Origin: Geobacter sp. UBA5730
Lineage (GTDB): Bacteria > Desulfobacterota > Desulfuromonadia > Geobacterales > Pseudopelobacteraceae
Length of the DNA stretch: 64,000 nt
Assembly (NCBI GenBank): GCA_002419465.1
Contig: DIGE01000010.1
Location: forward strand, 21,699-85,698
Reading direction: 5' to 3'
A program made the position numbers and the translations under genes. Shown in pieces: positions 1 to 64,000 of this stretch; position 1 is the first letter of the stretch; each line of letters begins with the position of its first letter. A model generated the notes under the pieces. It was not told where the DNA came from. It saw only the letters and a program-made list of their open reading frames with translations, and did no database searches.

Positions 1-1
1 G

Positions 2-799
2 TATAAGACGTACTTCGGCCTGCGGGAAAAACCGTTTGGCAAAACCCCGGACCCTCGTTTCCTGTTCCTGTCACGCGGCCATGATGAGGCTTTGGCCCGC
101 CTGGAGTATGCGGTAGAGGAACGGGAGATTGCACTGCTGACCGGTGATGTGGGCTGTGGCAAGACCACCCTGTCACGAGCGCTGATGGACCGTTGCGGTG
201 CCAGCTGCCGGTTTGTGCTGATCTTCAATCCTCGCATGGGGGGGATGGAGTTCCTGCGGACTGTGGCCCATGGTTTTGAGATTAACCTGCCGGCCCGCAC
301 CAAGGATGACTTGTTGCGACAGATTACCGGGGCATTGTATGAATTGTACCGGGCCGGTATCAGTCCGGTGCTGGTGATCGACGAGGCCCAGACCATCAAT
401 GATCTGGAGGTGTTTGATGAGATCCGGCTGCTGACGAATTATCAGCTGGACCATCACAACCTGCTATCCGTGTTGATCATGGGGCAACCGGAACTGCGTA
501 CCATATTACGCTGCCAGCAGATGGAACCGTTGCGGCAACGGATAGCACTGCAATACCATTTGCAACCGCTCTCTCTGGAAGAAACCATGGAATACCTTGA
601 TTTCAGGGTGACTGCGGCCGGCGGAGTGGCGGGACTCTTTACCCCTGATGCGCTGCAAACGATCCATGAACTGTCCGGCGGGGTGCCCCGACGGATTAAC
701 GCTCTTGCCACCAATGCCCTGCTGGTGGCCTACGGTGCCGATGCCGCAATGGTGGATGCAGCCATTGTTCACGAAGTCAGGGACGAAGTACTTTTCTAA
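2..799 (+). CDS. ExeA/MshM-like AAA+ ATPase, 5' end cut by the window edge
   Basis: The frame is open from position 2 and reads YKTYFGLREKPFGKTPDPRFLFLSRGHDEALARLEY upstream of the listed ORF 92..799. It has a Walker A motif (GDVGCGKTT) and a DEAQ-type Walker B (VLVIDEAQ). Its N-terminus is a close paralogue of the ExeA protein at 30999..32591. Confidence 0.8.
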   Translation, partial: YKTYFGLREKPFGKTPDPRFLFLSRGHDEALARLEYAVEEREIALLTGDVGCGKTTLSRALMDRCGASCRFVLIFNPRMGGMEFLRTVAHGFEINLPARTKDDLLRQITGALYELYRAGISPVLVIDEAQTINDLEVFDEIRLLTNYQLDHHNLLSVLIMGQPELRTILRCQQMEPLRQRIALQYHLQPLSLEETMEYLDFRVTAAGGVAGLFTPDALQTIHELSGGVPRRINALATNALLVAYGADAAMVDAAIVHEVRDEVLF

Positions 800-815
800 C
801 CGGGTAGTTCACACT

Positions 816-1562
816 ATGGAACTGGCAAAAATACGCAACAAGGCAAAGCAGGAGGAGGGCAGCACTGCGGCGGTCTCGCTTCCGGTGAGCTCGCCGGCGG
901 CCGATGAACCGGCTGTTCCTCCAGCCTTGGCCTTGCCGGATGACCTGCTTGACGGTGCCGGCGGTGAAGTATCCTTTCCGGGCCCGGCATCTCCTGTCAC
1001 GTCTCCATCGTCTGTGCGCTTTGATCCCCTGGCGGTGATTATGGCAGGCCGTCAGGCGGACCAGCTGGCAATTGCACCGTCAGATTCGTCCGATCAGCCT
1101 CTGGCGTTGGCAGGCGGAGATGAGCAGTACCAGGAGTTTCTCTGCTTTCTGCTGGGCAGCGAAGAATATGGCGTCAATATCATGGAGATCAAGGAGTTGA
1201 TCAAGCCCCGTGAGCTGACCGAAGTGCCACGCGCACCGGACTTCGTGGATGGGATCATCTCACTGCGGGGCATGATCGTTCCGGTAATTGATTTGCGTAA
1301 ACGTCTCGGCCTGTATTCGCGGCGTCCCACCAATCAAGAGCGGGTGGTGATTGTGCGTCATCGCAGCAGTTTTTGCGGGCTGCGAGTGGATACTGTGACC
1401 GGAGTCGTGCGGATTTTTGAGCATCGACGTGAAGCGACCCCTGCTGCCCTTGAAGGGATCGACCGCGATTTTGTGGCTGGAATCGGTCGTTGCGATGGCC
1501 GGATGGTGATTCTGTTGCATGTACAGAATGTGGCCGATGTAGGCCTGGCCGGCGAGGATTGA
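816..1562 (+). CDS. cheW: CheW-like coupling protein with an Ala/Pro-rich N-terminal extension
   Basis: ATG at 816 in the frame of ORF 648..1562. The C-terminal half is a CheW domain (EFLCFLLGSEEYGVNIMEIKELI...IISLRGMIVPVIDLRKRLG). The N-terminal ~100 aa are low complexity. Confidence 0.8.
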   Translation: MELAKIRNKAKQEEGSTAAVSLPVSSPAADEPAVPPALALPDDLLDGAGGEVSFPGPASPVTSPSSVRFDPLAVIMAGRQADQLAIAPSDSSDQPLALAGGDEQYQEFLCFLLGSEEYGVNIMEIKELIKPRELTEVPRAPDFVDGIISLRGMIVPVIDLRKRLGLYSRRPTNQERVVIVRHRSSFCGLRVDTVTGVVRIFEHRREATPAALEGIDRDFVAGIGRCDGRMVILLHVQNVADVGLAGED

Positions 1563-1563
1563 G

Positions 1564-2052
1564 ATGGAGGAGGGGACTGTGCAAGACGTGCAACTGGCCA
1601 GCTTCCGTCTGGGGAACAACCTTTTTGCCGTCGATATCATGCGGATCAGGGAGGTCCTCCTGCCGCAGCCGCTGTGTGGTATGCCACGGGTCTCGCAGGT
1701 GCTCGAGGGAATGATCAACCTGCGGGGCGTGGTGATCCCGGTGGTGAACCTGCGTTCACGTTTTGGGATGGAGCCGCGTTTTGGTGGCACCGGCAAGCTG
1801 ATGATCGTTTCGGTTGGTGGCCGTTTGGTGGCGCTGGCGGTGGATGATGTGGATGAAGTGCTCAATGTCCCGGTCCGGGATATTGTGCCGCCACCGGATA
1901 TGGCCGATGGGGTGGGGGGAGAGTACCTGGTGGGGGTCTGTCTCTGTGATTCCTCGCTGTATCTGATTCTTGATATTGATGCGCTCTTCACTCCGGCTGA
2001 AAGGCGGGAGTTGGGGCGTTTGTCCGGAGAGCCGATCCATGGCGATGTCTGA
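1564..2052 (+). CDS. cheW: CheW chemotaxis coupling protein
   Basis: 162 aa. CheW signature LASFRLGNNLFAVDIMRIREV...MINLRGVVIPVVNLRSRFG. Starts 2 nt after the previous stop. Confidence 0.88.
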   Translation: MEEGTVQDVQLASFRLGNNLFAVDIMRIREVLLPQPLCGMPRVSQVLEGMINLRGVVIPVVNLRSRFGMEPRFGGTGKLMIVSVGGRLVALAVDDVDEVLNVPVRDIVPPPDMADGVGGEYLVGVCLCDSSLYLILDIDALFTPAERRELGRLSGEPIHGDV

Positions 2053-4051
2053 CCGTTCAGCCCGGTTTGATGGTGAAGATGAGGAAGTCAGGCGTCGAAG
2101 CGTCCATGCACAGCTTGGAGTGCCCCTGGATCAATGTCGCGACCTGCTCTGGTCGGCTCTGGGGGATGCAAGCTGGCGGGTGCGTAAAGAGGCGGTGGAT
2201 GTGCTGGTTGCTGCTCGTCCGGGACGGGATGAGATCAACTCTCTGATCACGTTATTGCGTGATCAGGAAAACGCCGGTCTCCGCAATGCAACGGCCGAAT
2301 TGTTGATCCGTCTGGGAAAACGGTCTGTGCCGGTCCTGATGGCATATCTGCATGATTTGGACCATGATCTGCGTAAACAGGTGGTGGATGCGCTGGCAGC
2401 CATCGGCGATCGTAGCGCTGTTCCGGGGCTGGTTGCGGCTCTTGGCGATCGCGACATCAATGTAGCTGCAGCTGCTGCCGAGGCGTTGGGAGCTATTGGT
2501 GACAGTTCAGTTGCCCCGGCTCTGTTGCGTGCCCTTGAACAACATCCCCATGAGTTTTTCAGATTTAATGCGCTGGCTGCTCTGGGCAGGATTGGTCGGC
2601 CAGGACCGCTGCCGCCGGTGGTGGTCATGCTGGCACAGCAGGATATGCTGCAGCTGGCGGTCTATGAGTGTCTGGGCAAGATCGGCGGTGACACTGCAGC
2701 GGCTGACCTCTTGCTGGAGGGGGTGCTGACTGCACTGCCCAGCGTCCGCACAGCCGCCATCCGATCACTGGCATCAGTACTCCAGAACCTAGCACCGTTA
2801 TTTTGTTCGGCAGTTGTTGAAAATTTGCGGGTGTTGGCGGATCAGGGACTGTTGGAAACCCTGGCGGCTGCCTTCGACAAGGATGACCTGGTTCTTTCCG
2901 AAGCGGTGGTAATCCTTTTGGAGGCCTTGCTCGACCCTCGTGGCGTGCCGTTGTTGATGCAGGCCATGGGTGATGAGCGGCTGGCACACCGAGCCGCCGT
3001 TGCGTTGAAAGCTTTTGGCGTTGCCGCTTTGGAACCAGCGACTGAACGCTTTACCTTGGCTGGTGAGGCTGAACGGGCAGCCATCTGTGCCTTGTTGGGA
3101 CAATTGGGTCAAGAAAATAAGACCGTAACGACGGTTATCAGTGATGCCCTGACTGATGATGCGCCGGTGGTTCGGCAAGCCGCTGCCTTAGCCGTTGGAT
3201 CTTTGTCCAGTGTTGAGCTGCTGACTGCTGTCGCTGGATTGCTTGACGATGAGGAGCCAGCTGTACGTGAGGCCGCCCTGCAGACCTTGCGCGCACGTGG
3301 TAGCTCTGAAAAAGACCTGATCCGTGGGATAGCTGCCCAGATGCTGGCATCCGATCTGCCGGAACAACGCCAGGGGGCGGCGTTACTCTGTGCTGCTGTT
3401 GGTGATTGCGATCAATTGGAGAGGTTGATCAAGGATGAAGACCCGGCAGTTCGGGAGGCCGGGGTACGTGCTGTGGGGCGGTTGCGACTGGCAGATTCCT
3501 GTTCAAGTCTGTTGATGGCACTGGTGGACGAGGTTGAGGATGTCCGCATTGCAGCAGCAGAGTCGTTAGGCAGCTGTTGTGCGTTTGAATCCGCGACAGC
3601 GTCGCTTCGACTGGCGTTGCATGATCCTGCTCCCTGGGTGCAGGCTGCAGCCTTGCGCAGTCTGGTTGGGTTGGCTGGCGAGGAGGCGCTGCCAGACATA
3701 CTGGGATTGTGGCAGCGGGGCGATGAGGTAGCTCAACTGGCCTGTCTGGAGGCCTTTGACCGGATTGCTGTGCCGGAGGGGTTTGCCTTGATTTCACAGG
3801 CCCTTGGACAGCGGGACGGCGAGGTGTTAAAAAGCGCTATTGAGATACTTGCCCGGCATGCACCCGAGCTGCTTACTCCCTGGCTGGGTCATATCCTGAG
3901 CCATCAGGACTGGGATGTGCGTATGACTGCGGTGCGGGCATGCGCGGGTCTGCCTGAGCCTGATCGCGTTACACTGTTGCGTATGACCCTTGAACATGAG
4001 GACCACGATCTGGTCAGGCAGGCCGTTCGGCGTCTTTTGGATAGTGATTAG
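2039..4051 (+). CDS. HEAT-repeat (PBS-lyase type) protein embedded in the che operon
   Basis: ATG at 2039 (MAMSDRS) in the frame of ORF 1970..4051. Contains many tandem repeats of the type VRxxAxxALGxIGdxxAvpaLlxaL. Confidence 0.8.
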   Translation: MAMSDRSARFDGEDEEVRRRSVHAQLGVPLDQCRDLLWSALGDASWRVRKEAVDVLVAARPGRDEINSLITLLRDQENAGLRNATAELLIRLGKRSVPVLMAYLHDLDHDLRKQVVDALAAIGDRSAVPGLVAALGDRDINVAAAAAEALGAIGDSSVAPALLRALEQHPHEFFRFNALAALGRIGRPGPLPPVVVMLAQQDMLQLAVYECLGKIGGDTAAADLLLEGVLTALPSVRTAAIRSLASVLQNLAPLFCSAVVENLRVLADQGLLETLAAAFDKDDLVLSEAVVILLEALLDPRGVPLLMQAMGDERLAHRAAVALKAFGVAALEPATERFTLAGEAERAAICALLGQLGQENKTVTTVISDALTDDAPVVRQAAALAVGSLSSVELLTAVAGLLDDEEPAVREAALQTLRARGSSEKDLIRGIAAQMLASDLPEQRQGAALLCAAVGDCDQLERLIKDEDPAVREAGVRAVGRLRLADSCSSLLMALVDEVEDVRIAAAESLGSCCAFESATASLRLALHDPAPWVQAAALRSLVGLAGEEALPDILGLWQRGDEVAQLACLEAFDRIAVPEGFALISQALGQRDGEVLKSAIEILARHAPELLTPWLGHILSHQDWDVRMTAVRACAGLPEPDRVTLLRMTLEHEDHDLVRQAVRRLLDSD

Positions 4052-4053
4052 CC

Positions 4054-4932
4054 ATGCTGGGGACTGACCAGGCCATACTGATGCCTGACGAGGAGTTCCG
4101 TCTGTTGCGGGATATTGTCTATGCTCACAGTGGCCTTTATTTTGAAGATAATGCCAAATATCTGCTGGAAAAACGTCTGGGGCGACGGTTAATAGCCCAC
4201 CAGCTCAAGTCGTATCGTGAATATTATCAGTTTTTGAAATTTAATCGGAAACGGGAGCAGGAACTGGAGGAGATCATGGATCTCCTCACGACCAACGAGA
4301 CCTATTTTTTTCGCGAGGCGTACCAACTAAGTGCGTTTTCCGATGAAATTCTGCCCGAACTCTGCAAACGAAAGCAAAAAGCGGGTCAGCCACAGCGGCT
4401 GAGAATATGGAGCGCCGGTTGTTCTACCGGTGAAGAGCCATACACCATCGCCATGCTACTCTTGGAACAGCACTGCCTCAAGGGGTGGCAACTGGAAATT
4501 ATTGGTACCGACATCAGTCAGCGGGTGTTGCAACAGGCACGGCGGGGCGTCTATAGTCGGTCTTCGTTCAGGATGACGGATGATTACTACCTGCTTAAAT
4601 ATTTTGAACCTCAGGATGGCGGTTTTCGTGTGAACGATCAGGTGCGAAAGCTGGTGGCCATCAGTCATCTGAACCTGCAGGATCATAGCCGGATGGCGAT
4701 GCTGGGCAGTTTTGACCTGATTTTTTGTCGTAACGTGATCATTTATTTTGATCAATCAGCCAAAAAACGGGTGGTGGAGTCATTTCATGGCGTTTTGCAG
4801 GATGGCGGTTTTCTGCTGTTGGGCCATTCTGAATCACTGATGAACATCACCACGCTCTTCACCTTGCGGCATTTCAAGAATGACATGGTCTACCAAAAGC
4901 CAGGTATTGTTATGGACGGGGGCCTGTCATGA
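4054..4932 (+). CDS. cheR: Chemotaxis protein methyltransferase CheR
   Basis: 292 aa. SAM-binding motif RIWSAGCSTGEEPYTIAML and the N-terminal CheR helical domain. Confidence 0.9.
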   Translation: MLGTDQAILMPDEEFRLLRDIVYAHSGLYFEDNAKYLLEKRLGRRLIAHQLKSYREYYQFLKFNRKREQELEEIMDLLTTNETYFFREAYQLSAFSDEILPELCKRKQKAGQPQRLRIWSAGCSTGEEPYTIAMLLLEQHCLKGWQLEIIGTDISQRVLQQARRGVYSRSSFRMTDDYYLLKYFEPQDGGFRVNDQVRKLVAISHLNLQDHSRMAMLGSFDLIFCRNVIIYFDQSAKKRVVESFHGVLQDGGFLLLGHSESLMNITTLFTLRHFKNDMVYQKPGIVMDGGLS

Positions 4933-5984
4933 AGCCGGTGCGGGTGTTGGTGGTTGACGATTCGGCTTACAGCCGTCGCAGCATTACCAAGATGCTGGAA
5001 GGGGTGCCGGGGATTCAGGTAGTGGGCTACGCCGTGGATGGGGAAGAGGGAATCCGCCAGGTGATCAGCCTTAAGCCTGATCTGGTGACTCTGGATCTGG
5101 AAATGCCCCGCATGGACGGTTTTACCCTGCTGAGAATCCTGGCGGGACGGTTCAACCTGCCGGTGATCGTGGTCAGCGTTCAATCCGATGCGGAAAAGGT
5201 CTTTCGGGCGCTGGAACTGGGGGCGGTTGATTTTGTTGCCAAGCCGTCCAGTGATGCCAGTGCTGCCCTTTTGTCCATCACCAGAGACCTGCAGTACAAG
5301 GTCGGGCAGGCTGTCACGGCGCAGGTCAAGAAGTATCAACGACTCAGCGATCATGCCGTCCCGCATCAGAACCACCGGGCCGCAGGTCGTTCTGCAGGTA
5401 AATCCAGCATCGAGTTGGTGGCTATTGCTGCTTCAACCGGAGGTCCGCCTGCCCTACAGGGAATCTTCAGCGCCTTTGAGCGAGTCTATCCCTTCGGTGT
5501 GGTGGTGGCCCAGCATATGCCTCCCGGTTTTACCAAGGCCTTTGCCGAGCGTTTGAACCGCGCATCGCTGTTTGAGGTTCGCGAGGCACAGGACGGCGAT
5601 TTGATACGGCCTGGCTTGGCACTGATTGCTCCTGGCGGCAGCAGTCTGCAATTGGAAGCTGCTACTGGTATGGTGCGGGCACGGGTACTGCCGCCTGACC
5701 CCGACTACCGCTACAATCCGTCAGCCGATGCCCTGTTCAGCTCCTGTGCCCCCTTGTACGGTGCCCGAATGCTGGCGGTGGTGCTGACCGGCATGGGTAA
5801 TGACGGCAGCCAGGGCATACGGCTGGTAAAACAGCACGGCGGTCAGGTGATGGCCGAGGCGGAGGAGAGTTCGGTGGTGTATGGCATGCCGCGCGAGGCG
5901 GTTGCCACCGGATGTGTGGACCGGGTTGAAGCGCTGGCGGCGATTCCCTGCGCGATTCTGGACTGCGGTAATTTTGAACATTGA
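4929..5984 (+). CDS. cheB: Chemotaxis response regulator protein-glutamate methylesterase CheB
   Basis: 351 aa. Receiver domain (VLVVDDS...DLVTLDLEMPRMDG) plus methylesterase domain (AIAASTGGPPAL, GMGNDG). Overlaps the cheR stop by 4 nt. Confidence 0.92.
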   Translation: MKPVRVLVVDDSAYSRRSITKMLEGVPGIQVVGYAVDGEEGIRQVISLKPDLVTLDLEMPRMDGFTLLRILAGRFNLPVIVVSVQSDAEKVFRALELGAVDFVAKPSSDASAALLSITRDLQYKVGQAVTAQVKKYQRLSDHAVPHQNHRAAGRSAGKSSIELVAIAASTGGPPALQGIFSAFERVYPFGVVVAQHMPPGFTKAFAERLNRASLFEVREAQDGDLIRPGLALIAPGGSSLQLEAATGMVRARVLPPDPDYRYNPSADALFSSCAPLYGARMLAVVLTGMGNDGSQGIRLVKQHGGQVMAEAEESSVVYGMPREAVATGCVDRVEALAAIPCAILDCGNFEH

Positions 5985-6020
5985 GCTATGAGTAATCCAT
6001 TCAACAACAAGGAGCAACAG

Positions 6021-8498
6021 ATGTCTGCTGAACTGAAGTACAGCCCCGGTAAGATTGAGGCAAAGTGGCAGAAACACTGGGCCGACCAAAAGACCTTCCA
6101 GGTAACCGAAGACCCGGCCAAGCAAAAGTACTACCTGCTGGAGATGTTTCCCTATCCCTCTGGCCGGATTCATATGGGACATGTGCGCAACTACTCCATC
6201 GGCGATGTAGTGGGTCGTTTCAAGCGGATGCGCGGTCTGAACGTGCTGCATCCAATGGGTTGGGACGCCTTCGGCATGCCGGCGGAGAACGCCGCTATCA
6301 AGAACAACAGCCACCCTGCGGCCTGGACCTACGAAAACATGGCCTACATGCGGGATCAGCTGAAACAGATGGGGCTTTCCTATGACTGGGACCGTGAACT
6401 GGCCACCTGCGACGTCTCCTACTATCGCTGGGAGCAGAAGCTGTTCCTGGAGATGTACAAGCAGGGGTTGGCCTACAAAAAACAGTCTTTTGTCAACTGG
6501 TGCCCCTCCTGCGAGACCGTGTTGGCCAACGAACAGGTGGAAGATGGCGCCTGCTGGCGTTGTGACAACGAGGTGCAGCAGAAGGAGCTGGAGCAGTGGT
6601 TCTTCCGGATCACGGATTATGCCCAGGAATTGTTGGATTATACCTACAAGCTGCCGGGCTGGCCTGAGCGGGTGTTGGTGATGCAGCGCAACTGGATTGG
6701 CCGCAGCACCGGTTGTGAGATTGATTTCCCGCTAGATGCCCGCGAAGGTGCCATCCGGGTTTTTACCACCCGTCAGGACACTCTGTTTGGCGCCACCTTC
6801 ATGTCCTTGGCACCGGAACACCCAATGGCGTTGGAACTCACCACCGTTGACCAGCGGGCCGAGGTGGAGGCCTTCATCGACAAGGTTAAAAAGACCGACC
6901 GGATCAAGCGCACTGCCGATGACTTTGAAAAAGAAGGTGTTTTCACCGGCAGTTACTGCACAAACCCGGCAACGGGTACGAAAATGCCGATCTTCCTCGC
7001 CAACTTCGTGCTGGTGGAGTACGGCACCGGCGCCGTGATGGCCGTTCCGACCCACGATCAGCGGGACTTCGAGTTTGCCAGAAAATACGACCTGCCGTTG
7101 GTGGTGGTGATTCAGCCGGAAGGTGAAACCCTGGACCCGGCCAGTATGACCGCCGCCTATACCGAAGCCGGTATCATGGTCAACTCGGGGGGGTTTGATG
7201 GACAGCGCAGTGATAGCGCCAAGGAGGCGATCGCCGACTGGCTGGAGCAGGGTGGCAAGGGCAGGAAAACAGTCAACTTCAGATTGAGGGATTGGGGTGT
7301 ATCACGTCAAAGATATTGGGGAAATCCAATTCCGATTATCTACTGTGACTGCTGTGGTGTTGTGCCGGTACCGGATAAGGATCTGCCGGTGGTACTGCCC
7401 CACGACGTGGTCTTTACCGGTGAAGGCGGCAGTCCGCTGGCCAGGCTGGACAGTTTCCGCAATGTGCCCTGTCCCCAGTGTGGCAAGCCGGCTCGCCGTG
7501 AAAGCGATACCATGGATACCTTTGTGGAATCCTCCTGGTATTTTCTGCGCTACTGTTGCCCTGATTTTGAGGGGGGCATGGTGGACAAGGCCCGCACCGA
7601 TTACTGGATGTCGGTGGATCAGTATATCGGTGGTATCGAACATGCCGTGCTGCACCTGCTGTATGCCCGTTTTTTCACCAAGGTGATGCGGGATCTGGGA
7701 CATATTTCGGTGGATGAACCGTTCACCAACCTGCTGACCCAGGGGATGGTAATCAAGGACGGCGCCAAGATGAGCAAATCCAAGGGCAATGTGGTGGATC
7801 CCGATGCCCTGATCAAGAAGTATGGCGCCGATACTGCCCGTCTATTCTCGTTGTTTGCTGCGCCACCGGAAAAAGACCTGGATTGGAACGAGCAAGGTGT
7901 TGAGGGCTGCTTCCGGTTTCTGAACCGGGTCTGGAAGTTGGCACATGAATATCTGCCAGCGGTGGTGGGGGCAACGGCGCTGGATGGCGCTTCGTTGACC
8001 GATGAGGAGCGCACCCTGCGGCGGGCGGTACACAAGACCCTTAAAAAAGTGACCGAGGATATTGACGAGCGGTTCCATTTCAACACCGCGATTGCTGCGG
8101 TGATGGAACTGATGAATGTCTTGCAGGGGGCCAGGTTGTCCACACCCCAGGCTGCTGCCGTGATGAAGGAGGCGCTGGATCTGTTGTTGCAGATGCTGGC
8201 TCCCTTTGTACCCCATATCACCGAAGAGCTGTGGCAGCAGTTGGGTCACGCTACCTGTCTGGCCGATACGGTCTGGCCAGTCTACGATCCGTCAGCGGTC
8301 GTGGAGGAGGAATTGTTGATCGTGGTGCAGGTCAATGGCAAGTTGCGTTCCCGCCTCTCGGTTGCCACCGGCACCGATGATGAGACGGTCAAGGCCCAGG
8401 CTCTGGCCGACGACAAGGTCAAGGTTTTTACAGATGGGCAGCAGATTCATAAGGTGATCTATATCCCTGGAAAGCTGGTTAACATTGTTGCGGGGTAG
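6021..8498 (+). CDS. leuS: Leucine--tRNA ligase
   Basis: HMGH motif ([13 protein letters not shown]) and KMSKS motif. An AAGGAG ribosome-binding site precedes ATG 6021. The ORF track offers an earlier start at 5988. Confidence 0.95.
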
Positions 8499-9021
8499 GG
8501 GGTGGGTGAACGGGCTGGCGGCCCTTGCGGTTGTCCTGTTGCTGGCCGGCTGCGGTTATCGTTTTACTGCTGACAGCGGTACCCGGTTAACGGCTGGACA
8601 AAAGGTTTGGGTGGCCTACTTTCAGAACAACACGGTCTATCCAAATGCCTCGGTGATGCTGAAACGAGCCCTGTTTGACCAGTTTGCCGCCCTGCGTGGC
8701 ATATTGCCGGCGGCTACTCCGGATGATGGTGATCTGCTGGTGGAAGGTACCCTGACCGGTTATGGTGCGGGAGCGGCCAGTTACTCCGCCACGGATGTGG
8801 TAAAGGAGTACCGGCTGACAGTGACCGCAGCGGTGACGGTACGCCGTAAGGGAGATGCCAAGGGTGCCAAGCCACTCTGGAAGGGCACGGCGACGGCTTG
8901 GCAGGATTACCCGGTTTCTGCCAACATCGAGTCACAGCGTAGCAGCGAGGATGCAGCCTTGGTGGCCGCTTCACGCAAGCTGGCGCAGCAGGTGATCTGG
9001 AATCTGGAGCAGAACTACTGA
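8485..9021 (+). CDS. lptE: LPS-assembly lipoprotein LptE
   Basis: Lipobox LLLAGCGY and the conserved leuS-lptE-holA gene order. An alternative GTG start at 8506 would avoid overlapping leuS. Confidence 0.7.
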
Positions 9022-10019
9022 TGACCGAGCAGGAACTGGATAAGCAGTTGGGGACCGGTGTTTTTGCACCGGTCTATTTTTTGTATGGCGAGGAACCGTT
9101 TCTGGTAGAGCGCGCCGCCAACCGGATCATGGAGCGAGTGGTTGATCCGGCCATGAAAGATTTTAATCTGAACATTTACTACGGAAGCGATTGCAAAGGG
9201 ACCGAAATACTTGACACGTCCCAGACCCTGCCGATGTTTGCCGAGCGCCGGGTGGTGCTGGTAAGGCGGGCTGAGGGGCTGCCTGCGGCGACTCAGGAGG
9301 GACTGCTGCCCTATCTGGCCAACCCCTGTCCTGAAACCTGTCTGATCTTTGCGGCCGGCAAGCCGGACCTGCGGCGCAAGTTTTTTGCCGAGCTGAAAAA
9401 GCAGCCAGGCAGCCTGGAGTTCAAGAAGCTTTATGAAAACAAGCTGAGTCCTTTTATCAGCAGTGAGGCCGCCCGTCATGGCAAGAGGATCGATAGTGCC
9501 GGGGCTGAACTGCTGGCCTTTCTGGTGGGTAACAACCTACAGGCCCTGTCTTCTCAGGTTGAAAAGGCCGCCATCTTTGTGGGTAGCCGTCCAGCAGTTA
9601 CGGTGGATGATTTGCGGACGATTGTCAGTCAAAGTAAAGAGTTCAGCGCCTTTGAGCTGGCCCGTTTTATGGGAGAAAAAAACCTGGCTAAGGCTTTGGC
9701 CACCCTGGAGTCGATGCTGATGAACGGTGAAGAGGCACCAATGATCCTGGGAGCCTTGGCCAGTCATTTTCGTCGGATCTGGCGGATTCGTGAGCTGCTG
9801 GATCAGAAGCTGCCAGCGGCCGAGATCGGTAAGCAGCTCAAGATCCACCAGTTTTTTTTGAGTGATCAGGTGACTCAGGCCAAGAAATATACAACGCTTG
9901 AACTGGAGGCACTGTTCGAACGGTTGTACCGGGGGGATTTGGCGGTCAAGACCGGCAGTGCGTCGGCTACGGTCTTGCAGGGGGTGGTATATGATGCCTG
10001 TAGTGGTACTTTACGATAA
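9021..10019 (+). CDS. holA: DNA polymerase III subunit delta
   Basis: 332 aa. N-terminus (VYFLYGEEPFLVE) and length fit HolA, as does its position after lptE. Confidence 0.85.
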   Translation: MTEQELDKQLGTGVFAPVYFLYGEEPFLVERAANRIMERVVDPAMKDFNLNIYYGSDCKGTEILDTSQTLPMFAERRVVLVRRAEGLPAATQEGLLPYLANPCPETCLIFAAGKPDLRRKFFAELKKQPGSLEFKKLYENKLSPFISSEAARHGKRIDSAGAELLAFLVGNNLQALSSQVEKAAIFVGSRPAVTVDDLRTIVSQSKEFSAFELARFMGEKNLAKALATLESMLMNGEEAPMILGALASHFRRIWRIRELLDQKLPAAEIGKQLKIHQFFLSDQVTQAKKYTTLELEALFERLYRGDLAVKTGSASATVLQGVVYDACSGTLR

Positions 10020-10055
10020 AGAGGCTGTCGTATCTGAATAAAAAGTACAAAAAAG

Positions 10056-10087
10056 GGCCCCCGCTCGAAAGTGGAGGCCTTTTATTT
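10056..10087. terminator. Bidirectional intrinsic terminator between convergent holA and rpsT
   Basis: Imperfect 9-bp stem GGCCCCCGC / GTGGAGGCC with loop TCGAAA. It is flanked by an A-run on the left and TTTTATTT on the right. Confidence 0.6.
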
Positions 10088-10109
10088 GTACAACAAGCTG
10101 AAACCTTGA

Positions 10110-10373
10110 CTAGCCCAGGGTGTTGACCAGCTTGGTCAGACGGGAAACGCTACGGGCTGCGTTGGTCTTGTGGATAACCCCTTTGGTGGCGGTTTTGTCA
10201 ATAACCGGAATGGCAGCCTGCAGTGCCTCCTGGGCAGCAGCCTTGTCTTTTTTCTCTACAGCCTCGCGAACCCGTTTGATGTAAGTCTTGAGGGTTGATT
10301 TCTGGTGACGGTTGCGGGCGTTACGCTTTTCGTTCTGTTTGATCCGCTTGATTGCCGACTTGTGATGAGCCAC
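10110..10373 (-). CDS. rpsT: 30S ribosomal protein S20
   Basis: 87 aa, starting [21 protein letters not shown], which is typical of S20. Confidence 0.95.
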
Positions 10374-10457
10374 GTGCTACCTCCGAATGATTGCAGCAAT
10401 GCATGCTGGTAATTGGTGGAATTGAAGCGAAATTTTTAGCATGCAGCCAGGAGGCTG

Positions 10458-11096
10458 TCAAGGGTTATCTGAGGGGGCTGTCGAAATATGGACCCTACGT
10501 CCTTCAACCCGTAGTCGATTGGCGCAGAACAGACGTACCGCCTCGGGATAGATGCGGTACTCTTCACCATGAATCCGTTGGGAAAGGGACTCAACCGTAT
10601 CGCCAGCCAGGATCGGCACCACCGCCTGCAAGATTACCGGCCCGGTATCGGTGCCGATATCCACAAAATGTACGGTGCAGCCGCTGTAGCGCACTCCGTA
10701 TTCCAGCGCCTGTTGCTGGGCGTCAAGACCAGGAAAGGCCGGCAGCAGGGCGGGGTGGATATTCATGATGGCGTGGGGGAACGCCTCCACCATCAGTGGT
10801 GAGAGCAATCGCATGAAACCGGCCAGCACGACAAGTTGTACCCCGTGTTCTTTCAGCAGTGCTACCAGGGCTTGGTCGTAGGCTGTCCGGTTGGGGTAGC
10901 CTTTGTGATCAAGCACAATGGCCGGGATGTTATGCTTGCGGGCACGCTCCAAGGCATAGGCGTCGGCTTTGTTGCTGATCAGGCAGGCGATCCGGCCATC
11001 GGTGATCCGGCCGTTTTCCAGGGCATCCACAATTGCCTGAAAATTTGAGCCGTTGCCGGACACCAGCACCCCTATGGCCACGGTCTGGTCAGCCAT
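10458..11096 (-). CDS. purN: Phosphoribosylglycinamide formyltransferase
   Basis: 212 aa with VLVSGNGSNFQAI and NIHPALLP motifs. Directly downstream of purM. Confidence 0.92.
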   Translation of the reverse strand: MADQTVAIGVLVSGNGSNFQAIVDALENGRITDGRIACLISNKADAYALERARKHNIPAIVLDHKGYPNRTAYDQALVALLKEHGVQLVVLAGFMRLLSPLMVEAFPHAIMNIHPALLPAFPGLDAQQQALEYGVRYSGCTVHFVDIGTDTGPVILQAVVPILAGDTVESLSQRIHGEEYRIYPEAVRLFCANRLRVEGRRVHISTAPSDNP

Positions 11097-12142
11097 TAGA
11101 GCAGTTCCACCTGTTCCTGTTCCTCGCTGCGGGACTGCACCTCGCCGATCAACCAGGCGGTTTCGTCAAGTCCGTGCAGGCGGGCCAGGATATCTTCCAC
11201 ATCGGTTTCGGCCACAGCCAGCACCATGCCGATTCCCATGTTGAAGGTCCGGTACATCTCAAATTGCTCGACCTTGCCCGCTTCCTCAAGCAGGGCGAAG
11301 ATTGGAGGGCGCTGCCAGGCGTTCAGTCTGAAGCTGGCTTTACACAGTTTGGGCAGGACACGGGGTACGTTGTCGGTCAGGCCGCCCCCGGTAATGTGGG
11401 CGATGCCGTTGATCCTGAAATCCTTCAGCAGGTTCAGGATGGCGCGGACGTAAATCCGGGTGGGTGTCAGCAGGGTTTCGGCTACTGAGGCCCCCAGGCC
11501 TGGCAGCTGGTCATGGATGCCCAGCCCCATCCGGTCGAAGATGATCCGGCGGGCCAGGGAGTAGCCGTTGCTGTGCAGACCGCTGGAGGCGATACCGATC
11601 AGTTTGTTACCCACCGTGATGGATGAGCCGTCAATGATCAGATCTTTTTCAACCACGCCCACGGTAAAACCGGCCATGTCATATTCGCCATCAGTGTAAA
11701 AACCGGGCATTTCTGCGGTTTCACCACCGATCAGAGCGCAGCCGGCCTGCTTGCAGCCTTCGGCAATCCCCGCCACGATCTGGGTCGCCTTGTCGGGATC
11801 CAAATGCCCCGTGGCCAGGTAATCCAGGAAAAAGAGCGGTTCCGCACCCTGCACAATGATGTCGTTGACGCACATCGCCACCAGATCGATGCCGACCGTG
11901 TCGTGTTTGTCAGCCAGAAAGGCCAGTTTGAGCTTGGTGCCGACCCCGTCGGTGCCGGAGACCAGTACCGGATTTTTGTATTTTGCGGCGTTCAGTGAAA
12001 ACAGGCCGCCAAACCCGCCAATCTCGGTCATCACCTCCGGCCGGAAGGTAGCCTTGACCAATGGCTTGATCCTTTGAACAAAACTGTTGCCAGCCTCAAT
12101 ATCAACGCCTGCCTCTTTGTAGGTTGCACGGGATTCATTCAC
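11096..12142 (-). CDS. purM: Phosphoribosylformylglycinamidine cyclo-ligase (AIR synthetase)
   Basis: 348 aa with YKEAGVDIEAGN and DGVGTKLK motifs. Confidence 0.95.
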   Translation of the reverse strand: MNESRATYKEAGVDIEAGNSFVQRIKPLVKATFRPEVMTEIGGFGGLFSLNAAKYKNPVLVSGTDGVGTKLKLAFLADKHDTVGIDLVAMCVNDIIVQGAEPLFFLDYLATGHLDPDKATQIVAGIAEGCKQAGCALIGGETAEMPGFYTDGEYDMAGFTVGVVEKDLIIDGSSITVGNKLIGIASSGLHSNGYSLARRIIFDRMGLGIHDQLPGLGASVAETLLTPTRIYVRAILNLLKDFRINGIAHITGGGLTDNVPRVLPKLCKASFRLNAWQRPPIFALLEEAGKVEQFEMYRTFNMGIGMVLAVAETDVEDILARLHGLDETAWLIGEVQSRSEEQEQVELL

Positions 12143-12278
12143 AGCGTGGGTACTCCTTGTCAGATTGAAAGTATTTTTTAGCCAATCAATGGTGAAAAGT
12201 CAATCTACTCGGCAGCAACCCCTGTGGTATCGGCAGTTTGACCTTGACAAACCACCAACTTTGACGCTTACTTGGGAC

Positions 12279-12902
12279 ATGCGCCCTCTCTTTTTTCTTA
12301 AACGGTGTCTGCTGCCGCGCAATCCGTTTGCAGTGATTGTGGCAACGCTGATGATGGTGGCGGTTGGACAGCCCTGTTGGGCCGATATCTATCGTTACGA
12401 GGATGAGGAGGGGGTGGTGCATTTTACCGATGCCCCCACCGATAAAAAATTCAAGGTGTTTCTACGGGATCTGCGTAAGGACCGTCAACTGCGTACCCAC
12501 TTCAGGATTGCCCGTGGCAACCCTCAGGAATACGAACAGCTGATCCAATCCAGTGCGGCAAAGTATGGGGTCAGCGCGGCCTTGATCAAGGCGGTCATTC
12601 AGGCTGAATCGGGCTATAACCCCAATGCCGTGTCCCGGACCGGAGCCAGTGGTCTGATGCAGTTGATGCCCGGCACGGCTAAACAACTCAAGGTAGCTGA
12701 TAGTTTTAATCCCCAGCAAAATGTGGATGGGGGAGTCCGGTATCTCAAGTTTTTGCTGGATACCTTCAAGGGGGATGTGACACTGGCCTTGGCCGCCTAC
12801 AATGCAGGGTTACACAAGGTGGCCAAATATGGCGGCGTGCCACCCTATGAAGAGACCCGTACCTATGTCAGCCGGGTTCTGTCTTATATGAGGTCCAACT
12901 GA
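12279..12902 (+). CDS. Lytic transglycosylase (SLT domain) with an N-terminal DUF4124-like segment
   Basis: ATG at 12279 gives a signal peptide. Motifs are IYRYEDEEGVVHFTD and the SLT catalytic region AESGYNPNAVSRTGASGLMQLMP. Confidence 0.85.
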   Translation: MRPLFFLKRCLLPRNPFAVIVATLMMVAVGQPCWADIYRYEDEEGVVHFTDAPTDKKFKVFLRDLRKDRQLRTHFRIARGNPQEYEQLIQSSAAKYGVSAALIKAVIQAESGYNPNAVSRTGASGLMQLMPGTAKQLKVADSFNPQQNVDGGVRYLKFLLDTFKGDVTLALAAYNAGLHKVAKYGGVPPYEETRTYVSRVLSYMRSN

Positions 12903-12903
12903 C

Positions 12904-13491
12904 GTGTCCCCGTATCATCCGATCCTTAATCCTCCCAATATCCTGACCTTGTTCAGAATCGCCTGTATCCCCCTGCTGGTCGTGCTGCTGCTGTCGCCAT
13001 CCCGCGAGACCTGTTTTTGGGCGGCCTGGGTCTTTGCCCTGGCTTCGGCTACTGATTGGCTGGATGGTCACCTGGCCCGCCGGATGGGGATCGTGACAGT
13101 CTTCGGCAAGTTTCTGGACCCGATTGCCGATAAGCTGATCGTGATGGCAGCCCTGATCATGATCCTGCCTTATGACCGGGTGCCGGCCTGGATGGTGCTG
13201 GTGATCCTGAGCCGCGAGATTGTCATCACCGGCCTGCGGGGGATCGCTTCCAGCGAGGGGATCGTGATCCAGGCCTCGGATCTGGGCAAGTTCAAGACCA
13301 TCTTTCAGCTGGTGGCCATCATCGGTCTGCTGCTGCATTACGATTATCGCTGGTTCTTTGGCATTGACCACCCGCTGGTGGTTGTCTCCATGCATAATGC
13401 CGGCCTCTTTTTTCTCTGGATCGCCATGGCCCTTACCGTCTGGTCAGGTCTGGACTATCTCTTTCGCTTTGTGCGGGTGATTGCCCGCTAG
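12904..13491 (+). CDS. pgsA: CDP-diacylglycerol--glycerol-3-phosphate 3-phosphatidyltransferase
   Basis: CDP-alcohol phosphatidyltransferase motif DWLDGHLARRMGIVTVFGKFLDPIADK in a multi-pass membrane protein. Confidence 0.9.
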   Translation: MSPYHPILNPPNILTLFRIACIPLLVVLLLSPSRETCFWAAWVFALASATDWLDGHLARRMGIVTVFGKFLDPIADKLIVMAALIMILPYDRVPAWMVLVILSREIVITGLRGIASSEGIVIQASDLGKFKTIFQLVAIIGLLLHYDYRWFFGIDHPLVVVSMHNAGLFFLWIAMALTVWSGLDYLFRFVRVIAR

Positions 13492-13524
13492 CAGGCCTGC
13501 TTTTTGTTCCGTGACCCATCCCCT

Positions 13525-14547
13525 ATGTCCATGACAATCCCCATCACCCTCGATGAACTGGTTGTTCGTTTCGGCCTCGACCCGGCGCCTTTCGGGCAGG
13601 TTGCCAGGCGGTATCCCTTTCGCCTGACCCGTTATTACGCTGGTCTGATCCAGGCACCTGATGACCCGATCTGGCGGCAGTGCGTGCCTGACCTGGCTGA
13701 GCTGGATGACGATGGACAGCTGGCGGACCCGCTGGATGAAGAGCGCCTGAGCCCGGTGCCCGGCCTGATCCATCGCTACCCGGACCGGGCGGTGCTGCTG
13801 GTCTCGAATCGTTGTGCCGTGTATTGCCGGTTCTGCATGCGGAAACGCCAGGTTGGTTGTGGTGCAACGGTGCTCGATCTGGACCGGGCTATCGACTATA
13901 TTGCCGCCACCCCAAGGCTGCGAGACATCGTTCTGTCCGGTGGTGATCCCCTGTTGCTGCCGATCGATCAGCTGCACGAGCTGTTGACACGGTTACGGGC
14001 CATTCCCCACCTGGAAATAGTCAGGATCGGCAGCCGGGCACCGGTGACGGCGCCTGACCTGATTACGCCGGAACTGTGCCGCATGCTGGCCGGGCATCAG
14101 CCGCTCTACCTCAACACCCATTTCAACCACCCCCACGAGCTGACCGCAGAGGCTGCCCGGGCCTGTGCTGCGCTGTCTGATGCCGGTATCCCGCTGGGCA
14201 ACCAGACGGTGCTGTTGAAAGGGGTGAATGACCAGCCAGCCGTGTTGGAACAACTCTTTTCCGGTCTGTTACGGTTGCGGGTGCGTCCCTACTATCTGCA
14301 CCAGATGGATCTGGTGCAGGGCACCGGCCATTTTCGTACGCCGCTGGCGCGGGGAATGGAGTTGCTTGCTGGCTTACGGGGACCGGTCAGCGGTATGGCG
14401 ATTCCTCATTTCGTGGTGGATCTGCCGGGAGGGCAGGGCAAGGTACCGCTTTTGGCGGAAACGGCACGGCCCGCGGATGCTGGCTGGTTGATTCGAAATC
14501 TGGCCGGTGAACTGGTGGAGTACCGTGATCCGCCTGCAACATCATAA
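13525..14547 (+). CDS. KamA-family radical SAM protein (lysine 2,3-aminomutase / EpmB-like)
   Basis: Radical SAM cluster CAVYCRFCMRKR, SGGDPLL motif and ~340 aa length. ATG at 13525; the ORF track starts at TTG 13504. Confidence 0.8.
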   Translation: MSMTIPITLDELVVRFGLDPAPFGQVARRYPFRLTRYYAGLIQAPDDPIWRQCVPDLAELDDDGQLADPLDEERLSPVPGLIHRYPDRAVLLVSNRCAVYCRFCMRKRQVGCGATVLDLDRAIDYIAATPRLRDIVLSGGDPLLLPIDQLHELLTRLRAIPHLEIVRIGSRAPVTAPDLITPELCRMLAGHQPLYLNTHFNHPHELTAEAARACAALSDAGIPLGNQTVLLKGVNDQPAVLEQLFSGLLRLRVRPYYLHQMDLVQGTGHFRTPLARGMELLAGLRGPVSGMAIPHFVVDLPGGQGKVPLLAETARPADAGWLIRNLAGELVEYRDPPATS

Positions 14548-14970
14548 TCGTTTGCGCATCTCCAGCACGTTGCCCCCCGGTACCCGGCGGTAGTTGACCG
14601 AATCCATCAAGGTCCGTATGATGTAAATTCCGCGCCCGCCAGTCTCCAGCAGCTCTTCTTCGTCAAAGCCAGGATCCGGGATGCTGTTCAGATCAAAGCC
14701 CTGGCCCTGATCAAAGACCTGTAGCACTAACTCGTTGTCGCTGATGGTAATCCTGATGTCCACCTGTTTGTCCGGATCACCGGCATTGGCATGCCTGATG
14801 GCATTGACCATCGCCTCGGTCAGCACCACGTTCAACTGGTTGGCCAATGCTTCCCGGTCGCCACTAAAGCCTTGCAGTTGCAGGGCCAGGTCTTCGCCGA
14901 TCCGGCCAATCAGGCTTAAATAACAGGTCTGGTTGGGCACCTTGATCTGAATCTCTAGTTCATTCTTCAT
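14542..14970 (-). CDS. Anti-sigma regulatory factor, RsbW/SpoIIAB-type serine protein kinase
   Basis: 142 aa with a GHKL ATPase N-box (EAMVNAIRHA), G1 (DQGQGFD) and G2 (GGRGIYI). Confidence 0.85.
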   Translation of the reverse strand: MKNELEIQIKVPNQTCYLSLIGRIGEDLALQLQGFSGDREALANQLNVVLTEAMVNAIRHANAGDPDKQVDIRITISDNELVLQVFDQGQGFDLNSIPDPGFDEEELLETGGRGIYIIRTLMDSVNYRRVPGGNVLEMRKRL

Positions 14971-15003
14971 GGGCGTTCAGTTCCGTAGCTGCGTTGGTTG
15001 TCG

Positions 15004-15339
15004 TCAAAAGGAGGCCAGGGCGTCGTCCATGGTCGTATAGATCTCAAAGACGCGATGCAGCCGGGTCAATTCGAACATCGATTTGACCTGGCTCTGTAGC
15101 CCGGAAAGCTTCAGGTCAGCCTGGCGGGCCGAGGCGTTTTTAAAACCGGAGACCAGAGCACCCAGCCCTGAGCTGTCTATAAAACGCACTTCCTTAAGAT
15201 CTACCACTACACCGGATTTGCCAGCCCCAAACAAGTTATTCAGCGTCTGTTTCAGTTCGTCGGCGTTGTGGGCATCCAGCCGTTCCTCTTTCACCTGTAG
15301 CAATACAATCGCGCCTTGTTCCTCTTGCTTGATATTCAC
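15004..15339 (-). CDS. STAS-domain anti-sigma-factor antagonist (RsbV/SpoIIAA-like)
   Basis: 111 aa. The phospho-acceptor context FIDSSGLGALV is present. Confidence 0.88.
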   Translation of the reverse strand: MNIKQEEQGAIVLLQVKEERLDAHNADELKQTLNNLFGAGKSGVVVDLKEVRFIDSSGLGALVSGFKNASARQADLKLSGLQSQVKSMFELTRLHRVFEIYTTMDDALASF

Positions 15340-15355
15340 GTGTCCACTCCTTTCG

Positions 15356-18300
15356 TTAGGTCAATATTTTCAAGACCACCATGGAAACATCATCCTGTAG
15401 CGCCTCTGTGCCGCTGAACTGCTGCACCTGAGTATAAAATGAATCAGCAATCCGCCCTGCCGGTTCATGGCCGATTTCGGCCAGATGCCGGCACATCCGC
15501 TCGGTGCCGTACAGCTCCCCCTGCGCGGTCATGGCCTCGGGGATGCCGTCGGTGTGGAAGAAGATCACATCACCAGCCTGTAGTGCGATAACCTGTTCCT
15601 CAAATACCACATTTTGTTTGATGCCCAGAATCAGCCCTTCGGCATCCAGTTCACGGCAGCTGGTCTCGCCGGGACGATGGATCAGCGGTCGATTATGTCC
15701 GGCATTGGCATAGGATAGCCGACCGGTGGCTGCATTGTAGCGGGCATAGAACATGGTGATGAACAGTTCGGCCCGGCTCAGGTCTTCATAGAGCTGGTTG
15801 TTGAGTGAACTCAGAATCAGACTGGGGCTGGTTGCCTGGTTGGCCTGGGCCCGCAGCAGGGTGCGCACCTCTGCCATGATCAGGGCAGCCCCCACACTGT
15901 GACCGGAGACATCGGCAATCAACAGGTCAATGGTCTGCTCATCCCGTTTAAAAAAATCATAGTAGTCGCCTCCCACATGGGTGGCGGCGATGCAGCGTCC
16001 AGCCAGCTCAATGCCGAAGATTTCCGGAGGGTTTTCAGGCAGCAGTGAAAGCTGGATCTGTTGAGCGATCTCCATATCCCGCATCAAGCGCGCCTTGTCC
16101 AGTTGTGCCTGCTGCATTTTGCGCCGGGCGGCCTCGCGGGCCTCCATTTCTCCCATCAGGCGGGCAGCCTGGGCCAGTTGGCCGGTGAGGCTGGTCAACA
16201 GGCTGATGAACTCCTCGGTAAAGAGCCCAACAATGTTTTTGGAGTAGACCGACAGGACTCCCAGGCTTTCTTCGCCCTCGCGGAAGATCGGCACATGGGC
16301 AAAGGAGACAAACCCTTCAGCCCGGGTCTTGGCGATCTCCACTACTCCGTCCGCCAGTTTGATGTCGTTCACCAGATGGGCCCGTTGGTCAATCATCGCC
16401 TTCTTGAAATAAGGCTCACTCTCCCGATACCAGTGCTCCGGAGTGATCGGCCGACGGTTGGTTCCCTGGTAACTGATCACCTCAAGGGGGAAGTCGCTGT
16501 TTTTGCGCAACTGGATCAGACCGGCATCCAGTTTGAATTCTTTCAGCAACAGCTGTAACAGATCGTCGCAGATTGTCTGCAAATCCAGGGTCCGGTTCAT
16601 GATTTCGGAAGCCTTCAGCCGCACGAACAGCGCTTCACGGCTTTGGTCAAGCGAGGTGCGAACCGTGCTGAAGATATCGTAGACCGATTCCATCCGGCTG
16701 CCCATGTCGGAAAGATAGCTGTCCACAATGGCACCGGCAGCGGCTGCCCCCACCGAGCCGGCCAGAGTCCGCTCAACGAACCGTTTCAGGCCCGGCAGTT
16801 CAAATTCATCACCGGCATTGTCAGGGGCCAGACGACGTTCTTTCTGGTAGTTTTCCAGGGCGCGCTTGGCTTCGGCTTCGCCGATAAATTTGCCCAGCAG
16901 TGCGGTGAATTGGGGGATAGTGACCGGTTTTGACAGACGTTTGGCTGCCGCCCGGTAGGCTCTGGCCTCCTGTTCAAAGCTGCCGATAAAACGATGAACC
17001 TGTTCTTTCTCTCGTTCCGACTGTGGTAAAAGCAGCGAGCAGATCAGATAGGCGCCCGTGTTGAAGAGCATGCTCCAAAACAGGGAGTGGCTCCACATAT
17101 CCATACCGATCAGGCCAAACAGCGCGGTGGGTTTGAGCAGGGTAATGGCAAAGGGACCGTTCTGCAGAAAAGAATGCAGTTCCGGCGTAGCAAAGAGCGA
17201 AGGTATCAGGAGTGTGTAGGCCCAGAGTATAAATCCCAGACTCATGCCGCTGATGGCGCCTGACTTGTTGCCGCGTTTCCAGTAGATGCCCCCCAGCAGG
17301 GCCGGCAGGAACTGCATGGCAGCGGAAAAAGAGATCAGGCCCATATTGACCAGCATGAAGGAGTCCCCCACCAGGCGATAGTAGAGGTACCCCATGAAGA
17401 CCACCAGAAAGATGCCGAATCGTTTCAGGTTGATCAGGAGCAGTGGAAACCACTGTTTTGGTGTGATCCGCACGATGATCGGCATGAACAGGTGGTTGAG
17501 CAGCATGGTGGAGATGGCCACCGACTCTACCATTACCATGCCGGCTGCAGCTGAAAGTCCCCCCAGGAAGGCCAGTAATGCGATGCTGTTGTTGTTGGCC
17601 ATCAGTGGCAGACTGATAACAAAAAAATCGGCCCCGACAGAACTTCCGGTCAGCAGTACGCCCCCCAGGGCGATCGGCATGATAAACAGGTTGATCAGGA
17701 ACAGGTAGGCGGGAAAGAGCCACATCGCTGTCTTGACATGGCCGATATCGGCGTTTTCTATCACCATGACATGAAACTGGCGTGGCAGGAGCATGATGGC
17801 CCCCATGGACATCAGCAACATGGTGACAGAGGGGATTGAGCCGTTGCCCGGCTGGGTGTCAAGGGTCATCAGACGGATGAACTGTTCGGGAAAACGGGCC
17901 TGGAATTGCTCGAAGATGTCACTAAAGCCGTTGAACAGGCCCCAGGTAATAAAAATGCCCACTCCCAGCAGACTGATCAGTTTGACCAGTGATTCAAAGG
18001 CCACTGCGGCGATCAGGCCTTCGTGACGATCAATGGAGGAGAGTCGGCGGGCGCCGAAGATTACCCCGAAGACCGAGAGTATGATGGCCAGCACCAGTCC
18101 GGTGGGAAGGGCGACCGGCTCAGCGGCGCCGGGCAGGGCGATGGTGCGGCTGGTGACTCCGCTGACCAGTGCGAAAGAGGTGGAGACCGCCTTGATCTGC
18201 AGGGCTATGTACGGCATGATCCCCAGCGTGGCGATCAGGGTGACCAGGGTGCCCAATGGCTGCGATTTGCCGTAGCGCAGACTGATAAAATCGGCAATGG

Positions 18301-18604
18301 AGGAGACGTTGGATTCTTTGCTGATCCGGATCATCCGCTGTAAGATAAAATGCCAGGAGAAGGCAGTCAGGGTTGGTCCCAGATAAATCATCAGAAAATC
18401 TATTCCGCTGGTAGCTGCCTTGCCGACACTGCCGTAGAAGGTCCAGGAGGAACAGTAGATTGCTATCGAAAGCGCATAGACCAGCGGGTTGTTGACAATA
18501 CTCTTGCCCGCGTCACGGCGACGGCCGGCAAACCAGGCGACCAGAAACAGCAGCCCGGTATAGCCAACCGCAATAGCAGCTACTTGTAGCAAGTCGAGGG
18601 TCAC
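15356..18604 (-). CDS. Sodium:solute symporter-domain sensor fused to GAF and a PP2C/SpoIIE serine phosphatase
   Basis: 1082 aa. The N-terminal ~560 aa is a polytopic SSS-like membrane domain. A GAF-like middle region and a coiled coil follow. The C-terminus is a SpoIIE/PP2C domain (GGDYYDF...ADVSGHSVGAAL...FHTDGIPE...DDVSMVVLK). Confidence 0.82.
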   Translation of the reverse strand: MTLDLLQVAAIAVGYTGLLFLVAWFAGRRRDAGKSIVNNPLVYALSIAIYCSSWTFYGSVGKAATSGIDFLMIYLGPTLTAFSWHFILQRMIRISKESNVSSIADFISLRYGKSQPLGTLVTLIATLGIMPYIALQIKAVSTSFALVSGVTSRTIALPGAAEPVALPTGLVLAIILSVFGVIFGARRLSSIDRHEGLIAAVAFESLVKLISLLGVGIFITWGLFNGFSDIFEQFQARFPEQFIRLMTLDTQPGNGSIPSVTMLLMSMGAIMLLPRQFHVMVIENADIGHVKTAMWLFPAYLFLINLFIMPIALGGVLLTGSSVGADFFVISLPLMANNNSIALLAFLGGLSAAAGMVMVESVAISTMLLNHLFMPIIVRITPKQWFPLLLINLKRFGIFLVVFMGYLYYRLVGDSFMLVNMGLISFSAAMQFLPALLGGIYWKRGNKSGAISGMSLGFILWAYTLLIPSLFATPELHSFLQNGPFAITLLKPTALFGLIGMDMWSHSLFWSMLFNTGAYLICSLLLPQSEREKEQVHRFIGSFEQEARAYRAAAKRLSKPVTIPQFTALLGKFIGEAEAKRALENYQKERRLAPDNAGDEFELPGLKRFVERTLAGSVGAAAAGAIVDSYLSDMGSRMESVYDIFSTVRTSLDQSREALFVRLKASEIMNRTLDLQTICDDLLQLLLKEFKLDAGLIQLRKNSDFPLEVISYQGTNRRPITPEHWYRESEPYFKKAMIDQRAHLVNDIKLADGVVEIAKTRAEGFVSFAHVPIFREGEESLGVLSVYSKNIVGLFTEEFISLLTSLTGQLAQAARLMGEMEAREAARRKMQQAQLDKARLMRDMEIAQQIQLSLLPENPPEIFGIELAGRCIAATHVGGDYYDFFKRDEQTIDLLIADVSGHSVGAALIMAEVRTLLRAQANQATSPSLILSSLNNQLYEDLSRAELFITMFYARYNAATGRLSYANAGHNRPLIHRPGETSCRELDAEGLILGIKQNVVFEEQVIALQAGDVIFFHTDGIPEAMTAQGELYGTERMCRHLAEIGHEPAGRIADSFYTQVQQFSGTEALQDDVSMVVLKILT

Positions 18605-18861
18605 TGGGGTGGCTGCTCCTCAACGGTCTGCTGGTCAGATTCGGTGGCCTGGGTAAACAGGTAGATGACACCGATGGAGGCAGCCCATCCAACGGTAAAA
18701 TAGAGAAAAAGCAGGGGAAATCCCAAGATACTGATCGGTTGATTGAAAATTTTGAGAAAGGGGAAGTTGATCATCACATTCCCCATGATGAAGAAAATAA
18801 TCCAGGATTCACGCAGTTGCAGGCGTTTCAACAAGCGATGTCGGGTCGAACGCCAGATCAT
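18601..18861 (-). CDS. Small two-TM membrane protein, resembling symporter small subunits (DUF4212-like)
   Basis: 86 aa. Its stop overlaps the start of the SSS-PP2C gene by 4 nt. The hydrophobic core ILGFPLLFLYFTVGWAASIGVIYLF recalls small subunits that precede SSS permeases. The family assignment is from memory. Confidence 0.55.
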   Translation of the reverse strand: MIWRSTRHRLLKRLQLRESWIIFFIMGNVMINFPFLKIFNQPISILGFPLLFLYFTVGWAASIGVIYLFTQATESDQQTVEEQPPQ

Positions 18862-19060
18862 GGGGCACCCTCTGTTTATCCGCTGTTAGGTTTGGCTGGC
18901 CTTTGGCACCCGTGCCGCAGACATAGGCAATACTACCATTGAAGCAAGGGCCGTGCAACCACGAGCCTTCTGCCGGTGGATTCGTTTGACGCTCCGTCGG
19001 GATATGTGGTAGCGTCTGCATCAATCAACGCCCCATTTTTTCTTGCCCGGAAGGTGCCAC

Positions 19061-20758
19061 ATGCTGCGCATGCTGCTGCTTCTCCTGATAACCGTTTTGG
19101 TGTCAGCCTGTACCGGTCTGCGTGCTGCGGACGACCCGTCGCTTGCTGCACCTCCTCTTTCCCGCAGTGCCATCAGTCTGTATGCCCAGTCGCGTCTGGC
19201 GGTGAATGAAGGCGATGCTGAGCGGGCCCTGCGGTTGTTGCGCGAGGCACAGGCGGCTGATCCCGGTTCTGGCCTCCTCTATGTGACCGAAGCCGAGATC
19301 CGTCTGAAAGGCAATCAGGTTGCCGAAGCGTTGATCCTTGTGGACAAGGCTATCAAGGCCGAACCTGGCAACCGTGATGCGCACCTGTTGGGGGGCACTA
19401 TCATGGCTACCCTGGGCCGTGACCGTGAGGCGGCAGGCTATCTGCGTACAGCGGTTAACCTTGATCCCGCGAAAGAGGATTCGGTGCTGCTTTTGGTGGA
19501 TAGCTTGCTGAAACTCTTTGAATACGAAGAGTCGGTGACGGTCCTGAAGGAGCTGATCCGTCTGAAGCCGGATTCGGCAGTCGGGTATTACTATCTGGGC
19601 AAGACCTACAGTCAGATGAAACTTTACCGCGAAGCGGTGGGCTTTTATAAACGATCCCTGGAACTGCGCCCCGACTTTTTTCAGGCGGCAATCGATCAGG
19701 CTGTGTCCCTTGAGGCGTTGGGGGAATACGATCAGGCTGTTGCCGCTTACAAGGCGCTGATTGATGATACCGAGAATCGGGCACCGCTGGTGAACCACCT
19801 GGTCCAGCTGCTGATCCAGCAACGGCGTTATGATGATGCTCTGATCTACCTTAACAAGCTGACCACCATGGGGTTGGGTAGTAGCGAGGTCAAGCGCAAG
19901 GCCGGTCTGATTTATCTCGAGTTGGGCCGCCATGACGATGCGATCCGTGTCTTTACTGACATGCTGACCAAGGAGCCGGATGCCCATCAGATCCGCTTTT
20001 ACCTTGGCTCTGCCTATGAGGAAAAGGGTGATTATGACCGGGCCAAGGCCGAGTTCAGCAAGATTCCGGCAGATGCCGATATTTATGCTGAAACATTGGG
20101 ACATCTGGCTTTTATCCTCAAGGAGCAGGAGCGGGAGGATGAAGCGGTGCAACTGTTGCAAAAAGGGATCACCGTATACCCGGACCGGCTGGAGTTGTAC
20201 CTGAGTCTGGCCACCCTCTACGACGCCATCGATAAAGATGATGAGGGGCTCAAGCTGTTACTGGGGGTTGATGCCCGTTTCAGCGCTGATCCCCGCTTCC
20301 AGTTCCGGTTGGGGGTGCTTTACGATAAGTTGGGCAAGAAGCCGGACTCGATCAATCGGATGAAGCGGGTGATTGAGCTGAGTCCCCGCGATGCCCAGGC
20401 CCTGAACTATCTTGGCTACACCTACGCTGAAATGGGCGTTAATCTTGAAGAGGCGTTGGGATATATCAAGCGAGCCCTGGAAGTCAGACCCGATGACGGC
20501 TTTTTTATCGATAGTCTGGGATGGACCTATTACCAGTTAAAACGCTATGACGAAGCGGTCAAGCAGCTTGAGCGGGCAGCCGAGCTGGTGTCCGACGACC
20601 CGACAGTGCTGGAACATCTGGGGGATGCCTATCTGGCCCGCAAAGATTTCAAAAAGGCGCACAAGATGTATAAAAAAGCCCTGGACCTGGATGCCAATAA
20701 AAAGCAGTTGGGAGATAAGATCAAGCGGGCGTTGAAAGGTGAACCGGCCGAACGATGA
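19061..20758 (+). CDS. TPR-repeat lipoprotein
   Basis: ATG at 19061 gives the lipobox LVSACTG. TPR repeats run throughout the protein. Confidence 0.8.
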   Translation: MLRMLLLLLITVLVSACTGLRAADDPSLAAPPLSRSAISLYAQSRLAVNEGDAERALRLLREAQAADPGSGLLYVTEAEIRLKGNQVAEALILVDKAIKAEPGNRDAHLLGGTIMATLGRDREAAGYLRTAVNLDPAKEDSVLLLVDSLLKLFEYEESVTVLKELIRLKPDSAVGYYYLGKTYSQMKLYREAVGFYKRSLELRPDFFQAAIDQAVSLEALGEYDQAVAAYKALIDDTENRAPLVNHLVQLLIQQRRYDDALIYLNKLTTMGLGSSEVKRKAGLIYLELGRHDDAIRVFTDMLTKEPDAHQIRFYLGSAYEEKGDYDRAKAEFSKIPADADIYAETLGHLAFILKEQEREDEAVQLLQKGITVYPDRLELYLSLATLYDAIDKDDEGLKLLLGVDARFSADPRFQFRLGVLYDKLGKKPDSINRMKRVIELSPRDAQALNYLGYTYAEMGVNLEEALGYIKRALEVRPDDGFFIDSLGWTYYQLKRYDEAVKQLERAAELVSDDPTVLEHLGDAYLARKDFKKAHKMYKKALDLDANKKQLGDKIKRALKGEPAER

Positions 20759-22377
20759 TCCATCAGACACAGCGGTGGTTACTGGCGCTCTGTTGTGGTC
20801 TGCTGCTGGCAGCGTGCAACAGTGACAAACAGCAGGTAGCTGCGTCCAGGGCGGCCGATGCTCCGGCAGCCATTGGCGACACCCTGGTGGAGGGGACCAT
20901 TGGCGAGGCATCCACCTTGTTGCCGATCCTGGCTTCAGACAGTGCCTCCCACAGTGTGGCCGGTCAAATTTACAACGGCCTGATCAAATATGACAAAAAC
21001 CTGCAGATCGTCGGTGATCTGGCAGAATCCTACCAAGTCTCCCCGGACGGCCTTACCATCACCTTCCGGCTGCACCGTAATGTTCGATGGCATGACGGCG
21101 CATTGTTCAGCTCTCGGGATGTGCTTTACACCTATCGGGTAATTATCGACCCCAAAACCCCCACCGCCTATTCGGAAGACTTCAAGCAGGTGGCCGCTGT
21201 GACTGCGCCGGACAGCTCTACGGTCGTGGTACGTTATCGTAGTCCCTATGCCCCGGCCCTGGCCTCCTGGGGTACCGCCATCCTGCCGGCCCATCTGCTG
21301 GAAGGGCAGGATATTACCAGAAGCCCTTTGGCTCGTAAGCCGATCGGCACCGGTCCGTTCCGTTTCAAAGAATGGGTAGCTGGCCAGAAGATCGTACTGG
21401 AAGCCAATCCAGACTACTTTGAGGGGCGTCCTTACCTCGATCGCTATGTCTATCGGGTGATTCCCGACACCTCCACCATGTACATGGAGCTGAAGGCCGG
21501 TGGTGTGGATATGATGGGGCTGACCCCGGTACAGTACGCCCGCCAGACCGGCACCCGGCAGTTCAAGGGACAGTTCAATAAATACCGCTACCCCTCCAAC
21601 GGGTATCTTTATCTGGGGTATAACCTGCGCCATCCGCTGTTCAAGGATGTCCGGGTCCGCCGCGCCATCACGGCGGCCATCAATAAGGACGAACTGATTC
21701 AGGGGGTGCTGTTCGGTATGGGGCAGAAGGCGGCCGGGCCGATTGTGCCGGGACGCTGGGCCAATAATCCCACGTTGCAGGATATTCCCTTTGACCCGGC
21801 CTATGCCAAACGGTTGCTGGCCGAGGCCGGCTGGCAACCGGGGCAGGGCGGCATGTTGTACAAAAACGGCAAGCCGCTGCGTTTTACGATTCTCACCAAC
21901 CAGGGTAACCAGCAACGTCTGATGACCGCCCAGATCATTCAGCAACGGTTGCAGCAGGTGGGGGTGGATGTGCGAATCCGGGTGGTGGAGTGGGCGGCCT
22001 TCCTGAAAGAGTTTATCGATAAGGGCAACTTCGAGGTGGTGCTGCTGGCCTGGATGACCTCCCAGGATCCGGATATGTACGATATCTGGCATTCCAGCAA
22101 GACCAAGCCGGGTGAGCTGAACTTTATCGGGTACAACAATCCCGAGGTGGACCGTCTGCTGGAAGAGGGGCGCAGCACCTTTGCTGTCGACAAACGCAAA
22201 AAAGCCTACTTTCGGATACAGGAGATTCTGGCGCAGGAACAACCCTACACCTTCCTGTATGTCCCCGACGCCCTGCCGGTGGTTTCTGCGCGGGTGCGAG
22301 GGATTGAACCGGCTCCGGCCGGCATCGGTCACAACATTATCAAATGGTATGTTCCCAAACAGGAACAGCGTTACTAG
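20755..22377 (+). CDS. ABC transporter substrate-binding protein, family 5 (peptide/nickel type)
   Basis: 540 aa with lipobox LLAACNS. Typical SBP_bac_5 segments are present (TFRLHRNVRWHDG, GTGPFRFKEW). No cognate permease or ATPase genes are adjacent. Confidence 0.85.
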   Translation: MIHQTQRWLLALCCGLLLAACNSDKQQVAASRAADAPAAIGDTLVEGTIGEASTLLPILASDSASHSVAGQIYNGLIKYDKNLQIVGDLAESYQVSPDGLTITFRLHRNVRWHDGALFSSRDVLYTYRVIIDPKTPTAYSEDFKQVAAVTAPDSSTVVVRYRSPYAPALASWGTAILPAHLLEGQDITRSPLARKPIGTGPFRFKEWVAGQKIVLEANPDYFEGRPYLDRYVYRVIPDTSTMYMELKAGGVDMMGLTPVQYARQTGTRQFKGQFNKYRYPSNGYLYLGYNLRHPLFKDVRVRRAITAAINKDELIQGVLFGMGQKAAGPIVPGRWANNPTLQDIPFDPAYAKRLLAEAGWQPGQGGMLYKNGKPLRFTILTNQGNQQRLMTAQIIQQRLQQVGVDVRIRVVEWAAFLKEFIDKGNFEVVLLAWMTSQDPDMYDIWHSSKTKPGELNFIGYNNPEVDRLLEEGRSTFAVDKRKKAYFRIQEILAQEQPYTFLYVPDALPVVSARVRGIEPAPAGIGHNIIKWYVPKQEQRY

Positions 22378-22388
22378 GGGAGGTTGCG

Positions 22389-22838
22389 ATGCTACCGGTC
22401 AGCGATATCCATTCCGTGGCCCATGCCATCCAGTTGGCAGTGGCGCCGGTCTTTCTCTTGACCGGCATCGGCGCCATGCTGTCCGTGATGACCAACCGGT
22501 TGGGCCGGGTGATTGACCGTGCCCGTTTCCTGGAGCAGAAGCTCAAAATCGTACAGGGGAGCGATGGCGAGGATATCCGCAGCCACCTCAAGACGCTGGC
22601 CTATCGGGCCAGGTTGATTGGCCGTGCCATCAACCTCTGCACCACCACCGCACTGCTGGTTTGTACCGTGATCGCCCTGCTTTTCATCGGCGCTTTTCTG
22701 GGTGTCGATCCTTCCATCCCGGTGGCCCTTTTGTTCATTGCCGCCATGGCAGCCCTGGTGGCAGGACTGCTCTGGTTTCTGCGTGAGATATTTGTTGCCA
22801 CCTCCAGCCTGCATATCGGTCCTGACAATCCTGCCTGA
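22389..22838 (+). CDS. DUF2721-type membrane protein
   Basis: ATG at 22389. It has three hydrophobic helices, and AIQLAVAPVFLLTGIGAMLSVMTNRLGRVIDR is typical of the family as I recall it. Confidence 0.6.
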   Translation: MLPVSDIHSVAHAIQLAVAPVFLLTGIGAMLSVMTNRLGRVIDRARFLEQKLKIVQGSDGEDIRSHLKTLAYRARLIGRAINLCTTTALLVCTVIALLFIGAFLGVDPSIPVALLFIAAMAALVAGLLWFLREIFVATSSLHIGPDNPA

Positions 22839-22857
22839 TCACCTGTTGTTTGCAGCG

Positions 22858-22888
22858 TTGACATCTTCCAATATAAATTGTATACAAT
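22858..22888 (+). promoter_or_regulatory. Sigma70-like promoter of acnB with an overlapping 12-bp palindrome
   Basis: TTGACA (22858..22863), a 17-nt spacer, then TATACA/TACAAT (22881..22888). The perfect palindrome ATTGTATACAAT (22877..22888) covers the -10 element. Confidence 0.45.
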
Positions 22889-22949
22889 ATGCTCTTTTTC
22901 TTCGTCCAAAAGTACGCTAAGTACCTATCACCATGAGGAGGATTCACCG

Positions 22950-25481
22950 ATGATCGAAGCATATCTGGCCCACGAAGCCGAGCGTGCCGCCCAGGGTATC
23001 CCGGCGCTGCCGCTCACCCCTGAGCAGACGGTTGAACTGTGCAAGCTGTTGGAAGCCCCCCCCGCAGGTAAGGAAGCCTTTCTGCTGAACCTGTTGAAGG
23101 AACGCGTATCCCCCGGTGTTGACCCGGCCGCCAAGGTCAAGGCCGGGTTTCTGGCCGGTATCCTGAACGGCAGCAAGAAGTCTCCCCTGGTTTCCAAGGT
23201 TGACGCAGTCCGTATCCTTGGCACCATGATGGGTGGCTACAACGTTGGTCCGCTGGTGGATGCCCTGAAGGTTGCCGAGCTGGCCGATGAGGCAGCGGCA
23301 GCCCTGTCCGCCATGACCCTGGTCTATGACGGTTTTGATCAGGTGGTGGCTCTGTCCGCTTCCAATGCAGCTGCAAAGAAGGTGCTGACCTCCTGGGCCA
23401 ATGCCGAGTGGTTCACCAACAAGCCCGGCGTACCTGAGACCATCAAGGTCAAGGTGTTCAAGGTGGAGGGTGAGATCAATACCGACGACTTCTCACCGGC
23501 TGGCGATGCCTGGAGCCGTCCTGATATCCCACTGCATGCCCTGGCCATGGGCAAGACCCGCTTCCCCAACCGCCTGAAGGATATCGCTGACTGGCGTGCT
23601 GCCGGCCATAAGGTTGCCTTTGTGGGCGACGTGGTCGGTACCGGTTCTTCCCGCAAGTCTGCCTGTAACTCCGTGCTGTGGCACATGGGTCAGGATATCC
23701 CCTGCGTGCCGAACAAGAAGACTGCCGGTGTGATCATTGGCGGCGTGATCGCCCCGATTTTCTTCAACACTGCCCAGGATTCCGGCGCACTGCCGATCAA
23801 GGCCGACGTAACCAAGATGAACGACGGCGACGTGATCACCATCAACACCGTGAAGGGTGAGATCAGCAACGACAAGGGTGACGTTATCTCCACCTTCAAG
23901 CTGGCCCCCAACACCATTGCAGACGAATTCCGCGCCGGTGGCCGGATTCCTTTGATTATTGGCCGCGCCGTGACCGAGAAGGCCCGCAAGGCACTGGGCA
24001 TGGGCGAGACCGATGTCTTCACCCTGCCGGTTAACCCGGCTGCCAAGGCTGACCAGGGCTACTCCCTGGCTCAGAAGATGGTTGGCAAGGCCTGTGGCGT
24101 TACCGGCATCCTGCCCGGTACTGCCTGCGAGCCCAAGATGACCACCGTCGGTTCACAGGACACCACCGGTCCGATGACTGCTGACGAGCTGAAGGAGCTG
24201 GCCTGCCTCAAGTTCCTGTCCCCGATGTTCATGCAGTCCTTCTGCCACACCGCTGCCTATCCCAAGCCGGCTGACGTGAAGATGCACAAGACCTTGCCGG
24301 CTTTCATCGCCGAGCGTGGCGGCGTGGCCTTGAAGCCGGGCGACGGCGTGATCCACTCCTGGTTGAACCGTCTGTTGCTGCCTGACACGGTTGGTACCGG
24401 CGGTGACTCCCACACCCGTTTCCCGATCGGCATCTCCTTCCCGGCCGGTTCCGGTCTGGTGGCCTTTGCCGGCGCCATGGGCTTCATGCCGCTGGATATG
24501 CCCGAATCGGTGCTGGTCCGTTTCAAAGGCACGTTCAACCCCGGCATCACCCTGCGTGACGCCGTGAACGCCATCCCCTACTGGGCCATCAAGCAGGGCC
24601 TGCTGACCGTGCCCAAGAAGAACAAGGTCAACATCTTCAACGGCCGCATCCTGGAGATGGAAGGCCTGCCGGAGCTGACCGTCGAGCAGGGCTTTGAACT
24701 GACCGACGCCGCTGCCGAGCGTTCCGCCGCCGCCGGTTGCATCCAGCTTTCCAAGGAATCGGTTGCCACCTACCTGCGCTCCAACGTGGCTCTGATGAAA
24801 CGGATGATCAAGGATGGTTACCAGGATTCCCAGACCCTGCAGAACCGGATCGATGCCGTGAACGAGTGGCTGAAAAACCCGCAACTGCTGGAGGCCGACA
24901 AGAATGCCGAGTACGCTGCCGTGATCGAGATCGATCTGGCAGAGATTACCGAACCGATCCTGGCCTGCCCCAACGATCCGGATGATGTCAAGCTGCTGTC
25001 CGATGTTGCCGGCACCCCGATCCAGGACGTGTTTATCGGTTCCTGTATGACCAACATCGGTCACTTCCGGGCTGCTGCCGAGATCTGGCGTGGTCAGAAG
25101 TTTAACCCGAACGTCCGCACCTGGATCACCCCTCCGACCCGTATGGATAGCGACCTGCTGAAGGATGAGGCCTACTTCTCGGTCTACAGTGCCTTTGGCG
25201 CCCGGATTGAGATCGCCGGTTGTTCGCTTTGTATGGGCAACCAGGCACGGGTACCGGATGGGGTGAATATGTTCTCCACCTCCACCCGTAACTTCGACGA
25301 CCGGATCGGTGATGGCGCCAAGGTGTTCCTGGGTTCCGCCGAACTGGGTGCCGTGACCGCTCGCATGGGCAAGCTGCCGACCCCGGCCGAGTTCCTGGCG
25401 ATCTACAATGAGAAGGTTGCTCCGAACAAGGAGAAGATTTACCGTTACCTGCAGTTTGATGAGATGGAAGGCTACAAGTAG
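22950..25481 (+). CDS. acnB: Aconitate hydratase B (bifunctional aconitase 2 / 2-methylisocitrate dehydratase)
   Basis: A GAGGAGG ribosome-binding site precedes ATG 22950. The AcnB N-terminus is [22 protein letters not shown]. The catalytic region contains [11 protein letters not shown] and [11 protein letters not shown]. Confidence 0.95.
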
Positions 25482-25502
25482 ATTTTTTCGTTGTATGATG
25501 CA

Positions 25503-25541
25503 AACGGCCCGCCGGAGGTTATTCCGGCGGGCCGTTTTTTT
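25503..25541 (+). terminator. Intrinsic terminator after acnB
   Basis: Perfect 14-bp stem AACGGCCCGCCGGA / TCCGGCGGGCCGTT with loop GGTTAT, followed by a T7 run. Confidence 0.85.
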
Positions 25542-25698
25542 GGTTGTGCTGCCAGGGTTTGACAAAGAAATAGCAGATCACCAGGAAGGGCAGGGCAGAG
25601 AAGGCCGCTTCAAAGCGGCCCAGAAAGAGCTGCCAGGTGGTAAAGGTCAGGATGCTGACCACAAACAGGATCAATGCAATAGCGGCAGATTTGGACAT
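25519..25698 (-). CDS. Possible small two-TM membrane protein
   Basis: MSKSAAIALILFVVSILTFTTWQLFLGRFEAAFSALPFLVICYFFVKPW has two clear hydrophobic helices. Its 3' end runs into the acnB terminator hairpin. I recognise no homology. Confidence 0.3.
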   Translation of the reverse strand: MSKSAAIALILFVVSILTFTTWQLFLGRFEAAFSALPFLVICYFFVKPWQHNQKNGPPE

Positions 25699-25808
25699 GG
25701 GTCGCAAGGTAGCCCGAACTGCGTAAAAAGGGAAGGTTTCAGTTTGACAAACCGCTGCTGCTGGAGTAGCAATAAAGTCCCAAATTCACCATCAACAAGG
25801 TTTTAGTC

Positions 25809-26681
25809 ATGAAAATCAGTCAGCGTCTGGTCAGCGGCAGGCCGTTTTTGTCGGTTGAGTATTTTCCACCCAAAGAACGGCAGGATTGGCCGGCCTTTTT
25901 CCAGGTGGTTGATCGCCTGAATCAGCTGAAACCGCTGTTTGCCTCGGTTACCTATGGCGCCGGCGGCAGCACCCAGGAGGCCACCCTGGAGATTGTTTCC
26001 CGGATGCAACAACAACATGGTCTGGAGACCATGGCTCACTTGACCTGCGTGGGTGCCCAACCGGATCGGCTGCGGGCTTTTCTGGATGATTTGACCACTG
26101 CGGGGGTTGGCAATGTATTGGCCCTGCGGGGTGACCCCCCCAAGGATGTCCCGGCTGCCGAACTCACCGAATCGCCGCTGCTTTTTGCCTCTGATCTGGT
26201 CTCTTTTGTCAGAAAGTCTCACCCGGGATTGGGGGTCGGGGTGGCAGCCTATCCCGAGATACACCCCGAGGCGGTCAGCGGGGAGGCTGACCTGGGCTAT
26301 CTGAAGCTGAAAATGGACCTGGGCGGCGAATTTGCCATCTCCCAACTGTTTTTTGATAATGCCCATTACTTTGATTTTGTGGCCCGGGCCAGGGCCCGAG
26401 GCATCACCCAGCCGATCATCCCCGGTATTCTGCCGGTGGTCAGTCTGAAGGTGATTCAGCGGATTGTGTCGCTGTGTGGAGCCAAATTGCCGCCCTCCTT
26501 CCTGGCAGAGCTTGAAGCGGCTGACCGCAGCGGCGGGGCAGCAGCGGTGCAGCGGGTGGGGATCGCCCACGCCCGCAGGCAGGCCGAAGGGCTGCTGGCC
26601 GGTGGTGCGCCCGGGGTCCATCTCTATACCCTGAACCGGGCCGAAGCGATTCTGGAAATTGCTGACGGTTTGCTGTCGTAA
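25809..26681 (+). CDS. metF: Methylenetetrahydrofolate reductase
   Basis: 290 aa with SVEYFPPK and VTYGAGGST motifs. Confidence 0.92.
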   Translation: MKISQRLVSGRPFLSVEYFPPKERQDWPAFFQVVDRLNQLKPLFASVTYGAGGSTQEATLEIVSRMQQQHGLETMAHLTCVGAQPDRLRAFLDDLTTAGVGNVLALRGDPPKDVPAAELTESPLLFASDLVSFVRKSHPGLGVGVAAYPEIHPEAVSGEADLGYLKLKMDLGGEFAISQLFFDNAHYFDFVARARARGITQPIIPGILPVVSLKVIQRIVSLCGAKLPPSFLAELEAADRSGGAAAVQRVGIAHARRQAEGLLAGGAPGVHLYTLNRAEAILEIADGLLS

Positions 26682-26687
26682 TCTGCC

Positions 26688-27413
26688 ATGACCTGGATTG
26701 ATTGGCATACGATCGACACAATCCTGCTGGATATGGACGGCACCTTGCTGGATCGTCATTTTGACGACCATTTCTGGTTGGAGCATGTGCCGAAACGCTG
26801 GTCGGCTCACCACAAGGTACCGCTCAAGCAAGCCCGTGAGCAGCTCTACGCGCTGTTTCGTTCCCAGGAGCGCACCCTGAACTGGACCGATCTGGATTAC
26901 TGGTCAGATCGCCTGGGGCTGGATATTCCTCAACTCAAGCTGGAGGTTGAGCACCTGATCGCCGTGCATCCCGGCGTGATGGAATTTCTGGCTTTCTGCC
27001 GGCAGCATGGCAAGCAACTCTGGCTGGTTACCAACGCCCATAGCAAAACCCTGGATATCAAGCTCAAAAAAACACCCGTTGGTCCCTGGTTCGACGGGAT
27101 CGTTTCTGCCCATCAGGTGGGACTACCCAAGGAAGATGTGCGTTTTTGGGACTATCTGCAGCGTTTTGTAACCTATGATCCTGGCCGGACCATGCTGGGT
27201 GAGGATACCGAAGCCAACCTGCAGACCGCCCAACAGTACGGCATCCGTTATCTGATCCATATCAGTCGGCCCAGTTCAGCCTTGATGCCGCAATGCTCTC
27301 GGCAGTATTGCTCAATAGAGTACTTCACTCAGCTGATCCCCGCCCCGAATGCTACCAGCGTCAGGATCTGTTCGCAGGAAGGAGATAGCTGCCATGTCAA
27401 CCAAGCTTTATGA
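26688..27413 (+). CDS. HAD-superfamily hydrolase (YrfG-like nucleotidase type)
   Basis: HAD motif I is LLDMDGTLLD, and a VTNAH segment is present. 241 aa. Confidence 0.75.
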   Translation: MTWIDWHTIDTILLDMDGTLLDRHFDDHFWLEHVPKRWSAHHKVPLKQAREQLYALFRSQERTLNWTDLDYWSDRLGLDIPQLKLEVEHLIAVHPGVMEFLAFCRQHGKQLWLVTNAHSKTLDIKLKKTPVGPWFDGIVSAHQVGLPKEDVRFWDYLQRFVTYDPGRTMLGEDTEANLQTAQQYGIRYLIHISRPSSALMPQCSRQYCSIEYFTQLIPAPNATSVRICSQEGDSCHVNQAL

Positions 27414-28500
27414 TGTCGTGATAATCGGTGGTGGTCCGGCCGGTCTGGCCACCGCGTACCTTTGTCATAAACATAACCTCTCGTACCTGGTGCTGGAATC
27501 GGGCAAAGCGGTCTTCCAAGGGATTGCCAACAGCTATCCGCAGGGTAAGCTGGTGTATGCCTCCAAGCCCAAGGATGCCCCGGAACCGTTTCTGGTGGAT
27601 GAGTTGCGGCCACCCGACAAACCGGTCACCGTGGAGAGTTATCTGCAGTATATCCAGCACTTTGTCCAGCATGAAAACCTGAATATCCAGACCGAGGTGA
27701 CCTTCGAGGATATCCGCGATGAGCGGGGCCAGCTGATCGTGGTGACCGGCAAGGGGCTCTTCAAGGGGCGCAAGGTGGTGCTGGCCTTCGGCAGCAGCAT
27801 CCCCCGCGAGTTGGCCGTCTATGGTGATGCCAAGATGGTTGCAAAAAATGTGGATGATCCTGCCAAATACGTAGGGCTGAAAACTCTGGTGATCGGTGGT
27901 GGGAATTCGGCGGCCGACGTGGTGATCGCCATCCTCAAGGCCAAACGTGAGCGCAATGACACCCAGCCGGTCTATTGGGCACATCAATCGGAAAGGTTTG
28001 ATGTCAACAAGGAAACCGCCCAACGGTTGGGAGAGGAGATCTTGCTGGGCGGCAGTATCCGCTTATTGCCGAACGCCACGCCTCGGATCGGCGAGGTGGA
28101 CGACGAGCAGGTGGATCGACTTTCAATCAGAATCAATGAGTTCAAACAGAGTGACGGCATCGATCTGTACCATGCCTTGAGTTTTCCGATGCAGAATGTG
28201 ATCGCCTGCATCGGCTCCCAGGGACCGGTGCCGATTTTTGACAAACTGGGCATCCAGACCATTTCGTGCACTGCCGGGGTTTGTAAGGTGGCCAAGGAAG
28301 GCGATCGTTTGGTGCTGCTCTCGGGTGGATTCGAGTCGACCCGCAAGGGGGTCTACGTGGTGGGCGGGGCGATTTCACCCTCTTACATGAAAATCTCCGA
28401 GGGGGCGATTCAGGAGGAGAAACACCCCAACCTGATCTATACTGCCGTGAATGATGCCTATCGGGTGGTGGAGGAGATTAAGGGCAAGCTTGGAAAATAA
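27394..28500 (+). CDS. FAD/NAD(P)-binding oxidoreductase (pyridine nucleotide-disulfide oxidoreductase-like)
   Basis: ATG at 27394. There are two Rossmann dinucleotide motifs (DVVIIGGGPAGL and LVIGGGNSAADV). No CxxC redox pair is seen. Confidence 0.75.
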   Translation: MSTKLYDVVIIGGGPAGLATAYLCHKHNLSYLVLESGKAVFQGIANSYPQGKLVYASKPKDAPEPFLVDELRPPDKPVTVESYLQYIQHFVQHENLNIQTEVTFEDIRDERGQLIVVTGKGLFKGRKVVLAFGSSIPRELAVYGDAKMVAKNVDDPAKYVGLKTLVIGGGNSAADVVIAILKAKRERNDTQPVYWAHQSERFDVNKETAQRLGEEILLGGSIRLLPNATPRIGEVDDEQVDRLSIRINEFKQSDGIDLYHALSFPMQNVIACIGSQGPVPIFDKLGIQTISCTAGVCKVAKEGDRLVLLSGGFESTRKGVYVVGGAISPSYMKISEGAIQEEKHPNLIYTAVNDAYRVVEEIKGKLGK

Positions 28501-29883
28501 TCAGCCTACCTCGGCGTACTCGCGTACCCGGAACTGCACCCCCAGGGATTCAGCCAGTCTGCGGCAGGCCTCCATGTCAACCCCCGGCACGGTGACCGCC
28601 GTAGCGGTTACGTCGGGGATGTAACGGGGGGCATCCCGCAGGAAGTCGCAGACCCCGGCGAAGCCCGCCTCGCCGAAGGGGGTGTTGCAGAGCCGACCAT
28701 AGGTAACGGCATCCGGAGCATTCAAGCTGATCGAGATGCTGTCAACCAAGCCTTCTAACTCAGGCAGGATGTTGCGGCCATGCACCAGGTTGGCCTGGCC
28801 ATCGCTATTGATCCGAATCGGGAATCCCCGTTTTTTCAGGGCTGTTGCCACCTGTTTGACCAGTTCCAGCCGCAGCAGTGACTCACCAAACCCACAGAAC
28901 ACCACCTCATCGATCCCTGTCGGTTGACCAATGGCAGCCATCACTTCCCCAAAGCCGGGTTCATGGTCCAACAGCAGGTTGTGCCCCTTGACGGTGAACT
29001 CATCAAACTTTGCACAGAATGTACAGCTGTTTGAACAGCGATTGGTGATGTTCAGGTAGAGGGAGTTGCGGATCCGGTAGGCGATCTTGCTTGATTCGTC
29101 CCACAGCGGAATGTTGAACAGCCGCCCGGCATTCATGGTGGTAATCCGCCCCACGTCATCCAGTGTCAACCCCTTCAGTTCAGCCACCTTTTCTGCCGTA
29201 ATCAGGGTATAGGCCGGTTCGTTACGCCTGCCCCGGTGTGGCACCGGCGGCAGGTAGGGGCAGTCGGTTTCCAGCAGCAACCGCTCCATCGGCATGGCCT
29301 GCACGACATCCCGCAGTTGCTGATTGGAAGGGTAGGTTACCGTGCCGGGGATCGAGATGTACAACCCCTGCTCCAGGCACTGGCGGGCAAAGTCACTATC
29401 ACCGGAGAAACAGTGCATTACCCCTTTGGTTACCCCGGCGGCCTTGATCTGCCCCAGGGTCTCCTGATGGGCGTCACGGTCATGAATTACCACCGGCTTG
29501 TCCAATTCCAGGGCCATCTGCAAAAAATGGCCGTACACGGTCCGTTGGGGGTCTCGCGGGGCTCGGTCGCGGTAGAAATCCAGGCCGATCTCGCCGATGG
29601 CAACGCATTTCGGGGTTGTCTGGGCCAGATGCTTGATCTCGCTGATGGTGGCTGCCGTGGCTGTGGCGACATCGTGGGGGTGAATCCCCACGGTGCAGTA
29701 GAGCTGCTCGTACCGGACGGCCAACTCCACGGCCTGTCTGCTTGATGCTAGATCGGCACCCACCACCACCATGCCCCGCACCCCGTTTTGGGATGCACGG
29801 GCCAGCATCTGTTCCCAATCCGCCTCAAAATCAGGGTAGTAGAGATGACAATGGCTATCTATCAAGCTGAGTTTTTGATCCAT
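28501..29883 (-). CDS. Fusion protein: TatD-family metal hydrolase plus TatD-associated radical SAM domain
   Basis: ATG at 29883 (MDQKLSLIDSHCHLY, the TatD HxH motif). The N-terminal ~260 aa are TatD-like. The C-terminal ~200 aa carry the CxxxCxxC cluster CSNSCTFC. Confidence 0.82.
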   Translation of the reverse strand: MDQKLSLIDSHCHLYYPDFEADWEQMLARASQNGVRGMVVVGADLASSRQAVELAVRYEQLYCTVGIHPHDVATATAATISEIKHLAQTTPKCVAIGEIGLDFYRDRAPRDPQRTVYGHFLQMALELDKPVVIHDRDAHQETLGQIKAAGVTKGVMHCFSGDSDFARQCLEQGLYISIPGTVTYPSNQQLRDVVQAMPMERLLLETDCPYLPPVPHRGRRNEPAYTLITAEKVAELKGLTLDDVGRITTMNAGRLFNIPLWDESSKIAYRIRNSLYLNITNRCSNSCTFCAKFDEFTVKGHNLLLDHEPGFGEVMAAIGQPTGIDEVVFCGFGESLLRLELVKQVATALKKRGFPIRINSDGQANLVHGRNILPELEGLVDSISISLNAPDAVTYGRLCNTPFGEAGFAGVCDFLRDAPRYIPDVTATAVTVPGVDMEACRRLAESLGVQFRVREYAEVG

Positions 29884-29893
29884 CAATGCGTCC

Positions 29894-30280
29894 CTATTGA
29901 GCAGCAGGCAGGTTGTCAACCTCACGCAGTGCTCGTTTGATGGCCCGTATGTCGAAGCCGTCCACCACCTGCTTGCCGTTGTCAAACACGATCACCGGCA
30001 CAATGTCGCCCTGCCAGGTCTTGTGCCACTCGTTGTAATAGATTTTGTTGCGCTTGATATCGCGGACCTCAAAAGGCAGTGCAAGCATGGCGAAATACCT
30101 TTCCGCCTTGGCGCAGTAGCCTCAGCCATAGGCCGTGTAGATGACGATCCGTTCCTTGGCCGGGATGGTGAAGTGCGACGGGGCAGGGGGAGTGGACGTA
30201 GCTGCCAGGGCGCTTGCAAGGGGAAACAGGGCGACGACGGAGAGGATAGCGGCGATTGATCTGAGTTGAAGAGTCAGCAT
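29894..30280 (-). CDS. Secreted glutaredoxin-like protein with in-frame TGA (probable selenocysteine) in a U-G-Y-C active site
   Basis: Hand translation from ATG 30280 gives MLTLQLRSIAAILSVVALFPLASALAATSTPPAPSHFTIPAKERIVIYTAYG-TGA(30122..30124)-GYCAKAERYFAMLALPFEVRDIKRNK... This continues in frame into listed ORF 29894..30088. The TGA replaces the first Cys of a Grx CGYC motif. Confidence 0.6.
30082..30110 (-). promoter_or_regulatory. SECIS-like stem-loop downstream of the in-frame UGA
   Basis: The mRNA segment CAAG-GCGG-AAAGGUAUU-CGCC-AUG-CUUG lies 12..40 nt after the UGA. Two short stems (CAAG/CUUG and GCGG/CGCC or GGCGG/UCGCC) close a G-containing apical loop. The fold was done by eye only. 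Confidence 0.4.
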
Positions 30281-30342
30281 GGCACCAGTAAACCAAAAAT
30301 CAGGTCAGTAGACAATCATAAACATCGCTATACCGCTCAACC

Positions 30343-31002
30343 TCAGTGGGGCAGCACCACCTCGAACAGCGTGCCGTTTTTTTCGATCTTAACCAGGTGA
30401 GTGCGGATCTCCACGATCCGGGCGCCAGCGACCTCAGCTCCTTCAGCCACCAGTAGATCATTGATCACGGCCCGACGCAACTTGCGGTTGTCGTGCCAGG
30501 CGATGCCGGACAGCTTGACCCCTTCGGGCGTACCCACCGTCACCGGTGCGGTCGAAACTTGCGCTGCCGCAGTTGCGGGGACGTTGGTTTGTCTGGTCCG
30601 TCGATTGGAGCGATCCTCTTTGTCTTCATCCGGGCTTGCTTGAGCCGGGGCAGCCGACGCCGCAGGCTGAACAGCCGGCACGGCAGCCGGAGCGGTTTGC
30701 GACGGCGGGGGAACAGCAGCAGGTGGGGGCGTCACCACCGTCGGCGGCTGCAGCGCAAGCTGCTGCTGTTCGGTTAGCGGCGTTTTGGGCCGGGCCTGCG
30801 TATTCGGACGCTGGATGAGCCAGAACGCTACAACGCCAATCATGAGCGCCACTGCGACCATGCCGGCCAGCAGGTAGTGTTTGGTCTTTTGGGGACGAGG
30901 GGCTCCGGCATCCAGCAGGATGCCGCCGGTAATAACACTCTGCTTTAGGTGGGCGGTCTTTTCTTCCTGTAGTTTTTGCAACGCGTCGAGAATATGGCTC
31001 AT
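30343..31002 (-). CDS. GspB/ExeB-like single-pass membrane protein with a Pro/Ala-rich linker
   Basis: 219 aa. N-terminus is MSHILDALQKLQEEK, followed by one TM segment. The C-terminus (LSGIAWHDNRKLRRAVINDLLVAEGAEVAGARIVEI) resembles the T2SS GspB C-terminal domain. Overlaps the exeA stop by 4 nt. Confidence 0.65.
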   Translation of the reverse strand: MSHILDALQKLQEEKTAHLKQSVITGGILLDAGAPRPQKTKHYLLAGMVAVALMIGVVAFWLIQRPNTQARPKTPLTEQQQLALQPPTVVTPPPAAVPPPSQTAPAAVPAVQPAASAAPAQASPDEDKEDRSNRRTRQTNVPATAAAQVSTAPVTVGTPEGVKLSGIAWHDNRKLRRAVINDLLVAEGAEVAGARIVEIRTHLVKIEKNGTLFEVVLPH

Positions 31003-32591
31003 GGGGTCTGTTCCGTTGTGGCGAGTGAGGGGATGCGAGTCGGATGGGAAAAGCGATACAGCTGCATCAGGGTCAGTACGCCAACGGTGCCGGTGGGGCT
31101 GATCCCCTGCCGGGTCTGAAAACGCAGCGTTGCGGCACGGAGTTGGGCATCCGAGTATGAGGTTCCTTCCAGATGCAGCACACCGGCGGCATTCAACAGA
31201 CGGGCCAGCTGCTCGCGCTGCGTCCCATCGGCATCACGGCCGAACGGCACCGGCAGGTCGGCCAGGTTGTCCCAGGGGATCAGCGCCTTGCCGGTCCAGT
31301 ACTGTTCAAGACGCTGCAGGGGGAGTTCCAGGGGGGTGTCGCTGCCGGTTGTCAGCACAACTCGTTCCTGCTGGATACCGGTCAGCAAGAGATACTGTTT
31401 GACGCCGGCCGGTGGCAGGGTGCACTCCAGCAGGGCAGGGTAGCCCAGCCGGATGATCCCTCCCAGGTTGCCGGTGTAGCGATAGGCAGACAGGCCAAGG
31501 GATTGGATGGCCTGTTCCGGTGACTCACCCACCCGCTTGACCGGGGGAGGGTTACCCCAGGCAGCGGCCAGGGCTGTCAACAGGGTCTGCCACTGATCCG
31601 TCTGACTGCCGGTTGTCAACCCGGTCATGCGTTGTTCAAGTGTGGCATCCGGTGCAGGGGGCCTGGAAGCGGTCAGCGGGCCGGGCAGGTAGAGCAGTGC
31701 CAGCGCTGCAACTGCCAGCAGCACGACGACCCCTGCAGTCCAAGCCATCAGGCGGGCCGGGCTGCGGGTCTCCTTGCGGGAGCGAGAAACGTCGGTAATC
31801 GCCTGTTTGGCAACGGCGGTATCAATCTGGCGGCTGTTGTGGTTGTAGGCGATCAGCAAGGCCCGGTCGGCAGCGGCATTGATCAGACGGGGCAGGCCGG
31901 CGGCAAAGCGGTGGATCGCCTTGCAGGCGCCGGTGCTGAAGACTGCCGGATCGCTGGCGCCGCCAGCCGCGGTCTTCAAGCGGTGCTTGAGGTAATCGCC
32001 GGTATCGGCCAGCTCCATCGAGGTCAGATGGAAACGGACCGTGATCCGTTGATTGAGTTGTCGCAGTTCGGGACGGGCCAGTAGTTCTTCAAGCTCGGGC
32101 TGGCCCACCAGGATGATCTGGATCAGTTTTTCCGAGGCGGTTTCCAGGTTGGACACCAGCCGCACCTGCTCCAGCACCTCCGGCTCCATATCCTGGGCCT
32201 CGTCGATCACCAGCACCGTGGCCTTGCCGGCCTGTTTCTGGCTGAGCAGGAACCGGTGCAGCTCCTCCACCAGTTCGGCCGGCTCACTACCCTGGTCCGA
32301 GATGCCGAACTCCCGGTTGATGGTGCGCAGCAGACCGCTTGACGACACCATCGGATTCAGGATCAAGGCCGTAGCGTGAGTCTCAGGCTTCAGCTCTGTT
32401 AGCAGGGTTCGGATCACCGTGGTTTTGCCGGCCCCCACTTCGCCGGTCAGCATGATGAAGCCGCAACGATTTTCGATGCCGTAGATCAGGTGGGCAAAGG
32501 CCTCCTGATGGGCACGGCTCAGGAAGATGAAGGCCGGGTTGGGCGTCAGGGTGAAGGGGCGTTCTTGGAAGCCGAAAAATGAGCAGTACAT
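30999..32591 (-). CDS. exeA: ExeA/GspA-like AAA+ ATPase with TM segment and C-terminal peptidoglycan-binding domain
   Basis: 530 aa. Motifs are FGFQERPFTLTPNPAFIFLSRAHQEA, Walker A GEVGAGKTT and Walker B VLVIDEAQ. It has a central TM helix and a C-terminal PG_binding_1-like repeat (AQLRAATLRFQTRQGISPTGTVGVLT). Confidence 0.85.
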   Translation of the reverse strand: MYCSFFGFQERPFTLTPNPAFIFLSRAHQEAFAHLIYGIENRCGFIMLTGEVGAGKTTVIRTLLTELKPETHATALILNPMVSSSGLLRTINREFGISDQGSEPAELVEELHRFLLSQKQAGKATVLVIDEAQDMEPEVLEQVRLVSNLETASEKLIQIILVGQPELEELLARPELRQLNQRITVRFHLTSMELADTGDYLKHRLKTAAGGASDPAVFSTGACKAIHRFAAGLPRLINAAADRALLIAYNHNSRQIDTAVAKQAITDVSRSRKETRSPARLMAWTAGVVVLLAVAALALLYLPGPLTASRPPAPDATLEQRMTGLTTGSQTDQWQTLLTALAAAWGNPPPVKRVGESPEQAIQSLGLSAYRYTGNLGGIIRLGYPALLECTLPPAGVKQYLLLTGIQQERVVLTTGSDTPLELPLQRLEQYWTGKALIPWDNLADLPVPFGRDADGTQREQLARLLNAAGVLHLEGTSYSDAQLRAATLRFQTRQGISPTGTVGVLTLMQLYRFSHPTRIPSLATTEQTP

Positions 32592-32596
32592 GGCTG

Positions 32597-33703
32597 CTAG
32601 TTATACTGCATTTTTTCAGCAGGCACAACGCTTGAGGCGTTTTTACGGGGTTGATCGGCAATCGTTCTTTCGGAAGTAACCAGTTCCGCCACCACCCGGC
32701 CGATCGGTGTGGTGGCCTCCACCCGCACCGGTACGCGATGGGAGTCGTCTGTCAGCCAGATCAGCAGCTCCTTATTGTTCTTGAAAAAGCCGTTTTCACT
32801 GAATGATGGTCTGATGAGCAGGGTTTCGGCAGAACGCATGCCGGGCAGGTTAAGCCGTTCCCGCCGCAGCACCGCCACCGGCACCAGGCTGATGGCATCA
32901 CCATCGTACAGGCGCAGCGTAACGGTCGCGCCGACGCTGAGGGGCTGCTGCCGCAGATAGTAAAAGCCGGCAATCACGTCCAGGGTGTCCAGATCGGTCA
33001 ACGGCTCCGTATTCGAGATCTTTCTGATCCGGTCCACCCAGAACAGCTTTTGTTCATGAAACATCAGGTTGAAGCCGGTATCACTTTCCATCAAGCCTTC
33101 ACGTTGCTTGATGCGGGTCAGCAGGTAGCGGCCCCTGATCAGGCGGGTATCGGTGCTGTTATGCACCGGGTAGATGGCCGAGATGACGCTGTTGGAACTG
33201 ACTGACGTGCGGATGCGCAGTTCGCCCTGCTGGTTGGTGGCCTCCAGATGGGCGTTGCCCACCGGCATGCCCAGCAGGCTGATCTGGTAGGTCAGCCGTT
33301 CCTGCTGCACCGGGACGATGGTGTCGGCACGCAGATAAACGGTTTCAGGCTGTGGGGCAGCTGCCTGCTCCGGTTGTGTTGGTTGGTGCTGTACATGGGC
33401 TGTGGTGTCGGTTGTTTCGGCAGACGTTTCCGGTGAGGTGGAAGACGCAGATGTGGTGATGATAGCCGGTTTTGCTGCGACTACCGCGGTTGTCTGGGGT
33501 GCACGGGCAGGTTGTTTGGCCGCAGCTGGCCGGTTCAGCTCCACCATGGTAACGGCTGGCTCAATCACCGGGAGACCAAACTGATGTGTTCCGAACCGTT
33601 CGATAACGATGACTGCCAGGCAGTGCGCTGCTATCGAAAGCACCAGGCAAACCACCGGTATTAGTTTGTTGTAGCAAAAGGTGGGGCGGTTTGTTTGGCG
33701 CAT
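32597..33703 (-). CDS. DUF3108-domain protein with N-terminal membrane anchor and Pro/Ala/Thr-rich linker
   Basis: ATG at 33703 (MRQTNRPTF...) is preferred. The longer ORF start at 33745 would be encoded by an intergenic hairpin. The C-terminal ~230 aa beta-rich region is DUF3108-like; that assignment is from memory. Confidence 0.6.
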   Translation of the reverse strand: MRQTNRPTFCYNKLIPVVCLVLSIAAHCLAVIVIERFGTHQFGLPVIEPAVTMVELNRPAAAKQPARAPQTTAVVAAKPAIITTSASSTSPETSAETTDTTAHVQHQPTQPEQAAAPQPETVYLRADTIVPVQQERLTYQISLLGMPVGNAHLEATNQQGELRIRTSVSSNSVISAIYPVHNSTDTRLIRGRYLLTRIKQREGLMESDTGFNLMFHEQKLFWVDRIRKISNTEPLTDLDTLDVIAGFYYLRQQPLSVGATVTLRLYDGDAISLVPVAVLRRERLNLPGMRSAETLLIRPSFSENGFFKNNKELLIWLTDDSHRVPVRVEATTPIGRVVAELVTSERTIADQPRKNASSVVPAEKMQYN

Positions 33704-33719
33704 AGTGTTCAGGTAAAGA

Positions 33720-33742
33720 CCGCCCCCTGAGTCAGGGGGCGG
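33720..33742 (-). terminator. GC-rich hairpin between the lipoprotein gene and the DUF3108 gene (possible attenuator or terminator)
   Basis: CCGCCCCCTGA-G-TCAGGGGGCGG palindrome. It belongs to the same CCGCCCCC/GGGGGCGG hairpin family as the terminator at 34234..34260. Only a weak T-tract follows on the minus strand. Confidence 0.35.
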
Positions 33743-33753
33743 CACGAGGCAGG

Positions 33754-34194
33754 TTACTTTACAATCGTAACACCCTGCAGGAACAGGATGCTCTCAAAGG
33801 TCTTTTTCAGGGTTTTACTTGTAAAATTAGTTATCGGCGGCACATTGGTCGGATATTCGATCTTGGCGCCTTTGGCCACCTTAATCGTGGGCATGGCCAT
33901 CCAGACGGTCTTGCCGTCATCGCCCTTGGCCTCAATGTAGGTATAGACATCGGCATCGATGGTCTGGACCACGGTTGCCTTTTTGGTTGGTATCCCCTTG
34001 GGCACGCTTGTCGCCTTCAATCCTGCATGGGGGTCGGCCTTGGGGTCGATCTTGGCATCACCGACCGGCGGGTGGCCTTCAGGCAGCGTTGCCGCAGCCT
34101 GCTGTTTTGCCGGTGCTTCGGTCTTGGGTTTGTCCTGGCAGCCTGAGGCCAGGGCCAGTGTTGCGATCATACCGATGATAACTGCTGCTTTCAT
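33754..34194 (-). CDS. Lipoprotein of unknown function
   Basis: 146 aa with lipobox LALASGCQ. A Lys/Pro-rich linker precedes a conserved-looking C-terminal beta domain (VYTYIEAKGDDGKTVWMAMP...FTSKTLKKTFESILF). Confidence 0.6.
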   Translation of the reverse strand: MKAAVIIGMIATLALASGCQDKPKTEAPAKQQAAATLPEGHPPVGDAKIDPKADPHAGLKATSVPKGIPTKKATVVQTIDADVYTYIEAKGDDGKTVWMAMPTIKVAKGAKIEYPTNVPPITNFTSKTLKKTFESILFLQGVTIVK

Positions 34195-34233
34195 GCAACC
34201 TCTCCTTCAGAAGTTTCTACTGTTTGGTGGTTT

Positions 34234-34260
34234 AAAAAACCGCCCCCAGGCGGGGGCGGT
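34234..34260 (-). terminator. Intrinsic terminator of the porin-cytochrome operon
   Basis: On the minus strand, a 9-bp stem with a 4-nt loop (ACCGCCCCC GCCT GGGGGCGGT) is followed by TTTTTT. Confidence 0.75.
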
Positions 34261-34345
34261 AAGCCGGTGCCGATTGCGGCACGTCAGTGGTACGCACAGG
34301 GTAGGTTCCCCGGAGGCGCGGAGCCTCCGGGGTGTTGACTACATG

Positions 34346-36424
34346 TTACGGACGGGTTGCAACTCCAGTAGTTGCATTTGCATTCAGCCATAGTGCGGCT
34401 TCGGGATAAGCTGTAACCATTGCAGGGCTAAGGGTAATAGTGCCATCCAATACCCCGTTATCCATCCAGTCAATGGAGTCAAAGATAAGCCGTTTGACAT
34501 AAGTTCTGTTATGAACATATGCAGCAGGTTCGTCAGCGTAAATCTTGGCATTTTGATAGGCACCATAGGCATTGTCTGGAACTGCAGTAGTGTCGCTATA
34601 GTTGCCGGCTCCGATCGCAAGATTCAGGTAGTTTATATAACCTGCCAAGTTTGAAACGTAGTTGTTCAGGATTGTTGTTGCCTGGTTGTAACCAAGTTTT
34701 TCTTCATCGAGTTTGGCTACAGACATTTCATAGGCAGAACCAACAGTGTGGCAGGTATTGCAGAGTGCCTGATTGGTAATAGTTGTTCCGGTAACGGCAG
34801 CAAAGCTATGGCTCTTGTTGCCCATATGGCAGCTTGCGCAAGGACCAGACTCATTCAGACCAATCTTGTCATGCTGGAAGTGGGTAGTTGCATTAGTATA
34901 ATCTTTGCCAGCATATTCCCAGCCAATATGGGATTTTTCATTGAACATGAAGCCTGCAGTAGGAGCGTGATGTCCTTGGAATCTGCTGCTACGCGGGCTC
35001 TCCACGTTGCCGCGACCACCATGGCAGGTTGCACAGGCGGTTGATTTTCCAAGTCCGGTAATGACAACTGTCTGTCCTTGGTAGGTAAAGTCAAGTACTG
35101 CCTTGGTGGTGTTACGCAGGGTGCCTTTGCCGGCATTGCTGTGGCAACCCCAGCAATAGAGCACTTCTTTCTGTCCTGACGGCACGGTTGCAACGCCTGT
35201 AGAGGCCTTTACCCAACCAGACAGATGAGAGAAGTCATTACCTGCACCGGTGTTGTCGTACGTATCCGGGTTACTCAGGAAATTTGCGGCACCGGTTGCG
35301 GTGTGACATTTCTGGCAGGCACCACGATCTGGTGTGCCATCAGCTTTGGTTGTTTGCGTCCAAGGGTAATGTACCCATGCGTCACCAGTTGTGCTGTCAG
35401 CGCCTGCTGCCAGAACCGTAGCTACACTGGTAGCATTGGCATACTTCTGGGCTAGGATTTTGCCGGCATGGCTTGATTGAGACCAATCCGTGTAGATGGA
35501 CGGAGTTGTTGTAGCGCCGTACCGTGTACCGGTTTTTGCCTCATGCCCATGGCAGTCAAAGCAAGGGTTTTCACCCTTCATACGAATGTTGTAGCCTTCA
35601 ATTATTGCCGTTGTTGTTGGGTCATCATAGTGTGTGGTTGCAATGATACGATACCAGCTGGTTGGGTGGTATCCAACGGCGCCAGTCACTGCGCCGTTTA
35701 CTGTGGTTACGCCGTCTGCCAGCAGTTTGCTGCCGTTGTAGTTGTACATGGTGTGGCAGCTGGTGCAGAGGTTGAACTGGTTGTTTTTAGCACCGCTGGT
35801 TTTGCTGGGGTTCCAGGCAACGATGTTACCTGTAGTATCTTTTGCCAAAACACCGCGTAATCCACCGCCATGCTCATGGCAGGTCTCACACTTCATGCCG
35901 GTATATGCGCCGGTATATGCAGGAGGAAGACCACCAGCAATTACAGTGTTATCGCCGGTATAACCACTCTTGTTGGACAGTACGGCACCTTCATGGGTAT
36001 GGCAACGTACGCATACGCCGGAGGTGTGAGATGGCGTACCTTCAGCATGGTTGGATGTTTCAAATGCTGTATTGGCATTGGTTGCCTGGGCTGTCACGCC
36101 GTCATGACAGGTTGCACAGCGATTGGCATCTGGATTTGGGTAAGGGATCGGGCCAACGCCGTTGTGCTGGGCGCCGCCGCCGTGGCAGCTCTCACAACCA
36201 AGCCCTTCTTGGTTGTGAGGTGACGTCAACTGGTACTGGGTGATCTTGCTTTCGCCAGTCAGGGCCTCGGTAACAGCACTGTGGCACTGGATACAAGCTG
36301 TATCGCCGACGGTTGCCACGTTGTTGATCGATCCGCCAGACTTGCTGGACGAACCGCAGCCATACAGCAGTGCCGCCATCGGCAGCAGACAAAACAGCGT
36401 GATGGCTAATCTTCGCATCTGCAT
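34346..36424 (-). CDS. Dodecaheme c-type cytochrome lipoprotein (OmcB-like outer-surface component of a porin-cytochrome conduit)
   Basis: 692 aa with lipobox LLYGCGSS. I counted 12 CxxCH motifs by hand: CIQCH, CESCH, CATCH, CVRCH, CETCH, CTSCH, CFDCH, CQKCH, CWGCH, CATCH, CASCH and CNTCH. Confidence 0.88.
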   Translation of the reverse strand: MQMRRLAITLFCLLPMAALLYGCGSSSKSGGSINNVATVGDTACIQCHSAVTEALTGESKITQYQLTSPHNQEGLGCESCHGGGAQHNGVGPIPYPNPDANRCATCHDGVTAQATNANTAFETSNHAEGTPSHTSGVCVRCHTHEGAVLSNKSGYTGDNTVIAGGLPPAYTGAYTGMKCETCHEHGGGLRGVLAKDTTGNIVAWNPSKTSGAKNNQFNLCTSCHTMYNYNGSKLLADGVTTVNGAVTGAVGYHPTSWYRIIATTHYDDPTTTAIIEGYNIRMKGENPCFDCHGHEAKTGTRYGATTTPSIYTDWSQSSHAGKILAQKYANATSVATVLAAGADSTTGDAWVHYPWTQTTKADGTPDRGACQKCHTATGAANFLSNPDTYDNTGAGNDFSHLSGWVKASTGVATVPSGQKEVLYCWGCHSNAGKGTLRNTTKAVLDFTYQGQTVVITGLGKSTACATCHGGRGNVESPRSSRFQGHHAPTAGFMFNEKSHIGWEYAGKDYTNATTHFQHDKIGLNESGPCASCHMGNKSHSFAAVTGTTITNQALCNTCHTVGSAYEMSVAKLDEEKLGYNQATTILNNYVSNLAGYINYLNLAIGAGNYSDTTAVPDNAYGAYQNAKIYADEPAAYVHNRTYVKRLIFDSIDWMDNGVLDGTITLSPAMVTAYPEAALWLNANATTGVATRP

Positions 36425-36456
36425 ACTCTTTTCCTCCTTGTTGTTATGTTAGACAC

Positions 36457-37188
36457 CTAAAACGTTCCCGGCAGGTGGCACTTGAGACAAACCTTGACGC
36501 CACCGCGTTCTTTAAAGTTGCCGGCTTTCCAGTTGCGTGGATGGGGGCGAACCTTGCCGCTGCTGTGACATTGGATGCAAACATCGCCTTGCGGGTGACA
36601 GGTCTGGCACGACATCAGGTTGCGGCGTGCCTCGGCCGAGTGATCGATGGCCCAGTTTGAGGCAGCGTAAATCTGGTTGTTTGGTCCGGCGGGCCGGTGT
36701 GATTTGATCCGCAGCGATCCCTTGGGGAAGCGGGAGTGACAGTCGCTGCAGAACTTCTGGTTGTGGCAGCGGATACAGGCCTGTTGATTGTCTTTGGCCT
36801 TGATCGGGTGGATGCTGATAAAGTCGCTGCGGTGGTTTTTCGGCATGTAGTTGCGCTTGAAGGTCGGGGTGCGCAACGCCGGATCTATGCCACCGCCGAT
36901 ATGGCAATCGTTACAGAACGACTGTGCATGGCATTCGACACAGTTGGTGCCGGCCTTGCCGGCCAGGGCGCGGTGTTCCCCCATCCAGTCGGTGTTCTGG
37001 TGGTGCCGGCCTGCCCAGTCGTTGTCATGGGTCAGGGGGATACCTTGCTCTTTGTGACAGGAGTTACAGTCCTTCAACTCCATTTTGGCAAAATCTTTAT
37101 GCGACATCTTTTCAGCGCGGGACTGCTGCTGGTTGCATACGAGCAGCCCGTAGATCAGTAGCGCGCAGATGAAAAATACTTTCTTCAC
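36457..37188 (-). CDS. Periplasmic octaheme c-type cytochrome (OmaB-like)
   Basis: 243 aa with a signal peptide. It has 8 CxxCH motifs: CNSCH, CVECH, CNDCH, CIRCH, CSDCH, CQTCH, CIQCH and CLKCH. Confidence 0.88.
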   Translation of the reverse strand: MKKVFFICALLIYGLLVCNQQQSRAEKMSHKDFAKMELKDCNSCHKEQGIPLTHDNDWAGRHHQNTDWMGEHRALAGKAGTNCVECHAQSFCNDCHIGGGIDPALRTPTFKRNYMPKNHRSDFISIHPIKAKDNQQACIRCHNQKFCSDCHSRFPKGSLRIKSHRPAGPNNQIYAASNWAIDHSAEARRNLMSCQTCHPQGDVCIQCHSSGKVRPHPRNWKAGNFKERGGVKVCLKCHLPGTF

Positions 37189-37203
37189 AAAAATCCCCCC
37201 TTC

Positions 37204-38424
37204 CTAGAAGTCGTAGTTGAAAGCAACCCGGCCGGACCAGTCGTGTTCAAAGTGAAAAATATTGACGTTGTCCTGAACCCGTGCATCAAACGACATGGTC
37301 TTGTTGAGTTTGTAGCGGGTGCCCAACCAGTAGGTTTGGGCGTTGGATGAGCCGTTCATGCTGTCCTTCTGGTAGACGTCATAGGCCATTCCGCCGGCCA
37401 GTTGCAGGTTGGGATTGTAATCATACTGGATGTCGAGGGTGAAGCCGTCCAGATCACCGGCATAACCTTGGCGCCGGTCGTAGGCTAGGTCCAGCATCAG
37501 GGATTCAATCGGGCGCACCTTCAGGCCGGCCTCAAAGACGTGCCCTTCGGTGTTTGAGCCAAAATCCTGGTATTTGTATGCGCCACGCACGGCAAACATC
37601 TTGTTGATGGTGTAATCGGCGCGGATCACGCCTTCTTGATAACGATCCACCGCAAATACCGAATAGATGGAGGTGTAGTCGAATACCGGATAGCTCTGGA
37701 ACCATTCTCCGGTCAGTACTATGTTTTCGTTGACGAAATATTTTGCTCCGGCCATGACCTCGTCAAAGGTTTCACTGGCCATGTCAAAACGGGTGTTGCC
37801 GTACACCTTGAGACCGCCGAACAGGTAATGGCGGAACATACCGCCAATCTGTTCACGGGCGATGCCGTCCTTGTCAAACTTCAGGTAGTAGCTGATTTCG
37901 GCATCGGTGGTTGGATAGCCGGTCAGATAGGCGGCTGTGCCAAATACGTAATCCTTGGCGTTGGTCAACTCGCCATCGATGCCGTAAATGACGTTGCGGC
38001 CCCCCATGACCGAGAAGGCCACCGGACCGATGTTTTTCAGGTCGATCATACCGCCGTCAATCAGGGAGCTGCCAGCGGCATAGTTGACAAACTGTCGTCC
38101 GGCCCGGATGTCAACCTTGTCCAGCAGATCCCGATAGTCAGCGTACAGGTAAAACAGTCGGCCATCGAAACCATCGCCATTCATCACATCCTGGCTTATC
38201 CGTCCATACCCGTGCAACGACAATTTTTTGTCCGGGTCAATGTTGATGAGCGAAAAGTTGAGATGCTGGGCGAATTCAGCCTGTTTTTTCTCGTTGAAGA
38301 TGTTGTTGAACCAGAGGTACTGGGTTGACGCTCTACCGTGCAGTTCTGCTGCCAGCGATGAAGAAGCTGTCAGCAGCACTGTCCCGAAGAGCACTGTGCG
38401 GAGTAATCCCATTGCATACCCCAT
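37204..38424 (-). CDS. Porin-like outer-membrane beta-barrel protein (OmbB-like)
   Basis: 406 aa with a signal peptide (SSSLAAE). It shows an alternating beta-strand pattern rich in Tyr/Gly/Asp and a C-terminal FNYDF with terminal Phe. It has no heme motifs and is the first gene of the three-gene unit. Confidence 0.75.
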   Translation of the reverse strand: MGYAMGLLRTVLFGTVLLTASSSLAAELHGRASTQYLWFNNIFNEKKQAEFAQHLNFSLINIDPDKKLSLHGYGRISQDVMNGDGFDGRLFYLYADYRDLLDKVDIRAGRQFVNYAAGSSLIDGGMIDLKNIGPVAFSVMGGRNVIYGIDGELTNAKDYVFGTAAYLTGYPTTDAEISYYLKFDKDGIAREQIGGMFRHYLFGGLKVYGNTRFDMASETFDEVMAGAKYFVNENIVLTGEWFQSYPVFDYTSIYSVFAVDRYQEGVIRADYTINKMFAVRGAYKYQDFGSNTEGHVFEAGLKVRPIESLMLDLAYDRRQGYAGDLDGFTLDIQYDYNPNLQLAGGMAYDVYQKDSMNGSSNAQTYWLGTRYKLNKTMSFDARVQDNVNIFHFEHDWSGRVAFNYDF

Positions 38425-38871
38425 CTAGCGGACCTCCTTTCCTTGTAGTGTCTGTACTGCTACTGTCTGAAAAGCATGCCTCCCTTCGGTTTAATGAGCT
38501 GCGTAAGGCCCTGGTCACCGCAGTGTTGTGGTGCTGAGACGTTACGAGTTATAGATACGGGTCTGTGTGTTGTGCGGGAAAGGAATGGGAACGGGTGCTG
38601 CCTCGCTGCACTTTGGCACATGAATTGGCAAAAGTGGCGATCGATACCGTGCTGTGTGTGGCGGGGTACTGACATGGGAACACCATTTAATGAGCGGGCT
38701 AATTTAATTAATGTTGGGCCACTGTACTTAATCAGGCGATTTGGTCAAGTGGTTAATATTAAAATTTGAAGAATATAATCTATGAGCTTTTTAATGTTTA
38801 CTCCAGGTAGACAGGATGAGCAGTTTTCAGGTATATCCATACCTCGTTGATGAGTTTGCAAGGGAGGCTGC

Positions 38872-39747
38872 ATGATTAAAAGCATGACTGGCTATGGTAA
38901 GGGTGAGGCTGAAACTGGAAGTGGCCGTTTTCTGGTTGAGGTGCGCACGGTAAATCATCGCTACGGTGAGGTGACGGTCAAGTTGCCCCGCAGCTTCATG
39001 GCCTATGAACATGAGCTGCGCAAGATCACCGGTAACAGGATAAAACGTGGCAAGGTTGATCTGTTTGTGCAATGGGAAGAGGCCGCCGGGGCTGCCACGG
39101 TGCCGCCGATTAATCTGGCGGCTGCCAGGGGATACCATGCCGCGTTTCTGGAGCTGGCCCACGAGTTGCGCCTGTCGCCGGAAATTTCACTGGCATTGAT
39201 TGTGGCTCAGAAAAATGTGCTACAGGAGCCGGGGAGGGAAGAACAGCCCGATCTGCTGCCCCAGGTGTTGCAGGCGGTAACTGCTGCCCTGGACGGTCTG
39301 GATGCGATGCGCTTGCGGGAGGGCGAGGCCCTGGTACAGGATCTGCGGGAACGCCGTCAAGGTTTGGCCGAGCTGGTGGCCCAGGTGACGGCACGTGCTC
39401 CACAAGTGGTCGAAGAATACCAGGTTAAGTTGCAGCAACGTTTAGTAAAGTTGTTGAATGATACCGAGCTTGATCCCCAGCGTCTGGCCCAGGAGGTGGC
39501 GCTTCTGGCTGACCGTTGTGACGTGACCGAGGAGCTGGTGCGGTTGCAGAGTCACTTCGTACAGTTTGACGAGACCCTTGCCTTGGCTGAGCCCGTTGGC
39601 CGCAAGCTGGATTTTCTGATGCAGGAGTTGAACCGTGAGGTGAATACCATCGGCTCCAAAGCAAATGATGCCACGGTAACCGCCTTGGTGGTGCAGATGA
39701 AGGCTGAGCTTGAACGGATGCGGGAGCAGGTCCAGAATATCGAGTAG
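38872..39747 (+). CDS. yicC: YicC-family stress-induced protein
   Basis: 291 aa. MIKSMTGYG N-terminus and a C-terminal DUF1732-like region (EVNTIGSKAND). Confidence 0.88.
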   Translation: MIKSMTGYGKGEAETGSGRFLVEVRTVNHRYGEVTVKLPRSFMAYEHELRKITGNRIKRGKVDLFVQWEEAAGAATVPPINLAAARGYHAAFLELAHELRLSPEISLALIVAQKNVLQEPGREEQPDLLPQVLQAVTAALDGLDAMRLREGEALVQDLRERRQGLAELVAQVTARAPQVVEEYQVKLQQRLVKLLNDTELDPQRLAQEVALLADRCDVTEELVRLQSHFVQFDETLALAEPVGRKLDFLMQELNREVNTIGSKANDATVTALVVQMKAELERMREQVQNIE

Positions 39748-39971
39748 AAGTGGTCTTTTTCCGCGATCTCGGTGTCAGGTTTCACGTTTGTTTGTGCGGC
39801 GTACGAATGAGTACGCCTCCGCACAAACGCTTACCTTCCTTGACCTCGCGAAAAAATCCTCACTTCTTGGGAAGGTTTGTTTCGTTCTGAGTTCACTAGT
39901 ATAAGTACCGCATTCAGATACGGAAAAATTCTCGTTTCATTCGTTATTATTATTTTCAGAGGTTTCTCGTT

Positions 39972-40580
39972 ATGCACTCCGAAGGTCTCTTAATCGTTAT
40001 TTCAGCCCCTTCTGGAGCCGGCAAGACCACCCTGTGTCATGATTTGACCCAACGGTTTCCGGCCCTGCAGGAGTCGATCAGCTATACCACTCGCCAGCCG
40101 CGTCCCGGCGAGGTGGATGGGGTGGATTATCATTTTGTGTCAGAGGTTGTCTTCCGCCAGATGGTGGCGGAACATGCTTTTATCGAGTGGGCCGAGGTGC
40201 ATGGCAATCTGTATGGCACGGCCATGGCTACCATTGATGAAGCCCGTCGCAACGGGGTGGACATGCTGTTGGATATCGATTGTCAGGGCGCGAAAAGCCT
40301 GAAACAACGGGGGGTGCAAGGGCTGTTCGTGTTTGTGCTGCCCCCCAGCCTGGCTGAACTGCGGAGGCGTCTTGAATCACGTTCATCCGATGCCCGCGAG
40401 GTGATTGAACGCCGCATTGCACGGGCTACCGAAGAGATTCGCGAGGCGCGCTGGTATGACTATATTGTGGTGAATGACCGGCTTGATGAGGCCCAGAATC
40501 TTCTGGCCGCCATTGTGACTGCTGCCCGCGCCACTACCGAGCGGATGCTGGGGCGGGTTGGGAAAATGTTTGATATTTGA
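39972..40580 (+). CDS. gmk: Guanylate kinase
   Basis: SAPSGAGKTT P-loop and YTTRQPRPGEVDGVDYHFV. Confidence 0.93.
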   Translation: MHSEGLLIVISAPSGAGKTTLCHDLTQRFPALQESISYTTRQPRPGEVDGVDYHFVSEVVFRQMVAEHAFIEWAEVHGNLYGTAMATIDEARRNGVDMLLDIDCQGAKSLKQRGVQGLFVFVLPPSLAELRRRLESRSSDAREVIERRIARATEEIREARWYDYIVVNDRLDEAQNLLAAIVTAARATTERMLGRVGKMFDI

Positions 40581-40639
40581 GCTGGTAAGGGTATACTCCG
40601 ATTCTCATATTTGCGTTTGCATGGAAGGAGCAGAAAATT

Positions 40640-40846
40640 ATGGCACGGGTAACAGTTGAAGATTGCCTTGAGAACGTAGAGAACCGCTTCATGCTGGTGA
40701 TGATGGCTTCCAAGCGGGTTAAGCAGCTTTTCAAGGGAGCGCGTCCCCAGGTTGCCACCAAGAACAACCGTTTTGTCGTGACCGCCCTGCGGGAGATTGC
40801 CGCCGGCAAGCTGTCTGCCGAGCTGAGCTCAAAGCGGGCAGCCTGA
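40640..40846 (+). CDS. rpoZ: DNA-directed RNA polymerase subunit omega
   Basis: 68 aa, starting [30 protein letters not shown]. Confidence 0.93.
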
Positions 40847-40860
40847 TTATGGGTATCCAG

Positions 40861-40893
40861 GGGGTACGCCGGTGTGGCGTACCCCCTTTTTTT
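40861..40893 (+). terminator. Intrinsic terminator or attenuator after rpoZ
   Basis: 10-bp stem GGGGTACGCC / GGCGTACCCC with loop GGTGT, followed by a T7 run. Confidence 0.8.
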
Positions 40894-40943
40894 GTCTTTT
40901 TCCCAATGTTTGTCATCCCGCATAGACCTGCACCTATTCAAGC

Positions 40944-43094
40944 ATGATTCGACTTAATGACATCCTCGATACGGTGGCCAGTTATAACCCCACCGCTGAT
41001 CTGAATCTGATTCGCAAGGCCTACGTCTACTGCGCCAAGGTGCATCAGGGCCAGACCCGCCTGTCGGGTGAACCGTATATCATCCATCCCCTGGAGGTGG
41101 CCGGTATCCTGGCCCAGCTCAAGCTGGACGTCCCCAGTATCGTCACCGGTTTCCTCCACGACACCATTGAAGATACCCTGGCTACACCGGCCGAACTGAC
41201 CGAGATGTTCGGCAGTGAGGTGTCGGATCTGGTGGACGGCGTCACCAAAATCAGCAAGATCCATTTCAAGACCAAGGAAGAGAATCAGGCTGAAAACTTC
41301 CGTAAGATGCTGCTGGCCATGGCCAAGGATATCCGGGTGATCCTGGTGAAGCTGGCCGACCGGCTGCACAATATGCGGACCCTGCAGTTTCAGCCTGAGC
41401 CCAAACAGCGCTCGATCAGCCGTGAAACCATGGATATCTATGCCCCGATCGCTAACCGGCTGGGGATATCCTGGATCAAGGTGGAGCTGGAGGATCTCTC
41501 GTTCCGCTATCTGAATCCCCAGATGTATGACGACTTGTCTACTCGCATTCAATTAAAGAAGCAGCAACGTGAGCAGTACGTTCAGGAAACCCGCGTGATC
41601 ATCGAGGGCAAACTCAAGGATCACGGCATTGAGGGTGAGGTGTCAGGGCGTAGCAAACACCTGTATTCCATCTGGCGCAAAATGGAAAAGCGCAGTGTTG
41701 ATTTTGAAGATATCTACGACCTGACGGCCTTCAGGGTGCTGGTGGATAATGTCAAGGACTGCTACGGGGTGCTGGGGGTGATCCATTCCTCCTGGAAACC
41801 GATCCCCGGACGCTTCAAGGATTATATCGCCATGCCCAAGGGCAATATGTATCAATCACTGCACACCACGGTGATTGGTCCCCACGGCGACCGGATCGAG
41901 GTGCAGATCCGCACCCACGAGATGCATCGGGTGGCCGATGCGGGGATTGCCGCCCACTGGAAATACAAAGAGGGCAAGGGCTATGACGAGAAAGAGGTCA
42001 AGCGTTTTGCCTGGCTGCGGCAGCTGCTGGAATGGCAACAAGAGCTGCAGGATTCCCGCGAGTTCATGGACTCGGTCAAGGTTGAACTGTTTCCGGAAGA
42101 GGTCTACGTCTTTACCCCCAAGGGGGATGTGAAGGGCTTTCCCAAGGGATCCACGCCGATCGACTTTGCGTATGCGGTGCATACCGATGTGGGCCATCGC
42201 TGCGTCGGCGCCAAGGTAAACGGCAAACTGGTGCCGCTCAAACACCAGCTTCAAAATGGCGATATCGTTGAGGTCATCACCTCGCCGCACCACACCCCCA
42301 GCAAGGATTGGCTCAAGATCGTCAACTCCTCCCGGGCCCGTAACAAGATCAGGGCCTGGATCAAGACCGAGGAGCGTAAGCGTAGCATCGTGCTGGGCCG
42401 TGAAATCTGCGAGAAGGAATTCCGTCGTTATTCACTGAATCTCCAGAAAATACAACGGGCAGGTGACTTAAAAAAGGTTGCTCATGAGGTCGGTTACAGC
42501 AGTGAAGATGATCTGCTGGCTGCGGTGGGCTATGGCAAGGTATCGCCGGGGCAGCTGATCGGCAGGCTGGTGCCGGAAGAAAAGCTTAAGGCCAGCCAGG
42601 AGCATAAAGAGTCACGGATTACCGGGGTGATCAACCGGTTAAAGGGAAAGTCCGTCAATGCCGTGGAGGTAGGGGGCATGGAGGATATCATGATCCGCTA
42701 CTCCAAGTGTTGCAACCCCGTGCCTGGGGATGAGATTGTTGGATTCATTACCAGGGGGCAGGGGGTGGCCATCCATACAACGGACTGCCCTTTTGTCCGT
42801 GAGAGCGACCCGGAGCGGCGGATTGAGGTCACCTGGACCAAGGGCAAGAGCGCTGCCTTGCCGGTGCGGGTGCGGGTGCTGTGCCACGATGAAAAAGGAA
42901 TCCTGGCCAACATGACCATGGCCATCACCAATGCCGAGGCCAATATCGCCGGAGCCCAGGTCAAGAGTACAATTGACCAGCGTGGTGAGAATATCTTCGA
43001 GATCAATGTCACCGACCTGGAACATTTGCAGCGAGTGATGAATTCGTTGATGCGGGTGAAGGGCGTGATCAAGGTGGAACGTTTAAGGAGTTAG
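40944..43094 (+). CDS. rel: Bifunctional (p)ppGpp synthetase/hydrolase (RelA/SpoT homologue)
   Basis: 716 aa. It has an HD hydrolase domain (HPLEVA, DRLHNMRTL), a synthetase domain, a TGS domain and a C-terminal ACT domain. Confidence 0.93.
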   Translation: MIRLNDILDTVASYNPTADLNLIRKAYVYCAKVHQGQTRLSGEPYIIHPLEVAGILAQLKLDVPSIVTGFLHDTIEDTLATPAELTEMFGSEVSDLVDGVTKISKIHFKTKEENQAENFRKMLLAMAKDIRVILVKLADRLHNMRTLQFQPEPKQRSISRETMDIYAPIANRLGISWIKVELEDLSFRYLNPQMYDDLSTRIQLKKQQREQYVQETRVIIEGKLKDHGIEGEVSGRSKHLYSIWRKMEKRSVDFEDIYDLTAFRVLVDNVKDCYGVLGVIHSSWKPIPGRFKDYIAMPKGNMYQSLHTTVIGPHGDRIEVQIRTHEMHRVADAGIAAHWKYKEGKGYDEKEVKRFAWLRQLLEWQQELQDSREFMDSVKVELFPEEVYVFTPKGDVKGFPKGSTPIDFAYAVHTDVGHRCVGAKVNGKLVPLKHQLQNGDIVEVITSPHHTPSKDWLKIVNSSRARNKIRAWIKTEERKRSIVLGREICEKEFRRYSLNLQKIQRAGDLKKVAHEVGYSSEDDLLAAVGYGKVSPGQLIGRLVPEEKLKASQEHKESRITGVINRLKGKSVNAVEVGGMEDIMIRYSKCCNPVPGDEIVGFITRGQGVAIHTTDCPFVRESDPERRIEVTWTKGKSAALPVRVRVLCHDEKGILANMTMAITNAEANIAGAQVKSTIDQRGENIFEINVTDLEHLQRVMNSLMRVKGVIKVERLRS

Positions 43095-43102
43095 GAGCGG
43101 GT

Positions 43103-43483
43103 ATGAAGATTATTGTAACCGACCAGGCCCCGGCGGCCATCGGCCCTTATTCGCAGGCAGTACAGGCTGGCGGGTTGCTGTTCTGTTCTGGGCAGATTCC
43201 GCTTGATCCGGTGACCGGTGAGCTGGTCAACGGTGATATCCGTCAGGAGACTGAGCGGGTGATGGAAAATCTGGCAGGGGTGCTGGAGGCTGGTGGCTGT
43301 GGACTCGGACAGGTGGTGCGGACCACCATCTATCTTGTGGATATGGCCGATTTCCCGCTGGTGAATGAGGTATATGGCCGTTATTTCGGTAGTGAGAAGC
43401 CAGCCCGGGCTACGGTGGCGGTGGCAGCCCTGCCCAGGGGGGCCAGGGTGGAGATTGATGCGGTAGCAGTGGTAAAAAACTAA
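43103..43483 (+). CDS. ridA: RidA (YjgF/TdcF) reactive-intermediate deaminase
   Basis: 126 aa with AIGPYSQAV and PARATVAVAALP motifs. Confidence 0.9.
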   Translation: MKIIVTDQAPAAIGPYSQAVQAGGLLFCSGQIPLDPVTGELVNGDIRQETERVMENLAGVLEAGGCGLGQVVRTTIYLVDMADFPLVNEVYGRYFGSEKPARATVAVAALPRGARVEIDAVAVVKN

Positions 43484-43486
43484 ACA

Positions 43487-43514
43487 AGCCGTGCGCAAAC
43501 AAGTGCGCACGGCT
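43487..43514. terminator. Hairpin between convergent ridA and rpmB
   Basis: 10-bp stem AGCCGTGCGC / GCGCACGGCT with an 8-nt loop. T-rich tracts are weak on both sides. Confidence 0.5.
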
Positions 43515-43540
43515 GTTAAGGGTGTGTGTTGCCAGGACTC

Positions 43541-43735
43541 TTAAAGGGCCTTGGTAACGGAGCCGGAGCGGATACAGCGGGTGCAGACCTTGACGGTTGA
43601 CACACTGCCGTTAGCCGCCTTGGCCTTCACCTTCTGCAGGTTGGGGTACCAAGTGGTACGGGTTTTGTTATTGGCGTGGCTGACATTGTTGCCGTTGCTG
43701 GGGCCTTTGCCGCAAATTTCACATTTTCTCGACAT
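43541..43735 (-). CDS. rpmB: 50S ribosomal protein L28
   Basis: 64 aa, starting [34 protein letters not shown]. Confidence 0.95.
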
Positions 43736-43792
43736 TGGATGTTGTCCTCCCGTAAAAACTGAACGTCAGTTTCTAGCAGAACTCATCTAGGA

Positions 43793-44410
43793 ATGCAAGG
43801 TAAAAAACGACCCATGAAGATTCTCAAGGCATTCTTCTCACTGTTGGTTATAGGTCTCCTGGTGATCATAGCGCTGTTTGTTGATTTTGCCTACAAGACC
43901 TTCTCGGCCCGTCCGCCTGCGGTGCAGGTGGATGCGATTGTGGTGCTGGTCGGCGGCAAGGGCCGTGTGGAGGAGGGGGTGCGTCTGTTCCGGGCAGGCC
44001 GTGCCAACTGGCTGTTTCTGGTGGGGGTGGATCCCACGGTGCGCAAGACGGATCTGTACCGGCAACGTCCCGGTGATCCTTCACCCGATCAGGTGATACT
44101 TGAAAAAATATCACGCAATACCCTGGAGAATGCCCTGTATGGCCGTGACCTGCTCCAGGCAAAAGGGGTCCGCTCACTCTTGCTGATTACCTCCCGTTAC
44201 CACCTCAAACGTTCCACCATTCTGCTGCGCAATGCCTTGCCAGCGGAGGTGGCTATCTATCCCCATCCGGTGGATAGCAGCAATATCAAGCAGAACTGGT
44301 GGTATCACGTTGGCACCTTCCGGTTATTGTTCTCGGAATTTTATAAGTATTGCCTGTTCCGCCTGTTTTTCCTGTTTGCGCCGGGAGAATTACGTCCGCT
44401 GGTGCCATAG
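43793..44410 (+). CDS. DUF218 (YdcF/ElyC-family) membrane-anchored protein
   Basis: An N-terminal TM helix, the DAIVVLVGGKGRVEEG segment and the RYHLKRS motif are typical of DUF218. Confidence 0.75.
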   Translation: MQGKKRPMKILKAFFSLLVIGLLVIIALFVDFAYKTFSARPPAVQVDAIVVLVGGKGRVEEGVRLFRAGRANWLFLVGVDPTVRKTDLYRQRPGDPSPDQVILEKISRNTLENALYGRDLLQAKGVRSLLLITSRYHLKRSTILLRNALPAEVAIYPHPVDSSNIKQNWWYHVGTFRLLFSEFYKYCLFRLFFLFAPGELRPLVP

Positions 44411-44450
44411 CCCCCCTTTTCATTTTTGTCTGAAGCTGCTACATAAACGA

Positions 44451-44481
44451 GGAGCGACTGCTGTCGCTCCTCCAGTTTTTT
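44451..44481 (+). terminator. Intrinsic terminator after the DUF218 gene
   Basis: 8-bp stem GGAGCGAC / GTCGCTCC with loop TGCT, then TCCAGTTTTTT. Confidence 0.6.
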
Positions 44482-44497
44482 CAGAAAGGTTTATACG

Positions 44498-45880
44498 ATG
44501 CGTTATATCAGTACCCGCGGCGGTATTGCGCCGATCCGCTTCAAGGATGCCATCATGATGGGCCTGGCCGATGACGGCGGTCTGCTGCTGCCCGAAACCA
44601 TCCCCACTTTCAGTGCTGCCGAGCTGGAATCCTGGCGTGGTCTGTCTTATCCCCAACTGGCTTTTGAGATTATCTCGCGTTTTGTGGATGATATTCCGGC
44701 TGCCGATTTACGGCGCTTGATCGACCGTTCCTATGCCACTTTCAGTCACCCTGAGGTGACGCCGGTGGTCAGGCAGGACGGCATCGCTATTCTGGAGCTG
44801 TTCCATGGGACTACCCTGGCTTTCAAGGATGTAGCCCTGCAGTTTCTGGGCAACCTGTTCGAGTACATCCTGGCAGAACGCAAGGAGCAGCTGACCATTG
44901 TGGGGGCCACCTCCGGCGATACCGGCAGCGCCGCCATCCATGGGGTGCGGGGCAAGCAAGGGATCACCATCTTCATTATGCACCCCGATGGCAAGACCTC
45001 GCCGGTACAAGCCTTGCAGATGACCTCGGTGCTGGACGACAATGTGCACAATATTGCCATTCAGGGCACCTTTGACGACTGCCAGGATATGGTCAAGGCG
45101 TTGATGAACGATCTGGCATTCAAGCAGCGCCATAAGCTGGGGGCGATCAACTCCATTAACTGGGCGCGGGTGTTGGCCCAGGTGGTCTACTACGTCTATG
45201 CCTGGCTCAAGGTGGCCAAGCCGGGGCAAAAGGTGCTCTACTCGGTGCCCACCGGCAACTTTGGTGATATCTTTGCCGGCTATGTGGCCTGGCAGATGGG
45301 GCTGCCGGTGCAGCAACTGCTGTTGGCCACCAATGAAAACAACATTCTGACCCGTTTTATCAATGCTGGCGATTATTCCTTGAGTCAGGTGGTGCAGACC
45401 GTTTCGCCTTCAATGGATATCCAGGTGGCATCCAACTTTGAGCGTTATCTGTATTACCTGTTCAATAGCGACGCTACACGGGTGGTTACCGCCTTCAGCC
45501 AGCTGAAGGCGGAGGGGAGGATCAGCTTTACTGCAGAGGAGTTGACGCAGGTGCGACGTGATTTCTGTTCGACTTCGGTGAATCGCGCAGAGACCCTGGC
45601 CACCATCGGCGATTTTCTGCAAGAGACCGGCTATCTGCTGGATCCCCACACGGCCGTCGGAGTGAAGGCGGGCCGCGACCGGCTGACAGACGGCGTGCCG
45701 GTGGTCTGTCTGGCCACGGCCCATCCTGCCAAGTTTGGCGAGACGGTGCAGGAGGCAACTGGTCAGCCGGTGCCGTTGCCACCAGCCATTCAGCGGTTAC
45801 AAGGATTACCGACCCGTTGTGCCCTGCTGCCGGCCGACCTGCAGCAGGTACGCGCATTCATAGAAAAAACAGTGGAGTAA
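44498..45880 (+). CDS. thrC: Threonine synthase
   Basis: 460 aa starting MRYISTRG. PLP-lysine context TLAFKDVALQ. Long-form ThrC architecture. Confidence 0.92.
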   Translation: MRYISTRGGIAPIRFKDAIMMGLADDGGLLLPETIPTFSAAELESWRGLSYPQLAFEIISRFVDDIPAADLRRLIDRSYATFSHPEVTPVVRQDGIAILELFHGTTLAFKDVALQFLGNLFEYILAERKEQLTIVGATSGDTGSAAIHGVRGKQGITIFIMHPDGKTSPVQALQMTSVLDDNVHNIAIQGTFDDCQDMVKALMNDLAFKQRHKLGAINSINWARVLAQVVYYVYAWLKVAKPGQKVLYSVPTGNFGDIFAGYVAWQMGLPVQQLLLATNENNILTRFINAGDYSLSQVVQTVSPSMDIQVASNFERYLYYLFNSDATRVVTAFSQLKAEGRISFTAEELTQVRRDFCSTSVNRAETLATIGDFLQETGYLLDPHTAVGVKAGRDRLTDGVPVVCLATAHPAKFGETVQEATGQPVPLPPAIQRLQGLPTRCALLPADLQQVRAFIEKTVE

Positions 45881-45886
45881 CCGACC

Positions 45887-46771
45887 ATGCGGATCGAATG
45901 CCCACATTGCAAGGCCAGTGGGACCATCAACGACCATACCATCCCTGAAGAAGGGATGTATCTGTCCTGCCCGCGTTGCAAGGAAGGCTTCCAGGTCAAC
46001 AAGCCGCGTCGGCAGATGACCTCGGCCTACGCCACCAATACCTGTCCCTCTTGCGGTTACAGCACCTATTGCGAAGAGGTGTTTGACCAGTGCCCCAAGT
46101 GCGGGGTGGTGGTGAAGACCCTGATGGAGCGCAAGCTGAAACAGGAGGCTCGCAGGCGGGAGCAGGAGCTGATGGGGCAACATCCTGGCGTCCCGATTCC
46201 CCCTCCGCCCGTCAGTGGCTCCAAATATCTGCGTGCGGCCGTTCCTGAGGAAACACCGAGGTTAAACCTGAATCTGGCTGGTTTTGCCAACGGCTTTGAC
46301 CCGGTGGCAGCCGTGGGATGGGGTGCGGTCTTGGTGGCGGTTGTCCTGTTGGTGATTGGGATCATGGGGGTGATGAACTACCACGGCAATGACATCCAGG
46401 CCCGGCTGTCAGAGCTTTCAGTGGAGGAGGTTTCGGCCTGGCAGGTCTTTTGGGGCTATGGTTTTATGCCCTGGCTGGAGACACTTTTCGGCGCCGTGGC
46501 ACTGGTGGCGGCCCTCGGGTTCCTACAGCGCTCTGATTGGGGCGCCAGGGCCATGCAGGGGGTTGTGCTGGCGGGGTTGGTGCTGGCGCCATTGTATGAG
46601 CTGGTGATCTATATCGTTTGGGTGGTTAAGTCCATCGATCCACCGTGGTGGGCCTATCTGGTGGAGTTATTCAGTGCCATTTTGTTCTCGGCCCTTTGGG
46701 TCGCGCCGCTGTTGTTTTTGCTGTACTATCTGCGGGGAGATCGTTTCCGTTACAGTTACGCCAACGCTTAG
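45887..46771 (+). CDS. Zinc-ribbon domain membrane protein
   Basis: There are two CxxC...CxxC ribbons (CPHCK...CPRCK and CPSCG...CPKCG). A charged linker and about four TM helices follow. Confidence 0.65.
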   Translation: MRIECPHCKASGTINDHTIPEEGMYLSCPRCKEGFQVNKPRRQMTSAYATNTCPSCGYSTYCEEVFDQCPKCGVVVKTLMERKLKQEARRREQELMGQHPGVPIPPPPVSGSKYLRAAVPEETPRLNLNLAGFANGFDPVAAVGWGAVLVAVVLLVIGIMGVMNYHGNDIQARLSELSVEEVSAWQVFWGYGFMPWLETLFGAVALVAALGFLQRSDWGARAMQGVVLAGLVLAPLYELVIYIVWVVKSIDPPWWAYLVELFSAILFSALWVAPLLFLLYYLRGDRFRYSYANA

Positions 46772-48114
46772 GTTGTTGGCGCACCGCTGTTGCCAGTACC
46801 GCCGCCGCTCGGTTTTTTACGCCGGGGGCGGCTTTTCTTTTTTGCCTCACTGGGGGCAACCGATGCAGCAGCCGGTCTGGTTGAAGGTTTGGTTGACGTT
46901 CTGGAATGGCGCTGTCCGGGGGCGGGACGCCCTGCTGTCGTTGTCGGCACCCTGTATTTGGGGCGCTTGAAGTCATGGACAAACAGTTCATCTTCGGCCC
47001 ACTCCACCGGAATTTTGGTGTGGATGTACTCTTCGATCGCCTCAACATAAAAGGCGCCATCCTCATCGGCCAGGGAGATCGCCTTGCCCTCTGCTCCGGC
47101 CCGGGCGGTACGGCCGATCCGGTGGACGTAATCCTCGGCATCCTGGGGCAGGTCGTAGTTGATCACATGGGAGACCCCGTCGATATGCAGGCCCCGTGAA
47201 GCAACATCCGTGGCGATCAGGATCGGCAGTTCGCCGCGTTTGAACTGCTCAAGAATGTTCAGGCGTTTGCGTTGTTCAACATCGCCGGAGATCACCCGGC
47301 TGGGGAAATCGTTGGCATTCAGCCGGTCCTGGAGCCGCTCGGCCTCGCGCTTGGTGTTGACAAACAGCATGGAGCGGACCATCCCCTCGCGTCTGAGCAG
47401 TCCCAGCAACAGGGGAAATTTTTCCTTGTTGGCCACATGGTAGAGGGTTTGTTCCACCCGTTCGGCGGTCATCTTTTCCGGGGTGACCGAGACCTTCTGG
47501 GGTACGTTCATGAACTCGTAGGAGAGTTCCATCACCCGCTGATTGAGGGTGGCGGAGAACATCAGGTTCTGACGGGCATCAAAGGGAGGTAACCGGCGCA
47601 GGATAAAACGCAGGTCCGGGATAAAGCCCATATCGAACATCCGGTCGGCTTCATCAATCACCAGCATTTCGATATGCTTGAGGGTGTAGACCTTCTGCTT
47701 CAAGTAGTCGATCAGGCGGCCCGGCGTGCCGATCACCACGTCAGCCCCGTCCTTCAGGGCGTTCTTTTGCTTCATGTAATCCACGCCGCCATAGATGGCC
47801 TGGATGGTCAGGCCGCAATGGGCCCCCAGCACCTGGGCATCCTTTTCGATCTGCACCACCAGCTCACGGGTGGGAGCCAGAATCAGGGCCCGTGGACGTT
47901 TGTCGGCCTCAGTGGGGGTCCGTAACAGTTTGGTCAGCAGGGTGATCAGGAAGGCAGCGGTCTTGCCGGTGCCGGTCTGGGCCTGGCCGGCCACATCCTT
48001 GCCGGATAAAGAGAGCGGCAGGGTCTGGGCCTGAATCGGTGTGCAACTGCTGAAGCCGGCATCGATGACGCCCTGCATTACCTGTTGCGGTATATCGAGT
48101 TCGTTAAACTGCAT
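46768..48114 (-). CDS. DEAD-box ATP-dependent RNA helicase
   Basis: Q-motif, AQTGTGKT, DEAD, SAT and HRIGRTARAG motifs, with a basic C-terminal tail. Confidence 0.92.
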   Translation of the reverse strand: MQFNELDIPQQVMQGVIDAGFSSCTPIQAQTLPLSLSGKDVAGQAQTGTGKTAAFLITLLTKLLRTPTEADKRPRALILAPTRELVVQIEKDAQVLGAHCGLTIQAIYGGVDYMKQKNALKDGADVVIGTPGRLIDYLKQKVYTLKHIEMLVIDEADRMFDMGFIPDLRFILRRLPPFDARQNLMFSATLNQRVMELSYEFMNVPQKVSVTPEKMTAERVEQTLYHVANKEKFPLLLGLLRREGMVRSMLFVNTKREAERLQDRLNANDFPSRVISGDVEQRKRLNILEQFKRGELPILIATDVASRGLHIDGVSHVINYDLPQDAEDYVHRIGRTARAGAEGKAISLADEDGAFYVEAIEEYIHTKIPVEWAEDELFVHDFKRPKYRVPTTTAGRPAPGQRHSRTSTKPSTRPAAASVAPSEAKKKSRPRRKKPSGGGTGNSGAPTT

Positions 48115-48286
48115 TATGGGTAGTTGCTCCTTCTGCTGAATGGCTCAGTTAAACAGCTATACACCCTTGGCAGCGTTCAGGCAATGCCAAACCATGGCCT
48201 GACAGCCCTGGAAAGCCAGAAATACTTTGACAAACCAGTCACCGCACAAGTAGGATTGGCAAAATTTACACGAGGTTTTGACAGGC

Positions 48287-49255
48287 ATGCAGGCAGCGCT
48301 GGAGCTGATCGGCAACGATCTCAAATTGGTGGAAGAGCAGTTCAGGAAGGATCTCGCATCAGAGGTCCCGCTGATCCGCAAGGTGGGGGAGTATGTCCTG
48401 TCCAGCGGTGGCAAGCGGATTCGACCTGCCATGTTGCTTCTGGCTGCCCGGCTGTGTAACTACACCGGTAACCAGGCTATTCCGCTGGCCAGTGTGATCG
48501 AGTTTATCCACACCGCCACCTTGTTGCACGATGATGTGGTGGACAGCGCGACGCTGCGGCGTGGACAGGCCTCAGCCAACACCCTGTGGGGCAACGAAGC
48601 CTCGGTGCTGATTGGTGATTTTCTGTTTTCCAAATCCTTTTCCCTGATGGTGGCGGTCGGCAGTCTGGATGTCCTGCAGGTGATGTCCCGGGCCACCACG
48701 GTGATCGCCGAGGGAGAGGTGCTGCAACTGCTCTATACCGGCGACCTTGAGCTGAACGAAGAGAACTATATCGAGGTGGTGCGAGCCAAGACGGCAGTGC
48801 TGTTGTCAGCGGCCTGTCAATCAGGCGCTATTCTGGGTCAGGTTTCGTCTGAGCAGGAGCAGGCTCTGGCCGACTTCGGCATGGAACTGGGTATCGCCTT
48901 CCAGCTGATGGACGATCTGCTGGATTACACCGCCAGCGAAGCTGATTTTGGCAAGAGTATCGGTCACGACCTGGAAGAGGGCAAGATGACCCTGCCGCTG
49001 ATCCACGCCCTGCGCCGGTGTAGTCAGGATGAGCGTGATCAGGTTGCGGCGATTGTTGAAAAGGATGAACTTTCCCCAGAAGAATTCAGTCGTGTTGTCG
49101 CTCTGGTGCAACGTTATGGAGGTATTGACTATACCGTTGAAAAGGCTCGCAGTTGTGTCGCTGCTTGCCGGAGGCATTTGGCCGGTTTTCCCGATAGCGA
49201 GTGTAAGCAGGCCCTGCTGAATCTGGCCGAGTATGTGGTCACCCGTAACTGCTGA
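48287..49255 (+). CDS. ispB: Polyprenyl diphosphate synthase (octaprenyl-diphosphate synthase-like)
   Basis: First and second Asp-rich motifs are present (LLHDDVVD, FQLMDDLLD). ATG 48287 is preferred over TTG 48278 because of its spacing from GAGG. Confidence 0.88.
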   Translation: MQAALELIGNDLKLVEEQFRKDLASEVPLIRKVGEYVLSSGGKRIRPAMLLLAARLCNYTGNQAIPLASVIEFIHTATLLHDDVVDSATLRRGQASANTLWGNEASVLIGDFLFSKSFSLMVAVGSLDVLQVMSRATTVIAEGEVLQLLYTGDLELNEENYIEVVRAKTAVLLSAACQSGAILGQVSSEQEQALADFGMELGIAFQLMDDLLDYTASEADFGKSIGHDLEEGKMTLPLIHALRRCSQDERDQVAAIVEKDELSPEEFSRVVALVQRYGGIDYTVEKARSCVAACRRHLAGFPDSECKQALLNLAEYVVTRNC

Positions 49256-49307
49256 CCCCGTTCTCTGTTGCACCTTAATCTGATTGCATTACCCCGGAGG
49301 ATATGGA

Positions 49308-49826
49308 ATGAAAAAGCTGCTGCTTGTGCTTTGCTGCGCCCTGACCCTGATGGCCGGATGTTCCAAGGATGGCGCTCAAACCGGTTTATCTGCCAAGCCG
49401 GCTGAAAAAAACCCCGCTCCCTCTATCAATGTCGTATCAATGGATAATACCCAGCTAAGCCTTGATTCTTTGAAGGGTAAGGTGGTGGTTCTCAATTTTT
49501 GGGCCACCTGGTGCCCTCCCTGCCGCGAAGAGATTCCCTCCATGATGGCGTTGAACAAGGCCATGGCCGGCAAACCGTTCCAGATGGTTTGCGTCTCGGT
49601 GGATGAAGGAGGAAAACAAGCGGTGGCAGAGTTTTTCAAAAATACCGGTTTCTCCTTGCCGGTCTATTTTGACTCCACCGGTCAGGCTACTGCCATCTAT
49701 GGCATCACCGGCGTACCGGAAACCTTTGTGATCGACAAAAACGGTGTCATCGTCAAGAAGGTGATTGGCGGGCTTGACTGGAACAGCTCAGAGGTCGTTG
49801 CCTTTCTGGAAGGCCTAATGAAGTAA
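49308..49826 (+). CDS. TlpA/ResA-family periplasmic thiol:disulfide oxidoreductase lipoprotein
   Basis: ATG at 49308 gives lipobox LMAGCS. The thioredoxin motif is WATWCPPC. Confidence 0.88.
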   Translation: MKKLLLVLCCALTLMAGCSKDGAQTGLSAKPAEKNPAPSINVVSMDNTQLSLDSLKGKVVVLNFWATWCPPCREEIPSMMALNKAMAGKPFQMVCVSVDEGGKQAVAEFFKNTGFSLPVYFDSTGQATAIYGITGVPETFVIDKNGVIVKKVIGGLDWNSSEVVAFLEGLMK

Positions 49827-49842
49827 TTGTTGCGAGGTTCTC

Positions 49843-50571
49843 ATGGAAACTCCTAATATCACCTATATCGGTGCCTTCGTCGCAGGTCTGCTCTCGTTCC
49901 TGTCCCCCTGTGTGCTGCCGCTGATCCCTTCCTATATCACCTATATCACCGGCCTCTCGTTCGGCGATCTGGATGCGGAACATCCGACCCATCTGGTGCG
50001 TCAGAAGACCCTGCTGCACTCTCTGGCCTTTGTTGCCGGATTCACCATGGTGTTTGTGTTGCTGGGCGCCTCAGCCACCCTGTTGGGATCCCTGATGCAG
50101 CAGTACATGGAGATCATCCGCAAGGTCGGTGGTGTGCTGGTGGTGCTGTTCGGTGTCCATGTCACCGGTCTGGTGCCGCTGAAGTGGTTGCTGGGGGAAC
50201 GGCGTGTTTCGCTCAAGCATAAACCAGCCGGGTATCTGGGCAGCTTGCTGGTCGGCCTGGCCTTTGCCGCCGGCTGGACCCCCTGCATCGGCCCGATCCT
50301 GGCCTCTATTCTGATGATCGCCGCCACTGAAGAGAAGGTGGGGCAGGGGATTATTCTGCTGCTGCTCTATTCCGTTGGTTTGGGGATACCGTTTTTGTTG
50401 TCATCGCTGGCAATGCACCGCTTCATCTCGATTTTCAATCGTTTCAAAAAATATATCCGCATGTTCGAGGTCATCACCGGCCTGTTTCTGATCGTGGTAG
50501 GTGTGCTGATCTTCACTAATTGGCTGTCGGTCCTGTCAGGTTACGCCAATCTGCTGTTCCTGAAAAACTGA
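49843..50571 (+). CDS. ccdA: Cytochrome c biogenesis thiol-reductant transporter CcdA (DsbD-family)
   Basis: 242 aa polytopic protein with LSPCVLPLIP and a second conserved Cys in WTPCIGPIL. Confidence 0.9.
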   Translation: METPNITYIGAFVAGLLSFLSPCVLPLIPSYITYITGLSFGDLDAEHPTHLVRQKTLLHSLAFVAGFTMVFVLLGASATLLGSLMQQYMEIIRKVGGVLVVLFGVHVTGLVPLKWLLGERRVSLKHKPAGYLGSLLVGLAFAAGWTPCIGPILASILMIAATEEKVGQGIILLLLYSVGLGIPFLLSSLAMHRFISIFNRFKKYIRMFEVITGLFLIVVGVLIFTNWLSVLSGYANLLFLKN

Positions 50572-50572
50572 G

Positions 50573-51007
50573 ATGGTCAAGGCCCACCGTGCACAGCATT
50601 CGATCCAGTTGGCGGTTTCTCAGCTGGTGGTGACCGAGGCGTTCTATGCCGGCATTCTGGAGTTGCCGGTACAACGCTCTTTTTCGGCTGTTGGGGCGCC
50701 GGACCATCTGGTAGTGGATATGGATGGCATCGCCCTGATGTTTGTGGAGGAGAATGACGTGGTGCGGACCCATCCGGTGCTGGAGCATCGCTTCAGCATG
50801 TTTCCCAAGGGGATCGGCATGACACTGCATTTTGATGTGCGGGATATCGAAGGGATCAATGATGCGATCATGGAAGAGGATATGGAGATTCTCTATCCCC
50901 TGGAGGAAAAACCGTACGGCGTAAAAGAGATGTGGTGTTTTGACCCGGATGGCTATCTGGTGGTCCTGGAAGAGCCGGTCGCCCAACGCACAAAGGCCGT
51001 CCGCTAA
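50573..51007 (+). CDS. VOC/glyoxalase-family protein
   Basis: 144 aa. The size and the beta-alpha-beta-beta-beta-like pattern fit this family. The C-terminal segment (PYGVKEMWCFDPDGYLVVLEE) is typical of glyoxalase/bleomycin-resistance folds. Confidence 0.7.
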   Translation: MVKAHRAQHSIQLAVSQLVVTEAFYAGILELPVQRSFSAVGAPDHLVVDMDGIALMFVEENDVVRTHPVLEHRFSMFPKGIGMTLHFDVRDIEGINDAIMEEDMEILYPLEEKPYGVKEMWCFDPDGYLVVLEEPVAQRTKAVR

Positions 51008-51102
51008 AGAGCAGCCGGCCTTTGTGAGACTGACGGGTGTGGTTACTTCGCCGTAGTATCTTTCTTTTTCTCCCGCGCCGCGGGAGAGCAGGCATCAGAC
51101 AT

Positions 51103-51192
51103 TCAGGTGGGCACTCCCAGTTTGGGAAGCAGGTATTTGTTCACGACAAACCATACCACCACAAATACTATGATCATCAACAGTTCTTTCAT
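51103..51192 (-). CDS. Candidate 29-aa hydrophobic small protein, not in the ORF track
   Basis: Minus strand reads GGAGG, 7 nt, then ATG AAA GAA..., giving MKELLMIIVFVVVWFVVNKYLLPKLGVPT*. It has one TM helix and sits in the otherwise unassigned 248-bp gap between the VOC gene and lgt. Confidence 0.4.
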   Translation of the reverse strand: MKELLMIIVFVVVWFVVNKYLLPKLGVPT

Positions 51193-51255
51193 CCCAAGGC
51201 CTCCTTTTCGCTTTATAGCATAGTGCTCGTCAGAATAGAACTATTTGCATGCTCA

Positions 51256-52080
51256 ATGATGTCAGGAGCTGTTACAACCATGCCATTTCCCGCCATTGAC
51301 CCCGTGTTTTTGCGGCTTGGGCCGCTGCAGTTCCGCTGGTACGGCCTTATGTATGTGCTGGGTTTTATCATCAGCTATTTTGTGATCCGCGGTGAGGTGC
51401 GTCGCAAACAACTTGTCCTGGATAACGAGGGGATTGCTGATCTGATCTTCTTCCTGGCCTTGGGAGTGGTATTGGGGGGCCGGTTGGGGTATGTCCTGTT
51501 TTACGACCTGCCGGCCTATCTGGCCAAGCCGTACAAGATCTTCTTCATCTGGGAAGGGGGCATGTCGTTCCATGGCGGCCTGCTGGGTGTTGGCCTGGCT
51601 GCCATCTGGTTTGCCCGCAGCCGTTCGATCCCCTTTCTGCAGCTGGCCGATCTGGCGGCCCTGGCTGCTCCGGTGGGGCTGGGACTGGGCCGGATCGGCA
51701 ACTTCATCAATGGTGAGCTGTTTGGTCGTCCCACCAGTATGCCCTGGGGGATCATCTTCCCGGAAGGTGGGGCGGTGCCGCGGCACCCTTCCCAACTGTA
51801 CGAGGCCTTTCTGGAAGGACTGGTGCTTTTCTTTGTGGTCAGGTGGTTTGCCCGGCGGATACCGGTGAGCGGTTCGGTCATGGCTGCTTTTATGGCCGGT
51901 TATGGGCTGTTCCGTTCCTTTGTGGAGCTGTTCCGCCAGCCAGATAGTCAGCTGGGATTTTTTTATGGTTTTTTTTCCATGGGGCAGCTGCTGAGTCTGC
52001 CACTGTTTGTCGTTGGAACGCTGCTGTTGATCTGGCTGGCCCGTAGAAAACAGACGGCAGCACAACCCAATAAACCGTAA
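51256..52080 (+). CDS. lgt: Prolipoprotein diacylglyceryl transferase
   Basis: PFPAIDPVFLRLGPLQFRWYGLMY N-terminus and the GRIGNFINGELFGRPT motif. The start is ATG 51256 or ATG 51280. The track's 51037 start adds an implausible extension. Confidence 0.9.
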   Translation: MMSGAVTTMPFPAIDPVFLRLGPLQFRWYGLMYVLGFIISYFVIRGEVRRKQLVLDNEGIADLIFFLALGVVLGGRLGYVLFYDLPAYLAKPYKIFFIWEGGMSFHGGLLGVGLAAIWFARSRSIPFLQLADLAALAAPVGLGLGRIGNFINGELFGRPTSMPWGIIFPEGGAVPRHPSQLYEAFLEGLVLFFVVRWFARRIPVSGSVMAAFMAGYGLFRSFVELFRQPDSQLGFFYGFFSMGQLLSLPLFVVGTLLLIWLARRKQTAAQPNKP

Positions 52081-52089
52081 GGAGTTCGA

Positions 52090-52368
52090 ATGGCTACTGT
52101 AACTGCACGTCACATTCTGGTATCCAGTGAGGAACAATGCCTCACATTGAAAGGCGAGATTGAGGCCGGAGCTGACTTTGGCGAGGTTGCCAAACTCAAC
52201 TCCTCCTGCCCCTCACGTATGCAGGGCGGCGACTTGGGTGCTTTTACGCCGGGGCAGATGGTCAAGGAGTTTGACGAGGTGGTTTTTTCCGGCCCGATCA
52301 ACACCGTACTGGGCCCGGTCAAGACCCAGTTTGGCTACCACCTGATCGAGATCACCAAACGCTGGTAG
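52090..52368 (+). CDS. ppiC: Parvulin-type peptidyl-prolyl cis-trans isomerase
   Basis: 92 aa with ARHILV, GGDLGAFTPGQMVKEFD and FGYHLIE motifs. Confidence 0.9.
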   Translation: MATVTARHILVSSEEQCLTLKGEIEAGADFGEVAKLNSSCPSRMQGGDLGAFTPGQMVKEFDEVVFSGPINTVLGPVKTQFGYHLIEITKRW

Positions 52369-52501
52369 TTATTTCTGCTGCATAGATTCGGCAAGCAGCA
52401 GGGCTTTGAAACCAACTGCGGCAGCCCAAAAACCCCAACATGGCCCCGATCATCATCCGGGCGATAAGCAGTGCCTGGACCTGAGCCAAAATATAGATCC
52501 C

Positions 52502-53737
52502 ATGCAATCCCAGCGATCGATCATACACCTGGATATGAACGCCTTCTTTGCCTCGGTGGAACAGCAGGCCAACCCCGCCTTGCGCGGCAAGCCGATTGCC
52601 GTAGTGGGCTCCGGCCACCGCACCGTGATCACCACCGCTTCCTATGAGGCTCGCAGTTTCGGGGTCAAGACCGGCATGGCGATCTGGGAGGGCCAGCGGG
52701 CCTGCCCTGGCTTGATCATTGTGGTGGGGGACAACAAAAAATATACCCATACCTCCCGGCAGATCATCGCCCTGCTGCGGGAATACACCCCCCTGGTGGA
52801 GGTGTTCTCCATCGACGAGGCTTTCCTGGATGTGACCCATTCCAGCGCCCTGTTCGGGCCGGCAGAGACCATCGCTTACCAGCTCAAGGCTCGCATCAGG
52901 CACGGACTGGGCCTGACCTGTTCCATCGGCATCGCCCCCAACAAGCTGCTGGCCAAGCTGGCCAGTGATATGCAGAAGCCGGACGGCCTGACGATCATAC
53001 CGCCGGACAGGGTGGGGGCCATCCTGGAGCATATTCCGATCGGTGACCTGTGCGGCATCGGCAAAAAGACTCAGCGGCAGCTGAACCTGCTGGGCATCAC
53101 CACTTGTGGGCAACTGGGCCGTTTTCCGGAGGAGTTGTTGCGCAAAAAATTCGGGATTGTCGGTCCACGGCTCAAACAGATGGGGCAGGGGCGGGATGAC
53201 GGTCCGGTGCTGCCGGTGGAAGAGGAGGACGGCGTCAAGAGTGTCGGTCACTCCATGACCTTGCAGCGGGATGTTGCTACCCGTGATGAAATCCTGCGCT
53301 ACCTGCTGCAGTTGTCGGAGATGGTTGGCAGGAGGGCACGGCGCTATGGCGTCACTGCCAAGACGGTCAGCCTCTCCATCCGTTTTGCCGATTTTTACTC
53401 CAGTGTCCAGCGCCAAACCACCGTGGTGAGCCCGATCAGCCTCAGTGATGAGATCTTCAAGGTTGCCACCAGCCTGCTGGACAGCATCGAGCTGCACCAG
53501 GCGGTCAGGCTGTTGGGGGTCAGCCTCTCCAACCTGCAGCACAACCAGCAGCAGCTTTCGCTGTTTGAGGAAGAACGCAGGAAGTCGGAAGCCACCCGGG
53601 CCATGGATGCCGTGAATGACCGCTTCGGCGACTACAGCGTCACCTTTGGCAGCCTGCTGCAGAGTGAGGAAAAAGGCTCCCACGTAATCTCACCGGCCTG
53701 GCGGCCGGAGGGGATCAGAAACGTGGGGGTGGAGTAG
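52502..53737 (+). CDS. dinB: DNA polymerase IV
   Basis: ATG at 52502 gives MQSQRSIIHLDMNAFFASVEQ. Y-family motifs are present (SIDEAFLDVT, IGIAPNKLLAKLASD). Confidence 0.92.
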   Translation: MQSQRSIIHLDMNAFFASVEQQANPALRGKPIAVVGSGHRTVITTASYEARSFGVKTGMAIWEGQRACPGLIIVVGDNKKYTHTSRQIIALLREYTPLVEVFSIDEAFLDVTHSSALFGPAETIAYQLKARIRHGLGLTCSIGIAPNKLLAKLASDMQKPDGLTIIPPDRVGAILEHIPIGDLCGIGKKTQRQLNLLGITTCGQLGRFPEELLRKKFGIVGPRLKQMGQGRDDGPVLPVEEEDGVKSVGHSMTLQRDVATRDEILRYLLQLSEMVGRRARRYGVTAKTVSLSIRFADFYSSVQRQTTVVSPISLSDEIFKVATSLLDSIELHQAVRLLGVSLSNLQHNQQQLSLFEEERRKSEATRAMDAVNDRFGDYSVTFGSLLQSEEKGSHVISPAWRPEGIRNVGVE

Positions 53738-53880
53738 CCCTTTCGGTTCTGCTACAATGTCACATAATGAAATCTTAAGTGAACTTACCCCATTTCAAGA
53801 CGTATCTTGCCGCCGTTTATGGTCTGATAGCTGAAAAAGTTGTACAGACACTGACCAGCCTAGAATAAGAGGAGTCGAGC

Positions 53881-54573
53881 ATGAATCAATTAAATGTAAC
53901 CCAGGCCCGCACCGGGCTGATTGTCAAGCAGAACGCGCTGGTCCGCCAGGTGTACGCCTGGATGGGGCTGGGGCTTGCCATCACCGCCATGCTGGCGATG
54001 GTGACGGTTTCTTCTCCCGGCATGCTACAGGCCATTGTTGGCAACCGGCCGGTTTTTTATGGGTTGATGATCGGGGAATTGGCTCTGGTCTTCATCCTGT
54101 CCGGGGCGATCAATCGTCTCAGCGGCACGGTGGCCACCCTGCTGTTTCTGGGATACTCGGCCTTGAACGGTTTGACCCTTTCGGTCATCTTTATTGTCTA
54201 CACCGCTGACTCCATCGCCTCGACCTTCGCGGTTACCGCAGCCATGTTTGGCGCCATGAGCATCTATGGTTATCTGACCAAGAAAGACCTGACCTCCTGG
54301 GGAAGCTTTCTGTTCATGGGATTGATCGGGATTGTGATCGCCTCGTTGGTGAACATCTTCCTGCAGAGCAGTGCGGTTTCCTGGGTGGTTTCCGGCATCG
54401 GAGTACTGGTTTTTACCGGCCTGACCGCCTACGATACCTGGAAGATCAAAGCAATGGCAGCAGCCGGGGAAGAAGGCAGGAAGCCGGCCATTCTCGGCGC
54501 CTTGACCCTCTATCTTGATTTTATCAACCTGTTCCTGATGCTGTTGCGATTTATGGGCGGCAGGAGGGATTGA
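53881..54573 (+). CDS. Bax inhibitor-1/YccA-family membrane protein
   Basis: 230 aa with seven hydrophobic segments. VYAWMGLGLAITA and the C-terminal LYLDFINLFLMLLRF are typical of the family. Confidence 0.88.
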   Translation: MNQLNVTQARTGLIVKQNALVRQVYAWMGLGLAITAMLAMVTVSSPGMLQAIVGNRPVFYGLMIGELALVFILSGAINRLSGTVATLLFLGYSALNGLTLSVIFIVYTADSIASTFAVTAAMFGAMSIYGYLTKKDLTSWGSFLFMGLIGIVIASLVNIFLQSSAVSWVVSGIGVLVFTGLTAYDTWKIKAMAAAGEEGRKPAILGALTLYLDFINLFLMLLRFMGGRRD

Positions 54574-54717
54574 TTCCCGTAGGATCTGTTGGCTGCAATT
54601 ATTTAGACCTTTCAATGGGAGCCACAGCCCGTGGTCACTGATACAAGGTGATGATGTAATTGCAGCTGAGCGTCACCACATGGCGCACCGGCACCACAAC
54701 GTTGCAAAGAGGATTGT

Positions 54718-56265
54718 ATGGCCCGTCCCAAGAAAACCAACACCGCTGCCAATATCGGCTATGAAGCCCAGCTCTGGCAGATGGCCGATGCCCTGCGGGG
54801 CAGCATGGATTCAGGCGAATACAAGCATGTCGTGCTTGGTCTGCTGTTCCTGAAATACATCTCCGATGCCTTTGAAGAAAAACATGCCCAGCTTGAGGCA
54901 GAGTGCAGCCAGGGGGCTGATCCTGAAGATCAGGATGAGTACCGGGCTGAGAATATCTTCTGGGTGCCGCCTGAAGCCCGCTGGGTGCACCTGAAGGCCC
55001 AGGCCAAGCAACCGACCATCGGTCAGCTGGTGGATGATGCCATGACCGGCATTGAGCGGGACAACCCGGCGCTGAAAGGGGTGCTGCCCAAGGACTACTC
55101 TCGTCCTTCCCTGGACAAGCTGCGTCTGGGGCAGTTGATCGACCTGATCAGCAATATCCGGGTGGGAGACAGCGAGAGCCGCGCCAAGGATGTGCTGGGC
55201 CGGGTGTATGAGTATTTCCTGTCGCAGTTTGCCAGCGCCGAAGGCAAGAAGGGTGGCGAGTTCTATACCCCCCGCTGCGTGGTCCGCATCCTGGTTGAAA
55301 TGATCGAGCCCTACAAGGGCCGGGTCTATGACCCCTGCTGCGGGTCGTCCGGCATGTTTGTCCAGTCGGAAGAGTTTATTGCTGCCCACGGCGGCAAGCT
55401 GGGTGATATCAGTATCTATGGCCAGGAGAGTAACTACACCACCTGGCGCCTGGCAAAGATGAACCTTGCCATTCGGGGGATTGACGGCCAGATCGCCCAC
55501 GGCGACACCTTCCACAACGACCGCCACCCCGATCTGAAGGCCGACTACATCCTGGCCAACCCGCCGTTCAATATCTCCGACTGGGGCGGTGACCGCCTGC
55601 GGGAGGATAAACGCTGGCAGTATGGCGCGCCACCCACGGGCAATGCCAACTACGCCTGGGTGCAGCATATGGTGCACCACCTGTCGCCAACCGGCGTGGC
55701 TGGCTTTGTCTTGGCCAATGGTTCCATGTCCTCCAACCAGTCCGGTGAGGGTGAAATACGTAAAAACCTGATCGAGGCCAATCTGGTGGACTGCATGGTG
55801 GCCATGCCGGGTCAACTGTTCTACGCCACCCAGATTCCGGTCTGTCTCTGGTTCCTGGCCCGTGACCGCAAGAACCACAAGTTCCGTGACCGGCGCGGTG
55901 AAGTGCTGTTTATTGATGCCCGCAAGATGGGGGCTATGGTGGACCGCACCCACCGGGAGCTGACCGCTGAAGAGATCAGCCGGATTGCCGCCACCTACCA
56001 TGCCTGGCGCGGTGAAAAGGAAGCTGTCGCATATGCCGACATCCCCGGTTTCTGCAAGGCTGCCAGCCTGGATGAAATCCGCAAGCATGGCCATGTGCTG
56101 ACACCGGGCCGCTATGTGGGAGCCGAGGCGCAGGAAGAGGACGACGAACCGTTTCAGGAGAAGATGCAACGGCTGGCCGCTACGCTGGATCAGCAGTTTG
56201 CTGAATCAGCACGGCTGGAGAAGGCGATCAGAGATAACCTGAAGGCGTTGGGGATAGCTGGATGA
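54718..56265 (+). CDS. hsdM: Type I restriction-modification system methyltransferase subunit HsdM
   Basis: 515 aa. It has an HsdM N-terminal domain ([32 protein letters not shown]), the SAM motif [10 protein letters not shown] and the catalytic NPPF motif. Confidence 0.92.
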
Positions 56266-56510
56266 ACTACTACGACAAGATGACGGTCTCAGAATTGATT
56301 GAAGCACTGAAAAACTACCCGCCCGATGCCCGTGTGGTGGTGCTGGGGTATGAGTCCGGCTATGACGATATCACATTGATAAAGCAGGTTGCTATTCTGC
56401 CGGAAGACAATCCTTCCTGGTTCAATGGCCGCTATGATGATGCCCCGCCTGAACAGGCCGCTTCAGCAGAAAAGGCTGTGCTGCTGCATGGCCGGAATGC
56501 GGAGGAATAG
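56262..56510 (+). CDS. Hypothetical small protein
   Basis: 82 aa. Its start overlaps the hsdM stop (ATGA). I recognise no motif. Confidence 0.45.
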
Positions 56511-56514
56511 CGGG

Positions 56515-57555
56515 ATGGCTCTTGAACCGATACAGCAGGATTACCTCGATTTTCTGACACAGATAAAGACCAGGATTCGTCAACGCCAATATCAGGCTCT
56601 GCGGGCCGTCAACACCGAATTGGTCATGCTGTACTGGGAATTAGGTGAAGCAATTGAGCGAAAACAGCAGGAGCAGGGCTGGGGGAAATCGGTTGTAAAA
56701 AACCTTGCCCGCGATTTGCAGAGCGAATTTCCAGGTCGGAATGGGTTTTCTGCTCAAAATCTCTGGTTAATGCGACAATTCTTCAAGGAATACCGCGACA
56801 AGGAAAAACTCCAACCACTGGTTAGAGAATTGAGCTGGGCAAAGAACCTGGTCATCATGAGCCGCTGTAAGGACAATCTGGAACGGGAGTTCTACCTGCG
56901 CGCAACTGCCCGCTTTGGTTGGACCAAAAGCGTCTTGCAGCACCAGATCGACAACAAGAGTTACGAAAAATACCTGCTCAACCAGACCAACTTTGACAGC
57001 ACGGTGCCGGATGCCATCAAGGCCCAGGCAGCGCTGGCGATTAAAGATCACTATACGTTCGATTTTCTTGAACTTGCCGATGAACATTCAGAGCGTGAGC
57101 TTGAAAACGCCCTGGTTCAGAACCTGCGCGATTTCATGGCTGAGCTTGGCGGTGCTTTCTCGTTCATCGGCAACCAGTACCGCCTGGAAGTAGATGGCAG
57201 GGAGTATTTTATTGATCTCCTGCTGTTCCACCGACGGTTACGCTGTCTGGTGGCCATTGAGCTGAAAATCGGCGAGTTTAAACCGGAGCACAAGGGGAAG
57301 ATGGAATTCTATCTTGAGGCGCTGGACAGTCAGGAACGTTTGCCGGAAGAAAATCCTTCCATCGGTATAATTATCTGTCGCAGCAAGCACAAAACCACTG
57401 TGGAGTATGCCTTGCGCAACGCCGTGCGGCCGCTGGGGGTGGCAACCTACTCGGTGGTGGCACAGTTGCCTGAAGGGTATCGGGCTGACCTGCCCAGCCC
57501 GGAGCAGATTGCAGCACGGTTGCAGGGATGGGTTGTGGAAAGTGCGGAGGAGTAG
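56515..57555 (+). CDS. DUF1016/YhcG-family PD-(D/E)xK nuclease-like protein
   Basis: ATG at 56515. The N-terminal helical region contains LRAVNTELVMLYWELGEAI. The C-terminal PDDEXK-like core is FIDLLLFHRRLRCLVAIELKIGEF. Confidence 0.8.
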   Translation: MALEPIQQDYLDFLTQIKTRIRQRQYQALRAVNTELVMLYWELGEAIERKQQEQGWGKSVVKNLARDLQSEFPGRNGFSAQNLWLMRQFFKEYRDKEKLQPLVRELSWAKNLVIMSRCKDNLEREFYLRATARFGWTKSVLQHQIDNKSYEKYLLNQTNFDSTVPDAIKAQAALAIKDHYTFDFLELADEHSERELENALVQNLRDFMAELGGAFSFIGNQYRLEVDGREYFIDLLLFHRRLRCLVAIELKIGEFKPEHKGKMEFYLEALDSQERLPEENPSIGIIICRSKHKTTVEYALRNAVRPLGVATYSVVAQLPEGYRADLPSPEQIAARLQGWVVESAEE

Positions 57556-57559
57556 CGGG

Positions 57560-57799
57560 ATGGGGGAGTGGACGTTATCTCGTTTGTCTGATGCCATTGA
57601 AATTATTGGCGGTGGCACTCCAAACACCCAAACAAGTGAGTATTGGGGCGGTGCAATACCTTGGCTTAGCGTAGTTGATTTCAATGATGGATATAGGTGG
57701 GTAGCTGTGCGAGGCCAGGAGTTATTCAGCAAGGGGGCTGTTGTTGTTTGGAACCGCCCAGTAGCAGAAACGGCCTCCGGCCATACTGATGGCTTTTAA
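57560..57799 (+). pseudogene. hsdS: Truncated hsdS (type I specificity subunit) remnant
   Basis: The first ~45 aa (MGEWTLSRLSDAIEIIGGGTPNTQTSEYWGGAIPWLSVVDFNDG) match the conserved HsdS N-terminus. The ORF then ends after 79 aa, whereas full-length HsdS is typically about 400 aa or more. Confidence 0.75.
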
Positions 57800-57852
57800 G
57801 GTGTCTAATTTATAGTATTTTGCAGAAAACCTTTGTGAGGGGGGGGGCTTTT

Positions 57853-58761
57853 ATGGCTCAAAAATTTGTTGAGGGCATGTTTGTTGAACTTCTACCGACC
57901 CCCCAACTCGGTATAGGTAAGGTTGTGAAGGTTACCAGTGACAAGATAAGTGTGTTTTTTAAAAGCCAACCTGCAACCGAGGCTATGCTTTTCAAGCTGC
58001 CCAACAATAATCTTGTGCCTTCAGCTGTTCAGGACGACCTGATTCTCAACAATTTACCGCCTTTTGTAGAACGACCGGATGGCAAGTTGGCCCTTCCCGC
58101 CAGCAACACTAAGCGGATGACATTAGCGCAAACGCTTGATGCTTTTCATGCCAAATGTCCCCTAGGCTTCAATGATCCGCTTTTTCACGAACATGAGCGC
58201 GACTATAAGTGGAATGCGCACCTAAGATTTCAGGAAACCCTTGGAAGTGGACAGGGGCGTAGGCTGCTTGAAGAAAACAAAGTTGCTGAACTTGTGCAGA
58301 GGGTGCTTAGCGTCACATCGAAAGTGAATCTGCTATCGCCGTATGAGAATATGGCGCTACACGACGCACTTCAGTCCGAACAGGCAGCCCGCAAGTGTCT
58401 TACTGCCCTTTTCTGCGTACTTGATGCGCCTGTTGTTAGTGAAGCCACGTATCAGCCATATATTGATGCTGTGCTTGATTTGCCGCAAGAGGCTGGCAAG
58501 TCACGGGTCGGAACATGGCCCATTGTTACGCTGCTGCCGTTCATTGCCCAACCTGATCGCCACATGTTTTTAAAACCTACAAACTCCCAGTCCGCTGCTG
58601 AAGCACTTTCTTTTGACCTCCGCTATCAGTCCTTGCCAAACTGGCGGACGTATGAGGCGCTGCTGGAGATGGGCAAGGCCTACTACAACGAGATAAAACA
58701 CTTGGGCCCCAGAGACTTTATTGACGTGCAATCCTTTATCTGGATGGCGACGCATACTTAG
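57853..58761 (+). CDS. Hypothetical protein (island cargo)
   Basis: ATG at 57853 (MAQKFVEGMFVELLPTPQLGIGKVVKV...). The small N-terminal beta segment resembles DUF3553-like modules. I do not recognise the rest. The coding region is AT-richer than the host genes. Confidence 0.55.
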   Translation: MAQKFVEGMFVELLPTPQLGIGKVVKVTSDKISVFFKSQPATEAMLFKLPNNNLVPSAVQDDLILNNLPPFVERPDGKLALPASNTKRMTLAQTLDAFHAKCPLGFNDPLFHEHERDYKWNAHLRFQETLGSGQGRRLLEENKVAELVQRVLSVTSKVNLLSPYENMALHDALQSEQAARKCLTALFCVLDAPVVSEATYQPYIDAVLDLPQEAGKSRVGTWPIVTLLPFIAQPDRHMFLKPTNSQSAAEALSFDLRYQSLPNWRTYEALLEMGKAYYNEIKHLGPRDFIDVQSFIWMATHT

Positions 58762-58775
58762 ATTGCGGTGTAAAA

Positions 58776-60008
58776 TTACACCGCCTGCCTGATCGGTATT
58801 ACCTTCGCAACACTCTTTAATCCGTCCAGATAATCAGCCCAGGTTTGCATCATCTTCTTCCGTTCCGTCAGGTGTTGCGTCCGGTTGTACGCTCTGCCAA
58901 GCCGATCCGGTACCGCGTGGGCAAGCTGTGCCTCAATAGCGTCCGGTGAGAACCCCAGCACTTCGTGCAACAAGGTTCTGGCCGTTGCCCTGAAGCCATG
59001 GGTACAGACCTCTTCCTTGCTGAAACCCATGCGTCGCAGACCTGCGTTCAGTGTATTTTCTGAAATAATTCTTAAGGGTGTTCGTATACTTGGGAATACA
59101 TACTTGCTGTGATAGGTTAAAGGTTTTAGGTCCTTCAAAATAGCTACAGCCTGAGAGGGTAGGGGGACCAGGTGAGGCTGCTTCATCTTCATTCGTTCGC
59201 CTGGGATACTCCATTCAGCAGCATCAAGATCGAGCTCTTCCCACTCCATGCCACGCAACTCACCGGGGCGAACAAACAGCATGGGGAGCAGTTGTAGGGC
59301 GCACTTCACCGCAAACGAACCCTGAAACTCCTCTGTTGCCCTCAGTAGTCCTGCCAGCTGCTTTGGATCTGTCAGTGCTGCCCGGTGGCCAAACTTAACC
59401 GCAGGCAGTGCCCCCCGCAGGTCGCGGGTGCAATCGCTCTCAACCTTGCCGGTAGCAACTGCATAACGCAGTATTTGGCTGCACGAGTTTAGCACTCGGT
59501 GGGCGGTGTCCAGTGCCCCCCGTGATTCGATCCTGCGAACGGTGGCAAGAATCTCGGGTGGAGTGATCTCGGTAACCGGGCGACGCCCAAGGTAAGGGAA
59601 CACATCTTTTTCAAGCCGGTCCATTAAGGTCTTGGAGTGGACCGCAGACCAGTTGCCGGAAAATCTAAGGTGCCATTCACGAGCGACGATTTCAAAGCTG
59701 TTCTCTGCGGCTGCCTCCTTGATGGTCTTTTGGATCTTCTTAAACTCTCCTGGATCTACGCCGTTGGCCAGCAGTTTTTTTGCATCGTCCCGGCGTTTGC
59801 GTGCATCGGCCAGGGTGACTTGGGGGTATGCGCCAAGAGATAGCTGCTTAACCTTGCCATCAAACGAATACTTTAGCCGCCAAAGTTTCCCGCCTGCCGG
59901 CGAGACCAGAAGGTTTAGTCCGCCACCATCAAACAGCTTGTAGCCCTTTTCCTGTGGCTTGGCGTTTTTGATTTGTAGTTCAGAGAGAGGCAGTATTCGT
60001 CTCGGCAT
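58776..60008 (-). CDS. int: P4-type tyrosine recombinase/integrase
   Basis: 410 aa. The N-terminus is DUF4102-like (LSELQIKNAKPQEKGYKLFDGGGLNLLVSPAGGKLWRLKY). It has a SAM-like core-binding domain. The catalytic region contains RPGELRGMEW, HGFRATARTLL and LAHAV...AYNR. Confidence 0.92.
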   Translation of the reverse strand: MPRRILPLSELQIKNAKPQEKGYKLFDGGGLNLLVSPAGGKLWRLKYSFDGKVKQLSLGAYPQVTLADARKRRDDAKKLLANGVDPGEFKKIQKTIKEAAAENSFEIVAREWHLRFSGNWSAVHSKTLMDRLEKDVFPYLGRRPVTEITPPEILATVRRIESRGALDTAHRVLNSCSQILRYAVATGKVESDCTRDLRGALPAVKFGHRAALTDPKQLAGLLRATEEFQGSFAVKCALQLLPMLFVRPGELRGMEWEELDLDAAEWSIPGERMKMKQPHLVPLPSQAVAILKDLKPLTYHSKYVFPSIRTPLRIISENTLNAGLRRMGFSKEEVCTHGFRATARTLLHEVLGFSPDAIEAQLAHAVPDRLGRAYNRTQHLTERKKMMQTWADYLDGLKSVAKVIPIRQAV

Positions 60009-60120
60009 GAAGTGCTCCTTTATTTTGGGAGCATCCTACCTTTCATGGACATGACATGCCCCTAAAAGTGCTCCCAAAAAATCTGGAACTAGGTATATCA
60101 CCATGAACAGCCATAGACAA

Positions 60121-60156
60121 ACAAAAGAAAAAAGCCCTCGAAATTCAAGGGCTTTT
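60121..60156 (-). terminator. Intrinsic terminator downstream of tRNA-Leu
   Basis: On the minus strand, the stem-loop AAAAGCCCT TGAATTTCG AGGGCTTTT is followed by TTCTTTTGT. Confidence 0.55.
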
Positions 60157-60187
60157 GGTCTGCGCTGTACAGCGCTGTACTAACTAT

Positions 60188-60273
60188 TGGTACCAGAGGC
60201 CGGACTCGAACCGGCATGAGGTTGCCCTCGGCAGATTTTGAGTCTGCTGTGTCTACCATTTCACCACTCTGGC
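60188..60273 (-). tRNA. tRNA-Leu (anticodon CAA)
   Basis: Minus strand reads GCCAGAGTGGTGAAATGGTAGACACAGCAGACTCAAAATCTGCCGAGGGCAACCTCATGCCGGTTCGAGTCCGGCCTCTGGTACCA. The cloverleaf has the long variable arm of a class II tRNA, anticodon loop CT-CAA-AA, the GGTTCGAGTCC T-loop and an encoded CCA. Confidence 0.92.
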
Positions 60274-60351
60274 AAAAGAGTCGTCACTATACCCATAACA
60301 GTAGCCGGGCGTCAAGTGGAAAGGGGCGCTGGATCGGCCCGGTGTGGGACA

Positions 60352-61752
60352 TCAGCTTTCTGGTCGGGTCATCGCCAGCGGCACGATCCAGGCATCGTAC
60401 TGCTCTGCCGTGACCTGGCCCGAGGCCAGGGCCGCCTGCCGCAGGGTTTGGCCCTGATGGTGGGCGGTCTTGGCAATGGCGGCGGCGGCATCGTAGCCGA
60501 TGTGGCGGGTGAGGGCGGTCACCAGCATCAGGTTGTTACTGAGGTGCTCGGCAATCACCTGCTGGTCTGGTTCGATCCCTTTGGCACAGTGCTCGTTAAA
60601 GGCGTTGCAGGCGTCGGCCAGCAGACCGATGCTCTCCAGCACGTTGTGCACGATGACCGGTTTGTAGACGTTCAACTGGAAGTTGCCCTGGCTGCCGGCA
60701 AAGGCCACTGCGGCATCGTTGCCGAACACCTGTACGCAAACCATGGTCAACGCCTCGCACTGGGTAGGATTGACCTTGCCCGGCATGATGGAGGAGCCGG
60801 GTTCGTTTTCAGGAATCACCAGCTCACCGATGCCGCAGCGCGGGCCGCTGGCCAGCCAACGCACATCGTTGGCCAGTTTCATCAGACCGCCCCCCAGGGT
60901 GCGCAGACTGGCTGAGGTCTGTACCAGGGCGTCGTGGGCCGCCAGGCTGAAGAACTTGTTGGGGGAACTGCGGAACGGCTGTCCGGTCAACTGGGCGATC
61001 TTCTCAGCGGCCAGGTCGCCGAAACGGGGGTGGGCATTCAGGCCGGTGCCAACGGCGGTGCCGCCGATGGCCAGATCATACAGTCCGGCCAGGGCTGCCC
61101 GCACCCCATTCAGGCCGAAATCGATCTGAGCCACCCAGGCGCTGATCTCCTGCCCCAGGGTGATCGGCGTGGCGTCCTGCAGGTGGGTCCGGCCGGTCTT
61201 CACCAGATCACGATGAGTATCGGCCTTGGCGGCCAAGGTGTCACGCAGGGCGTTGACGGCAGGAAACAGCTGCCCCTGCAGCTCCTCCACCACGGCGATA
61301 TGCATGGCGGTGGGAAAGGTGTCGTTGGATGACTGTCCCCGGTTGACATGGTCGTTGGGGTGCACCGGCTGTTTGGAACCCAGCCTGCCGCTGGCCAGTT
61401 CAATGGCCCGGTTGCTGATCACCTCGTTGGCGTTCATGTTGGATTGGGTGCCGGAGCCGGTCTGGAATACCACCAGCGGGAAGTGCCCATCCAGTTGCCC
61501 ATTGATTACCTCGTCACTGGCCGCGATGATTAACGCTGCCAGGTCGGCAGGCAGTTCTCCCAATTCGGCATTGGCCTGGGCTGCGGCCTTTTTGAGGATG
61601 CCCAGCGAGCGGATGACCGGGCGCTGCCAGCGGAAACGATCGACCCCGATCGGAAAGTGGTGGATCGAGCGCTGGGTCTGGGCCCCCCAGTAGCGGTCTG
61701 CCGGTACTTCAATGGCCCCCATGGAGTCGTTTTCAGTGCGGGTTGTGTGCAT
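60352..61752 (-). CDS. fumC: Class II fumarate hydratase
   Basis: 466 aa with the [15 protein letters not shown] signature. Confidence 0.95.
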
Positions 61753-61856
61753 TGCCGGTCCTCATAACAATGGTTGCGGCTGACTTTCAGTTCAGCCTGG
61801 TGTATAACGCCAATTCAGATAATAAGCGTACTATAGCAGAATCAGGTTTGGTGTCC

Positions 61857-64000
61857 ATGCCCACACTCACGCTTGACCATAGCCGCTCATTGACCATTCC
61901 GGCCGAGTTTCTGGATAAACTGGGGCTGCAACCGGGTGATACGGTGAGTGTTGAGACCAACGGCACCGGACTGGTGCTACGCAAGGTGATCCCGCCGGCA
62001 GTTCCTTCATTGCAGCAGACCATAGCCCGCAAGAACCTGACTGTGGGGATGCAGTTCATCAAAGGGGTCGGACCCAAGCTGGCCGAGCTTTTGGCCAAGC
62101 GGGAGATCCGCACGGTTGAGGACGCCCTGTTCTGTCTGCCTCACCGCTACGAAGACCGCCGCACCCTGGTACCGATCCGTCAACTGAAGCCGGGTGTCAG
62201 CCAGGTGTTTCAGGGCACGGTGGTATCAGCCACCGCCGCTACCACCAAGGGAGGCCGTAAGGTTTTTGAGGTTTTGGTGAGCGACGAGTCCGGCAGTATG
62301 CTGCTGAAATGGTTCCACGCCAACCCGCTCTGGATGCAGCGCACCTGGAAGGTGGGGCGGCGGGGGGTGTTTACCGGTGAGGTAACCTCCTTCGGCTTTC
62401 AGCGAGAGGTGCATCACCCCGACGTGGAGTGGCTGGAGGAAGGGGCCGACGTGCAGGCGGTGATGGCGGCCGACCCGGTCAACTTCGGCCGGATCGTGCC
62501 GGTCTACCCCCTGACCGAAGGTCTGCATCAAAAGGGAATGCGCAGGGTGATGCGCCAGGTGGTGGACGGTTTCCTTGATAATGTGGAGAACGTGCTGCCG
62601 TCGTCGTTACTCAGCCCTCACGGCTACCTGCCGTTGCGGGAGTCGTTGGGGCAGGTGCACCTGCCGCCGGCCGAAGCGCAGCTGGCCGATCTGAATGAGG
62701 GCCGCACCCCGGCCCACCGCTCGCTGGCCTTTGACGAATTTTTTTACTGGGAATTGGGACAGGCCCTGAAAAAGCGGGGCATCGCCCTGGAAACCGGCAT
62801 CGCCTTCCAGGTGACCCATCGCTACACCAAGGAACTGGCCCGGTTGCTGCCGTTTCAGCTGACTGCGGCTCAGCGCCGGGTGCTGGCGGAGATTAAGACC
62901 GACATGATGGCACCTCACCCGATGCATCGTCTGGTGCAGGGGGATGTGGGCAGCGGCAAGACCATGGTGGCGCTGATGGCGGCCCTGGTGGCGGTGGAGA
63001 ACGGCTACCAGGTGGCGATCATGGCCCCCACCGAGATCCTGGCCGAGCAGCATTGGCACAATATCCACCATTGGTGCGAACAGCTGGGCATCAGTGTAGT
63101 GTTACTGACCGCCGCGCTTAAGGGTAAGGCCAAAAAAGAGGCGTTGGCCCTGGTGGCCGATGGCAGGGCCGCCATCGTGATCGGCACCCATGCCGTGATT
63201 CAGGACAAGGTGGAGTTTCAGCGCCTGGGTCTGGGAATCGTGGACGAACAGCACCGCTTCGGGGTGCTGCAGCGGGGCATTCTCAAAAAGAAGGGGATCA
63301 ACCCCGACATCCTGGTGATGACCGCCACCCCGATCCCCCGTACCCTGGCCATGACCCTGTTCGGTGACCTCTCCCTTTCGGTGATTGACGAACTGCCGCC
63401 AGGCAGAACCCCCATTGATACAAAGATCTATTTTGAATCTCGCCGCACACAGGTCTATGACCTGATCCGCGCTGAAGTGGCCCAGCAGCGGCAGGTCTAC
63501 GTGATCTATCCGCTGGTGGAGGAGTCGGAGAAGAGTGACCTGAAGGCTGCCAGCCAGATGGCGGAACACCTGCAGCTGGAGATATTCCCCGGCCTGACGG
63601 TGGGGCTCTTGCATGGCCGGATGAAGCCGGAGGAAAAAGAGGCGGTCATGGCCAGCTTTAAAAATCGTAAATTGGATATCCTGGTGGCCACCACCGTGAT
63701 CGAGGTGGGGATTGATGTGCCCAACGCCACCCTGATGGTGATCGAGCATAGCGAGCGGTTTGGCCTCTCGCAGCTGCATCAGCTGCGGGGCAGGGTGGGG
63801 CGGGGGGCGCACCGTTCCCGCTGTATCCTGCTGACACCGGGAAAACTGTCAGAAGATGGCGAGCGGCGCCTGCGGGTGATGGAGGCCACCACTGACGGTT
63901 TCCGGATTGCCGAGGCCGATCTGGAGATCCGCGGACCGGGCGACTTTCTGGGTACCCGCCAGTCCGGCATGCCTGATTTCCGGGTGGCCAGCATCCTGCG
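61857..64000 (+). CDS. recG: ATP-dependent DNA helicase RecG, 3' end beyond the window, with an in-frame N-terminal SpoVT/AbrB-like segment
   Basis: Absent from the ORF track because there is no stop within the window. My hand translation from ATG 61857 stays open to 64000. Motifs are IKGVGPKLAELL, LPHRYEDRR, Walker A GDVGSGKT, DEQHRFG, TATPIPRT and QLHQLRGRVGRG. The first ~45 aa read TLTLDHSRSLTIPAEFLDKLGLQPGDTVSVETNGTGLVLRKV. Confidence 0.88.
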   Translation, partial: MPTLTLDHSRSLTIPAEFLDKLGLQPGDTVSVETNGTGLVLRKVIPPAVPSLQQTIARKNLTVGMQFIKGVGPKLAELLAKREIRTVEDALFCLPHRYEDRRTLVPIRQLKPGVSQVFQGTVVSATAATTKGGRKVFEVLVSDESGSMLLKWFHANPLWMQRTWKVGRRGVFTGEVTSFGFQREVHHPDVEWLEEGADVQAVMAADPVNFGRIVPVYPLTEGLHQKGMRRVMRQVVDGFLDNVENVLPSSLLSPHGYLPLRESLGQVHLPPAEAQLADLNEGRTPAHRSLAFDEFFYWELGQALKKRGIALETGIAFQVTHRYTKELARLLPFQLTAAQRRVLAEIKTDMMAPHPMHRLVQGDVGSGKTMVALMAALVAVENGYQVAIMAPTEILAEQHWHNIHHWCEQLGISVVLLTAALKGKAKKEALALVADGRAAIVIGTHAVIQDKVEFQRLGLGIVDEQHRFGVLQRGILKKKGINPDILVMTATPIPRTLAMTLFGDLSLSVIDELPPGRTPIDTKIYFESRRTQVYDLIRAEVAQQRQVYVIYPLVEESEKSDLKAASQMAEHLQLEIFPGLTVGLLHGRMKPEEKEAVMASFKNRKLDILVATTVIEVGIDVPNATLMVIEHSERFGLSQLHQLRGRVGRGAHRSRCILLTPGKLSEDGERRLRVMEATTDGFRIAEADLEIRGPGDFLGTRQSGMPDFRVASIL

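What the first reader, a model, noticed from the sequence alone, without database searches (positions are those of the whole stretch)
14542..18861. Partner-switching cascade whose input phosphatase is fused to a sodium:solute symporter domain
- The operon encodes four proteins:
  - a small two-TM subunit, with a 4-nt overlap into the next gene;
  - a 1082-aa SSS-transporter-domain/GAF/PP2C(SpoIIE) fusion;
  - a STAS antagonist with the DSSG phospho-site;
  - an RsbW-type kinase.
- SSS (SLC5-like) domains are known as sensory inputs to histidine kinases such as CbrA in Pseudomonas and CrbS in Vibrio, which control carboxylate/acetate metabolism.
- Here the same kind of input domain is wired to a Ser/Thr partner-switch instead.
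- No sigma factor or other obvious output partner is encoded nearby, so the target of the RsbW-like kinase is unknown.
- Acetate is the central electron donor for this clade, so a transporter-like solute sensor controlling a partner switch is a plausible regulator. I am not aware of it being characterised.
Basis: partly seen in the sequence, partly recalled or inferred. Interest (0 to 1): 0.65.

Follow-up and report, generated by a model that had tools for sequence, protein, structure and literature searches.

The report
Transporter-like sensor fused to PP2C phosphatase
A four-gene operon of a Geobacter-type bacterium encodes a relative of the Pseudomonas nutrient sensor CbrA, with CbrA's small partner peptide, joined to a protein phosphatase instead of a kinase and followed by the two proteins that phosphatase would switch; databases hold this wiring but I found no study of it.

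Summary
On the minus strand, 18861-14542 holds four tightly packed genes:
- an 86-aa two-helix membrane peptide;
- a 1082-aa fusion protein whose GTG start overlaps the peptide's stop (GTGA);
- a 111-aa STAS protein with the DSSG phospho-serine motif;
- a 142-aa RsbW-type kinase.

The membrane domain is a close homologue of the SLC5 domain of the Pseudomonas sensor kinase CbrA (E 7e-72 to the cryo-EM chain). It is followed by a STAC domain, a GAF domain, one long helix and an intact PP2C domain. The small peptide belongs to the family of CbrX, the peptide that binds CbrA's SLC5 domain in that structure.

The nearest paralogues share everything up to the long helix and then carry a histidine kinase, so this is an output swap. 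The STAS and kinase genes follow the phosphatase in every related locus with enough DNA. No sigma factor lies in the 64 kb window.

The sodium site is replaced by a lysine, as in proton-coupled CbrA. The ligand and the output are unknown, and nothing supports acetate. A 2021 review and automatic annotations already note the architecture. I found no experimental study.

The parts
18601..18861 (-). CbrX-family small membrane peptide (86 aa, two TM helices, basic N-terminus). Its stop overlaps the start of the next gene by 4 nt.
   Evidence: Searches give the ORF and the junction. It belongs to a family of small 2-TM ORFs found upstream of 58/77 SLC5-STAC genes, against 5/318 control gene starts. 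Profile-profile match to true CbrX: 94.6%, E 6.8e-8, with shuffles at 2% or less. No Pfam or NCBIfam model exists.
15356..18604 (-). 1082-aa fusion protein: SLC5 (13 TM) - STAC - GAF - long helix - PP2C (SpoIIE/RsbU type).
   Evidence: Orthologues of 66-90% identity and the same length occur across Geobacteraceae.
17015..18604 (-). SLC5/SSS transporter-like domain (residues 1-530).
   Evidence: E 7e-72 to the CbrA SLC5 domain in PDB 10ed_A. AF2 model pLDDT mostly above 90; Foldseek top hits are all SLC5 carriers. Hydropathy and DSSP are consistent with 13 TM helices.
17981..17983 (-). Codon of K208, the equivalent of CbrA K196, the lysine that occupies the Na2 cation site.
   Evidence: Alignment to 10ed_A. 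Invariant in 61 sequences that include the CbrA clade. Role of K196 from preprint PMC13022988.
16694..16921 (-). STAC domain (residues 562-637), a helical bundle.
   Evidence: A profile of this region hits the CbrA STAC domain, residues 524-593 of 10ed_A, at E 1.9e-5. Helices 563-574, 576-590, 603-618 and 620 onward in the AF2 model. FIGEAEA lies at the position of the published LGPxxA motif.
16166..16588 (-). GAF domain (residues 673-813).
   Evidence: Pfam GAF_2, E 3e-11. E 3e-43 to PDB 2qyb, a 181-residue chain deposited as 'Membrane protein, putative' that aligns to this GAF region.
16043..16165 (-). Linker helix between GAF and PP2C (residues 814-854; it is part of one continuous helix, 797-854).
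   Evidence: AF2 full-length model. Similarity to the histidine-kinase paralogues ends here. Compare the coiled-coil linker mechanism of RsbU, PMC12143880.
15365..15940 (-). PP2C/PPM phosphatase domain (residues 889-1080) with all metal-binding Asp residues.
   Evidence: Pfam SpoIIE, E 2e-50, profile positions 2-191 of 192. D880, D898, D1019, D1071 and D1072 are invariant. pLDDT 80-89.
15004..15339 (-). Single-domain STAS protein (anti-sigma-antagonist type), the presumed substrate.
   Evidence: Pfam STAS, E 9e-21. TIGR00377 at 80.4 bits, above its 53.45 cut-off. Closest solved structure is TM1442.
15172..15174 (-). Codon of Ser56 in the IDSSGLG motif, the predicted phosphorylation site.
   Evidence: Read from the translation. 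It aligns with DSAGLG of TM1442. That this serine is the phospho-site follows from established knowledge of SpoIIAA/RsbV.
14542..14970 (-). RsbW/SpoIIAB-type serine kinase (142 aa, GHKL fold).
   Evidence: Pfam HATPase_c_2, E 3e-29. Best solved relative is B. subtilis RsbW, 6m36_A, E 5e-11. NCBIfam RsbW models are hit well below their cut-offs.

Best explanation
This is an output-swapped relative of the CbrX-CbrA 'transceptor'.

Anatomy (shown):
- A small two-helix peptide of the CbrX family is translated together with a 13-TM SLC5 domain.
- The cation site of that domain holds a lysine, so it is of the proton-coupled type, not the sodium type.
- A STAC bundle follows, then a cytoplasmic GAF domain.
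- A long helix leads into an intact PP2C phosphatase, where the nearest paralogues carry a histidine kinase.

Mechanism (inferred):
- The peptide docks on the SLC5 domain, as CbrX does on CbrA, and may help two sensor molecules pair.
- Solute binding or transport in the SLC5 domain is passed through STAC. It is combined with whatever the GAF domain binds.
- This changes the packing of the long helices of a dimer, which turns the phosphatase on or off, as proposed for RsbU-type phosphatases.
- The phosphatase removes the phosphate that the RsbW-type kinase puts on Ser56 of the STAS protein.
- The unphosphorylated STAS protein then binds the kinase or another partner and changes the activity of a target encoded elsewhere.
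- No sigma factor is kept next to these genes in any related locus. I therefore think a non-sigma target, or the STAS protein itself acting as the output (as in HsbA, SypA or BtrV systems), is somewhat more likely than a classical anti-sigma arrangement.

The sensed solute is unknown.
For: - SLC5 domain: E 7e-72 to the CbrA cryo-EM chain. SLC5 fold by AF2 and Foldseek.
- K208 corresponds to CbrA K196 and is invariant. Its role is described in PMC13022988.
- STAC: E 1.9e-5 to the CbrA STAC domain.
- Small peptide: one family in 58/77 loci against 5/318 controls. hhalign to CbrX is 94.6%, with shuffles at 2% or less. CbrX is bound to TM3/TM8 of CbrA in the structure, and AlphaFold models place it at the dimer interface.
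- Translational coupling: 4-nt overlap here, 1-4 nt overlaps or small gaps in relatives, and a 17-nt overlap with demonstrated coupling for cbrX-cbrA.
- Output swap: alignment to SLC5-STAC-GAF histidine kinases runs to residues 815-862 and then stops. Of 44 sampled family representatives, 32 have a HATPase_c (kinase-type ATPase) domain and 25 also HisKA, so most are histidine kinases; 3 have PP2C and 2 GGDEF/EAL.
- The PP2C catalytic residues are intact.
- Single helix 797-854, and the coiled-coil linker model for PPM phosphatases.
- The STAS and kinase genes lie directly downstream in L001, L006, L008, L010 and L011. In L002 the STAS gene is there but the contig ends before a kinase could follow. 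None of about 70 kinase-type loci has them.
- No sigma-70 family ORF in the window or in the flanks of related loci.
Against: - No expression, phosphorylation, binding or transport data exist. No RNA runs were found.
- For CbrA itself the membrane domain is dispensable for signal detection when the soluble part is overproduced, and CbrX is not needed for function. The SLC5 and peptide parts may therefore modulate rather than sense.
- Similarity of the small peptide to true CbrX is only visible at profile level. Single-sequence and profile searches of PDB sequences did not retrieve a CbrX chain.
- STAC and linker confidence in the AF2 models is low (pLDDT 45-73).
- Dimerisation was not modelled.
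Confidence: 0.6

Rival explanations
1. Conventional anti-sigma cascade. The RsbW-type kinase sequesters a sigma factor encoded elsewhere in the genome (for example a FliA- or RpoS-type factor). The dephosphorylated STAS protein releases it, exactly as in RsbU-RsbV-RsbW-SigB.
For: The STAS protein passes the anti-sigma-antagonist model TIGR00377. The kinase is most like B. subtilis RsbW and SpoIIAB among solved structures. The domain set and gene order match rsbU-V-W.
Against: No sigma-70 family ORF lies in the 64 kb window or in the flanks of the related loci checked. In classical systems the sigma gene is usually in the same operon (established knowledge). The NCBIfam RsbW and SpoIIAB equivalog models are hit far below their cut-offs (57.6 against 145 bits).
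Confidence: 0.3
2. The cytoplasmic GAF domain is the only real sensor. The SLC5 domain and the small peptide are a working transporter or a membrane anchor that places the phosphatase at the membrane and carries no signal.
For: In P. putida a CbrA without its TM domains still responds to carbon availability when overproduced, and CbrX is dispensable. GAF-PP2C proteins without membrane domains are common, and GAF-linked phosphatases such as C. difficile RsbZ are established. The GAF region closely matches a separately crystallised 181-residue chain, 2qyb (E 3e-43), so it folds as a stable independent domain.
Against: The SLC5-STAC-GAF trio is conserved as a unit across output types. STAC docks on the transporter base in CbrA. 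The SLC5 domain is more conserved than the cytoplasmic linker regions. The CbrX-like peptide is kept in three separate phosphatase-type lineages.
Confidence: 0.2
3. The fusion protein mainly regulates transport. The phosphatase and partner-switch proteins feed back on solute uptake through the SLC5 domain, rather than the transporter informing gene regulation.
For: The authors who named STAC proposed that it regulates solute transport. The CbrA SLC5 domain does transport histidine.
Against: There is no precedent for STAS/RsbW proteins acting on an SLC5 carrier. The paralogues with kinase and GGDEF outputs argue for outward signalling.
Confidence: 0.07

Closest known systems
CbrX-CbrA of Pseudomonas putida (SLC5-STAC-PAS-histidine kinase with a small upstream peptide; cryo-EM PDB 10ed, preprint PMC13022988)
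   Same: - Homologous 13-TM SLC5 domain (35% identity, E 7e-72).
- Lysine in the Na2 site.
- STAC domain after TM13.
- A small 2-TM peptide gene upstream that overlaps the sensor gene.
- Seven of nine pocket residues are identical.
   Different: - The output is GAF plus PP2C phosphatase instead of PAS plus histidine kinase.
- The partners are a STAS protein and an RsbW-type kinase instead of the response regulator CbrB.
- Pocket positions A56 and F248 of CbrA are Thr and Ser here, so the ligand need not be histidine.
- The peptide is 86 aa rather than 58 aa and is similar only at profile level.
CrbS/MxtR and RpuS (SLC5-STAC hybrid histidine kinases that control acetate or pyruvate use)
   Same: Same sensor family and the same logic: a transporter-like input fused to a signalling output.
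   Different: Those are two-component kinases with a known response regulator. I made no sequence comparison with them here, and no link of the present protein to acetate was found.
RsbU-RsbV-RsbW of Bacillus subtilis and other partner-switching systems (RsbZ of C. difficile; HsbR-HsbA, SypE-SypA, BtrU-V-W)
   Same: A PP2C phosphatase, a STAS protein with the DSSG serine and a GHKL serine kinase in one operon. A long helix leads into the PP2C domain, as in the RsbU coiled-coil model.
   Different: The input is an integral-membrane SLC5-STAC-GAF module. No sigma factor gene is linked. The RsbW equivalog thresholds are not met.
Streptomyces 'Na+/proline symporter/serine phosphatase RsbU/anti-sigma factor' fusions (e.g. 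WP_404715882.1; the class noted in review PMC7918813)
   Same: SLC5-STAC-like input, GAF and PP2C, with a CbrX-like small ORF 4 nt upstream.
   Different: - The RsbW-type kinase is fused to the C-terminus there.
- No STAS gene lies within 4 kb.
- Its SLC5 domain is closer to other family members than to the Geobacter group, so it is probably a separate fusion event.
SGLT1/2-MAP17 and other SLC5 carriers with a small accessory subunit
   Same: An SLC5 fold plus a small membrane partner.
   Different: MAP17 is an unrelated small accessory protein of a eukaryotic carrier that has no signalling domain. This comparison rests on structure titles and general knowledge only.

Membership tests
SLC5 / sodium:solute symporter family (Pfam PF00474) | Match to the family profile above the curated threshold | tested here: inconclusive
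   21.1 bits against a cut-off of 22.8, but over profile positions 11-406 of 406. Some orthologues carry a precomputed PF00474 hit and most do not.
SLC5 / sodium:solute symporter family (Pfam PF00474) | LeuT-type fold of SLC5 carriers | tested here: met
   AF2 model of residues 1-665 has pLDDT 80 and pTM 0.82. The top 37 Foldseek PDB hits are all SLC5 members (NIS, SGLT, SiaT, SMCT1, CHT1, DUR3, vSGLT); LeuT comes later.
SLC5 / sodium:solute symporter family (Pfam PF00474) | Na2 sodium-binding site | tested here: not met
   K208 aligns with CbrA K196, whose side chain fills the Na2 site in the proton-driven CbrA. The lysine is invariant in 61 relatives. The other Na2 ligands were not mapped.
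SLC5-STAC sensor family (CbrA/CrbS type) | SLC5 domain homologous to that of CbrA | tested here: met
   E 7e-72 over residues 1-470 against 10ed_A.
SLC5-STAC sensor family (CbrA/CrbS type) | STAC domain directly after the last TM helix | tested here: met
   A profile of residues 556-662 with homologues hits CbrA residues 524-593 at E 1.9e-5. The helical bundle is predicted at low confidence.
SLC5-STAC sensor family (CbrA/CrbS type) | C-terminal two-component (histidine kinase) output | tested here: not met
   There is no HisKA or HATPase_c in the 1082-aa protein. The output is PP2C. Literature already allows GGDEF outputs in this family.
CbrX small peptide | Small two-helix membrane peptide encoded directly upstream of, and overlapping, the SLC5 sensor gene | tested here: met
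   86 aa, two hydrophobic helices, 4-nt overlap. CbrX is 58 aa with a 17-nt overlap.
CbrX small peptide | Sequence relationship to CbrX | tested here: met
   hhalign of the 37-member family (A3) against 3 CbrX sequences (A4) gives 94.6%, E 6.8e-8. The reversed control gives 0.1% and 40 shuffles give 2% or less. Single-sequence searches fail.
CbrX small peptide | Physical complex with the SLC5 domain | not testable with these tools
   Only single chains could be modelled. The complex is known for CbrX-CbrA from cryo-EM.
PPM/PP2C phosphatase, SpoIIE/RsbU subfamily | Profile match and the metal-binding aspartates | tested here: met
   PF07228, E 2e-50, full length. D880, D898, D1019, D1071 and D1072 are invariant in 8 diverse and 40 close homologues.
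PPM/PP2C phosphatase, SpoIIE/RsbU subfamily | Phosphatase activity on a phospho-STAS substrate | not testable with these tools
   This needs biochemistry.
Anti-sigma-factor antagonist (STAS, SpoIIAA/RsbV type) | Family profile above threshold and a conserved phosphorylatable serine | tested here: met
   TIGR00377 at 80.4 bits (cut-off 53.45) and PF01740 at E 9e-21. IDS56SGLG aligns with DSAGLG of TM1442.
RsbW/SpoIIAB anti-sigma factor kinase | GHKL kinase domain of the RsbW type | tested here: met
   PF13581, E 3e-29. Best PDB hit is RsbW, 6m36_A, E 5e-11.
RsbW/SpoIIAB anti-sigma factor kinase | Equivalog-level match to RsbW or SpoIIAB | tested here: not met
   NF003144 at 57.6 bits against a cut-off of 145, and TIGR01925 at 48.6 against 135.
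RsbW/SpoIIAB anti-sigma factor kinase | A cognate sigma factor that it binds (usually co-encoded) | tested here: not met
   phmmer with RpoD and SigF probes finds no sigma-70 family ORF in the 64 kb window, and the flanks of related loci hold none. A sigma factor elsewhere in the genome cannot be excluded.

The most novel reading that the evidence does not exclude
The CbrX-SLC5-STAC(-GAF) unit is a portable transceptor cassette. In Geobacter-type bacteria it reports availability of a nutrient directly, through serine phosphorylation of a STAS protein, to a target that is not a sigma factor, so that it controls metabolism or respiration after transcription. The CbrX-like peptide is a universal, so far unannotated subunit of all such sensors, needed to pair two sensor molecules.
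Probability: 0.3. Interest if true: 0.7.

Novelty: new variant of a known kind. Interest (0 to 1): 0.5.

Why it matters
- **A natural experiment in domain swapping.** CbrA-type 'transceptors' are a current structural question: how does a transporter talk to a cytoplasmic signalling domain? Here the same peptide-SLC5-STAC-GAF input drives a phosphatase instead of a kinase, and the swap point lies in the linker helix. This fits the recent proposal that coiled-coil linkers make sensor modules exchangeable between kinases, cyclases and PP2C phosphatases. It also offers a second, easily assayed read-out (STAS phosphorylation) for transporter-to-output coupling.
- **A conserved, unstudied regulator.** For Geobacter biology this is a conserved membrane nutrient sensor with an unknown target.
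- **The small peptide is widespread.** CbrX has been described only for Pseudomonadaceae. Its family accompanies most SLC5-STAC sensors in many lineages and has no Pfam or NCBIfam model.
- **Censuses undercount the architecture.** Pfam SSF scores this subfamily at or below its threshold, so domain-architecture censuses miss these proteins.

Tried and rejected
- **Genome scan:** the single-protein scan of genome contigs gave only two close MAG loci and three unrelated PP2C hits, so it was little use for distribution.
- **CbrX in PDB sequences:** phmmer and a family profile of the small peptide did not retrieve the CbrX chain. The link needed real CbrX sequences fetched from Pseudomonas-like contigs and profile-profile comparison.
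- **Curated families for the peptide:** Pfam and NCBIfam hold no model for the small peptide or for CbrX. Only chance-level DUF3311 and DUF4212 hits appeared.
- **RNA evidence:** no RNA run holds the locus, so co-transcription is inferred from spacing only.
- **Promoters and terminators:** the scan gave nothing above the shuffled expectation.
- **First AF2 run:** the full-length model, built on a shallow alignment of close orthologues, was poor for the membrane part (pLDDT 64). I used it only for the PP2C domain and the linker helix. A second run with a more diverse alignment fixed the SLC5 domain.
- **Literature:** searches for the Geobacter orthologue, PDB 2qyb and SSS-PP2C partner switching found no functional study.
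- **Acetate as ligand:** considered and not adopted. Neither the neighbourhood (TPR protein, family-5 solute-binding protein, DUF2721, aconitase B, KamA-like radical SAM) nor the pocket residues point to it.
- **Histidine as ligand:** considered and not adopted. The two pocket positions specific to the CbrA clade differ here.


Full report
**1. Observation**

The minus strand between 18861 and 14542 carries four ORFs:
- 18601-18861, 86 aa;
- 15356-18604, 1082 aa;
- 15004-15339, 111 aa;
- 14542-14970, 142 aa.

The stop of the first and the GTG start of the second share GTGA. The other gaps are 16 and 33 nt, so this is a compact operon. The kinase gene ends 6 nt inside the end of a convergent KamA-like radical SAM gene.

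Pfam finds the following:
- in the large protein, SpoIIE/PP2C (E 2e-50, full profile), GAF, and a full-length but sub-threshold SSF match (21.1 against 22.8 bits);
- in the third protein, STAS (E 9e-21);
- in the fourth protein, HATPase_c_2 (E 3e-29).

NCBIfam places the third protein in the anti-sigma-antagonist superfamily above threshold. It places the fourth protein near RsbW and SpoIIAB but far below their equivalog cut-offs.

**2. The membrane domain is CbrA-type**

- A sequence search of all PDB chains with residues 1-560 returns one strong hit, 10ed_A 'histidine kinase', at E 7e-72 over residues 1-470.
- I identify this chain as the P. putida CbrA SLC5-STAC construct of a 2026 cryo-EM preprint. 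Its 606-residue length and the residue numbers the preprint gives fit it (PMC13022988).
- Identity is 35%.
- An AlphaFold model of residues 1-665, built on a diverse alignment, has pLDDT 80 and pTM 0.82. Its best PDB matches are exclusively SLC5 carriers: NIS, SGLT1/2-MAP17, SiaT, SMCT1, CHT1, DUR3 and vSGLT.

**3. Cation and ligand sites**

The preprint shows that CbrA's Na2 site is filled by K196, in line with proton-driven histidine uptake. It lists the pocket residues Y51, S53, W55, A56, F71, Y75, F248 and F406.

- Here K196 corresponds to K208, which is invariant in 61 sequences including the CbrA clade.
- Six of the eight pocket residues are identical.
- A56 is Thr and F248 is Ser in this protein, in all 40 orthologues (two have Ala in place of the Ser) and in most of the 48 nearest family representatives. 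The CbrA clade is fixed for Ala and Phe.
- The domain therefore looks like a competent proton-type carrier or receptor of a large subfamily whose ligand need not be histidine.
- Nothing points to acetate.

**4. STAC, GAF, linker and PP2C**

- **STAC.** A profile of residues 556-662 and homologues hits the STAC domain of CbrA (residues 524-593) at E 1.9e-5. The published STAC motif LGPxxA has its counterpart in FIGEAEA.
- **GAF.** The GAF domain matches PDB 2qyb, a chain deposited as 'Membrane protein, putative', at E 3e-43.
- **Linker.** A single helix spans residues 797-854 in the full-length model, which is reliable only for the cytoplasmic end.
- **PP2C.** The PP2C aspartates (D880, D898, D1019, D1071, D1072) are invariant in eight diverse and forty close homologues. 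The second refutation test therefore also fails.

**5. The small peptide is a CbrX relative**

cbrX is a 58-aa two-helix ORF that overlaps cbrA by 17 nt and is translationally coupled to it (PMC6591292). In the cryo-EM map CbrX is bound to TM3 and TM8 of the SLC5 domain, and AlphaFold models place it at the dimer interface.

- A metagenome scan with a family alignment gave 80 loci.
- In 58 of the 77 loci with upstream DNA, a small ORF with two hydrophobic helices ends within 40 nt of the sensor gene's start. For other long ORFs in the same loci the figure is 5 of 318.
- These ORFs form one family, with the consensus RLvALFLLGxxLFNyPLLxlFNxxxxxxGiPlLYxYLFxxWxxLI. The window's peptide belongs to it.
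- I recovered true CbrX from a Pseudomonas-like contig, and relatives from Endozoicomonas and Pseudazoarcus.
- The profile-profile comparison gives 94.6% probability and E 6.8e-8. The reversed control gives 0.1% and 40 column shuffles give at most 2%.
- No Pfam or NCBIfam model covers either group.

**6. Family context and output swapping**

- The SLC5 domain finds 1407 clusters (at 50% identity) with E below 1e-30.
- Of 44 sampled representatives, 32 carry a HATPase_c (kinase-type ATPase) domain and 25 also HisKA, so most are histidine kinases. Three carry PP2C and two carry GGDEF/EAL.
- The closest non-orthologous full-length relatives (e.g. from Deferrisomatales) are SLC5-STAC-GAF-HisKA-HATPase proteins. 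BLAST alignment to them runs from residue 1 to 815-862 and stops inside the linker helix.
- This is the modular exchange through a coiled-coil linker proposed for PPM phosphatases, kinases and cyclases (PMC12143880).
- Two other phosphatase-type lineages exist. One is a Streptomyces protein with the RsbW-type kinase fused to its C-terminus. The other is a protein from an unnamed lineage. Their SLC5 domains are closer to other family members than to the Geobacter group, which suggests repeated fusions. Both keep a CbrX-like ORF upstream.

**7. Conservation of the operon and the missing output**

- Orthologues of 66-90% identity and nearly constant length occur in Trichlorobacter, Oryzomonas, Geobacter sp. 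and many MAGs.
- Trichlorobacter ammonificans has the same four genes and the same neighbours.
- More distant orthologues (49-56% identity) from metagenomes again carry the peptide gene, and the STAS and kinase genes lie directly downstream wherever the contig extends far enough. In one close locus (L002) the contig ends after the STAS gene. None of about 70 kinase-type loci has them.
- Beyond the four genes, only a TPR protein and a family-5 solute-binding protein recur upstream. The downstream genes differ.
- The target is therefore encoded elsewhere or is not a sigma factor.

**8. Mechanism**

Shown:
- the domain anatomy and the homologies;
- intact catalytic and phospho-acceptor residues;
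- genetic linkage of the four genes.

Inferred from established knowledge of CbrXA, RsbU/V/W and SpoIIE:
- the peptide binds the SLC5 domain;
- ligand- or transport-linked motions pass through STAC, and together with GAF they alter the linker helices of a dimer;
- PP2C activity against Ser56-phosphorylated STAS changes;
- the kinase opposes it;
- the unphosphorylated STAS-kinase interplay controls a distant target.

Because the sigma gene is absent from all loci, I rate a non-sigma output (as in the HsbA, SypA and BtrV systems; my own knowledge) slightly above a classical anti-sigma role.

CbrA data warn that the membrane part may only modulate a cytoplasmic sensor. That is the main rival on the input side.

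**9. What is known and what is new**

- SLC5-STAC kinases are established: CbrA, CrbS/MxtR and RpuS.
- A 2021 review notes SSS proteins with GAF, PP2C_SIG and HATPase_c in Actinobacteria and concludes that SSS sensors are not always linked to kinases (PMC7918813).
- Annotation pipelines already label some proteins 'Na+/proline symporter/serine phosphatase RsbU'.
- I found no study of the Geobacter-type operon, of its STAS/kinase partners, or of CbrX-like peptides outside Pseudomonadaceae.
- This is a new variant of known kinds, not a new kind.
- Most orthologues lack a precomputed PF00474 hit, which may be why Pfam/SMART-type censuses overlooked them.

**10. Verdict**

Interest is moderate. 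It is a clean natural output swap of a transceptor that is currently under structural study, with an unknown ligand and target.

Noticed in passing
L007-L086 (metagenome loci), e.g. L047:394-606, L053:1051-1248; window 18601-18861: A family of small two-helix ORFs sits directly upstream of most SLC5-STAC sensor genes whatever their output: 58 of 77 loci, against 5 of 318 control gene starts. CbrX has been described only for Pseudomonadaceae. This wider family has no Pfam or NCBIfam model, and I assessed it by my own ORF scan rather than from gene annotation.
   Followed up: yes
L091:3791-7621 (Streptomyces albogriseolus contig): This SLC5-GAF-PP2C protein has the RsbW-type kinase fused to its C-terminus, and a 68-aa CbrX-like ORF ends 4 nt before it. 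No STAS gene lies within 4 kb. The neighbours are a monomeric isocitrate dehydrogenase and an MscS channel.
   Followed up: partly
window 15356-18604 and orthologues P0002-P0120: Pfam SSF (PF00474) scores this sensor subfamily at or just below its gathering threshold. Most orthologues therefore carry only GAF and SpoIIE in precomputed annotation, and domain-architecture censuses will miss the transporter domain.
   Followed up: partly
window 13504-14547 (+) and 14542-14970 (-): A KamA-like radical SAM gene (Radical_SAM plus LAM_C) converges on the kinase gene, and the two coding regions overlap by 6 nt at their 3' ends. The same gene follows the operon in Trichlorobacter ammonificans but not in more distant orthologous loci.
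   Followed up: partly
window 28501-29985 (-): A 494-aa ORF combines a full TatD-type DNase/hydrolase domain (residues 42-291) with a radical SAM domain (residues 311-479). It may be a fusion or two adjacent genes read together, because the ORF was taken from the first possible start.
   Followed up: no
window 34346-36424 (-): A 692-aa multihaem cytochrome (cytochrome c7, MtrC/MtrF-like and paired CXXCH motifs), as expected for a Geobacter-type genome.
   Followed up: no
L088:1760-4944: In this Pseudomonas-like metagenome contig the cbrA reading frame is split into 653-aa and 326-aa pieces, and the start of cbrX is disrupted. This is probably a long-read assembly error rather than biology.
   Followed up: no
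window 14400-19100: Near-identical DNA is present in hydrocarbon, groundwater, sludge and freshwater metagenomes from several studies, so the organism is widespread in such habitats. No RNA run could be found.
   Followed up: partly

What the first reader, a model, noticed from the sequence alone, without database searches (positions are those of the whole stretch)
29894..30280. Hidden selenoprotein: secreted glutaredoxin-like gene with UGA in the CxxC active site
- The ORF track shows only a 64-aa fragment (29894..30088).
- Reading the minus strand from ATG 30280 in the same frame adds 64 more codons. These encode a signal peptide (…FPLASA-LAA…) and a beta-strand, IVIYTAYG.
- This stretch is interrupted only by TGA at 30122..30124.
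- The TGA is followed by GYCAKAERYF, so the motif reads U-G-Y-C exactly where glutaredoxins carry CGYC/CPYC.
- A hairpin with a G-containing apical loop lies 12-40 nt downstream (30082..30110), at the distance expected for a bacterial SECIS element.
- Sec/Cys exchange in thioredoxin-fold redox motifs is well established in Deltaproteobacteria.
- Standard gene callers would truncate or miss this gene.
Basis: partly seen in the sequence, partly recalled or inferred. Interest (0 to 1): 0.8.

Follow-up and report, generated by a model that had tools for sequence, protein, structure and literature searches.

The report
Hidden exported selenocysteine glutaredoxin gene
This is a real 128-codon gene for a small exported glutaredoxin-like redox protein whose catalytic residue is selenocysteine encoded by an in-frame UGA; gene callers cut it in half here and in every related Geobacteraceae genome examined, but selenocysteine-containing glutaredoxins are an already known kind of protein.

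Summary

- **The gene.** Window 29894..30280 (−) is one reading frame with a single TGA at 30122..30124. With U read as C, the Pfam Glutaredoxin domain spans the TGA.
- **Homologues.** I read the DNA of 15 other distinct loci, 34–77% identical. They include *Trichlorobacter lovleyi*, *T. thiogenes*, *Geomonas diazotrophica* and Geobacter MAGs. All have TGA at the same codon (G-U-x-[Y/H/F]-C). Other family members have Cys there.
- **Selection.** dN/dS upstream of the TGA is 0.09–0.67.
- **Hairpin.** A 7-bp hairpin lies 14 nt after the UGA and meets every published bacterial SECIS constraint. It pairs in 13 of 13 sequences, covaries (CG:6, UA:6, UG:1), and is lost or rearranged in Cys forms.
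- **Genetic code.** TGA is an ordinary stop elsewhere in the window.
- **Export.** All members carry a signal-peptide or lipobox-like N-terminus.
- **Closest structure.** It is *Clostridium oremlandii* cGrx1, a verified selenoprotein.
- **Synteny.** A TatD–radical SAM fusion gene follows directly in most loci.
- **Annotation.** Databases hold only 62–73-aa "hypothetical protein" fragments.
- **Not shown.** selA, selB, selC and selD could not be checked for this genome.

Novelty: a new, unannotated member of a known kind. Interest is moderate.

The parts
29894..30280 (-). Complete selenoprotein gene: 128 codons (ATG 30280 to TAG 29894-29896), read through one UGA
   Evidence: frame. (Glutaredoxin domain across the TGA). 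(full-length TGA-containing orthologues).
30122..30124 (-). Sec codon (UGA, residue 53), first position of the U-G-Y-C redox motif
   Evidence: TGA sits at the aligned codon in the 16 distinct loci read as DNA, window included. Cys occupies this column in P0004, P0011, P0013, P0018 and P0019.
30089..30107 (-). SECIS hairpin GGCGGAA-AGGUA-UUUCGCC: 7-bp stem, 5-nt loop, loop starts 21 nt after the UGA
   Evidence: paired in 100% of cells in 13 sequences; pair 20-34 is CG:6, UA:6, UG:1; RNAalifold predicts it independently. It meets the bSECIS constraints quoted. It is lost or rearranged in Cys forms.
30209..30280 (-). Predicted Sec-type signal peptide (residues 1 to about 24-26; R7, hydrophobic core SIAAILSVVALFPL, ASA/ALA cleavage motifs)
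   Evidence: heuristic n/h/c-region check, positive in all 18 family members. AF2 places an N-terminal helix separate from the fold in a Cys homologue. No SignalP was run.
29981..30148 (-). Glutaredoxin domain (PF00462 match, residues 45-100): beta1 IVIYT, UGYC at the start of alpha1, cis-Pro loop GDIVP, VDGFD motif
   Evidence: (V94 and P95 invariant).
28501..29883 (-). TatD-radical SAM fusion gene (TIGR00010 + TIGR04038) starting 10 nt after the selenoprotein stop; probable operon partner
   Evidence: both models above cutoff; the same gene directly follows the Grx-like gene in L007, L009-L017, L024-L027.

Best explanation
Window 29894..30280 (minus strand) is a single gene for a selenoprotein of about 128 aa.

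**How it most likely works**
1. The ribosome reaches UGA at codon 53.
2. The 7-bp hairpin 14 nt downstream acts as a bacterial SECIS element and recruits SelB-GTP-Sec-tRNA(Sec).
3. Selenocysteine is inserted instead of terminating translation.
4. The product has an N-terminal Sec-type signal peptide of about 24-26 residues, so it is exported to the periplasm. In a sister subgroup it is probably lipid-anchored through an LLGC lipobox.
5. The mature protein is a glutaredoxin fold of about 100 aa, of the small YruB/cGrx1 type.
6. Its redox centre U53-G-Y-C56 sits at the N-terminus of helix alpha1. The selenolate attacks substrate disulfides or other oxidised groups, and Cys56 resolves the intermediate as a selenenylsulfide.
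7. So it acts as a thiol-disulfide oxidoreductase of the cell envelope.
8. It is probably co-transcribed with the TatD-radical SAM fusion gene that starts 10 nt downstream.

**Shown here:** a single conserved reading frame, the Sec/Cys pairing, the conserved and covarying hairpin, purifying selection on both sides of the UGA, the fold, and the synteny.

**Inferred:** actual Sec insertion, export, substrate, reductant, and any functional tie to TatD-rSAM.
For: **Domain across the TGA**
- The Glutaredoxin domain spans the TGA (34.8 bits against a cutoff of 22.9). The 64-aa fragment alone gets no Glutaredoxin hit.

**Conserved TGA**
- TGA lies at the same codon in L007, L008, L009, L012-L021, L025 and L027. 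These are 34-77% identical to the window. They include the complete T. lovleyi genome CP058409.1, T. thiogenes and Geomonas diazotrophica.

**Sec/Cys pairing**
- Cys occupies that position in P0004, P0011, P0013, P0018 and P0019. P0018 and P0019 belong to the same Trichlorobacter-like clade.

**Selection**
- dN/dS upstream of the TGA is 0.09-0.67 across the pairs compared, where dS could be estimated. Downstream it is 0.16-0.35.
- For window against L025 it is 0.47 at dS 0.54; for window against L012 it is 0.29.

**Hairpin**
- It is 100% paired in 13 sequences, with one compensatory pair (CG:6, UA:6, UG:1). Slid controls pair in 37-76% of cells. RNAalifold gives the same helix.
- Codons inside it are frozen: GAA, AGU/AGG, UUC.
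- Cys forms lose the hairpin or fold a weaker, different stem there: -1.7, -3.8 and -6.5 kcal/mol against about -7.4 to -10.7.
- All four bSECIS constraints are met.

**Genetic code**
- TGA is the stop of 6 of 20 confident genes and never occurs inside them.

**Export**
- Signal-peptide features are present in all 18 members checked.

**Fold**
- The AF2 model of Cys form P0018 has pLDDT 85.5, with CxxC at the start of helix 50-61.
- Best PDB matches include cGrx1 (7c10; TM 0.91, rmsd 1.1 A; profile E = 3e-14), which is natively a selenoprotein.

**Lineage**
- The three Geobacter species analysed by Zhang et al. 2006 each encode eight selenoproteins, including SelD and FdhA.
Against: - No selA, selB, selC or selD was found in the window or in the fetched loci, 342,567 bases in all with the window. 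The rest of this genome could not be searched.
- The hairpin alone is not significant in a single sequence: about 6% of random TGAs have one as good, and the fold z-score is 0.24.
- There is no clear Shine-Dalgarno sequence or promoter upstream of ATG 30280.
- Export was judged by simple heuristics only.
- An exported redox protein sharing an operon with a presumably cytoplasmic TatD-radical SAM enzyme is not explained.
- There is no expression or selenium-labelling evidence.
Confidence: 0.88

Rival explanations
1. Pseudogene: a recent TGC-to-TGA nonsense mutation inactivated a Cys-glutaredoxin-like gene, and nothing functional is made.
For: TGC and TGA differ by one base, and Cys-form homologues exist. 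Gene callers report only fragments.
Against: - The TGA is shared by 16 distinct loci, down to 34% identity, across several genera.
- Both halves remain open and under purifying selection.
- A hairpin coevolves with the TGA and is lost or rearranged where Cys is encoded.
Confidence: 0.02
2. Two separate small genes, or only the 64-aa C-terminal fragment is the real product; the upstream 52 codons would be an independent leader peptide or non-coding.
For: Databases list the 64-aa and 52-aa ORFs separately. An ATG at 30088 could start the fragment.
Against: - The 64-aa fragment lacks beta1, the redox motif and most of alpha1, so it cannot form a glutaredoxin fold.
- The internal start is not conserved: homologue fragments start at different columns.
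- The upstream half aligns with the signal peptide and beta1 of full-length Cys homologues.
Confidence: 0.03
3. UGA-53 is read through, but not as selenocysteine: near-cognate Trp or Cys insertion, or a lineage-specific reassignment of UGA.
For: Some metagenome pipelines translated the codon as W under code 4. Sec machinery was not demonstrated for this genome.
Against: - TGA is a normal stop for 6 of 20 genes and is absent inside the other genes.
- The codon aligns with the catalytic Cys of a CxxC motif, which is the classic Sec/Cys pair.
- The hairpin fits the SelB-type bSECIS model.
- The Geobacter species analysed by Zhang et al. 2006 encode selenoproteins, including SelD and FdhA.
Confidence: 0.05

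Closest known systems
Clostridium oremlandii cGrx1 (selenoprotein glutaredoxin 1; PDB 7c10 is the Sec-to-Cys form)
   Same: - Small YruB-type glutaredoxin fold with the catalytic Sec in a U-x-x-C motif at the start of alpha1.
- Best profile match in the PDB (E = 3e-14).
- Fold match TM 0.91, rmsd 1.1 A.
- Natively Sec-containing.
   Different: - cGrx1 is an 84-aa chain that starts at beta1, with no signal peptide, so it appears cytoplasmic. Its motif is U-P-H-C and it comes from a Firmicute. It is proposed to reduce selenoprotein MsrA.
- The window protein has a signal peptide of about 25 aa plus a linker, the motif U-G-Y-C, a Geobacteraceae origin, and a different gene neighbourhood (TatD-rSAM).
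- Sequence identity is only about 24%.
Geobacter sulfurreducens Sec-glutaredoxin (listed as Glutaredoxin (Grx), PF00462, UxxC; WP_010943784.1 in reviews)
   Same: Same Pfam domain, same UxxC motif type and a related lineage. By the review's criterion (domain plus motif) the window protein falls in this catalogued family.
   Different: - The G. sulfurreducens protein was reported as most similar to glutaredoxin 3 (GrxC).
- The window family scores only 22 bits on the GrxC model, whose cutoff is 90.
- The family profile search did not retrieve any G. sulfurreducens protein.
- I could not obtain that sequence to compare the two directly.
Thioredoxin-fold selenoproteins with UxxC motifs catalogued for Geobacter and relatives (Prx-like thiol:disulfide oxidoreductase, thiol:disulfide interchange protein, DsbA-like, DsbG-like)
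   Same: UxxC redox centre on a thioredoxin-type fold, found in the same organisms. From general knowledge, several of these are envelope proteins.
   Different: They have different Pfam domains (PF00578, PF13098, PF01323) and larger folds. The window protein is a minimal Grx fold.
UXX-star / distant Grx-like selenoproteins (NF041212, NF041114, NF041211)
   Same: Glutaredoxin-like fold related to the YruB family. This is the second-best NCBIfam match (39 bits).
   Different: - The score is below cutoff (66).
- The catalogued motifs differ (UxxT and GxGU, against UxxC here).
- From the family names and general knowledge, those proteins also carry Sec three residues from the C-terminus. The window protein does not.
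Grx-like Cys proteins with an N-terminal hydrophobic segment, some fused to DUF4124 (PF13511 + PF00462; named members from Pontibacterium and Agarilytica)
   Same: Remote homologues found by the family profile, with an N-terminal hydrophobic or signal segment and a C-x-Y-C motif.
   Different: They are Cys forms only. Some have an extra DUF4124 domain, and identity is about 20-35%. Only two members carry an organism name.

Membership tests
Bacterial selenoprotein gene | In-frame UGA aligned with a (catalytic) Cys in homologues (Sec/Cys pair) | tested here: met
   Column C53 of A5 is TGA in the 12 Sec-form rows and Cys in P0004, P0011 and P0013. It is also Cys in P0018 and P0019.
Bacterial selenoprotein gene | UGA-containing orthologues in other organisms with conservation on both sides of the UGA | tested here: met
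   15 further distinct loci carry TGA at that codon. dN/dS is below 1 both upstream and downstream.
Bacterial selenoprotein gene | bSECIS element: 3-9 nt apical loop, 4-16 bp stem, G in the first two loop positions, 16-37 nt from UGA to loop, MFE <= -7.5 kcal/mol | tested here: met
   - Loop AGGUA (5 nt; G at position 2, followed by G), 7 bp, spacing 21 nt.
- MFE is -8.9 kcal/mol with flanks and -7.4 for the bare hairpin. Constraints as quoted.
- Conserved and covarying.
Bacterial selenoprotein gene | Genome encodes selA, selB, selC (tRNA-Sec) and selD | not testable with these tools
   None in the window or in the fetched loci. Geobacter species are reported to encode selenoproteins, including SelD and FdhA.
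Bacterial selenoprotein gene | Selenium is actually incorporated into the protein | not testable with these tools
   Needs 75Se labelling or mass spectrometry.
Glutaredoxin fold (Pfam PF00462) | Score above Pfam's gathering threshold | tested here: met
   34.8 bits against 22.9, residues 45-100, with U read as C.
Glutaredoxin fold (Pfam PF00462) | beta-alpha-beta-alpha-beta-beta-alpha topology with CxxC at the N-terminus of alpha1, and a cis-Pro loop | tested here: met
   AF2 of in-clade Cys form P0018: E41-45, H50-61 (CSYC at 49-52), E67-70, H75-84, E92-95, E100-103, H107-117; pLDDT above 90 in the domain. V94 and P95 are invariant. Fold matches to Grx structures.
Glutaredoxin fold (Pfam PF00462) | Glutathione-dependent activity | not testable with these tools
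   A biochemical property. A periplasmic location would make glutathione dependence doubtful.
Glutaredoxin 3 / GrxC (TIGR02181), the type reported for the known G. sulfurreducens Sec-Grx | Score above the NCBIfam equivalog cutoff | tested here: not met
   22.4 bits against a cutoff of 90.
YruB-family glutaredoxin-like protein (TIGR02196) | Score above the NCBIfam cutoff | tested here: not met
   49.1 bits against a cutoff of 88.55 for the window protein. It is the best-matching model for all 15 members (best E = 7e-18). So it is the nearest family, but the window protein does not reach its cutoff.
UXX-star glutaredoxin-like selenoproteins (NF041212) | Score above cutoff | tested here: not met
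   39 bits against a cutoff of 66. The window protein ends ...NLPAAQ-TAG with no second UGA.
Sec-dependent exported protein (signal peptide) | Positively charged n-region, hydrophobic h-region, small residues at -3/-1 (or a lipobox) | tested here: met
   All 18 family members pass a simple check. Window: R7, KD(12) = 2.63, ASA/ALA at residues 22-26. LLGC lipobox in L018 and L021. This is a heuristic only. Actual export was not tested.

The most novel reading that the evidence does not exclude
The exported Sec/Cys glutaredoxin-like protein and the TatD-radical SAM fusion enzyme form a conserved two-gene functional module of unknown role in Geobacteraceae. This would make it an exported glutaredoxin-type selenoprotein dedicated to a radical-SAM/TatD pathway, for example supplying or repairing a redox-sensitive envelope component. 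It would then be more than one more general thiol-disulfide oxidoreductase.
Probability: 0.15. Interest if true: 0.55.

Novelty: new member of a known kind. Interest (0 to 1): 0.4.

Why it matters
**Annotation.** A whole orthologous group is split or truncated in public databases. It includes complete genomes of cultured strains: T. lovleyi, Geobacter benzoatilyticus, Geoanaerobacter pelophilus and Geomonas sp. Red69. The entries are 62-73-aa "hypothetical protein" fragments. No NCBIfam model reaches its cutoff for the window protein, so automated pipelines will keep missing it. A curated model with a Sec exception would fix dozens of genomes and enlarge the known selenoproteome of Geobacteraceae.

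**Biology.** It adds an exported, minimal Grx-fold selenoprotein to the envelope redox machinery of metal-reducing bacteria rich in c-type cytochromes. It also flags a tight, unexplained gene pairing with the uncharacterised TatD-radical SAM fusion family (TIGR04038).

**Limits.** It does not change what is known about Sec decoding or about the chemistry of Sec-glutaredoxins.

Tried and rejected
- Word-indexed protein search with the 128-aa product (U as C): no hit.
- First genome scan with exact 8-mer patterns: no relative.
I used the 75 aa after the TGA instead.
- A 12-sequence alignment was too diverse for pattern design. A 5-sequence one worked.
- Six metagenome or MAG copies of the window were 99.8-100% identical and so uninformative.

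**Sec machinery**
- ARAGORN, Rfam, motif scans for SelD/SelB/SelA, and NCBIfam annotation of size-compatible ORFs (which turned out to be thrC, fumC, dinB, lgt, a KamA-family radical SAM protein, purM, cheB, holA and cheR) found none in the window or loci.
- Two look-ups to extend the window ends failed.

**Literature**
- Searches for Sec in T. lovleyi / Trichlorobacter, and for a selenoprotein-TatD-radical SAM link, returned nothing relevant.
- Kim et al. 2011 is not held.

**Other**
- The promoter/terminator scan found nothing.
- Rejected readings: pseudogene, two small genes, and a TGA-sense code. See the rival explanations.
- Other TGA-joined ORF pairs in the window mostly lie antisense to, or out of frame with, annotated genes and were judged to be chance. 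None was examined further.

Full report
**1. The observation**

On the minus strand, the frame from ATG 30280 to TAG 29894-29896 holds 128 codons. One in-frame TGA at 30122-30124 interrupts it. The mechanical ORF list shows only a 64-aa piece (29894..30088) and a 52-aa piece (30122..30280).

With the UGA read as Cys, the product matches Pfam Glutaredoxin above threshold: 34.8 bits against 22.9, over residues 45-100, which crosses the UGA. The 64-aa fragment alone gets no Glutaredoxin hit.

Single-sequence evidence is weak by itself:
- The window has more than 30 other ORF pairs joined by TGA.
- The 65-nt region after the UGA does not fold better than shuffles (z = 0.24).
- About 6% of all TGA triplets in the window are followed by an ungapped hairpin at least as good.

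**2. Comparative evidence**

The first searches with the whole product found nothing. An exhaustive HMMER search with the 75 residues after the UGA found 15 relatives. They fall into three groups:
- Full-length proteins with a hydrophobic N-terminus and Cys at the U position: P0004 (CSYC), P0011 (CSHC), P0013 (CRYC).
- Fragments that start just after the redox motif: P0003, P0005, P0007, P0008.
- P0002, with "W" at the U position.

Reading the DNA gave two results. P0002's W is a TGA. The fragments also have an upstream in-frame TGA, preceded by a beta1 strand and a signal peptide.

A pattern scan of species-representative genomes then gave ten loci: Trichlorobacter sp., T. thiogenes, Geomonas diazotrophica, Geobacter sp., and Geobacteraceae or "Deltaproteobacteria" MAGs. 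All ten have TGA at the same codon, within G-U-[G/S/T/L/P]-[Y/H]-C.

The closest relative (L025, 77% identical over the fragment) and the complete genome of T. lovleyi (CP058409.1, L027) show the same. That makes 16 distinct TGA-containing loci, the window included.

A profile search added Cys forms from inside the same clade (P0018 and P0019, CSYC). It also showed that NCBI and UniRef hold only 62-73-aa fragments for T. lovleyi, Geobacter benzoatilyticus, Geoanaerobacter pelophilus and Geomonas sp. Red69. They are named "hypothetical protein" or "glutaredoxin family protein".

The same search identified the window's organism. P0039 is 98% identical to the window's 64-aa fragment and comes from the contig of L006. 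NCBI names it Trichlorobacter sp..

**3. Selection**

| Pair | dN/dS upstream of UGA | dS upstream |
|---|---|---|
| window vs L025 | 0.47 | 0.54 |
| window vs L012 | 0.29 | 1.49 |
| L015 vs L016 | 0.09 | 0.73 |
| L027 vs L014 | 0.11 | 0.89 |
| L027 vs L015 (highest) | 0.67 | 0.17 |

These are Nei-Gojobori estimates for the 52 codons upstream of the UGA. Where dS could be estimated downstream, dN/dS there is 0.16-0.35. So the "missing" half is coding sequence in this frame. This excludes a recent pseudogene and a non-coding leader.

**4. The SECIS element**

In all Sec forms, nucleotides 18-24 after the U of UGA pair with nucleotides 30-36. The window sequence is GGCGGAA-AGGUA-UUUCGCC, at coordinates 30089..30107.

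On an ungapped 13-sequence alignment:
- 100% of cells are paired, against 37-76% when the 3' arm is slid by 1-3 columns.
- Pair 20-34 is CG in six sequences, UA in six and UG in one.
- RNAalifold finds the same helix unaided.
- The covariation involves coordinated amino-acid changes (Ala to Val with Ala to Thr).
- Codon choice inside the helix is frozen: always GAA, AGU or AGG, and UUC.

The Cys forms use other codons. In the same 25-nt sub-window they fold at -1.7 (L026), -3.8 (L023/L024) and -6.5 kcal/mol (L022), and with different stems. Sec forms fold at -7.4 to -10.7.

The element meets every constraint of the published bacterial SECIS model (quoting PMC13188914):
- a 3-9 nt apical loop;
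- a 4-16 bp stem;
- G in the first two loop positions, followed by G or U;
- 16-37 nt between the UGA and the loop (here 21);
- MFE <= -7.5 kcal/mol. The window's value is -8.9 with flanks, and borderline at -7.4 for the bare hairpin.

**5. Genetic code**

TGA terminates 6 of 20 confidently annotated genes in the window and never occurs inside them. So UGA-53 is a site-specific recoding event and the genome does not use a reassigned code.

**6. The protein**

All 18 family members checked have the same N-terminal layout: K/R, then a strongly hydrophobic 12-residue core (Kyte-Doolittle 2.4-3.2), then AXA-type sites. L018 and L021 instead have an LLGC lipobox. In the window these features are R7, SIAAILSVVALFPL, and ASA/ALA at residues 22-26.

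AlphaFold2 on the in-clade Cys form P0018, with a 20-sequence alignment, gave mean pLDDT 85.5. The model has an N-terminal helix (3-18), a low-confidence linker, and a confident beta-alpha-beta-alpha-beta-beta-alpha fold. CSYC lies at residues 49-52, at the start of helix 50-61.

Sequence-profile and fold searches of the PDB agree on the closest structures. These are the small glutaredoxins cGrx1 (7c10; E = 3e-14; TM 0.91; rmsd 1.1 A) and cGrx2 (4tr0) of Clostridium oremlandii, and the thioredoxin-like BC3987. cGrx1 is natively a selenoprotein with a U-P-x-C site, and Sec was replaced by Cys for crystallography (PMC7642778).

The family also keeps V94-P95, which I read as the glutaredoxin cis-Pro loop, and a V-D-G-[F/C/Y]-D motif.

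**7. Context**

A TatD-radical SAM fusion gene starts 10 nt after the stop. It scores above cutoff on TIGR00010 (278 bits) and on TIGR04038, "TatD family nuclease-associated radical SAM protein" (276 bits). The same gene directly follows the Grx-like gene in L007, L009-L017, L025 (cut at the contig end), L027, and the Cys-form loci L024 and L026.

It does not follow the gene in the lipoprotein-type subgroup L018-L021. In L018 the neighbours are a sensor kinase, a sigma-54-type regulator and a transporter.

Upstream in the window, on the same strand, lie a 219-aa Pro/Ala-rich protein, an ExeA-like AAA+ protein with a peptidoglycan-binding domain, and a DUF3108 protein. This arrangement is shared only with the near relative L012.

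**8. Sec machinery**

None was found. The checks were:
- tRNA and Rfam scans;
- motif scans over 342,567 bases of window plus fetched loci;
- annotation of ORFs with sizes compatible with SelA or SelD.

The rest of the genome could not be reached. That the lineage decodes Sec is therefore an inference. It rests on the maintained UGA, hairpin and open frames, and on published selenoproteomes of Geobacter species that include SelD and FdhA (PMC1794560).

**9. Comparison with what is known**

"Glutaredoxin (Grx), PF00462, UxxC" is listed among experimentally verified prokaryotic selenoprotein families. A glutaredoxin selenoprotein was reported in G. sulfurreducens in 2006. By the review's own criterion (domain plus Sec motif), the window protein belongs to that kind.

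It is probably not the same subfamily as the G. sulfurreducens protein:
- That protein was described as most similar to glutaredoxin 3.
- The window protein scores 22 bits on the GrxC model, whose cutoff is 90.
- Its best match is the YruB family, at 49 bits against a cutoff of 88.55.
- The family profile retrieved no G. sulfurreducens protein.

No family described as an exported or TatD-linked Grx-like selenoprotein appears in the review's table, which the review counts at 119 entries. No paper in the library links a selenoprotein with TatD and radical SAM.

**10. Verdict**

The finding is real and correctly interpreted. It is a bona fide, unannotated selenoprotein gene with a textbook Sec/Cys pair and a covarying SECIS element.

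It is a new member of a known kind: an apparently undescribed subfamily that carries a signal peptide. It is not a new mechanism. The practical value is in annotation, because a whole Geobacteraceae orthologue group is truncated in databases.

The open biological questions are its envelope substrate and the meaning of its tight pairing with the TatD-radical SAM gene.

Noticed in passing
window 28501..29883 (-): TatD nuclease-radical SAM fusion (TIGR04038) starts 10 nt after the selenoprotein stop. The Grx-like/TatD-rSAM gene pair is conserved in 13 other distinct loci, including Cys-form loci L024 and L026. The function of this fusion family is unknown, and an exported redox partner is unexpected.
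   Followed up: partly
window 28501..29985 (-): The mechanical ORF list gives a 494-aa TTG-started ORF that overlaps the 3' end of the selenoprotein gene. The real TatD-rSAM start is ATG 29883 (460 aa), which matches the gene calls in the metagenome copies.
   Followed up: yes
window 27349..28500 (+): An FAD/NAD(P)-dependent disulfide-reductase-like protein (weak YpdA / thioredoxin-reductase-type matches) lies convergent with the TatD-rSAM gene. It is conserved next to the module only in the near relative L012. Any redox link to the Grx-like protein is speculative.
   Followed up: no
window 34346..38424 (-): A cluster of a 692-aa multihaem c-type cytochrome plus 243-aa and 406-aa proteins that have no Pfam hit on record. 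The cytochrome has weak hits to the GSU2203 decahaem family and to the UshA-like (seleno)protein model. It may be an extracellular electron-transfer conduit. I did not check it for further recoded UGA codons beyond a coarse scan.
   Followed up: no
window 30343..33745 (-): Upstream on the same strand lie a 219-aa Pro/Ala-rich protein, an ExeA-like AAA+ ATPase with a peptidoglycan-binding domain (530 aa), and a DUF3108 protein. The stop of the 530-aa gene overlaps the start of the 219-aa gene by 4 nt. This arrangement is shared only with L012.
   Followed up: partly
L007 (P0002); P0016, P0017: Some ENA/Logan gene calls show Trp at the Sec position. For P0002 the DNA confirms the codon is TGA, which points to translation under a TGA=Trp code. 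P0016 and P0017 show the same W but their DNA was not read. Such calls hide selenoproteins as apparently full-length W-containing proteins.
   Followed up: partly
L025 645..1644: In the closest relative, an HTH gene and an RHH/PemK toxin-antitoxin pair sit directly upstream of the Sec-Grx gene in place of the ExeA cluster. Only the Grx/TatD pair stays linked.
   Followed up: no
L018-L021: A sister subgroup in Geomonas and Geobacter has a different genomic context, without TatD-rSAM. L018 and L021 carry an LLGC lipobox. In L018 the gene lies between a sensor kinase/sigma-54 regulator pair and a transporter. The UGA and the hairpin are still conserved.
   Followed up: partly
window 52406..57555 (+): A DNA polymerase IV (dinB) gene is followed, after one more ORF, by a type I restriction-modification hsdM gene (54718..56265) and further ORFs. 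This may be a variable or defence region, unrelated to the finding.
   Followed up: no
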